This document shows positions 1 to 32,000 of a stretch of DNA of 32,000 bases, piece by piece. Under the pieces are notes generated by a model that saw nothing but the letters and a program-made list of their open reading frames with translations, was not told the DNA's origin and made no database searches. The DNA comes from Erysipelotrichaceae bacterium (GTDB taxonomy: Bacteria > Bacillota_I > Bacilli_A > Erysipelotrichales > Erysipelotrichaceae). Position 1 is the stretch's first letter. The number at the start of each line of letters is the position of its first letter. The position numbers and the translations under genes were made by a program. The stretch is from positions 1 through 32,000 of the forward strand of contig JAUVVC010000003.1 in the NCBI GenBank assembly GCA_030604855.1, in the 5' to 3' direction.

Positions 1-12
1 ATCATCAATAAA

Positions 13-54
13 GTCCTCACCCAAAGTATAACTGAATTCCCTTTGTGTGAGGAC
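13..54 (-). terminator. Putative rho-independent terminator downstream of nanE
   Basis: Stem GTCCTCAC (13-20) / GTGAGGAC (47-54), extended by CAAAG (22-26) / CTTTG (41-45). On the minus strand it is followed by TTTATT. It lies about 80 nt past the nanE stop. Confidence 0.45.
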
Positions 55-133
55 GATGAATAAATCATGGATTATGTTTTCTTTATTTTTCAAGATGGCG
101 AAGATTTATCTTCGTCACTTTTTTATTCGGCAA

Positions 134-835
134 TCAGCCAATCTTCTTAATTTCGCGCACGAAGCGATCGGTGATCTCTCTAGGGCGTGTGATTGCACCA
201 CCGACGATGACACAATGAGCTCCAAGCTCTAGCATTTTACGTGCTTGCTCAGGAGAATGAATGCGTCCTTCCGCAAAAACGGGAGCTTTACAAACAGCTG
301 TTATCTGCTTAACAAGTTCAAAGTTTGGACCGTCGGTCATCATGCTGTCCGGCGTATAGCCTCCCATTGTGGTACCGAGGAAATCTACACCTGCTGCCTC
401 AGCGGCACAGGCATCTTGGAGAGTTGCGCAGTCTGCCATGATAAGGACATCAGGATAACGTTCTTTGATCTGAGCAATGAATGCACTCGGACTTTGTTTG
501 TCCTCACGTGTGTGTGAGGTGAACTCAACGGCTATGGCTTCACAACCCGCTTCAACTAAAGCTTCAACCTCAAGCATCGTTGGTGTGATATAGGCTTCAG
601 AGTTTGGATAGTTCTGCTTGATCAAGCCGATGATGGGTAAACCTACCAAGGCCTTGATTTGAAGTATGTCACGTACAGAGTTTGCGCGTATTCCAACTGC
701 ACCTGCTTCTTCAGCCGCCTTTGCAAAGAGAGGCATGACACCGCCTTCTTCACGATACAAAGGTTCATGGGGTAGGGCTTGGCACGATACGATCAAACCG
801 TTTTTAAAAATTTCAAGTAGTTTCTCTTTAGTCAT
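134..835 (-). CDS. nanE: N-acetylmannosamine-6-phosphate 2-epimerase
   Basis: 233 aa. N-terminus LIVSCQALPHEPL, then IRANSV, GTTMGGYT and CVIVGGAITRP, typical of the NanE TIM-barrel family. SD AAAGGA lies upstream of the ATG. Adjacent to nanA. Confidence 0.9.
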   Translation of the reverse strand: MTKEKLLEIFKNGLIVSCQALPHEPLYREEGGVMPLFAKAAEEAGAVGIRANSVRDILQIKALVGLPIIGLIKQNYPNSEAYITPTMLEVEALVEAGCEAIAVEFTSHTREDKQSPSAFIAQIKERYPDVLIMADCATLQDACAAEAAGVDFLGTTMGGYTPDSMMTDGPNFELVKQITAVCKAPVFAEGRIHSPEQARKMLELGAHCVIVGGAITRPREITDRFVREIKKIG

Positions 836-890
836 GGTTCATCCTTTCTGATATCGCTGCTCATCAGCGATTGGATATCTTCAAAAGGAA

Positions 891-1829
891 TCAGCGATTT
901 GCCAATCGATTCAAGAGATCTATGTTTGTAATGTTATATTGACTCTTCAAATCTAAAAGTGACTTTACGATTGCCTGTTCTTGTTCAGCTGTGAAATTAT
1001 TGAAAGGTCTACGTGCATAACCCGCATTCACACCTGCGTGACGTAGACAGGCTTTCATCGCAGCCGTCATACTTCCGTGAGCAAGGATGTTCATGATGAG
1101 TCTTACTGCATTTGCTTGCAGTTCACTAGCTCTCGGTAAATCACTTGCCTTTACAGCATTATGGATATCGATGAATAAATCCGGAATCATGTTATAGAAG
1201 GAACCGATGATGCCATCGACGTTCAATGCGATATTGCTGGAGGCCATCTCATCGCTTCCGCCATAAATCAAGAAGTCTTGTCCACAAGCATCCTTGATTT
1301 GAGTGACTTCATATAAGGTGCTTGCAGTATACTTAACACCTACCACATTTTTCAATGTAGAAAGTTTCTCAATGGTTTGAATACTCATCAGTCCGGCCAA
1401 AGGAATGTTGTAAACAATCATGGGTAATGCGGTCGACTCAGCAATATCTTTGTAGTATTGAATGATTTGTGCTTCACTGAATCTCCAGTAAAAGGGAGGA
1501 ACACTTGAAACGCCATCGGCTCCAAAACTTTCAGCATGTTGAGCAAGATCGATTGAGATCTTTGTGGAAATCGCACCGACGTGGACAACGACAGGCACAC
1601 GTCCATTGACTTCACTCATGACGACTTCAACGACACGTTTACGCTCTTCTGGTGTCATCAAGAAACCTTCACCTGTTGAACCTGTCAAATACAAGCCACC
1701 AATCTCAAATGTTAATAGATAGCGAATAAACTCGCGTGTGGCTTGCTCGTCCAAGTTTTCATCTTGATCGAAAACGGTCAGAACGGCTGGAATCACACCT
1801 TTAAAATCTCGAATTGAATACGTACTCAT
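891..1829 (-). CDS. nanA: N-acetylneuraminate lyase (DHDPS/NanA family)
   Basis: Motifs TGSTGEGF, VYNIPL and the Schiff-base lysine context VGVKYT. I start at the ATG at 1829 (MSTYSIRDF...), preceded by GGAGG plus 5 nt. The ORF-track start at 1850 is a TTG with no SD. Confidence 0.9.
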   Translation of the reverse strand: MSTYSIRDFKGVIPAVLTVFDQDENLDEQATREFIRYLLTFEIGGLYLTGSTGEGFLMTPEERKRVVEVVMSEVNGRVPVVVHVGAISTKISIDLAQHAESFGADGVSSVPPFYWRFSEAQIIQYYKDIAESTALPMIVYNIPLAGLMSIQTIEKLSTLKNVVGVKYTASTLYEVTQIKDACGQDFLIYGGSDEMASSNIALNVDGIIGSFYNMIPDLFIDIHNAVKASDLPRASELQANAVRLIMNILAHGSMTAAMKACLRHAGVNAGYARRPFNNFTAEQEQAIVKSLLDLKSQYNITNIDLLNRLANR

Positions 1830-1976
1830 TTTTTCCTCCGTAAACTCCAAAAATTATTTAAATTGTGGAGTATTACTCTATTTTTGATTATAATGTAACT
1901 TAAATAGGAGCTTTTGTAAACAGCATATCGATAAATTGTTTGAATAATTCACAATCATCAGAAAAGGAGTACCCTC

Positions 1977-3509
1977 ATGAAAGAATTTAAACTTAAAGAA
2001 CTTCAAAACTATCGCGGCACGGGAGAAAGACCAAAAGATTTTGATGATTTCTGGAACTTGCGTATAAAGATGTTGAATCAAGTCCCATTGGATGTGTCAA
2101 TTGTTCCTGCTCTAGACATTGAATTTGATCACTATATTGTTAGCTCGCTCTATTTTAGAAGCTTTGATGGTGCTCGCATTCATGCAAAGTACATCCGACC
2201 CAAGACAAACGAACCTGTCGCCTGCGTATTGCAGTTCCATGGATATCCAGGCAGTAGTCGGCCTTACTTTGAACATGCCTCTTTTGTGGAAGCAGGTATG
2301 GCTGTGATTGCGATGGATTGTCGTGGACAGGGTGGACTCAGTGAGGATGTAGGTGGAATACAGGGTACGACGGTTAGTGGTCATTTGATTGCAGGTTTAG
2401 ACGATACTTTGGAGAACATGCTTTATGTAAAGATTTATTCAGATGTCTATATCTTGTCTAGAATTGCCATGAGTTTAAGTGAGTTGAATCCGGAAATTGT
2501 ATATGTGAATGGTGCCTCGCAAGGTGCTGCTCTCGCGTGTGTTTGTGCCGCTTTGAATCCAAACATAAAGAAGGCTACACTGCTTTACCCTTTTTTAAGT
2601 GATTTTGAGCGTGTTTTTGATTTGGGTTTTGATGTGATTGCATATGAAGGTCTGCGCTATTATAGCCGTTGGTTTGATCCGGATGGACACAATCGCAAGC
2701 GGATGTTTGATCGATTGGCTTACATTGATGTACAAAATTTCGCTCCAAGAGTTCGAGCAGAAGTGCTGTTTGGAATCAGCATGGCAGATACCGTATGTCC
2801 AATCTCAACACAGTTTGCTGTTTACAACAATCTTTCGTGTAAGAAAAGTTTGCATCGATATCCAGGAAAAGGACATGAGCCGATTCATGCATTTGATGAT
2901 TTAATTCTTCCATTCTTTGGTAAACCAAGATTGAAATCAAGACAAGTTTATGATGATGATTTGATGCGTTGTCACCTGCTCGGTAATAAGAGTTCGAAGC
3001 TGATTATTCAATTTCAACCCAATATAACGTACGGAGAACACTATCTTAGACGCTATGTTGCGCTCGGATATGAAGTGTTGACGGTTGAGACAAATTTGGA
3101 AAAATACAAAAAATCGACTAAAAAGTTGATTATGCGTTTAACGGATCTGTTGGATTACGAAAACTATGAGAAGATCATTCTGATAGCGGAGGATATTCAA
3201 GTTAAAGCAGCTCTGCAAAGTGCAATCGCTCTGAGGGCTGTGCATGCGCTGATTTTTCAAACACCTGTAGGTTTGACATATAAAGAAGTCAATAACGCAG
3301 ATAAGATCAATGCGAATGTCGTGCTCGGATTAGGTGGATTGGATGAAGAGACTAACACAAGAATGAATCATGTATTTTTTGCAAACGTGGTCACAGAAAA
3401 ACAAATCATGGTTTATCCAAAATACGGACGCGAGAGGATCAATGCTTTTGAGGACTTGAAGCTTAGACTTCTTGAGTGTGAAAAGAATCAATTTGGTTCA
3501 AATAAATAA
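1977..3509 (+). CDS. CE7-family acetyl esterase (acetyl xylan esterase / cephalosporin-C deacetylase-like) with an extra C-terminal alpha/beta-like domain; probable sialate O-acetylesterase by context
   Basis: The N-terminal ~320 aa carry all three CE7 signatures: MDCRGQGG, GASQGAA (nucleophile elbow) and GKGHEP (catalytic His). SD AAAGGAG precedes the ATG. A further ~190 aa follow (see findings). Confidence 0.85.
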   Translation: MKEFKLKELQNYRGTGERPKDFDDFWNLRIKMLNQVPLDVSIVPALDIEFDHYIVSSLYFRSFDGARIHAKYIRPKTNEPVACVLQFHGYPGSSRPYFEHASFVEAGMAVIAMDCRGQGGLSEDVGGIQGTTVSGHLIAGLDDTLENMLYVKIYSDVYILSRIAMSLSELNPEIVYVNGASQGAALACVCAALNPNIKKATLLYPFLSDFERVFDLGFDVIAYEGLRYYSRWFDPDGHNRKRMFDRLAYIDVQNFAPRVRAEVLFGISMADTVCPISTQFAVYNNLSCKKSLHRYPGKGHEPIHAFDDLILPFFGKPRLKSRQVYDDDLMRCHLLGNKSSKLIIQFQPNITYGEHYLRRYVALGYEVLTVETNLEKYKKSTKKLIMRLTDLLDYENYEKIILIAEDIQVKAALQSAIALRAVHALIFQTPVGLTYKEVNNADKINANVVLGLGGLDEETNTRMNHVFFANVVTEKQIMVYPKYGRERINAFEDLKLRLLECEKNQFGSNK

Positions 3510-3526
3510 TTTATAAAAAAAGTACT

Positions 3527-3540
3527 TGTAAGGGTTTACA
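3527..3540 (+). promoter_or_regulatory. cre-like (CcpA) palindrome overlapping the -35 of the ABC operon promoter
   Basis: TGTAAGGGTTTACA compared with the remembered cre consensus TGWAANCGNTNWCA: only the central C is mismatched, and the arms TGTAA/TTACA are palindromic. Confidence 0.3.
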
Positions 3541-3563
3541 GCTTAAACGTTTGATGCTATGAT
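3535..3563 (+). promoter_or_regulatory. Putative sigma-A promoter of the ABC importer operon
   Basis: TTTACA (3535-3540), 17-nt spacer, TATGAT (3558-3563), with an extended -10 TGc immediately upstream. Confidence 0.45.
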
Positions 3564-3673
3564 GATTGCAAATGGAGCAAAACGCCAAAAAATAGAAATA
3601 AAAGGGAGTTAAATTCCTATTATGTCTTATGCTTTGCTCACATTCCAGACCTTATCAGAAAGGGAGAAATGAA

Positions 3674-5275
3674 ATGAAGAGAATCGTATTGATCATTGCA
3701 TCGTTGGCTCTCGTTGTTGGCATGCTTACCGCATGTTCAAAACCAGCTGAACCAACAGAGCCTGAAGTTGTTTATACCAATCCTTTACAGGATGTACGCG
3801 TACGTCAAGCATTATGGTATGCGATCGACTGGGAAACCATTACAGATACTTTGTGGAACGGCAATGTAACGCCAGCACCAAAAAGCTTGGTTCCAGAAGG
3901 CGAATGGCAGGCGAGTGGATTGACGGACTACTCTTACAATCCAGAAAAAGCCAAAGAATTGCTTGAAGCTGCTAAATGGGATTCAGAATATGTATTGAAA
4001 GCGGTCTACTATACTGGAAATTTACTAGATTCCATCACAGCTATCCAAGCGTATTGGGCTGAAGTGGGTGTCAAAATGGAATTCCAATTATTGACAGACA
4101 ACTTGACCGTCCAATTATGGACACCTCCAGCAGACAAAGTCAATGGACCTTCTGAAGTGGATTGGGATATTGCGTTTGCAGGAACCAATGCCTTAACTTT
4201 AGGCGAGTATTACTTACGTTATCATTCAACTGCAGCCAACAACTCGACCATTCCTTATGATGCGGAATTGGATCGACTTGTGGAAGTCATCAAGACAGCT
4301 GTAACAACAGAAGATCAAAAAGCAGCATTCAACGCAATGCAAAAATATGTGAATGAAAAAGTTTATACCTTACCAATGTTCTACTTACCAAGTTGGATAG
4401 CGACAAGCGACAAATTGGATATGAAGGGCAATGAAGCAGGGAATGACCAATTCAGTTACACCAAGAATATCTTAGATTGGACAATCGCACGTGATGACAA
4501 AACCATGTATACCAATACGGGTGCCGTCAGTGCGCTTGAACATACCGCTACAAACCCAGGTTTATTCTGGCACCAAGAAATAGTATTCGATCGTTTGATC
4601 AATGCATCACCAGCACTCGTGCCAACAGATGGGTCCTTAGCAGAATCCTTTACGGTATCTGAAGATGGAAAATCCATTGAATTCGTAATCCGTAGTGGTG
4701 TTAAATGGCATGATGGTGTTGATTTCACAGCTGAAGATGTCAAATGGACACTTGAATACTATCCAACCATTCCTGGCGCAAATGCCTTGATGACCGGTGT
4801 ATTTGGTGATATCAAAGCCATCACAGTGGATGGAAACAAGCTTAATGTTGAGTTTAACAATGTACAACCAACAGCGCTTACCATCTTCTCACAATGGGCT
4901 ATCCTTCCAAAACATAAACTTGAAAAAGTAGATCCAGCCCTCTTCTCAGCAGATACCTTCTGGCAAAAGCCGATTGGTACAGGTCCGTTCAAAGTTCAAG
5001 AAGTGAAGCTTGGGCAACATACGATCCTAACTCGTAACAATGACTACTTCAAACCTGGTACTGGTAACATTGAAAAAATCTTTATGTATCCAAGCACTGA
5101 TCAAGGCGATCCAAACCTTGTGACCAACGCTTTGGCAGGAACCATTGACTATGCATTCGTCAAAGATGCTGCACAAGTCGAACAAATTCGTGCTTTGCCA
5201 AACTATACTGTTGATACAGTCAACGTAACGTTCACACGCTATGCCTTCATCAACATGTTTCCCCGCAAAGAATAA
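3674..5275 (+). CDS. ABC transporter substrate-binding lipoprotein, family 5 (Opp/Dpp type), with apparently permuted domain order
   Basis: Start at ATG 3674 (MKRIVLIIASLALVVGMLTAC, lipobox LTAC), with SD AGGGAG upstream. Family-5 motifs are present: DVRVRQALWYAID, YNPEKAKELLEAAKW, LAESFTVSEDGKSIEFVIRSGVKWHDG, PIGTGPFKV. Confidence 0.85.
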   Translation: MKRIVLIIASLALVVGMLTACSKPAEPTEPEVVYTNPLQDVRVRQALWYAIDWETITDTLWNGNVTPAPKSLVPEGEWQASGLTDYSYNPEKAKELLEAAKWDSEYVLKAVYYTGNLLDSITAIQAYWAEVGVKMEFQLLTDNLTVQLWTPPADKVNGPSEVDWDIAFAGTNALTLGEYYLRYHSTAANNSTIPYDAELDRLVEVIKTAVTTEDQKAAFNAMQKYVNEKVYTLPMFYLPSWIATSDKLDMKGNEAGNDQFSYTKNILDWTIARDDKTMYTNTGAVSALEHTATNPGLFWHQEIVFDRLINASPALVPTDGSLAESFTVSEDGKSIEFVIRSGVKWHDGVDFTAEDVKWTLEYYPTIPGANALMTGVFGDIKAITVDGNKLNVEFNNVQPTALTIFSQWAILPKHKLEKVDPALFSADTFWQKPIGTGPFKVQEVKLGQHTILTRNNDYFKPGTGNIEKIFMYPSTDQGDPNLVTNALAGTIDYAFVKDAAQVEQIRALPNYTVDTVNVTFTRYAFINMFPRKE

Positions 5276-5295
5276 GTAAATTGTAAAAGTTGAGA

Positions 5296-5323
5296 CAAAG
5301 CTGGCATAATATAGCCAGCTTTG
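5296..5323 (+). other. Intercistronic stem-loop between the SBP and first permease gene (no T-tract)
   Basis: Perfect 10-bp stem CAAAGCTGGC / GCCAGCTTTG with an 8-nt loop. No U-run follows, so it is more likely an mRNA-stabilising or partial attenuator hairpin than a full terminator. Confidence 0.5.
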
Positions 5324-5352
5324 CCTTGAATAGAATCCAATAGAGGTGTAAA

Positions 5353-6312
5353 ATGTTCAACTACATTGTTCGTAAACTATTAGGCATGATTCCGATGTTG
5401 CTCGTCATCACTTTTTTGATTTTCGTAGGCATTGAGATGATGCCAGGGGATGTCATTGATTTTCTGATTCCGATGGATGAGCTTGCACGCATGACACCTG
5501 ATGAAGTGAATCAAGTGCGTGAAGCGCTTGGGCTCAATCAACCGATGTTATTTCGATATTTCAGTTGGCTATGGGGGATTGTGCGAGGAGATCTTGGCTA
5601 CAGCATGCAGAACAGTGTTGCTGTAAGTAAGCTGCTGTTGGACCGATTACCCGCTACGCTTGAACTATCGATTGCAGCTCTATTGATTTCTACCTTCTTA
5701 GGAAGTTTCTTAGGTGTGATATCTGCGATTCGAAAAGGAAAAATTGCAGACAATGTTCTAAGCATGGCAGGTATGATCGGCGTCGCGATTCCGCAGTTCC
5801 TTTTTGGTCTTGTATGTATCCTTGTTTTTGGAATCTATCTGAAATGGTTGCCTGTTGGAGGACGTTTCTTACCCGGCAAAGAAGCATTTTTCGAGCGCTT
5901 GGAGTATTTGATTATGCCGGCGATGGTTTTGGGCATTTCAATGACAGCAGGTGTCATGCGTTATAGTCGAGCAAGTATGCTGGATTCGATGAATCGCGAT
6001 TATGTAAAAACAGCTCGAAGTAAAGGCTTATCCGAGTGGAAAGTCAACCTTTTTCATGGTTTGAGAGTTGCTTATACACCCGTCATGGTTTTGATTGGCT
6101 TTAGACTTCCCATGTTGATAGGCGGTTCTTTAGTCATCGAGCAAATCTTTCAATGGCCAGGTGTGGGGATACTGTTTACGGATGCAATCCGAAGTCAAAA
6201 CACACCCATCATCATGTCCGTTGGACTATTCATGGTTCTAATCGTCTTAGTTTCGAGTTTATTGGTAGATGTCTTAACAGCCGTATTGGATCCAAGGGTT
6301 AAATTATCATGA
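5353..6312 (+). CDS. ABC transporter permease (DppB/OppB-like)
   Basis: 319 aa and multi-TM. N-terminal MFNYIVRKLLGMIPMLLVITFLIF, plus an EAA-loop-like YVKTARSKGLSEWKV typical of the BPD_transp_1 Opp/Dpp permease family. Confidence 0.9.
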   Translation: MFNYIVRKLLGMIPMLLVITFLIFVGIEMMPGDVIDFLIPMDELARMTPDEVNQVREALGLNQPMLFRYFSWLWGIVRGDLGYSMQNSVAVSKLLLDRLPATLELSIAALLISTFLGSFLGVISAIRKGKIADNVLSMAGMIGVAIPQFLFGLVCILVFGIYLKWLPVGGRFLPGKEAFFERLEYLIMPAMVLGISMTAGVMRYSRASMLDSMNRDYVKTARSKGLSEWKVNLFHGLRVAYTPVMVLIGFRLPMLIGGSLVIEQIFQWPGVGILFTDAIRSQNTPIIMSVGLFMVLIVLVSSLLVDVLTAVLDPRVKLS

Positions 6313-7238
6313 GTAACACAATTCGTAAAACTGCCTTAGATCGCAAGATGGATCGATTGCTTGCATTAGAAGAACAAGGCCAACTAAAAACAAATCTAAA
6401 AAGTCGTGCATTTCGTAAGATACTAGCAAATAAACTTGCTGTTCTTGGCGTGGTCCTCTTTACCATCATTGTTTTATTAAGTGTGGCAGCACCACTGTTT
6501 ACTAAGTTTTCTTCAACACAACTTGATTTGAGAAGCATGCTCACCGCTCCAAATGAAACCCACCTCTTTGGAACGGATCAACTTGGTCGCGACATTTGGG
6601 CGCGCATGTTGTATGGAGGCCGTATTTCGATCCTTGTTGGTTTTGGAAGTGCGATTGGAGCAGCGCTGATCGGTGTCACACTCGGCATCTATGTAGGTTA
6701 CAAAGGAGGATGGTTGGATTCAATCATCTTGAAATTCTCCGAGATCTTCATGGCTTTTCCACAAATCATAATTATTTTGATCGTTATGGCGATCACAAAA
6801 GCGAGTCTAACCAACATCGTTGTCATCTTCATTTTGACAGGTTGGCCAAGCATGTATCGTATGACACGCTCGCAAATCCTATCCATCAAGGAACAAGACT
6901 ACATTCAAGCATTAAGAGCCTTTGGAATCGGTGATTTGAAAATCTGTTTTAAACACATGCTTCCCAATGCGATTGGTCCTATTTTTGTAAACATCACACT
7001 CTCTACAGCCATGTTCATCTTACAAGAATCTGCATTAAGTTACCTAGGTCTTGGTGTCCCACCGGAAGTAGCGACTTGGGGTAATATTCTCAATATCGTA
7101 AATGGTCGTTTTGACTACATTCAGCAGTATTGGTGGTTGTGGGTGCCAACAGGTGCGATGCTGACGATTTTCATTTTGGCAATCAACTTTATTGGCGATG
7201 GGCTTCGTGACGCGAGTGACCCAACGCAATTGGGTTAG
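6309..7238 (+). CDS. ABC transporter permease (DppC/OppC-like)
   Basis: 309 aa. HLFGTDQLGRDIWARMLYGGRISI is the typical OppC N-terminal motif. YIQALRAFGIGDLKICFKHMLPN is the EAA loop. ATGA start/stop overlap with the upstream permease. Confidence 0.9.
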   Translation: MSNTIRKTALDRKMDRLLALEEQGQLKTNLKSRAFRKILANKLAVLGVVLFTIIVLLSVAAPLFTKFSSTQLDLRSMLTAPNETHLFGTDQLGRDIWARMLYGGRISILVGFGSAIGAALIGVTLGIYVGYKGGWLDSIILKFSEIFMAFPQIIIILIVMAITKASLTNIVVIFILTGWPSMYRMTRSQILSIKEQDYIQALRAFGIGDLKICFKHMLPNAIGPIFVNITLSTAMFILQESALSYLGLGVPPEVATWGNILNIVNGRFDYIQQYWWLWVPTGAMLTIFILAINFIGDGLRDASDPTQLG

Positions 7239-7250
7239 GAGGAACAAAAC

Positions 7251-8264
7251 ATGATCAATGACATTGTAGTAAAGGTCAGAGACCTCCATGTGTATTTCTA
7301 TACGAACCAACGTTGCAATAAAGTTTTAAACGGGGTTAGTTTTGATATTAAAAAGGGAAAGACATTATGTGTCGTAGGAGAAAGTGGCTGTGGGAAATCC
7401 GTGACCGCAAACACGATCCTACAATTGCTCCCAGAACTTTCACGAATTGAAAAGGGGTCCATTGAATATCAGAAGGATGATCAACTCATTCGCATCGATC
7501 AGCTTCAGAAAAATGGAAAACAGATGCGTAAGCTTCGTGGCGAAGACATTGCCATCATATTCCAAGATCCGATGACGGCACTTAATCCTGTTTATACTGT
7601 CGGGCATCAAATTCGAGAGATGATTTTTGAACATATTCCAAATCTTAATAAAAAGCAGGCTTTTGAGCGTTCTGTTAAAAGCTTAGCTGAAATGGGGATT
7701 TCCGCTCCTGAACAACGTGATCGTGAATATCCACATCAGTTTTCGGGAGGCATGCGACAACGTGCGATGATTGCCATGGCGATGAGTTGTGCACCTAAAG
7801 TACTGATTGCGGATGAACCCACAACGGCACTAGACGTAACGATATCCGCTCAGATATTTGATCTGATTAATGAACTAAAAACCCAACATGAAACAGCCAT
7901 AATGTTGATAACACATAATATGGGTGTTGTTGCTGAGATGGCAGATGAAGTTGCGGTCATGTATATGGGGAATATCGTAGAATATGGAAAAGTAGAAGAT
8001 GTATTGACACAAGCTCGACATCCCTACACAAGAGCTCTCCTCAGATCAATACCTGTCTTAGGTAAAGGGAAGGATCAAGTGCTTGAGCCCGTTCGCGGTA
8101 TGACGCCAGATCCATTCAATCGTCCGAAAGGCTGTCAATTCTGCCCACGTTGTGATTTCGCGACTGAATTGTGCGAGAATAAGATGCCACCTGAAACGTT
8201 CATTGATGAGAACCATTATGTGCGTTGTTTCCATCATGAAGAGGTGATCAAACATGCAAAATAA
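7251..8264 (+). CDS. ABC transporter ATP-binding protein (DppD/OppD-like)
   Basis: Walker A GESGCGKS, signature FSGGMRQR, Walker [12 protein letters not shown]. Cys-rich C-terminal extension [15 protein letters not shown]. Confidence 0.9.
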
Positions 8265-9273
8265 ACCAGAAGTATTGTTAAGAATTCGAGGATCAAAAAC
8301 GCATTTTGCAATCAAAAAAGGTGTTTTAAAAAAGACTCAAGCCTTTGTCAAAGCAGTCGATGATGTCGATCTTGATGTTTATCGTGGGGAGACCCTTGGT
8401 ATCGTTGGTGAATCGGGTTGTGGAAAGACAACCTTTGGGAAATCAATCCTACAATTGATACCCATTACTGGCGGATCTTACGAATATGCATTTAAAGATG
8501 GAATCAAAGACTTAAGAACACTCAATAAGAAAGAGATTGACAACGCACGTTCAACGATTCAAATCGTTTTTCAAGATCCCTACTCATCACTCAATCCTGC
8601 AATGAGCATCTTTGATCAGCTCCAAGATCCACTCATCAAATTTGGCGTCAAAAATAAAAAAGAACGTGTTGATATCATTGGTAAGTTACTTGAGGATGTG
8701 AATCTACCACGTGAATACATGACACGTTATCCAAATGAGTTTTCAGGTGGACAACGGCAACGGATTGGAATTGCACGTGCACTTTCAGTTAATCCAGAAT
8801 TGATCATTTGTGATGAAGCGGTCTCTGCACTTGATGTATCCATTCAAGCTCAGGTTTTGAAATTGTTAAAGAAACTCAAAGATGAACATCAACTAACCTA
8901 TTTATTCATCACCCATGATTTATCAGTTGTGGAGTATATCGCAGATCGTGTTGCGGTCATGTATCTTGGTAAGATTGTAGAGCTTGCAAAAACAGAAGAT
9001 CTATTTGCGAATCCGCTTCACCCCTATACCAAGGCATTACTTTCAGCAATTCCGATTGCAGATTTAGCTCAAAAGAAAAAAAGGATTCCTCTACAAGGAG
9101 ATGTCCCATCACCAGTATATCCTCCTTCAGGATGTCCATTTCATCCAAGATGTCCTGAATGTATGGAAATCTGTAAGACACAAAAACCTGAATATCGCCG
9201 TTTTGAAGTCCATGGAAGTGAGCGTTATGCATCTTGTCACAAAATAGACTTGAGTGATGTTTCGAATAAGTAA
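8254..9273 (+). CDS. ABC transporter ATP-binding protein (DppF/OppF-like)
   Basis: Walker A GESGCGKT, signature FSGGQRQR, Walker [13 protein letters not shown]-terminal [15 protein letters not shown]. Overlaps the upstream ATPase gene by 11 nt. Confidence 0.9.
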
Positions 9274-9290
9274 GAAATTAGTTTAGTCCA

Positions 9291-9315
9291 AGCACTTGCA
9301 ATAGTGCTTTTTTTT
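9291..9315 (+). terminator. Rho-independent terminator of the ABC operon
   Basis: AGCACT (9291-9296), loop tgcaat, AGTGCT (9303-9308), followed by T7. Confidence 0.8.
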
Positions 9316-9452
9316 AGGGGTTCAATAGCGACCTTATATATGCGTTTAAAGATTGTGTCAATGAAATGCCTTGCTTTCCTTTGAAATGAAAACATACACT
9401 TTTCAGTTCAAACTAAACGAGAAACAGTTCACATCGTTAAGGATTATGATTG

Positions 9453-9487
9453 TTGACACACTTTTGACATACATTGAGGGTTATAAT
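9453..9487 (+). promoter_or_regulatory. Tandem direct repeats TTGACAYAC x2 (11-bp register) plus a TATAAT box upstream of the response-regulator gene
   Basis: TTGACACAC at 9453 and TTGACATAC at 9464. TATAAT at 9482-9487, six nt before ATG 9494. Neither TTGACA sits at canonical -35 spacing (12 or 23 nt). Confidence 0.35.
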
Positions 9488-9493
9488 ACAGAC

Positions 9494-10189
9494 ATGAAAA
9501 CAAATCCTACGATCTTGATTGCGGATGACAATCCGCAAATCACATCGATCTTAAATAGTTATTGTAAGAAAGAAGGCTTTGAGACCGTTCTTGCCGTAGA
9601 TGGTTTTGATGTGCTCAATAAAATGTCCAGTGACATCGATCTTATTCTATTGGATGTGATGATGCCCAAACTGGATGGTTTTTCCGTATGCAAGGAAATC
9701 CGTAAAGATAACAACGTACCCATCATCATGATCACCGCTCGTGGTGAAGATCACGAGAAGATCTTGGGCTTGGACATCGGAGCGGATGATTACATCGTCA
9801 AACCGTTCTCACCGCTTGAAGTCATGGCCCGCATCAAAGCGGTCCTCAGACGTCTCGAACCCGAAAGCACAAAGCACATCTTGAATTTCGATAACCTCAT
9901 GGTGGATATGCGTGCCTATCGCGTAGAAATCAATGGACAAGAAGTGTCTTTGACACGAAAAGAGATTGAATTATTGTTTACCTTAGCCATGCATCCCAAT
10001 ATTGCATACTCCCGAGATCAACTCTTGAATCAAGTCTGGGGCTATGATTATTATGGTGACAGTCGAACGGTTGACTCTCACATGACTCGTTTGCGCAGTA
10101 AACTTGAACACTTCGATCATCCAGCTTGGGATTTAAAGACCGTCTGGGGCATCGGTTATAAATTTGAACCCCTTGAGGTAAAGCCGTGA
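9494..10189 (+). CDS. OmpR/PhoB-family response regulator
   Basis: Receiver motifs ILIADDNP, LLDVMMPKLDG, VKPF. Winged-helix output LTRKEIELLFTLAMHPN...RTVDSHMTRLRSKL. I start at MKTNPTILIADD (ATG 9494), not the TTG at 9371. Confidence 0.85.
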   Translation: MKTNPTILIADDNPQITSILNSYCKKEGFETVLAVDGFDVLNKMSSDIDLILLDVMMPKLDGFSVCKEIRKDNNVPIIMITARGEDHEKILGLDIGADDYIVKPFSPLEVMARIKAVLRRLEPESTKHILNFDNLMVDMRAYRVEINGQEVSLTRKEIELLFTLAMHPNIAYSRDQLLNQVWGYDYYGDSRTVDSHMTRLRSKLEHFDHPAWDLKTVWGIGYKFEPLEVKP

Positions 10190-11616
10190 AACAGGGCATC
10201 ACTCGCAAATTGATCCTCTATTTCATTCTGGTCATCATTGTCTTTGCCTTCATCATCGGAGGTCTTTTTGGCATTTCAGTGCGTCGAGCGACACGAACAG
10301 AAATCGAACAACTTCTTTTGAATCAATCCACAAAGATTGCGGACGCAATTGAAAACAACGATAAGTTGAGCATTGACCGGGCAGAACTGAACAGCCTGCT
10401 CAGTCGTATAAATGTGGATGATTTACAAGTCTGGATTGTCAGTCCAGAAGGTGCGATCACCACCATCACAGAAACCCGTATGGGCATGAACATGATGCGG
10501 GATTACTTTGCTTTAAGTAAAGGAACACAAGAACTGCTGGGGCAAGTCTTAGCAGGTGAACAACTTGTCAGTGATCGGATCCGTGGTGTCTTCAATACGG
10601 AAACCGTTACGGTGGGTACGCCGATTGAAGTCAATGGACAGGTGATTGCGGCTTTGTTTATATCTGCTTCTGTCACATCCATTAACGCTTTGACCTCAAG
10701 TACGATTCGGATCTTGGTTCTTTCGCTGGGGATTGGGATCATCTTTGCCATCCTATTGGGTTACTTCTTATCGTTAAAGTTCGTAAAACCGTTGAATCGA
10801 GCCAATGAAGCCATCAACAGCTTGGCATTGGGTGACTATGAAGTCTTCTTAGATGTAAAGCAAAAGGATGAAATCGGACAACTTTCCAACAACATCAACA
10901 GTTTAGCCAAGCGTTTGGATGATGCGTCCAAACAAAGTGCCAACTTAGAGAAAATGCGTCAGAACTTCATAGCGGACATCACGCATGAACTCAGAACACC
11001 GGTAACCATCATTCGTGGTTTGGCAGAGGGTGTCAAAGATCAGATCTATCCAATTGAAGACAGTCCTAAGATCAGTGCTCAGATCATTCATGAGACATTG
11101 GGAATGCAACGACTGATTCAAGATCTGTTGGATCTGTCCAAGTTGGAAGATCCAGACTTTAAGTTGGATAAGCATGTGATTGAGTTGCACGATGTTTTGG
11201 ATGATGTGGTTCGAAGTGCCCGTGCGCTTTTGGAGCAGAAGCAACAAACCCTGCAGGTTCAAATCGAAGCGGGTACATGGTCTTTTAGCGGAGATGCGCA
11301 ACGCTTGAAGCAGATGTTCATTGCGACCTTGGATAATGCATCCAAATTTTCACCAGAGAAATCAACAGTTGAACTTCTTGCAAGACAAGAAGGGGAAATG
11401 GTCATCATTGAAGTTGTGGACCATGGGATTGGGATGAATGAACTCAAGCAAAAGGAATTGTTTCAACGGTATAAGAAGGAAAGTCAAAACAATCCGAATG
11501 GAAATGGATTAGGTTTACTGATCGTGTCGAAGATTGCGGCCAACCATCATATCCGCTTAGAAGTGGAGAGCCAGTTGGATATCGGAACTACGATACGGTT
11601 TAAGATACCGCTTTGA
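10186..11616 (+). CDS. Sensor histidine kinase (two TM helices, extracytoplasmic domain, HAMP, HisKA, HATPase_c)
   Basis: GTG start overlapping the regulator stop (GTGA). TM helices LILYFILVIIVFAFIIGGLFGI and ILVLSLGIGIIFAILLGYFLSL. H-box ITHELRTPVT, N-box LDNASKFSP, G-boxes DHGIGM and GNGLGLLIV. Confidence 0.9.
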   Translation: MKQGITRKLILYFILVIIVFAFIIGGLFGISVRRATRTEIEQLLLNQSTKIADAIENNDKLSIDRAELNSLLSRINVDDLQVWIVSPEGAITTITETRMGMNMMRDYFALSKGTQELLGQVLAGEQLVSDRIRGVFNTETVTVGTPIEVNGQVIAALFISASVTSINALTSSTIRILVLSLGIGIIFAILLGYFLSLKFVKPLNRANEAINSLALGDYEVFLDVKQKDEIGQLSNNINSLAKRLDDASKQSANLEKMRQNFIADITHELRTPVTIIRGLAEGVKDQIYPIEDSPKISAQIIHETLGMQRLIQDLLDLSKLEDPDFKLDKHVIELHDVLDDVVRSARALLEQKQQTLQVQIEAGTWSFSGDAQRLKQMFIATLDNASKFSPEKSTVELLARQEGEMVIIEVVDHGIGMNELKQKELFQRYKKESQNNPNGNGLGLLIVSKIAANHHIRLEVESQLDIGTTIRFKIPL

Positions 11617-11640
11617 AATATGAATACGTGATCAGAGTAT

Positions 11641-11681
11641 AAAAAAGATCGATGCACGAACAATGTGAATCGATCTTTTTT
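11641..11681. terminator. Bidirectional rho-independent terminator between the convergent kinase and aldolase genes
   Basis: AAAAAAGATCGAT (11641-11653) pairs with ATCGATCTTTTTT (11669-11681). The A-run/T-run flanks allow termination in both directions. Confidence 0.8.
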
Positions 11682-11684
11682 ATT

Positions 11685-12332
11685 CTAGAATTTTTGACCG
11701 TAATTTGCAAAACGTACAATCATGCGATCCATTTCTTCATCTGGTAGGATGACAGGTTCTCCAATAGCCTTGGCTCGAACATAGAGTTCTGCACAGAATT
11801 CAAGTTGCTCAGCAATCGCAAAGGCGGTCTGCAAGTTTGGACCAACACAGTTCATTCCGTGATTGGCCAATAAAACAGCATTCTGTTCACCCATTGTTCT
11901 GATGGAATTCTCAGCAAGCTCAGGTGTTCCATATGTCGCATATGGAGCACACTTCACAGATTTACCTTTCGCAAATGCGACTAAGTAATCAACAGCAGGC
12001 AAGTCTTGATTTAAACAAGACACAGTTGCGGCAAAGGTTGAATGCACATGGATCATCCCCCCTACATCCTTCCTGTTCTTATAAACGATAGCATGCATCG
12101 CATTTTCGGAAGAAGGAACTTTGGTGCCATCAACGATGGTTCCATCCAACTTCATGATGACGACATCTTCTGGAAGCGTAGCTTCATATGCGATCCCTGA
12201 AGGGGAAATAGCCATCAACTCCAATTCATGATCATAAATACTTAGATTACCACCTGTACCTCTTGTGAGACCTGAGGAGAGCATCAATTTTCCATACTCA
12301 ACAATCAGTTCTCTTTCTTTTTGCATTAACAT
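11685..12332 (-). CDS. Class II aldolase/adducin-family protein, L-fuculose-phosphate aldolase-like
   Basis: Collinear with my recollection of E. coli FucA: GTGGNLS, PSSE, HVHS (metal His pair), CAPYATYGT, LLANHG, C-terminal EEMDRMIVRFANYG. Start at ATG 12332 (MLMQKE), 8 nt after AAGGA. The ORF-track GTG at 12353 lacks an SD. Confidence 0.85.
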   Translation of the reverse strand: MLMQKERELIVEYGKLMLSSGLTRGTGGNLSIYDHELELMAISPSGIAYEATLPEDVVIMKLDGTIVDGTKVPSSENAMHAIVYKNRKDVGGMIHVHSTFAATVSCLNQDLPAVDYLVAFAKGKSVKCAPYATYGTPELAENSIRTMGEQNAVLLANHGMNCVGPNLQTAFAIAEQLEFCAELYVRAKAIGEPVILPDEEMDRMIVRFANYGQKF

Positions 12333-12403
12333 AATTGTTCTCCTTTCTGTCACATTAGCATAATTGAAGTGGATGAACTAAGACCAATTTTGACACTTTG
12401 ATT

Positions 12404-12473
12404 GTGCAATGTTTGTTAAAATATTATCAATGTTTGAACACATAAGTGTGCAAAAATGACATGTCAATTGCAC
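12404..12473. promoter_or_regulatory. Repeat cluster in the divergent aldolase / PTS control region (candidate operator or activator sites)
   Basis: CAATGTTTG at 12407 and 12428 (21-bp register). GTGCAA at 12404 and 12448. Inverted pair GTGCAA (12448) / TTGCAC (12468) enclosing the perfect palindrome TGACATGTCA (12457-12466). Confidence 0.35.
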
Positions 12474-12552
12474 TGAATAATTACGAAAGTTGGACTTAGT
12501 AAGTCTTTGCAATACTAATTAAAATGAAGATGGCTATAAGGGGAGAACCGTT

Positions 12553-13032
12553 ATGTTTGCAAAGTTATTTAATGAGTCACTTGTATTTCTTGACTATCCA
12601 GTTCATTCTGCGGAAGATTTCATTCGTAAAATGTCAAGTTATCTCGAAGGTGAAGGAATGGTTCTGCCGACTTATGTGGATGCGGTCTTGAATCGTGAGA
12701 AAGTGTTCCCGACAGGCCTACCTACAATTCCGTTTCCGGTCGCAATACCACACGGAGATCCAGAGCATGTGATTAAGCCTTGTATTGTTGTTGCTAAGCC
12801 ATCACAAGCCATTGAATTTGGAGAGATGGGAAGTTTGGATCATAAAGTGATGGCACACTACATATTCATGCTTGTCATTAAGAAAGCTGAAGATCAAATC
12901 GTCTTACTTCAAAGCATGATCGATATGTTCATGAATGAAGAAGCAATGCATCGGTTAGATGAAGCAAAAACAAAAAGAGAGATGATTGAAGTATTGTCGA
13001 GTTATCTACACAAGAAAGGAGAAAGTGAATGA
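12553..13032 (+). CDS. PTS EIIA component, galactitol/fructose/mannitol type (PTS_EIIA_2)
   Basis: 159 aa. FPTGLPT...VAIPHGDPEHV contains the phosphorylatable His context. SD AAGGGGAG. Confidence 0.85.
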   Translation: MFAKLFNESLVFLDYPVHSAEDFIRKMSSYLEGEGMVLPTYVDAVLNREKVFPTGLPTIPFPVAIPHGDPEHVIKPCIVVAKPSQAIEFGEMGSLDHKVMAHYIFMLVIKKAEDQIVLLQSMIDMFMNEEAMHRLDEAKTKREMIEVLSSYLHKKGESE

Positions 13033-13304
13033 AACGAGTAATTGTAGCCTGTGGTTCCGGAGTCGCTACTTCACAAATGGTGGCATCTAAAGTGGCACGT
13101 CTACTTAAAGAAAAACGTGTCAATGCAGTTGTTGATGCAGTAGACATCAAATCGATTGCAACACACATTAAGCAATGTGATGTCTATATCGCCATTACAG
13201 CACCTACTGTTGATTATCCTGTACCTGTATTAAATGGGATCGCATTCTTGACCGGAATGGGCATGGATAAAGAATTGGATAAACTCATCAACTTATTAAA
13301 ATAA
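13029..13304 (+). CDS. PTS EIIB component, galactitol family
   Basis: 91 aa. MKRVIVACGSGVATSQMV has the active-site Cys in the typical N-terminal loop. ATGA overlap with EIIA. Confidence 0.85.
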   Translation: MKRVIVACGSGVATSQMVASKVARLLKEKRVNAVVDAVDIKSIATHIKQCDVYIAITAPTVDYPVPVLNGIAFLTGMGMDKELDKLINLLK

Positions 13305-13359
13305 TCTCTATCTTTTGCTTCTCTCATAAAAAAGTTCTAAATATACGAAAGGGGTAAAT

Positions 13360-14703
13360 ATGGAACTATTACAATCGATAGTTAATGCAGTGTTGGGTTT
13401 AGGTTCTCAAGTTTTCTTACCGGTTGTCATGATCCTCGTTGGTTTGCTCGTCAAGATGAAATTCAAAGACGCATTCTCAGCAGGTTTGACATTAGGGGTT
13501 GCTTTTGTGGGTATGGGTGCGATCATCGGCTTTATGTTTGGTTTTATCAGCCCAGCAGCAGAAGCATTGGTCAATAATACGGGCATTCAACTCACCGCTA
13601 TCGACGTAGGTTGGTCGCCACTCGCATCTATTGCATGGGCTTGGCCATATGCATTTATTCTCTTCCCAATTCAGATCATTGTGAACATGGTGATGATCGC
13701 TTTGAACAAAACAAACACTTTGAACGTTGACTTGTGGAATGTATGGAATAAGATTTTAACCGCTGTTATGGTCGTTGCGGTATCCGGTAGTGTCGTAGCT
13801 GCGATGGTCGTGGGTACGATTCAAGTTGTCTTTGAATTATGGAATGCAGACTTGACTCAAAAGCAAGTTCAAAAAACAACAGGTATTCCTGGTGTTTCCG
13901 TTCCTCACTCCATGATGATGTTTGCAGTTGTTTTGAATCCTTTTAACAAAATCCTAGAAAAGATTCCTGGTTTGAATATTGATGTAGATGCTCAAACATT
14001 AAAAGACAAAATTGGTGTCTTTGCAGAAAATCATGTCATGGGTTTCATTATTGGTACATTGATTGGTTTTGCAGCCGGTTATGCTCCTGTAGCAGCCGTT
14101 AACTTGGGTATTTCGACAGGTACAGCTTTGACTCTGTTCCCAATGGTCGCAAAACTCTTCATGGTCGCCTTGTCTCCGATTTCCGATGCGGCGGGCGAAT
14201 TCATGAAATCAAAATTTCCTGGTCGTGAATTCTATATTGGTCTTGACTGGCCGATTCTAGCAGGTTCTCCAGAGCTTTGGGTAACGGCAGTCCTTCTTGT
14301 TCCTGTAATGTTAGTCTTCGCATTGATTCTTCCTGGAAACAACGTCCTTCCTATGGGTGGTATCGTCAATATCTGTCTCGTAGCACCACTCTTGATCATT
14401 ACAGGTGGAAACATTGTTCGTATGGTTATCTTAGGTGTTATGTCTACGCCGATCTTCTTATATGTCGGTACATTATTGGCACCAACAATCACAGATTTAG
14501 CACGTACAACGGGTACTTATGATGTTCCTGCGGGTCAGATGATTTCTTGGGCTGGAATGGAAATGCCTGTCTTCCGCTATGTGTTCTCTCAAGCATCGGA
14601 TATTATCAATGGCAATTTCGTTGGTTTGATTTTCTTAGCGGTATGGGGTGGCCTCTGGTTCCTCTATGTCAAAGAATGGAATGCACGTAACAAAGAGCTT
14701 TAA
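13360..14703 (+). CDS. PTS EIIC component, galactitol family (GatC-like)
   Basis: 447 aa polytopic protein. N-terminal region, including ...IDVGWSPLASIAWAWPYAFILFPIQIIVNMVMI...NVDLWNVWNK, is collinear with my recollection of E. coli GatC. Confidence 0.9.
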   Translation: MELLQSIVNAVLGLGSQVFLPVVMILVGLLVKMKFKDAFSAGLTLGVAFVGMGAIIGFMFGFISPAAEALVNNTGIQLTAIDVGWSPLASIAWAWPYAFILFPIQIIVNMVMIALNKTNTLNVDLWNVWNKILTAVMVVAVSGSVVAAMVVGTIQVVFELWNADLTQKQVQKTTGIPGVSVPHSMMMFAVVLNPFNKILEKIPGLNIDVDAQTLKDKIGVFAENHVMGFIIGTLIGFAAGYAPVAAVNLGISTGTALTLFPMVAKLFMVALSPISDAAGEFMKSKFPGREFYIGLDWPILAGSPELWVTAVLLVPVMLVFALILPGNNVLPMGGIVNICLVAPLLIITGGNIVRMVILGVMSTPIFLYVGTLLAPTITDLARTTGTYDVPAGQMISWAGMEMPVFRYVFSQASDIINGNFVGLIFLAVWGGLWFLYVKEWNARNKEL

Positions 14704-14717
14704 TCCGTTAACAATCC

Positions 14718-14743
14718 GCAGGTGACCATTCTTGGTCACCTGC
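14718..14743 (+). other. Intercistronic stem-loop between EIIC and the kinase gene
   Basis: Perfect 11-bp stem GCAGGTGACCA / TGGTCACCTGC with loop ttct and no T-tract. It ends 8 nt before the kinase SD AAGGAG. Confidence 0.5.
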
Positions 14744-14761
14744 ATCTTAAAAGGAGTACGC

Positions 14762-15697
14762 ATGATTTACACCATTACGTTGAACACTGCCGTTGATCGA
14801 ATTGTCCAAATTCAGGGTCGATTGACGCGCAAAGCCAATAATAAAACGAAATCCGTTCAATATGATATCGGTGGAAAAGCGACACACGTTTCAGTTGTTT
14901 TATCAGCACTTGAGATTCCCAACATTGCGACAGGTGTGATCGGTGGAAAAACAGGCGAGCACATGGTTCATTTGATGGAGTTGAAAGGTGTTGACTGCAG
15001 ATTCATTGAACAAAAGAACTGTGAAACACGTGAATCGATCATTCTCGTGGATGAGAGTGGTGAGGGTAGTTATATGATTACCCAAAAGGGCTTTCCTTTA
15101 AATGATGAATCGATTGAGACACTGAAGAAGTTCTTAGACGTAAACGTGAAGAAAGAAGATATCGTTGTGTTTGCAGGAAGTCCTCCGCACGAACTGGATG
15201 TGGAGATTTATGGGTCAATGCTTTCCGTTGTAAAAAAACATGACGCAAAACTTGTCGTTGACGCTGCGGGAGCTTATCTTAAAAAGGCATTGGAGTATCA
15301 ACCATATTTAATCAAGCCGAATGAATTTGAATATCAAGAATTTATCAATTCTAAATGTGATTCCATAGAAGATTTTGTCAATGCGCTTAAAACGCATGAT
15401 TTAGATGTTGAAGTGACCATCGTTTCGCTTGGGAAAAGAGGGGCACTTGCCAAAAAGGGTGACGAGATCATACATGTGATTCCGCCAACCATTCATGAAG
15501 TCAATGAAACCGGAGCGGGAGATTTCTTTGTTGGCGGACTTGTCGCAAAGATTTATGAGAACGCTTCAGTTGAAGATATGTTGCGTACGGCAGCTGCCAT
15601 CGGGGCAAGTAAAGCCATGCAAGAAGGAAGTGCGAGTTTTGATTTGTCGGATGTTAAAGAACTCTTAGCTAAGTGCAAGATTGAAAGGAAAGTGTAA
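14762..15697 (+). CDS. PfkB-family sugar-phosphate kinase (1-phosphofructokinase / tagatose-6-phosphate kinase-like)
   Basis: MIYTITLNTAVDR N-terminus, DIGGKATHVS, LIKPNEFE and NETGAGDFFVGG (GAGD anion hole), typical of the FruK/LacC subfamily. Start at ATG 14762, after AAGGAG. Confidence 0.9.
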   Translation: MIYTITLNTAVDRIVQIQGRLTRKANNKTKSVQYDIGGKATHVSVVLSALEIPNIATGVIGGKTGEHMVHLMELKGVDCRFIEQKNCETRESIILVDESGEGSYMITQKGFPLNDESIETLKKFLDVNVKKEDIVVFAGSPPHELDVEIYGSMLSVVKKHDAKLVVDAAGAYLKKALEYQPYLIKPNEFEYQEFINSKCDSIEDFVNALKTHDLDVEVTIVSLGKRGALAKKGDEIIHVIPPTIHEVNETGAGDFFVGGLVAKIYENASVEDMLRTAAAIGASKAMQEGSASFDLSDVKELLAKCKIERKV

Positions 15698-15698
15698 G

Positions 15699-16352
15699 AT
15701 GCTATACCGATTGGAACGTCAAAAATTATGTGATTGGATGTTGGTTATGTATGATCGCTGGCTGACAAATGCAGCCGGAGGCAATGTAACCGTCAGAATC
15801 AATGATGAACATTGGATTATGACACCGACTTTGATGGCGCAAGAAAAGTTGTGCAGAATGGTTCCTGAGAATATTTTAGTTGTAGATAAAGATCTCAACA
15901 TCATCGAAGGGGATGGCCAGCTTACGCGTGAAACCAATATGCACATGGCAATTTATGAAAGTGATCCGCGTGTAAAAGCAGTGATTCATGCGCATCCAAA
16001 AGAACTCATGCCATTTGCGACCATGGGAATTGGAATGCCCATCATCAATGAAAATCTACGTAAAATGGGTGACTTACCGTGTTTACCATATGCACCAGCG
16101 ACAACTGTCATTTTGGCTGAACGCGTACGTAAGTTTGTACTGGATAATGTCGCAAAGGGGGTTAATTTACCTTATGGAGCATTGTTGCAGGAACATGGCA
16201 TTATTTTAGCCGAATCCTCTTTAGAGAAATGCTATGACGTTCTTGAACGCCTTGAAGCGAATGCGTATACGTACATACAAGCAAAGGTTTTAGAACTAAC
16301 CGGTCATCAATGGGCAAAGAGTACAAGTCATGAACACATCTCAGATGAGTAA
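15699..16352 (+). CDS. Class II aldolase/adducin-family protein (divergent; aldolase or 4-epimerase)
   Basis: AAGGNVTV, TRETNMH (Glu), HAHP (His pair) and LLQEHG (third His) conserve the fold's metal and catalytic positions. Start at ATG 15699, two nt after the kinase stop, with SD AAAGGAAAG. Confidence 0.8.
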   Translation: MLYRLERQKLCDWMLVMYDRWLTNAAGGNVTVRINDEHWIMTPTLMAQEKLCRMVPENILVVDKDLNIIEGDGQLTRETNMHMAIYESDPRVKAVIHAHPKELMPFATMGIGMPIINENLRKMGDLPCLPYAPATTVILAERVRKFVLDNVAKGVNLPYGALLQEHGIILAESSLEKCYDVLERLEANAYTYIQAKVLELTGHQWAKSTSHEHISDE

Positions 16353-16587
16353 TATGAAACCGTTCACCTTTTATGGACTGACTGTGATTGCGGTCGCCAA
16401 CCTTGTTATTGGTTTTATATCAGGGAATACAATCTTCTTAATTGTTGCCCTGTTGACTGCGCTCTATCTTAAGCCTTTTGTTAAAACGATGCCGATACCA
16501 AAAGCTTATTTAAAATTTACAAATATTCCAGAAGGAACAACACTCGAAGATATCAAAGATGCCTACAAACACGGGAAAAAGAAATAA
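16330..16587 (+). CDS. Small hypothetical membrane protein (about 77-85 aa, two predicted TM helices)
   Basis: Hydrophobic core FTFYGLTVIAVANLVIGFISGNTIFLIVALLTALYL followed by a charged tail. Start is uncertain (ATG at 16330, 16345 or 16354). Overlaps both neighbours. Confidence 0.45.
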   Translation: MNTSQMSNMKPFTFYGLTVIAVANLVIGFISGNTIFLIVALLTALYLKPFVKTMPIPKAYLKFTNIPEGTTLEDIKDAYKHGKKK

Positions 16588-17215
16588 AAAAGTAACGCTT
16601 TATATCACGCGACATGGAAAGACGCTTATGAATCAGCAAAGGCTTTATCAAGGAAGCCTGGATTCACCACTCCATGAAATCGGAATCAAAGCAACTGAAG
16701 CCTTGCGGAATCGACTTAAGGATGTTTCTTTTGATGCAGTCTATGTAAGCCCGCTTGGCAGAACCATTGAGACTTATCAACGATTAAAAACTCCAAACAT
16801 GCCCAATTTGGAAATACGTCCTGCTTTAAGAGAATTTGACTTCGGGGTGATTGAAGGATCGCGTATCGATGAGGCTGAATCCAAATGGCCAGAAGAGATA
16901 CGAAGTCTCTATCATGACCCCCGAAATCAAATATCCGCTCAGGGAATGGATCGTTTAGATGAATTTAATCGAACAGTCATTCAAGAGCTGTATGACCTAC
17001 TTGACTTGCATGATAATTCTTGCATACTATTAGTAACACATGGTATTGTTATGCGTTCATTAATGATGGAGTTCGAGAAAAGATCCATTGATGACTTCTG
17101 GATAGATGGATATATTCCATCAAACAGTTTGTTGATTGTCGAATTCGACGGTACTCGGTTTAATCTTCTCGATCGTTTCAATAACGATCATATAAAATCA
17201 ATTGAAGATGTTTAA
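16559..17215 (+). CDS. Histidine phosphatase superfamily protein (phosphoglycerate mutase-like sugar-phosphate phosphatase)
   Basis: LYITRHGKT (RHG motif), VSPLGRTIET, EFDFGVIEG, LLVTHG. The only in-frame start upstream of RHG is ATG 16559, which has a weak SD. Confidence 0.8.
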   Translation: MPTNTGKRNKKVTLYITRHGKTLMNQQRLYQGSLDSPLHEIGIKATEALRNRLKDVSFDAVYVSPLGRTIETYQRLKTPNMPNLEIRPALREFDFGVIEGSRIDEAESKWPEEIRSLYHDPRNQISAQGMDRLDEFNRTVIQELYDLLDLHDNSCILLVTHGIVMRSLMMEFEKRSIDDFWIDGYIPSNSLLIVEFDGTRFNLLDRFNNDHIKSIEDV

Positions 17216-17225
17216 TGGAGCCCAC

Positions 17226-19304
17226 ATGCATGAAATAATTGAACTGGATACGAGAGCTCAGAATATCTTGACGTTGTTGATGAATGCGCAGGATTTTATC
17301 AGCAATCAGCATATGGTTGCGATGCTCAATGTATCAAAGCGATCGATTTATTACGATCTGAACAAAATCAATGATGTACTTAAAGAACTCAAGTGCCAAG
17401 AAGTTCATGTTGAACGTGGAAAAGGTTTTTATTTAAGCGATGAGCAAAAGAACGTTTTACGTCGTTATTTAGACAAGACAAAAATCAAAACATTCTATCA
17501 GTACTCACCCAATGAGCGCATCAGCATCATCATCTGCGCTTTGATTGGATACGATACAATCCTGACCATTGAACAGCTCATGGATTTTTGCCATGTTTCT
17601 AGAAATACGATTATTTCTGATCTTAAAATTGCAAAAAATGAACTTGAAAATTATGAACTGAATTTAAGCTCGATTCGGTATACAGGTTATATCGTAAAAG
17701 GCGATTCGCTTAAAAGAAGAGCAGTCTTCTTTTATCATTTCAATTTAATCAGTCCATTGTATAAAAAAGGGCATTTACATTTCATAAAACCTGACCTCGT
17801 GATTCACTATTTCGATCGATTGAAACTCATCGAGCATAAGTTGGAAACACGATATGTCGAAGGCACCCTCCAAGGTTTAGCTGTACTTCTGTCACTGAAA
17901 GATCATAACCATCCCAGTGTTTCGTTCAAAGGTTATGAGATCACACAGATCGTAAAGACAAAGGAGTTCAATGTAATAAAAAAGATGTTTCCGGAGTTGG
18001 ATCGTCCCGAAATCATCTATATCAGTTTGCATCTATTGGGAAGCCGCATTCAGATTGTCCCAGAGTTTACGATTGCGAACAAGCAGGACGAGGAACTCTT
18101 TACTTTATCAAAATCAGTGATCAATGAATTTGAACGTATCGCTTGCATCGAGTTTAGTGATCGTGACGCGGTTCAGAAGTCTATTTTTGCTCATATTAAA
18201 ACATCGATTTACAGGTATCGTTATGGCATTCAAATTGATAATCCAATCACCAAACAGATATCGACAAACTATCCAGAGCTCTATGAAGTCACGCGAAGAG
18301 TCGCTGGACAAATCAGTCGAACATTGGGTGTTCCATTACCAGACAGTGAAATTGCGTATTTGACGCTTCATTTCGGAGGTCATCTCGAGGCAGCACAACA
18401 GCGTGACGCAAAAATCAATGCGATCTTATTCTGTCAGGATGGGATCTCAACGATAAAACTTCTTCAAAAAGAAATCGAAAACTTGATTCCAAACATCGAG
18501 TTGAGGCTTGTTTCAAATTATGAAGAGCTCCAAAGCCTTCAGTATAACTGTGACATCGTAATCAGTACTGAGGATTTGCTCATCACATGTCCAGTTTTGA
18601 GGATCAGCCCAATACTTAAGGATGAAGATAAGACGATGCTCGTATCGAATCTTTCGCGAAGCATCGCATCCAACTTGAATCAATCGATGTGGGATGGTCT
18701 ATTTAAGATCATCAGTCAATATGTGAGTCCTACGAGCCAAACAAAGCTTAAAAGTGATTTCTTTCGTTACATCAAAGAACGTAGTTTTGATCAGAAGTTG
18801 AATAAAATCAGTATCAATCCTTCAATCTTAGAAGTGTTGTCACCTTACAATATTACCCTTCATGATAAAGAAGTGGATTGGAAAGAGAGCATTCGACTGA
18901 GTTCAAGCTCGCTACTCAGTGAAAGCAAGATTTCTGATAGTTATGTCGAGACCATGTTGTCCAATATTGTGAATAATGGTCCGTACATCTACTTTGAACC
19001 AGGGCTGGCCATAGCGCATTCAAGACCCGAAGACGGCGTATTTCAACTCGGACTCTCGATGGGTGTCTTTAGTAAAGGTGTGTCATTTAACGACGAACTG
19101 ATTGCAAATATCGTTTTGGTGCTTGCGCCGATTGATCAGAAAACACATCTCCGTTTGTTAAAGGAGATCATGGATATTTTCTCCACAAGGAAGTACTTTG
19201 ATCAGATCATTCGTGCAAAGTCATCTCCGGATGTCTATGACATCATGGTTCAAGCACTCGATGAGGTAAAGACTGAAGATAGTTATTGTTATAGTGAGAA
19301 TTGA
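17226..19304 (+). CDS. PRD-domain transcriptional regulator with N-terminal HTH and C-terminal EIIB-like/EIIA-like domains (MtlR/LicR/ManR class)
   Basis: About 692 aa. HTH-like MVAMLNVSKRSIYYDLNKI and a second MDFCHVSRNTIISDLKI. PRD-type YISLHLLG and YLTLHFGG. EIIB-like ILFCQDGISTI. EIIA-like GLAIAHSRPEDGV. Start at ATG 17226, after GGAG. Confidence 0.85.
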   Translation: MHEIIELDTRAQNILTLLMNAQDFISNQHMVAMLNVSKRSIYYDLNKINDVLKELKCQEVHVERGKGFYLSDEQKNVLRRYLDKTKIKTFYQYSPNERISIIICALIGYDTILTIEQLMDFCHVSRNTIISDLKIAKNELENYELNLSSIRYTGYIVKGDSLKRRAVFFYHFNLISPLYKKGHLHFIKPDLVIHYFDRLKLIEHKLETRYVEGTLQGLAVLLSLKDHNHPSVSFKGYEITQIVKTKEFNVIKKMFPELDRPEIIYISLHLLGSRIQIVPEFTIANKQDEELFTLSKSVINEFERIACIEFSDRDAVQKSIFAHIKTSIYRYRYGIQIDNPITKQISTNYPELYEVTRRVAGQISRTLGVPLPDSEIAYLTLHFGGHLEAAQQRDAKINAILFCQDGISTIKLLQKEIENLIPNIELRLVSNYEELQSLQYNCDIVISTEDLLITCPVLRISPILKDEDKTMLVSNLSRSIASNLNQSMWDGLFKIISQYVSPTSQTKLKSDFFRYIKERSFDQKLNKISINPSILEVLSPYNITLHDKEVDWKESIRLSSSSLLSESKISDSYVETMLSNIVNNGPYIYFEPGLAIAHSRPEDGVFQLGLSMGVFSKGVSFNDELIANIVLVLAPIDQKTHLRLLKEIMDIFSTRKYFDQIIRAKSSPDVYDIMVQALDEVKTEDSYCYSEN

Positions 19305-19354
19305 ACTCAAGTTTCATGTAATATACCCTTTGTTTTCTAGCTTAATTAATGAAG

Positions 19355-19390
19355 AACCAGTTTCAGTTAAATTTGAAGCCTGGTTTTTTT
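19355..19390 (+). terminator. Rho-independent terminator after the PRD regulator gene
   Basis: AACCAG..TTCA / TGAA..CTGGTT interrupted stem, followed by T7 (19384-19390). Confidence 0.6.
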
Positions 19391-19512
19391 ATATTTTGAG
19401 ATATGAATATAATTGAAGTCGATTTCAAGATTCATGGGGAGAATTTTGATAAACTTAAAACAAGGAGAAGTCCATATGAATAAAAATAAGATTAAACCTA
19501 ACAAAAAATATC

Positions 19513-19541
19513 TTGCGCATCTCAACTTGTATGGTTATAAT
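19513..19541 (+). promoter_or_regulatory. Putative sigma-A promoter of the GntR / PTS-Man operon
   Basis: TTGCGC (19513-19518), 17-nt spacer, TATAAT (19536-19541). Bracketed by the 8-bp inverted repeat AACTTGTA (19524) / TACAAGTT (19557). Confidence 0.4.
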
Positions 19542-19593
19542 GATGTTAGGTTGTCCGTACAAGTTACGCTGATTCTGTTGGAGGAGGTTATTT

Positions 19594-20319
19594 ATGTTTG
19601 AAAATAGAAAAGCCCTCTACATTTCAGTCATTGAAACGATTAATAGTTATATCAAGAATAACAACCTAAAACCAGGCGATCAGATTCCTTCAGAACCTGA
19701 ACTTTGTCGCTTATTGAATGTTTCGAGAGCTACCGTACGCATGGCTATGCAGGAGTTGGTCAATGCAGGGGTATTGGAGAAAGTTCAAGGGAAGGGTACG
19801 TTTGTCAAACCGCCTTCAACATCAATTGATATCAATAAGTTTCTGAGTTTCTCAACTTTGGCGAAGACGATCGGATGTAAACATCGATCTGTCGTCTCGA
19901 GATTCGAGAAGTTAGATAATCCACCTTCGGATGTACTGACTGAACTGAATATTGAGCAAGGTGAAAGTGTTTGGTTCATTCAACGTCAGCGTTATCTCGA
20001 TGATGAACCCGCTTTGTTTGAAGAAACGTATATTCCATACAAATTTTTTAAGAATCTTGATGGAAAGCGACTCACGACAGAAAGTATCTATGATGTTTTT
20101 GAAGATTATGGGTTTCATTATTTAACAGGTAAGGAACGGATCATCCCTATCTCGTTAACGGACGAAGTTGCAGAATTCTTTAAAGTTGATGCAGGGGAGC
20201 CTGCCATTGTTCTGATAAAGACTATGAAGAATTACAATCAGGCTGTCGAATATACAAGAGGTATCTTCAAGAATGGCAAGTTTGAACTATCAGCCACTAT
20301 TGTGAAGATCAATCTATAA
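19594..20319 (+). CDS. GntR-family transcriptional regulator, HutC subfamily (wHTH + UTRA)
   Basis: IPSEPELCRLLNVSRATVRMAMQELVNAGVLEKVQGKGTFV is a canonical GntR wHTH. The ~160-aa C-terminal effector domain is of UTRA length. SD GGAGGAGG. Confidence 0.9.
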   Translation: MFENRKALYISVIETINSYIKNNNLKPGDQIPSEPELCRLLNVSRATVRMAMQELVNAGVLEKVQGKGTFVKPPSTSIDINKFLSFSTLAKTIGCKHRSVVSRFEKLDNPPSDVLTELNIEQGESVWFIQRQRYLDDEPALFEETYIPYKFFKNLDGKRLTTESIYDVFEDYGFHYLTGKERIIPISLTDEVAEFFKVDAGEPAIVLIKTMKNYNQAVEYTRGIFKNGKFELSATIVKINL

Positions 20320-20329
20320 AGGAGCCATT

Positions 20330-20797
20330 ATGCCAAACATATTACTCGGAAGAATCGATAATAGACTCGTACATGGACAAGTCGGTGTCACTTGGACAAA
20401 AACTATCGGATGTAATCTTATTGTCGTTGTGGATGACGAACTGGTTAATGATAAGTTGCAACAAGACCTCATGGCAATCACTGCGGACAACGCAGGGGTA
20501 CAAATCCGCTTTTTCACAGTTCAGAAAACAATCGATATTATTCATAAGGCTTCAGATGCTCAGAAAATATTCATAGTGACTAAAACACCTCATGAAATGC
20601 TAAAACTCATTGAAGGCAATGTTCCCATTACAAAAGTTAATGTGGGAAATATGCACTTCTCTCCAGGCAAAAAACAACTTTCTAAGAAAGTCTATGTCGA
20701 TGATGCGGAGTTGAATAGTTTACGTAAGATTAAATCTTTAGGGGTTGATATCTTTATTCAAGATATCCCAGGAGATAGTAGAGAATCTATCGAATAG
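20330..20797 (+). CDS. PTS EIIB component, mannose/sorbose family
   Basis: MPNILLGRIDNRLVHGQVGVTW is the hallmark N-terminus with the phospho-His. 155 aa and stand-alone, not fused to IIA. Confidence 0.9.
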   Translation: MPNILLGRIDNRLVHGQVGVTWTKTIGCNLIVVVDDELVNDKLQQDLMAITADNAGVQIRFFTVQKTIDIIHKASDAQKIFIVTKTPHEMLKLIEGNVPITKVNVGNMHFSPGKKQLSKKVYVDDAELNSLRKIKSLGVDIFIQDIPGDSRESIE

Positions 20798-20813
20798 GTG
20801 AAAGGAGAGAAAG

Positions 20814-21590
20814 ATGCAAATCACACTTGTTCAAGGTATTTTATTAGCATTGGCATGTATCGTGATTGGTGTCGACTACTGGTTGGAAGCCTTCTTCATT
20901 TTTAGGCCAATCATCGTCGCATCGATTACAGGACTAATTTTAGGCGATCTAAAATTAGGCTTAGTTGCCGGGGGGTTAACTGAGCTCGCTTTCGCAGGGT
21001 TGACACCTGCAGGGGGGACACAACCACCAAACCCAATTTTGGCTGGGGTCATGACGGTTGTCATTGCGCACACGACGAACACAAGTCCTGCTCTCGCAAT
21101 CGGCTTGGCACTTCCATTCAGTATTCTAATGCAGTATGTCATTCTATTCTTCTATTCCTCATTCTCCATGTTTATGGCAAGAGCAGATCATTATGCTGAA
21201 AATGCAGATGCGAAAGCGTTGACACAGCTCAACTATCTGACCACTGCAATCGTTGCAGTCTCATATGGTGTCATCGTCTTCTTGTCAGCGTATGCTGCTC
21301 AAGACTTATTAAAGTCATTGATCGATATTCTTCCAATTTGGTTCATCCATGGATTGGAAATTGCTGGTGGTATCTTGCCTGCTGTCGGTTTCGCAATGTT
21401 GTTGAATGTCATGTTGAAGTTACAATACATCCCATTCTTTATTGTTGGTTTCTTCTTGATTACATATCTACCGATCGCAAATTTGTTGCCAGTTGCAGTA
21501 GTCGGTTTAGGTTTGGGTATGTACGATTACTTCTTTGTTAAATCGGATGACGAGAAAGCGAAAGGCGGTGTCCAAAATGACGGTATCTAA
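20814..21590 (+). CDS. PTS EIIC component, mannose/sorbose family
   Basis: 258 aa polytopic protein. GLTELAFAGLTPAGGTQPPNP is the family's conserved loop. SD AAAGGAGAG. Confidence 0.9.
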   Translation: MQITLVQGILLALACIVIGVDYWLEAFFIFRPIIVASITGLILGDLKLGLVAGGLTELAFAGLTPAGGTQPPNPILAGVMTVVIAHTTNTSPALAIGLALPFSILMQYVILFFYSSFSMFMARADHYAENADAKALTQLNYLTTAIVAVSYGVIVFLSAYAAQDLLKSLIDILPIWFIHGLEIAGGILPAVGFAMLLNVMLKLQYIPFFIVGFFLITYLPIANLLPVAVVGLGLGMYDYFFVKSDDEKAKGGVQNDGI

Positions 21591-22377
21591 TAAAGTTCTA
21601 ACGAAAAAAGACATTTCGGATATGGCGTATCGTTCTGTCTTCTTGCAAGCATCATTTAACTATGAACGTATGCAAGCGGGTGGATGGACTGTCGCGATGC
21701 TTCCAGCGCTCGAAAAAATCTATAAGGATGATAAAGAAGGTTTAGCTGCTGCGATGACTGATAACATGCAGTTCATCAATACGCATCCAACATTGGTTCC
21801 TTTCTTGATGACCTTGTTATTGTCTCTAGAAGAAAATGGATCCGATCGCACACTCATCAAAGGGATCAAAGTAGGTTTATTCGGTCCTTTAGCGGGTATT
21901 GGAGATGCAATCTTCTGGTTTACTGTATTGCCGATTATGGCAGGTATCAGTTCATCCTTCGCTCTAGAAGGAAATGTATTGGGACCAATCATCTTCTTCG
22001 CAGTTTATGTTGGAATCTTCATCATGCGTTTCCCATTGGCTCGTGCAGGCTATGAACTTGGTACGACGGCATTGGATTCATTGCGCGAAAGTTCAAAGAA
22101 ACTTTCAAGAGCGGCTACAATCTTAGGAACAACCGTTATCGGTGCCTTGGCTGCGGCTTATGTACACATTACCCTGCTTCCTACCATTGAATTAAATGAC
22201 GGCATAACCATTTCGATTCAAGAAGCATTCATCGATAAGATTTTCCCAAATCTTCTCCCTTTAGCCTATGTATTCACAATGTTCTATTTTATAAGAGTTC
22301 GAAAAGTAAGTCCTACTGTTTTGATTCTTGTAACGATTGTGCTTACGATTGTCTTATCGTTTTTGGGAATCTTATAA
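21577..22377 (+). CDS. PTS EIID component, mannose/sorbose family
   Basis: LTKKDISDMAYRSVFLQASFNYERMQAGGW is the typical IID N-terminus. Start at ATG 21577 (SD AAAGGCGG), overlapping the IIC end by 14 nt. Confidence 0.9.
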   Translation: MTVSNKVLTKKDISDMAYRSVFLQASFNYERMQAGGWTVAMLPALEKIYKDDKEGLAAAMTDNMQFINTHPTLVPFLMTLLLSLEENGSDRTLIKGIKVGLFGPLAGIGDAIFWFTVLPIMAGISSSFALEGNVLGPIIFFAVYVGIFIMRFPLARAGYELGTTALDSLRESSKKLSRAATILGTTVIGALAAAYVHITLLPTIELNDGITISIQEAFIDKIFPNLLPLAYVFTMFYFIRVRKVSPTVLILVTIVLTIVLSFLGIL

Positions 22378-22380
22378 GCA

Positions 22381-22420
22381 AAAAAAGGACAAGGTAATGC
22401 CTATATCTTGTCCTTTTTTT
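22381..22420 (+). terminator. Strong rho-independent terminator between the IID and SIS genes
   Basis: AAAGGACAAG (22384-22393) / CTTGTCCTTT (22407-22416), with the T-run extending to 22420. It sits only 17 nt upstream of the SIS start codon. Confidence 0.8.
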
Positions 22421-22437
22421 ATTGGAAAGGAACATAA

Positions 22438-23493
22438 ATGAAAAAGCATACAGACTACTACATGTATCAAGAGATTCATCAACAAGCTCAGAACGTTCGA
22501 GATGTGTTGAGAGAGAATCATGAATTATTCGTGGAAATCGCTGAGATAGTTAAGACGAGAAAAATTGAGGAGATTCTTCTAATTGGGAGAGGGTCAAGTG
22601 AACATGCTTGTTTGATCGCAAAGTACCTTGGTGAAATCCATTCAAGCATGAGAATCAATCTTGCATTGCCTTCCATCATCACGATCTATAAGGGCAAGGT
22701 AGATCACTCAAAATCACTTTGTATCGCTGTCTCACAATCAGGTGGAGCTGAAGATGTTGCTGAGGTATTGGAACACTTTAAGAAACAAGGAGCACTTACG
22801 GTTACCTTGACGAATGTAGAGGGATCGATGCTTTCCACAAAAGGGCATATCAACTTGAACAATCGATGTGGCATTGAATATGGTGTTACCGCTACGAAAT
22901 CCTTTACCACACAAGTCGTGAATTTAATGGCTATCATCGCATATGCGACAATGAATGATTATCTACTTGAATCGTTGAAGAGAATCGATCATTCTATCGA
23001 ATACGCTTTACAACGTGAAAGCCAAATCGAAAAGTATGTACCAATCTTTAGTAAAACGGATCACATGCTCATTTTTGCAAGAGGATTACACTTTGCGATG
23101 GGGCAGGAAATTGAACTGAAGATACAGGAAACCTGCACAATGGATGCAAGATCCTATGCAAGCAGCGACTACTGGCATGGTCCAATCGTAGTTGCGAATA
23201 AATTAAAATATCCAGCTCTATTTTATATTGCAGACAAAGATACGAATTTCTGCCCGACAAATCTCCTTGATAGAATGTATGTGAACAACAAAGAGAAAGT
23301 GGTTGTACTTACGAATAAGGTGGAACTTACTTCAAAATACCCATCCATATATATCGATGAAATGTTTGATGCGACACAGACCATGTTTATAAATCTTGTT
23401 TTATCCCAATTCTTGGCTTTTTTCTGTTCGATAGAAAGAGGGTATAATCCAGATATACCAGAGGGTGTGACGAAGAATACGGTGACACACTAA
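22438..23493 (+). CDS. Double-SIS-domain sugar-phosphate isomerase/deaminase or deglycase (AgaS / FrlB / GlmS C-terminal-like)
   Basis: 351 aa. GRGSSEHA and VSQSGGAEDV (SIS phosphosugar-binding loop) in the first half, with a second SIS-like half. SD GGAAAGG. Confidence 0.85.
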   Translation: MKKHTDYYMYQEIHQQAQNVRDVLRENHELFVEIAEIVKTRKIEEILLIGRGSSEHACLIAKYLGEIHSSMRINLALPSIITIYKGKVDHSKSLCIAVSQSGGAEDVAEVLEHFKKQGALTVTLTNVEGSMLSTKGHINLNNRCGIEYGVTATKSFTTQVVNLMAIIAYATMNDYLLESLKRIDHSIEYALQRESQIEKYVPIFSKTDHMLIFARGLHFAMGQEIELKIQETCTMDARSYASSDYWHGPIVVANKLKYPALFYIADKDTNFCPTNLLDRMYVNNKEKVVVLTNKVELTSKYPSIYIDEMFDATQTMFINLVLSQFLAFFCSIERGYNPDIPEGVTKNTVTH

Positions 23494-23520
23494 GAAGAAT
23501 GGAGCGATAAAAACATGAGC

Positions 23521-23557
23521 AAAGGATTGTCGAAGTATGGACAGTCCTTTGTGTTTT
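23521..23557 (+). terminator. Rho-independent terminator after the SIS gene
   Basis: AAAGGATTGTC / GACAGTCCTTT (one G-U pair), 8-nt loop, followed by GTGTTTT. Confidence 0.6.
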
Positions 23558-23768
23558 GACATAAGTATCGCATTTAAAAAATCGGATATACCTGAAGGGG
23601 TGATGGTCATGAGATTTGTGTCTCGATCATAGATGTTCAGATGGTCAAATGGATGCTGTGTTAACCTTGTATAGAGCCTGTTCTTAACATCTTACTAAAT
23701 CATTATTATTCTTTTTAAGAAACAAACCCATCCTCACTTTATTGATGATGTGGACTTTATGACATAGT

Positions 23769-23796
23769 AAAAAGCTCCATTTTTGAACGGAGCTTT
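23769..23796 (-). terminator. Rho-independent terminator of the minus-strand M20-GntR-GntR operon
   Basis: On the minus strand: AAAGCTCC, loop gttcaaaaat, GGAGCTTTTT. It lies 23 nt past the stop at 23819. Confidence 0.55.
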
Positions 23797-23818
23797 AGAT
23801 GCTGGATATTTGTTTGGA

Positions 23819-24565
23819 TTATAAACTAAAATCAGAACTTACCTTGAACTTAAAGAAATGCGCGCAGACCCAAATATTAGAGTACTCCACCTGCGACCCA
23901 GCTTCATTATAAATCTGTGAAATGATATGGATCGCAGGACTGCCCTCCGCTTGGTCCAATATGTTCGCAACTTCCTTATTCATTGATTCAATCGTAAAGT
24001 GGCGTTTGATGGCGTAATTGCCTGGATACTTCTCAAATATGTAAGGATAGATCTGGAAATTCGTGTAATTGAGATCCTCCATGCCAGGGAAATGTTTAGT
24101 GGAGAGATAATTATCCAGATACGAAATCTTATGATCATTCCCAAGATACAGACGTGAAAACTTCACCAACTTGTCATCTTCATCGAAACGATGATCAATC
24201 TTCTTGAAATCCTTAAGCTTTACAATCCCCTGATCAATGTCTTGTATATTCGGAGTCAGACCAATATTCGAAATTCCATCGATCAAAGCTTTCAATGAAA
24301 TCCCGTGATTGACAGGGAGAATGCTTTGGCGTACCTGATATCCTTTTGGTTCCAAGACAAGAAACTTCTCCTTAACCAACACATCATAGGCATATTGGAC
24401 ATCCTCTATACTCACATCCAAGCTCTTTGCCATATCCTTGATGCTCGGCATGACATAATCTTCGGGCAAGGTCCGAACCATGATCACGGAATAAAGGGCT
24501 TGCTTGAGCTGTTCCTGGATGCTTTGATTGCGACGCTTATCAATTGAAATGTACTTCTCGATCAT
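23819..24565 (-). CDS. GntR/HutC-like protein with a divergent (acidic) recognition helix
   Basis: 248 aa. MPSIKDMAKSLDVSIEDVQYAYDVLVKEKFLVLEPKGYQV keeps the GntR wHTH spacing but replaces the SR-TVR positions with SIEDVQ. UTRA-length C-terminus. ATGA overlap with the upstream paralog. Confidence 0.75.
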   Translation of the reverse strand: MIEKYISIDKRRNQSIQEQLKQALYSVIMVRTLPEDYVMPSIKDMAKSLDVSIEDVQYAYDVLVKEKFLVLEPKGYQVRQSILPVNHGISLKALIDGISNIGLTPNIQDIDQGIVKLKDFKKIDHRFDEDDKLVKFSRLYLGNDHKISYLDNYLSTKHFPGMEDLNYTNFQIYPYIFEKYPGNYAIKRHFTIESMNKEVANILDQAEGSPAIHIISQIYNEAGSQVEYSNIWVCAHFFKFKVSSDFSL

Positions 24566-25308
24566 GACTGAATCCTCATCTCTTTCTCCAAGATGTTGGT
24601 GCTGCCATTGATCACCACGGAACTAAAGAGTTTGAGATTGTCCTCCTTATCCAGGTATGAGATGAAATAATGGAAGACCGACGCATCCTGTGTCAGTCCT
24701 AAAGACTTGGCGTAGATGTCACGTACCTTTTCGCCTCGATATAAGGCATCGATTTTTGCAATTCTAAGCTGTAAGATCTTATCGATCGCCATCAAACTGT
24801 CATCACTGTTGATGATGGTCTCGGCTTGATACAGATTCACATTCTGAGGAATGAAGTACTCAACCAAGGCAAAAGGCATGTGATTGATTTGAACCAACTG
24901 CGTGATCCGTAAGACGGACTTCCCATAGGCCTTTAAGGCATCGGGATACTGATTGTTTTCAACTTGAATCGTCTCAACCAAAAGATTTCGCTGACTGTAG
25001 ACATAACCCTTGCGCTCCAACATGCGTTTCAGATAGGCGACCTCATGATCGTCATAAACCAAGATAGGACGCTTGGACACAAAGGTGCCACGACGTTTGA
25101 TGCGTACAATCAACCCTTCATTGGCTAAAGCTTCATAAGCCATTCGCACCGCGATCCGACTGACGTTGTAAAATTCTGCGATCTCCTCTTCATAGGGTAA
25201 GGCGGCGTTGTTTTCGAGCTCGCCATTCAAAATGGCGGTTCGAATGCTTTGGTGAATCTGTTTATAGAGTGGCATTCTTAGCTCTTTGTTCAGATAGATG
25301 TAATTCAT
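24562..25308 (-). CDS. GntR-family transcriptional regulator, HutC subfamily
   Basis: 248 aa. PLYKQIHQSIRTAILNGEL...LPYEEEIAEFYNVSRIAVRMAYEALANEGLIVRIKRRGTFV is canonical. UTRA-length C-terminus. Confidence 0.85.
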   Translation of the reverse strand: MNYIYLNKELRMPLYKQIHQSIRTAILNGELENNAALPYEEEIAEFYNVSRIAVRMAYEALANEGLIVRIKRRGTFVSKRPILVYDDHEVAYLKRMLERKGYVYSQRNLLVETIQVENNQYPDALKAYGKSVLRITQLVQINHMPFALVEYFIPQNVNLYQAETIINSDDSLMAIDKILQLRIAKIDALYRGEKVRDIYAKSLGLTQDASVFHYFISYLDKEDNLKLFSSVVINGSTNILEKEMRIQS

Positions 25309-25373
25309 AATTTCATTATAGAACCAAATGCAATGAATTTATATAGATAAAGATATAATTGGCACTTTATGTA

Positions 25374-26633
25374 CTAAAAAGCGTGCATATTTGTGTATTC
25401 TTCACAAGTCATCTTCACAGGATAAGCTTGAACAAGCGCATTGAAGGCACTTGGATCACGATAAAGATCACTCAATGTGCTCAATAAGACATACGCAGGA
25501 TAGACCAAAGCCTCTTCCACATTGTCCATTCTGAAATCCATGCCATGGACCAAACCCTTACAACCAGAAAAGCCCAACTGAATCGTAGGCTTGAAAAGGG
25601 ATAAATCACCCATATCACCCGCCGCAAAGGACTTCTGATGATCGACGATGTTTGCTTCTGGTACGACCTTTTTAATGTGGGGCAATAGAAGATCCGACAG
25701 TTCCCTGGATTGAAGCAAAGGCATGTATCCCGTACGATCTTCAATTTCAACACGTGCTTCCATAGCGAGTGCGCAGTGTTTTGCGGTCTCGTTCAAACGC
25801 GCGTTTAAGTTAATGAGTGTATCTGGGTTGATGGAACGCACATAACCTTCCAGAATGGTATGGGCAGGTACAGAGTTCACACTTTCACCCCCTTGCGTCG
25901 TGATCAGATGAAGACGGATGCGATCCTCTTCTTGAAAAGTCTCGCGCAGATAGGCGAAGGCTTGTTGGGTCAACAACTGAGCATTCAGGGCATTGATACC
26001 TTTGTGAGGCATAACCGCCGCATGGGCCGCTTGTCCATAGAAGTGAAGTTTCTTATAAATGAAGCCACTAAGGGAGGCGTTGATCTCCATGCTGGGTTTT
26101 AAGGTTTCTCCCATGGTGTGTACGGATAGAAACGCATCCACATCATCAAAAGCGTTCATTAGAATAAGATTCTGTTTGCCCGATAAAAGTTTTATCTGTC
26201 CATCCGCTTGGAGCTGTAGACGATAGTCCAAATCCACAAACTCTTCAGCCGCAATGCAATATAAACTCAAAGATCCATCAAAGCTTTCATGTTCATTGAA
26301 AAGAGTTAAGACATGCGTAAGAATTGTGGATTGTAAATGATGACCACAGGCATGGGCTGCCCCATCCGGTCCAGCATTGGGATGCTTATGGACGATGAGT
26401 GCATCCATTTCCGCAATCAAAGCGACATGGGGTTTACCTGAGCCGATCGTTACCCTAAAGCCAGAAAGACCATAGTCCTTGGTTATGGAGAGCTGGTGTT
26501 CCTTTAGGTAATCAAGAATGATCTGTCGGGTTTTCTGTTCCTTGAAACCCAATTCAGGTGTATTGAAAAGCGCACTCTCCATCTTCATAAGGGATGTTTT
26601 TGAAGACTCAAGTATGGATGTCCATTTTGTCAT
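25374..26633 (-). CDS. M20D-family amidohydrolase (N-acyl-amino-acid / aminobenzoyl-glutamate hydrolase-like)
   Basis: 419 aa. TPELGFKE, LIAEMDAL and HACGHH are the M20D metal-site motifs as I remember them. SD AAAGAGGA lies 7 nt upstream. Confidence 0.85.
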   Translation of the reverse strand: MTKWTSILESSKTSLMKMESALFNTPELGFKEQKTRQIILDYLKEHQLSITKDYGLSGFRVTIGSGKPHVALIAEMDALIVHKHPNAGPDGAAHACGHHLQSTILTHVLTLFNEHESFDGSLSLYCIAAEEFVDLDYRLQLQADGQIKLLSGKQNLILMNAFDDVDAFLSVHTMGETLKPSMEINASLSGFIYKKLHFYGQAAHAAVMPHKGINALNAQLLTQQAFAYLRETFQEEDRIRLHLITTQGGESVNSVPAHTILEGYVRSINPDTLINLNARLNETAKHCALAMEARVEIEDRTGYMPLLQSRELSDLLLPHIKKVVPEANIVDHQKSFAAGDMGDLSLFKPTIQLGFSGCKGLVHGMDFRMDNVEEALVYPAYVLLSTLSDLYRDPSAFNALVQAYPVKMTCEEYTNMHAF

Positions 26634-26697
26634 GTTTGTATCCTCTTTTAACCCATTTTAACATGAATTATTGTATGATTATAGAAAAGGAGGGCTC

Positions 26698-27279
26698 GTG
26701 AAACCCGTTATCCTACTCGCACATCCGTATTGTAAAAGCTTCAATCACCATGTCAAGGACGTTGTGGTCGAGAGCTTTAAGCAAAAGGGACAAGACCCTG
26801 TTGTGATTGATTTAAGTGAAGAAGGCTTCAACCCTGTATTAAGCACAGAAGACCTGCGCTTGTACATGCGGGGTGAGACTAGTGATCCAAAAGTGTATGA
26901 ATATCAGAAACTTCTAAGTTCTTGTGATGAACTGGTCATCATCTTTCCGATCTGGTGGTACGAAGCACCAGCTCTGCTCAAAGGTTTTTTGGATAAAGTC
27001 TTCTTGCCTGGTTTTGCATTCGATGAGACGGAAGATGGCTTGATGGGTAAACTTGGACACATCCAAAGGACGACCATCCTGACCACTTCTGAAGTCGAAA
27101 CTGAATTCATGCGTGAAAAAGTTGGGAATCCGATTGAAACAAGTCTCTTGGAAACCACCTTTGCGATCTGTGGCATCACACAGGATAAACGCTGGTTGAA
27201 CTGCGAGCACATCGCCAGTGGCAGTGAAATGGAACGACTGCAGTTTTTGGAAAAAGTTAGACTGAGAATTCTCACATAA
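26698..27279 (+). CDS. Flavodoxin-fold NAD(P)H dehydrogenase (quinone)-like oxidoreductase
   Basis: VKPVILLAHP...SFNH and IIFPIWWYEAPALLKGFLDKVFLPGFAF are typical of the Flavodoxin_2 / NQO-like family. GTG start at 26698, 5 nt after AAAGGAGGG. The ORF-track TTG at 26671 would place the SD inside the gene. Confidence 0.8.
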   Translation: MKPVILLAHPYCKSFNHHVKDVVVESFKQKGQDPVVIDLSEEGFNPVLSTEDLRLYMRGETSDPKVYEYQKLLSSCDELVIIFPIWWYEAPALLKGFLDKVFLPGFAFDETEDGLMGKLGHIQRTTILTTSEVETEFMREKVGNPIETSLLETTFAICGITQDKRWLNCEHIASGSEMERLQFLEKVRLRILT

Positions 27280-27313
27280 TTCACCTGTAAAGATGAAATT
27301 TGGGGGGTTTAAG

Positions 27314-27343
27314 TTGACGAATTACCCACAAATTCGTTATAAT
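27314..27343 (+). promoter_or_regulatory. Putative promoter with an embedded inverted-repeat operator upstream of the BMP ABC operon
   Basis: TTGACG (27314-27319), 18-nt spacer, TATAAT (27338-27343). The spacer contains the perfect inverted repeat ACGAATT (27317) N7 AATTCGT (27331). Confidence 0.5.
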
Positions 27344-27410
27344 TCAACTACAATGAAAGCTCTTTCACGAGCACATTAAAACTGTCTGAGAAGACAAGGA
27401 GGAACACGTT

Positions 27411-28499
27411 TTGAAGAAGTTGTTACAATATTTGTTAATCGCCTTCCTTACCGTTGGCGCATTGACCGCATGTTCATCTGCATCTGAAGATCCAAAACCT
27501 GCAGAAGACAAAATGAAAGTTGCGCTCTACATCAATGGCAACCTCGGTGACAAGTCGTTCTTTGACTCTGCGAAAGTGGGTCTGGATGCGGCAGTTGCGG
27601 AACACGGCATTGAAGTGAAGATCGTAGAAGGTGGATCGGATGACACGAAGTGGCAACCTGGTCTACTTGATTTGGCAGATGGCGATTATGACATCATCAT
27701 CGTTGGTACATGGCAGATGGAAACAAACGTTCAGGAAGCTGCAGAATTGTATCCTGACACCAAGTTCATCATCTTCGATACAACCGTACCATTTGATGGC
27801 GGTAAGAATGCAAATGTATACTCGATTCAATACAAACAAAATGAAGGTTCTTATATTGCAGGTTACTTAGCAGCTAAAATGACCAAGACCGGCGTCATCG
27901 GCGGTGTTGGTGGGATGAACATTCCTGTCATCAATGACTTCTTCGTTGGATACATCGAAGGGGCTAAGTTGGCCAATCCGAATATCAAAGTCGCATTATC
28001 TTACATTGACAGCTTCGTTGACTCCGCTAAGGGTAAAGAATTGGCTTTGGCTCAATTCAATTCCAATAAAGCAGACGTCATCTTCCAAGTTGCTGGTAAT
28101 GCAGGTATGGGTGTCTTGGAAGCGGCGGCTGAAGCTGGTTTCCTCGGTATCGGTGTTGACTCCGACCAAGCCACTTTATTAGCTGAAGCAGGCAATACAG
28201 CTACGGCAAACGTCATTCCGACTTCCGTTCTTAAAGATGTCGGGGCTTCATTGAAGCGTGCGATTGATTTGGCGTTAGAAGACAAAGTTCCTTGGGGATC
28301 CAATGAAACTTTAGGTTTCGAAGCGAACTCCGTTGGGATCGCGAAGAACCAATGGTATGAAACAATGGTCGATGCGGCACTCAGAGCTGAACTCGAAACC
28401 ATCGAAGCGGACATCCGTTCCGGTAAGATCGTTGTTGGTTCCGCAATGGGCATGAGCACCGAAGCGCTCGATGCAATCAAAGCATCCGTTCAACCTTAA
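27411..28499 (+). CDS. BMP-family ABC transporter substrate-binding lipoprotein (PnrA/Med-like, nucleoside-type)
   Basis: TTG start 8 nt after AAGGAGG. Signal and lipobox LLIAFLTVGALTAC. Motifs GDKSFFDSA, GGVGGMNIPVINDF, VFQVAGNAGMGV, GVDSDQ are typical of the Bmp family. Confidence 0.9.
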   Translation: MKKLLQYLLIAFLTVGALTACSSASEDPKPAEDKMKVALYINGNLGDKSFFDSAKVGLDAAVAEHGIEVKIVEGGSDDTKWQPGLLDLADGDYDIIIVGTWQMETNVQEAAELYPDTKFIIFDTTVPFDGGKNANVYSIQYKQNEGSYIAGYLAAKMTKTGVIGGVGGMNIPVINDFFVGYIEGAKLANPNIKVALSYIDSFVDSAKGKELALAQFNSNKADVIFQVAGNAGMGVLEAAAEAGFLGIGVDSDQATLLAEAGNTATANVIPTSVLKDVGASLKRAIDLALEDKVPWGSNETLGFEANSVGIAKNQWYETMVDAALRAELETIEADIRSGKIVVGSAMGMSTEALDAIKASVQP

Positions 28500-28544
28500 T
28501 CAGAAACAGCGTATTTTACAAAATATTTAGATCGTTGTTTCGTA

Positions 28545-28576
28545 AAAATACGTAGAACCCTGTTTCTACGTATTTT
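28545..28576 (+). terminator. Stem-loop / partial terminator between the SBP and ATPase genes
   Basis: Perfect 13-bp stem AAAATACGTAGAA / TTCTACGTATTTT, 6-nt loop, followed by CTTT. This is the usual arrangement for over-expressing the SBP relative to the membrane components. Confidence 0.7.
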
Positions 28577-28599
28577 CTTTAATCAAAGAGGGTAAAGTT

Positions 28600-30153
28600 A
28601 TGCAAGAAATTGTCAGAATGGTAGACATCTTAAAGGTCTATCCCAACGGAATCGTTGCGAATCAAAAAGTAAATTTCAGCATCGTCGAAGGTGAGATCCA
28701 TGCCTTGGTCGGTGAGAATGGTGCGGGGAAATCCACACTGATGAAAATTCTTTTTGGGATTGAGCAACCAACTGAGGGAAGCATCGTTCTCAATGGTCAA
28801 GAAGTCAAGTTTTCCAATCCGCAAGAAGCCATCAAGCATGGCATCGGTATGGTTCACCAACATTTCATGTTGGTGCCTTCATTGACGGTTGCGGAAAATA
28901 TCGTCTTAGGGGATGAGCCCAAAAAAGCAGGTGGCTTGTTGGATATTCAAAAGGCCATTGCGGATACGGCTGAAATCGCGAAACGGTATCATTTTGATAT
29001 CGATCCTAAGGCGAAAGTCGAGGATTGCAGTGTCGGGACGAAACAAAAGATTGAAATCTTAAAGGCTTTGTTTCATGGGGCCAAGGTTTTGATTTTGGAT
29101 GAACCGACCGCTGTATTGACACCACAAGAAACCAGTGAGTTGTTTAAGGAATTAATGTTGTTGAAGGATAAGGGACATACGATCGTCTTCATCTCTCATA
29201 AACTCAATGAAGTTAAGGAAATCACTGACCGCATCACCATCATGCGTGCCGGTAAAGATGTGGGGACGTATGATACCGATAAGGTATCTAAGGAAGATAT
29301 CTCGAATTTGATGGTGGGACGTGAAATTGTTTGGGATTTGGATAAGTCCAAGGCTGAGCCAAGAGATGTGGCGGTTCAAGTCGAGAATGTCACCTTGGTC
29401 AATGAGCATAAACGTAAACTCTTGGATGATGTGAATTTCTCCATTCGTAAGGGTGAGATACTGGGCGTCGTTGGGGTTGAAGGCAATGGTCAGCGCGAGT
29501 TGGTCGATGTGTTGACGGGTCTCCAACAAGCCAGTCTTGGGACGATCACCATCAATGGGGAGAACATTCAACGCTATTCGATTCGTAAGATCCGTGATTT
29601 AGGTCTATCGCATATTCCTGAGGATCGCATGACCTTAGGGGTTGCGGAATATGCCAGTATCGAAGAAAACCTCCTTTCGATCTATTTTGATAAACCGGAG
29701 TTCCTTAATGGTCCTTTCATGAAGCTTAAACAGATCAATGCATGGGCTAAGGAAAAAGTTGTGGATTATCGTGTCAAAACGGGTTCCGAAAAGACACCCG
29801 TCAAAATGTTGTCGGGTGGGAATATTCAGAAGGTTGTCGTTGCACGTGAATTTTCAAATAATCCGAAAGTCATCATTGCGGATCAACCGACACGTGGAAT
29901 CGATGTTGGGGCAGCCCAATTCATCCATAAGAAGTTGATTGAGTTGCGCGATAAAGGTTGTGCAGTGCTCTTGGTCTCTGCCGATTTGACGGAAGTCATG
30001 GATTTGAGTGATAGCCTGGTGGTTTTCTACAATGGACGCATCGTTGGGTATTTCGAAGATGCATCCTTGCTAAGTGAAACTGAATTAGGTTTATATATGT
30101 TGGGCTTGAAAGCTCAGAGTGAAGCTGAGATAAGGAGATGTGTGTATGCTTAA
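28600..30153 (+). CDS. ABC transporter ATP-binding protein with duplicated ATPase domains (RbsA/NupA-like)
   Basis: 517 aa. Domain 1 has GENGAGKST and LILDEPTA. Domain 2 has GVEGNGQRE, LSGGNIQK and IIADQPTRGIDV. Confidence 0.9.
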   Translation: MQEIVRMVDILKVYPNGIVANQKVNFSIVEGEIHALVGENGAGKSTLMKILFGIEQPTEGSIVLNGQEVKFSNPQEAIKHGIGMVHQHFMLVPSLTVAENIVLGDEPKKAGGLLDIQKAIADTAEIAKRYHFDIDPKAKVEDCSVGTKQKIEILKALFHGAKVLILDEPTAVLTPQETSELFKELMLLKDKGHTIVFISHKLNEVKEITDRITIMRAGKDVGTYDTDKVSKEDISNLMVGREIVWDLDKSKAEPRDVAVQVENVTLVNEHKRKLLDDVNFSIRKGEILGVVGVEGNGQRELVDVLTGLQQASLGTITINGENIQRYSIRKIRDLGLSHIPEDRMTLGVAEYASIEENLLSIYFDKPEFLNGPFMKLKQINAWAKEKVVDYRVKTGSEKTPVKMLSGGNIQKVVVAREFSNNPKVIIADQPTRGIDVGAAQFIHKKLIELRDKGCAVLLVSADLTEVMDLSDSLVVFYNGRIVGYFEDASLLSETELGLYMLGLKAQSEAEIRRCVYA

Positions 30154-31219
30154 ACAATGGTTAAAGAAGCAATCTGTTGATTCTAAGTTTGAAACCTTAC
30201 GTTTCAGTGTCGCAATCATCATCGCTTTGTTGGTGGCTTTTGGTTTGATTCTCTTGGTCAGTAAAGAACCCTTTGAAGCGTTGAGACATCTGTTCTTAGG
30301 ACCGATTTCAAAATTCAGAAAGATCGGTAATGTCGTAGAGACAGCGATTCCATTGACCTTCTTAGGCTTATCGGTATCGGTCATGTTTTCAGCGAATCAG
30401 TTTAACATGGGTTCGTCAGGAGCCTTATTTATGGGCGGTACGGTCGCAGCCATCGTTGGTTTGACTTTACCTCTCCCGACCGGAATCCATCCGCTTGTCG
30501 CACTTTTGTTCGCAGGGGTTGTGGGTGGAATCATCACTTCCATTCCCGCCATCATCAAGCTTAAGTGGAACGCATCGGAATTGGTCTCATCCTTGATGCT
30601 CAATTTCGTGGCACTCAATCTTGGGCTCTATCTCATCATGAATCATTTCCGGGATCCCGATGCTGGAACCTTGGCATCCTTTAAGTTTCCAGCAACAGCG
30701 TTATTGCCGACCTTAGTCAAAGGAACACGCATTCACTTCGGTATCTTCATCGTCATTTTGATGGTCATCGTGATTTGGTTGTTTTTAGCCAAAACCAAAT
30801 GGGGTTATGCGTTGCGCATGACTGGGATGAACATGAATTTTGCGAAGTATTCGGGTATTTCAACGGCAGCCGTCATTCTCTATTCTCAATTCATTGGGGG
30901 CTTCTTAGCGGGAATGGCTGGAGCTGTCGAAGTCTTAGGGATGTATGATCGTTTTAGATGGCAAATGATGCCGACCTATGCATTTGATGGGGTCATCGTT
31001 GCCGTACTTGGGAAACGGAATCCGATCTTCGTACCGGTAGCGGCCATCTTGTTGGCGTACATCCGTGTTGGGGCGGATACGATGTCGGTGAATTCCGATG
31101 TCAGTTATGAAATGATTTCGATCATTCAAGGCTTCATCATCATCATGATCGCAGCCAATGCGTTCTTGAAACATTATCGTCAGAAAATGGTTGTTAAGGA
31201 GGCGACATCTCATGATTAA
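30146..31219 (+). CDS. ABC transporter permease (BPD_transp_2 type, NupB/YufP-like)
   Basis: Polytopic protein. ATG 30146 lies 8 nt after AAGGAG and overlaps the ATPase stop. Confidence 0.9.
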   Translation: MLKQWLKKQSVDSKFETLRFSVAIIIALLVAFGLILLVSKEPFEALRHLFLGPISKFRKIGNVVETAIPLTFLGLSVSVMFSANQFNMGSSGALFMGGTVAAIVGLTLPLPTGIHPLVALLFAGVVGGIITSIPAIIKLKWNASELVSSLMLNFVALNLGLYLIMNHFRDPDAGTLASFKFPATALLPTLVKGTRIHFGIFIVILMVIVIWLFLAKTKWGYALRMTGMNMNFAKYSGISTAAVILYSQFIGGFLAGMAGAVEVLGMYDRFRWQMMPTYAFDGVIVAVLGKRNPIFVPVAAILLAYIRVGADTMSVNSDVSYEMISIIQGFIIIMIAANAFLKHYRQKMVVKEATSHD

Positions 31220-32000
31220 TCTTTTAACACCTGAATTCTTGTTTACAGTCATTCGTGTCACCACACCGATCTTATTGGCAGCGATGGCTGCGGTCATCTG
31301 TAATAAAGCAGGTGTCGTAAACATAGCGCTTGAAGGGATCATGCTTACCTCTGCCCTTACTGGGGTCTTGATCAGTGGGTTTACACAGAATCTTTGGTTG
31401 GGTGCCTTGGGGGGTATTGTCGGAGGTGTCTTTATTGCCTTCCTATTGGCTTACTTTGCCTTGTATCTAAAGACCGATATCATTCTTGGTGGGATCGCAT
31501 TGAACTTGTTGACCGTAGGGGGCACCGTCTTCGTGATGTTTGCCATTACGGGGGATAAGGGTGCGACAAACTCGGTTCGTTCCCTTCAATTCCCGTCCAT
31601 CAATATTCCATTCATCCAAGACATCCCGATTATTGGGCAGATGTTGTCAGGGCACAATCTCTTGACCTATCTGGCCATTGTGATGGTGTTCTTGGTGTAC
31701 TTCTTACTCTATAAGACGACCTTTGGTTTACGTTTACGGGCTGTTGGGGAGAATCCAGATGCGGCTTCATCGGTTGGGATCGATGTCAATCGCATCCAAC
31801 TCTATGCATTGTTGCTGAGTGGTGTGATCGCGAGCTTCGGGGGCATGTACATGTCCATGGCTTATTTGAAAGTCTTCACCACAAACATGGTTGCTGGTCG
31901 TGGGTATATCGCCCTTGCGGCAGCTGCGATGGGTCAAGCCAATCCAGTGGGTACAAGCATCGCTTCCTTGTTGTTTGGGTTCATGGAATCCTTTGGTTAC
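31212..32000 (+). CDS. ABC transporter permease (NupC/YufQ-like), 5' partial; continues beyond the window
   Basis: Not in the ORF track because there is no stop before the window edge. ATG 31212 overlaps the upstream stop. My translation MINLLTPEFLFTVIRVTTPILLAAMAAVICNKAGVVNIALEGIMLTSAL... stays open to position 32000 and is hydrophobic throughout. Confidence 0.85.
   Translation, partial: MINLLTPEFLFTVIRVTTPILLAAMAAVICNKAGVVNIALEGIMLTSALTGVLISGFTQNLWLGALGGIVGGVFIAFLLAYFALYLKTDIILGGIALNLLTVGGTVFVMFAITGDKGATNSVRSLQFPSINIPFIQDIPIIGQMLSGHNLLTYLAIVMVFLVYFLLYKTTFGLRLRAVGENPDAASSVGIDVNRIQLYALLLSGVIASFGGMYMSMAYLKVFTTNMVAGRGYIALAAAAMGQANPVGTSIASLLFGFMESFGY

What the first reader, a model, noticed from the sequence alone, without database searches (positions are those of the whole stretch)
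3674..5275. The binding lipoprotein of the Opp/Dpp-type importer looks like a clean circular permutation of the family-5 SBP fold
As I recall it from E. coli DppA, a canonical family-5 SBP runs in this order: the N-terminal ..LAEsWevSeDGktytFhLRkGVkwHD.. block, then PIGTGPf, then ..ylsyN..kkPldDvkVRqAltyAvn...YdPEKAKaLLkeAG.., then the C-terminal lobe. Here the order is swapped. Directly after the lipobox (Cys codon ~3734) comes NPLQDVRVRQALWYAIDWE...YSYNPEKAKELLEAAKW (about 3779-3978) and the rest of the C-terminal lobe. Around 4485-4505 the chain runs straight into the canonical N-terminal part: TMYTNTGAVSALEH, GSLAESFTVSEDGKSIEFVIRSGVKWHDGVDFTAEDV (~4630-4740) and PIGTGPFKVQEV (~4969). The protein ends with NVTFTRYAFINMFPRKE, the strand that normally precedes the D-VRVRQA motif. 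The 533-aa length matches a single-copy SBP, so each segment occurs once and the new termini fall at the domain I/III hinge. An intact signal peptide, an SD and tight coupling to the permease genes argue for a functional gene rather than an assembly artefact. I am not aware of a described naturally permuted Opp/Dpp-type SBP. A tandem duplication followed by trimming at both ends would produce this arrangement.
Basis: partly seen in the sequence, partly recalled or inferred. Interest (0 to 1): 0.75.

Follow-up and report, generated by a model that had tools for sequence, protein, structure and literature searches.

The report
Circularly permuted sialic-acid-locus ABC binding protein
The binding lipoprotein of this Opp/Dpp-type ABC importer is a real, conserved circular permutant of the family-5 binding-protein fold; the permuted form is widespread in bacteria, always sits beside sialic-acid breakdown genes, probably arose more than once, and I found no description of it.

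Summary
The 533-aa lipoprotein at 3674-5275 contains every part of a family-5 (cluster C) solute-binding protein exactly once, in swapped order. A profile built from 46 canonical relatives matches residues 35-272 to profile positions 318-548 and residues 277-531 to positions 51-315. Held-out canonical proteins give one collinear hit.

It is not an assembly artefact. 26 species-level genomes and more than 230 protein clusters share the same chain order. They include cultured Sphaerochaeta, Bacillus, Dethiosulfatibacter, Spirochaeta and Breznakiella.

The nearest canonical relatives (36-46% identical per half) and the permuted proteins lie in the same kind of locus: an Opp-type ABC operon next to a NanA-like lyase, NanE, NanK, sialidase and NagA/B. 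The likely cargo is therefore a sialic acid, not a peptide.

They lie in lobe 2, in the loop after its first strand, so both hinge crossings are kept.

Approximate ML on the SBP plus its four transporter partners rejects a single permuted clade (dlnL 34-48). That means at least two changes of chain order.

No solved structure shares this chain order, and no paper in the searchable library describes it. The closest precedent is the permuted cluster-B protein TpMglB-2.

The parts
3535..3563 (+). Promoter-like site (TTTACA, 17 nt, TG-TATGAT) upstream of the SBP gene
   Evidence: Consensus scan, 10 of 12 matches with an extended -10 TG. This is a consensus match only; the number of sites found does not exceed the shuffles.
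3662..3666 (+). Shine-Dalgarno GGGAG, 7 nt before the ATG at 3674
   Evidence: Read directly from the sequence.
3674..3736 (+). Lipoprotein signal peptide, residues 1-21, lipobox L-T-A-C with Cys21
   Evidence: Sequence. It matches positions 1-31 of the canonical profile weakly. Homologs all start with a signal peptide followed by NPL(Q/S)D.
3737..3775 (+). Flexible tether after the lipidated Cys, residues 22-34. It ends in VVYT, which resembles the canonical N-terminal strand VLYTN.
   Evidence: pLDDT is below 50 up to residue 29. The resemblance was noted; it is a weak possible scar of the rearrangement.
3776..4489 (+). Residues 35-272, equal to the canonical C-terminal part: lobe 2 (domain III) without its first strand, hinge segment 2, and the C-terminal lobe-1 segment
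   Evidence: hmm 318-548, E 2e-67. 46% identical to P0126 333-567, which is the very end of that protein. DppA 272-380 aligns to query 34-136.
4385..4399 (+). Residues about 238-242, the equivalent of hinge segment 2 (lobe 2 to lobe 1)
   Evidence: YejA hinge 540-542 (EDR in LPMWYMAEDRLAWW) lined up by eye with window LPMFYLPSWIATS. This is an approximate homology mapping.
4490..4501 (+). Four-residue junction linker R-D-D-K joining the old C-terminus (..ILDWTIA) to the old N-terminal strand (TMYTNTG)
   Evidence: This is the gap between the two HMM hits. The linker is conserved as R[DEA]DK in clade A, whereas clade B has a 7-residue [PA]D..G.. linker. Modelled with mean pLDDT 74 (residues 261-270) and 96 (271-280), in 10-residue blocks.
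4502..5266 (+). Residues 277-531, equal to the canonical N-terminal part: domain I strand 1, domain II, the rest of domain I, hinge segment 1, and the first strand of lobe 2
   Evidence: hmm 51-315, E 1e-78. 35% identical to P0126 50-327. 8upi 42-219 aligns to query 303-470.
5222..5239 (+). Residues 517-522 (NVTFTR), the equivalent of hinge segment 1 (lobe 1 to lobe 2)
   Evidence: YejA hinge 282-287 (SAQDTR) directly precedes RWLAFN, which aligns with window RYAFIN.
5234..5275 (+). Last beta-strand TRYAFIN (a lobe-2 strand), the new C-terminal tail MFPRKE, and the stop codon. The chain is cut here relative to canonical proteins.
   Evidence: DSSP strand 521-526 in the model. In canonical relatives this strand runs on through a 7-9 residue loop into NPLSD/ALAD..RVRQA.
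5290..5329 (+). Stable hairpin between the SBP gene and the first permease gene
   Evidence: RNA fold -20.8 kcal/mol, z -3.8, 0 of 200 shuffles fold as well. There is no T-run, so it is probably an mRNA stabiliser or attenuator rather than a full terminator (inference).
5353..7238 (+). Two Opp/Dpp-type permease genes (5353-6312 and 6309-7238)
   Evidence: Pfam BPD_transp_1 with BPD_transp_1_N, and OppC_N. Conserved directly after the permuted SBP gene in 24 of the 26 related loci; the other two contigs end after the SBP gene.
7251..9273 (+). Two ATPase genes carrying the oligo_HPY C-terminal domain (7251-8264 and 8254-9273)
   Evidence: Pfam ABC_tran plus oligo_HPY. Conserved in related loci.
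134..1850 (-). nanE (134-835) and a NanA-like lyase gene (891-1850)
   Evidence: NanE: PF04131, and NCBIfam 285 bits against a cut-off of 189. Lyase: DHDPS family, best NCBIfam hit N-acetylneuraminate lyase at 267 bits, just under the 281 cut-off. A DHDPS gene follows or precedes the transporter in most homologous loci.
1977..3509 (+). AXE1-family esterase fused to a degenerate second AXE1 copy. It is a candidate sialate O-acetylesterase (inference).
   Evidence: AXE1 covers residues 4-309. The C-terminal 201 aa give a weak AXE1 hit (E 0.001). Canonical relatives' loci carry two adjacent AXE1 genes, the first 51-52% identical.

Best explanation
The gene encodes a working substrate-binding lipoprotein of an Opp/Dpp-type ABC importer whose chain is a natural circular permutation of the cluster C (Pfam SBP_bac_5) fold.

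In a canonical protein the chain runs signal peptide, lobe 1 (domains I and II), hinge 1, lobe 2 (domain III), hinge 2, then a short C-terminal piece of lobe 1. Both ends lie close together in domain I. Here the old ends are joined by four residues (RDDK). The chain is opened instead in lobe 2, in the loop between its first beta-strand and its first helix.

The result is that lobe 1 becomes one continuous segment (about residues 243-516) and lobe 2 becomes discontinuous (35-239 plus 522-531). Both hinge crossings remain, and the lipid tether now hangs from lobe 2 rather than lobe 1.

Shown: the permuted order, its conservation, the operon, and the linkage to sialic-acid genes.

Inferred: the protein still works as a Venus flytrap that hands its ligand to the two permeases; the ligand is a sialic acid or a derivative (Neu5Ac, an O-acetylated form or an anhydro form); and the arrangement arose by tandem duplication and in-frame fusion of two SBP genes followed by loss of the first N-part and the last C-part.

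The window protein belongs to clade A (gut Oscillospiraceae, Clostridia and Bacilli MAGs). A second and much wider permuted clade B (Bacillota, Spirochaetota, candidate division KSB3) is closer to canonical proteins than to clade A. So the chain order changed at least twice in this family.
For: Permutation:
- Searches give two non-overlapping hits in swapped order, each part once.
- against canonical P0126, q38-272 matches 333-567 (46% id, E 7e-62) and q270-533 matches 50-327 (35% id, E 8e-51). Only 5 canonical residues are unaccounted for at the cut.
- (control): canonical P0126 aligns to DppA across the cut site in a single stretch.

Structure:
- AF2 model has pLDDT 79 and pTM 0.78.
- Foldseek against the PDB finds only cluster C SBPs, but with 227-304 aligned columns (about half the chain) and TM 0.3-0.4.
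- The canonical P0126 model hits the same entries over 523-591 columns with TM about 0.7-0.85.
- After a circular shift, 496 residues align to P0126 at 41% identity with 87% DSSP agreement.

Not an artefact, and under selection:
- 120 full-length homologs at 64-95% identity.
- 26 species-representative genomes are collinear.
- 119 of 119 P0123-like proteins are permuted, including complete genomes of cultured strains.
- 28 sequences at <85% pairwise identity share 75% mean column identity.

Function:
- SBP-TMD-TMD-NBD-NBD is conserved, with a NanA-like lyase adjacent.
- NanE, ROK kinase, sialidase, GlcNAc 2-epimerase, NagA/B and DUF386 lie around permuted proteins and canonical ones.

Termini and hinge.

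At least two events:
- NJ support for a single permuted clade is 0-2%.
- ML dlnL is 34.4, z 2.8, RELL 0.002.
- Without the distant outgroup, dlnL is 47.8 and all six partitions agree.
- The junction linkers are clade-specific.
Against: - No coordinates were available, so no permutation-aware superposition was done. That the two halves pack as in canonical SBPs rests on pTM 0.78 and on homology.
- Expression, ligand and transport are untested.
- The lyase scores just under NCBIfam's NanA cut-off (267 against 281 bits).
- Family-5 SBPs usually bind oligomers, so the cargo could be a sialylated oligosaccharide or something else.
- The phylogeny used a home-made ML implementation (BLOSUM62-derived exchangeabilities, 4 gamma classes, NNI search), 14-15 taxa and one distant outgroup.
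- Clade A and canonical P0128 are the longer branches, so long-branch attraction could fake their pairing.
- No fused duplicate was found inside this family.
Confidence: 0.88

Rival explanations
1. The gene is an assembly or binning artefact, or a recent rearrangement or pseudogene private to this contig.
For: The window comes from an unnamed, probably metagenomic source. The junction at 4490-4501 is only four codons long.
Against: The identical order is present in 26 independent species-level genomes, in more than 230 protein clusters from NCBI, ENA, JGI and Logan, and in finished genomes such as Sphaerochaeta pleomorpha CP003155. Identity spans 34-95% while the motifs are preserved. The ORF is intact, with an SD, a lipobox and the operon.
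Confidence: 0.01
2. All permuted proteins descend from one permutation event. The apparent split into clades A and B is a phylogenetic artefact (long-branch attraction of clade A to P0128 and the outgroup).
For: Both clades are cut in the same loop and joined at the same place. Clade A and P0128 have the longer branches. The ML model is approximate, and only one distant outgroup has a full operon.
Against: dlnL is 34.4 (z 2.8) with the outgroup and 47.8 (z 3.7) without it, with RELL at or below 0.002. All six gene partitions point the same way. NJ with three distance corrections gives 0-2% support. The linkers differ in length and consensus between clades (4 against 7 residues).
Confidence: 0.3
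3. One permutation occurred early, and a later re-permutation restored the canonical order in the Hungatella, Anaerotruncus and P0129 lineage.
For: On the best ML tree (a ladder: P0128, A, B, then canonical P0129 and the crown group), one gain plus one reversal costs the same two steps as two gains. The duplication-and-trimming mechanism is symmetric.
Against: The loop at the cut site in crown canonical proteins ([KN][AK]DG[TS]P..) resembles the loops of outgroup SBPs (GADGKP, KEGTEGG and others), as expected if it was never opened. The almost equally likely topology with A and P0128 as sisters (dlnL 1.2) favours two gains.
Confidence: 0.15
4. The transporter imports peptides or a metal chelate, like most Opp, Dpp and Nik systems. 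The neighbouring nan genes would then be coincidental.
For: The best NCBIfam and PDB sequence hits are Opp4A, NikA/NikZ and DppA. All are far below the family cut-offs. No ligand was tested.
Against: Linkage to a NanA-like lyase is conserved across two permuted clades and the canonical sister lineages, in Bacillota, Spirochaetota and KSB3. NanE, NanK, sialidase, NagA/B, RpiR and GntR regulators are often present as well. There is a precedent: the family-5 SBP SatA binds Neu5Ac (PMC8461474, PMC10017367).
Confidence: 0.12

Closest known systems
Canonical cluster C / Pfam SBP_bac_5 binding proteins (E. coli DppA, OppA, NikA, YejA; C. jejuni NikZ; L. monocytogenes CtaP)
   Same: Homologous over the whole mature chain, with the same motifs (WHDG, PIGTGPF, RVRQA). 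Both have a signal peptide or lipobox and Opp-type permeases and ATPases with the oligo_HPY domain. The predicted secondary structure is the same after a circular shift.
   Different: The chain order is circularly permuted, and both termini lie in lobe 2 instead of lobe 1. No solved structure aligns over more than about half the chain. The likely ligand is a sialic acid rather than a peptide or nickel complex.
Canonical-order nan-locus SBPs of Clostridia (P0126 group: Anaerotruncus, Hungatella hathewayi, Pseudoflavonifractor; also P0128 and P0129)
   Same: These are the nearest relatives: 36-46% identical per half to the window protein and 43-60% to clade B. The operon type is the same, as are the sialic-acid gene neighbours, including AXE1 esterases.
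   Different: Their chain order is canonical: one collinear hit to the profile and to DppA.
TpMglB-2 (Tp0684) of Treponema pallidum, a circularly permuted cluster B glucose-binding lipoprotein ('Cluster Bc'), PMC4990184
   Same: It is a natural circular permutation of an ABC-transporter binding protein. It is also a lipoprotein with both termini in one lobe, and it founded a family found in spirochaetes and Gram-positive bacteria.
   Different: It has a different fold class (cluster B, type I). Its permutation adds a fourth hinge crossing, and the moved part is barely similar in sequence (13%). Here the fold is cluster C, the number of crossings is unchanged, and both halves keep 35-46% identity to canonical relatives.
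SatABCD (ST3), the known family-5 sialic acid ABC transporter of Haemophilus ducreyi and Actinobacteria; SatA structures 5YYB, 5Z99, 5ZA4
   Same: A family-5 SBP with an ABC importer encoded in a nan cluster.
   Different: SatA has the canonical order (query 304-476 to chain 33-199) and is only a distant relative (E 1e-9, behind about 50 other PDB sequences). It is absent from the 27 PDB hits to P0126 at E<=1e-10. In SatABCD, SatC is a permease-ATPase fusion, whereas here four separate genes are present. Severi et al. 2021 report one origin of sialic acid SBPs in this Pfam family and do not mention these taxa.

Membership tests
Pfam SBP_bac_5 / cluster C solute-binding proteins | Significant match to the family profile | tested here: met
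   PF00496 scores 203 bits against a gathering score of 32.4, E 9e-60. The custom canonical HMM gives E 1e-78 and 2e-67 for the two parts.
Pfam SBP_bac_5 / cluster C solute-binding proteins | Canonical collinear chain order (domain I - II - I - hinge - III - hinge - I), with both termini in domain I | tested here: not met
   The two halves are in swapped order in every comparison. Canonical controls are collinear.
Pfam SBP_bac_5 / cluster C solute-binding proteins | Three-domain bilobed fold | tested here: inconclusive
Pfam SBP_bac_5 / cluster C solute-binding proteins | Encoded with Opp/Dpp-type permeases and two ATPases carrying the oligo_HPY domain | tested here: met
   conserved in the 24 related loci that extend past the SBP gene.
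Pfam SBP_bac_5 / cluster C solute-binding proteins | Exported: signal peptide, or a lipobox in Gram-positive bacteria | tested here: met
   MKRIVLIIASLALVVGMLTAC, with Cys21. No dedicated predictor was run.
ST3 SatABCD sialic acid ABC transporters | SBP falls in the SatA clade (a single origin according to Severi et al. 2021) | tested here: not met
   HdSatA (5yyb) gives E 1e-9 to the window protein, far behind NikZ, DppA, CtaP and others. It is not among the hits to P0126 at 1e-10. No tree including SatA sequences was built.
ST3 SatABCD sialic acid ABC transporters | SatC is a fused permease-ATPase, giving three transporter genes besides the SBP | tested here: not met
   Two permease genes and two ATPase genes are separate here.
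ST3 SatABCD sialic acid ABC transporters | Located in a nan cluster | tested here: met
   NanE and a NanA-like lyase lie upstream in the window. The linkage is conserved in homologous loci.
ST3 SatABCD sialic acid ABC transporters | Binds and transports Neu5Ac | not testable with these tools
   Needs ITC or DSF with purified protein, or uptake and growth assays.
Circularly permuted binding proteins of the TpMglB-2 type ('Cluster Bc') | Cluster B (type I) fold with N-lobe strand order 5-4-6-1-2-3 and a fourth hinge crossing | tested here: not met
   The protein is family 5 / cluster C. Mapping to YejA indicates the usual two crossings are retained. TpMglB-2 is described in PMC4990184.

The most novel reading that the evidence does not exclude
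Within one lineage of family-5 binding proteins that serves a so far undescribed sialic-acid ABC importer family, the same surface loop of lobe 2 was opened, and the native termini fused, at least twice independently (clades A and B). The alternative is that it was opened once and later re-closed. Either way the cluster C fold would have a preferred, evolutionarily reusable permutation site. It would also provide matched natural pairs of permuted and canonical receptors, sharing the same transporter partners, for studying how chain connectivity and tether position affect Venus-flytrap dynamics and docking.
Probability: 0.5. Interest if true: 0.75.

Novelty: new variant of a known kind. Interest (0 to 1): 0.62.

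Why it matters
Binding proteins of ABC importers are textbook models for hinge-bending ligand capture, and they are the main scaffolds for biosensors, where circular permutation is done by design. A natural, abundant permuted form of the largest SBP class matters for four reasons.

1. It shows where the cluster C fold tolerates new termini.
2. It supplies natural pairs of permuted and canonical proteins at 36-60% identity that work with homologous permeases. These are ideal for testing how connectivity and tether position affect opening, closing and docking.
3. It warns that domain-order-sensitive annotation and sequential structure search will split or under-score these proteins.
4. It points to an uncharacterised family-5 ABC importer family linked to sialic-acid catabolism in gut Clostridia, Bacilli and spirochaetes. 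That family would be additional to the eight sialic-acid transporter families catalogued in 2021.

Tried and rejected
- Two parallelised ML searches hung and timed out. They were rerun serially.
- I first thought the cut removes one of the two hinge strands, leaving the lobes joined by a single crossing. I rejected this after mapping the YejA hinge (282-287, SAQDTR) to window residues 517-522. That places the cut one strand further on, inside lobe 2.
- I considered filing the system under ST3 SatABCD. I rejected this because of the weak similarity to SatA and the different gene architecture.
- I looked for a fused double SBP inside the family as a duplication intermediate. None appeared among the 120 best hits of each of three searches (maximum length 612 aa). 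The only one seen, P0157, is from another lineage.
- Operon layout (ABC genes followed directly by the DHDPS gene) does not discriminate between the origin scenarios. It is shared by clades A and B and by the basal canonical lineages.
- The 'VVYTN' stretch after the signal peptide as a scar of the old N-terminal strand: it is present only in part of clade A and is only 3-5 residues long, so I kept it as a remark only.
- Literature searches for a permuted Opp/Dpp or cluster C SBP found nothing. The library holds open-access papers only, so a prior description cannot be excluded.
Full report
**1. What is at the locus**

An ORF runs 3629..5275 on the + strand. The plausible start is the ATG at 3674, which has GGGAG 7 nt upstream. 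It gives a 533-aa protein that begins MKRIVLIIASLALVVGMLTAC, a lipoprotein signal with the Cys codon at 3734-3736. A promoter-like TTTACA-17-TG-TATGAT lies at 3535-3563. A stable hairpin (5290-5329, -20.8 kcal/mol, z -3.8) separates the gene from the next one.

Downstream are two Opp-type permease genes and two ATPase genes with the oligo_HPY domain. Upstream, on the other strand, are nanE and a DHDPS-family gene whose best NCBIfam match is N-acetylneuraminate lyase (267 bits, cut-off 281). An AXE1 esterase lies on the + strand.

**2. Is the order really swapped?**

Yes.
- Pfam SBP_bac_5 scores 203 bits in two stretches.
- NCBIfam DppA aligns protein 34-136 to model 300-408. Opp4A aligns protein 304-526 to model 66-293.
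- Against PDB sequences, query 303-470 pairs with 8upi 42-219 and query 36-142 with 8upi 281-387. 8efz and 4oet show the same two swapped stretches. E. coli DppA has two stretches, the best being query 34-136 to chain 272-380.

An HMM of 549 positions built from 46 canonical relatives gives three hits on the window protein:

| Protein residues | Profile positions | Note |
|---|---|---|
| 1-30 | 1-31 | weak; signal peptide |
| 35-272 | 318-548 | E 2e-67 |
| 277-531 | 51-315 | E 1e-78 |

Two canonical proteins left out of the profile give one hit over positions 1-548. Nothing is duplicated or lost. Against the closest canonical protein, P0126 (567 aa), q38-272 matches 333-567, the very last residue, and q270-533 matches 50-327. 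Five canonical residues (328-332) are left at the cut, and four residues (RDDK, 273-276) form the new joint. As a control, P0126 aligns with DppA in a single stretch across the cut site.

**3. Structure**

An AF2 model built from 28 sequences has pLDDT 79.3 and pTM 0.78. Foldseek against the PDB returns only cluster C binding proteins (NikZ, AccA, AppA, OppA, CtaP and others). Each is aligned over only 227-304 columns, with TM 0.28-0.41.

**4. Where the new termini lie**

The YejA crystal-structure paper (PMC10924461) defines lobe 1 as residues 1-286 plus 540-579 and lobe 2 as 287-539. The hinge segments are 282-287 and 540-542. [quoted passage not shown] That proximity explains why a four-residue linker suffices.

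I fetched E. coli yejA and aligned it to the profile. Hinge 282-287 is SAQDTR, directly before the strand RWLAFN, which aligns with window TRYAFIN (521-527). YejA PVFSDRRVREA aligns with window NPLQDVRVRQA.

The cut is therefore one strand beyond hinge segment 1, inside lobe 2, in the loop between its first strand and first helix. Both crossings are retained. Lobe 1 becomes contiguous (about 243-516) and lobe 2 discontinuous (35-239 plus 522-531). Both termini, and hence the lipid tether, move from lobe 1 to lobe 2.

**5. Not an artefact; a large family**

- The protein search returns 120 full-length homologs at 64-95% identity and 524-592 aa.
- Every one of the 27 representatives at <85% pairwise identity starts with a signal peptide followed by NPLQDVRVRQA. 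Mean column identity is 75%.
- 26 species-representative genomes encode it collinearly. They are Oscillospiraceae, Faecousia and Clostridia MAGs from human, mouse, goat, buffalo and rumen.
- The window's exact sequence is on a 236-kb NCBI contig, and its 90% cluster carries the name 'Bacilli bacterium'.
- An exhaustive HMMER scan of 50%-identity representatives finds full-length permuted clusters (P0109, P0122, P0123, P0127, P0136) plus fragments that span the junction. Of the 150 best representatives, 13 span the junction and 107 are canonical.
- Searching with P0123 uncovers a second, wider group. All 119 other listed proteins are permuted. They include Sphaerochaeta pleomorpha Grapes (UniProt G8QVP0), Bacillus sp. 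1P02SD, Dethiosulfatibacter aminovorans, Spirochaeta isovalerica, Breznakiella homolactica, Acidaminobacter, Clostridium sediminicola and candidate division KSB3. Public names for these are only generic ('ABC transporter substrate-binding protein', 'family 5').

**6. Function**

In 24 of the 26 clade-A loci the SBP gene is followed by the two permease genes, and by the ATPase genes where the contig extends that far. The other two contigs end right after the SBP gene. A homolog of the window's NanA-like lyase (57-67% identical) comes next in 16 loci. A DHDPS-family hit lies upstream in 6 others, and NanE is upstream in 6.

Clade-B loci show SBP-TMD-TMD-NBD-NBD-DHDPS, plus NanE, ROK kinase, a BNR sialidase, GlcNAc 2-epimerase, NagA, NagB, DUF386, and RpiR or GntR regulators.

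The canonical relatives (Anaerotruncus, Hungatella, P0126, P0128, P0129) sit in the same kind of locus. Theirs also carry AXE1 esterases, a GFO_IDH_MocA oxidoreductase, a flavoprotein and a sialidase.

I infer that the cargo is a sialic acid or a derivative. This was not tested.

The known family-5 sialic acid system, SatABCD (ST3), is different. SatA is canonical and only distantly similar (E 1e-9; absent from the P0126 hits). SatC is a permease-ATPase fusion. The 2021 survey of sialic acid transporters reports a single origin within SBP_bac_5 and does not mention these taxa. A 2023 review lists three ABC families.

**7. Evolution**

After de-permuting, the permuted and nan-linked canonical proteins form a 100%-supported group. 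It is marked by a shared 10-residue insertion relative to the outgroup sequences shown.

The permuted proteins do not form one clade. NJ support for that is 2% on the SBP (487 columns) and 0% on the concatenated permeases and ATPases (1263 columns).

I wrote a small ML program (BLOSUM62-derived reversible model, empirical frequencies, 4 gamma classes, alpha 0.8). It gave these results:
- The NNI-optimal tree is a ladder: outgroup and P0128, then clade A (window, P0122), then clade B, then P0129, Hungatella and the crown canonical group.
- Forcing A+B together costs 34.4 lnL (SE 12.2, RELL 0.002). That constrained tree is itself NNI-optimal.
- Without the distant outgroup, (A,P0128)|(B,canonical) beats (A,B)|(P0128,canonical) by 47.8 lnL (SE 12.9).
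- All six partitions agree:

| Partition | dlnL |
|---|---|
| TMD1 | 14.4 |
| TMD2 | 3.6 |
| NBD1 | 5.4 |
| NBD2 | 6.1 |
| SBP N-part | 12.9 |
| SBP C-part | 5.4 |

Each side of that split holds one permuted and one canonical lineage, so at least two changes of chain order are needed.

Several observations favour two independent openings of the same loop over a gain plus a reversal.
- Every other relative is canonical.
- The junction linker is clade-specific. Clade A has four residues, R[DEA]DK. Clade B has seven, [PA]D..G[KE][KRQ].
- The loop at the cut in crown canonical proteins resembles outgroup loops.

Caveats are the approximate model, the few taxa, the single outgroup operon, and the relatively long branches of clade A and P0128.

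The duplication-fusion-trimming route is plausible but undemonstrated. A natural 1016-aa tandem-fused family-5 SBP (P0157) exists whose residues 280-777 are collinear with the whole permuted protein. It is only 26% identical and lies outside the family. No fused form was seen within the family.

**8. Comparison with what is known, and novelty**

Natural circular permutation of a binding protein has a published precedent: T. pallidum TpMglB-2, a cluster B protein for which the label 'Cluster Bc' was proposed (PMC4990184). That case differs in three ways. The fold class is different, the permutation adds a fourth hinge crossing, and the moved part is hardly similar in sequence.

For cluster C (family 5), I found no solved structure with this order and no paper within an open-access library. 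I therefore rate it a new variant of a known kind. It is a real, functional-looking, widespread 'cluster C, permuted' family, and an interesting one for three reasons:
- It seems to have arisen more than once.
- It comes with closely related canonical counterparts.
- It marks an uncharacterised sialic-acid-linked ABC importer family.

**9. Verdict**

| Claim | Status | Confidence |
|---|---|---|
| Observation | confirmed | |
| Circular permutation | | about 0.95 |
| Protein is functional | | about 0.9 |
| Sialic-acid-type ligand | | about 0.6 |
| At least two independent or reversible events | | about 0.6-0.7 |

Interest: 0.62.

Noticed in passing
window 1977-3509 (+): The esterase gene upstream of the SBP gene is an AXE1 domain (residues 4-309) fused to about 200 further residues that retain only a faint AXE1 signature (E 0.001). 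Loci of the canonical relatives carry two separate adjacent AXE1 genes, the first 51-52% identical. This looks like a fusion with decay of the second copy, and it is a candidate sialate O-acetylesterase.
   Followed up: partly
window 5290-5329 (+): A 10-bp perfect stem, extended to 15 pairs, lies between the SBP gene and the first permease gene. It folds at -20.8 kcal/mol with z -3.8 and has no T-run. It is probably the usual device that raises SBP mRNA relative to the membrane components.
   Followed up: partly
P0157 (not in the window): This is a 1016-aa protein made of two complete family-5 SBP copies fused head to tail behind a single signal peptide. Its residues 280-777 are collinear with the whole permuted protein. 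It is a living example of the intermediate that the duplication model of circular permutation requires, though from an unrelated lineage (26% identity).
   Followed up: partly
L027-L031 (Anaerotruncus, Hungatella and P0126 loci): The canonical relatives' nan loci consistently add other genes to the transporter: a FAD_binding_2 flavoprotein (fumarate-reductase-like), a GFO_IDH_MocA oxidoreductase and, in three of the four, two AXE1 esterases. One also has a large sialidase. This suggests an uncharacterised route for a modified sialic acid, such as an anhydro or O-acetylated form.
   Followed up: no
window 3767-3781 (residues 32-36, VVYTN): Just before NPLQD, the mature N-terminus reads EPEVVYTN. 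This resembles the canonical mature N-terminus EGEKVLYTN and the internal junction KTMYTN. It could be a scar of an in-frame deletion that removed the first N-half after a duplication. It is seen in part of clade A only and is too short to test.
   Followed up: partly
window protein residues about 362-368, compared with homologs: The window's subclade has a deletion of about 16 residues in domain II (LEYY----PTIPGAN). A 2-residue deletion lies in the lobe-2 segment (YYTGN--LLD, residues about 112-118). Both are relative to all other permuted and canonical family members, which marks the subclade as a derived branch.
   Followed up: no
window 9371-11616 (+): An OmpR-type response regulator and a HAMP/HisKA histidine kinase follow the ATPase genes directly. 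None of the other nan-linked loci whose called genes were listed shows such a pair directly after the ATPase genes, so it may be a local regulator of the operon.
   Followed up: no
window 12553-23493: The rest of the window is rich in sugar uptake and catabolism genes. They include PTS EIIA and a galactitol/ascorbate-type EIIC, a PfkB kinase, class II aldolases, a PRD-containing regulator, a GntR/UTRA regulator and a mannose-family PTS (IIB, IIC, IID). This is consistent with a host-glycan foraging island.
   Followed up: no
L036 12723-13740 (P0129 locus): In this canonical basal locus no gene was called where the first ATPase gene should be. An ORF there still matches NBD1 at 64% identity over 318 aa, so this is probably a gene-calling gap or a frameshift.
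   Followed up: no
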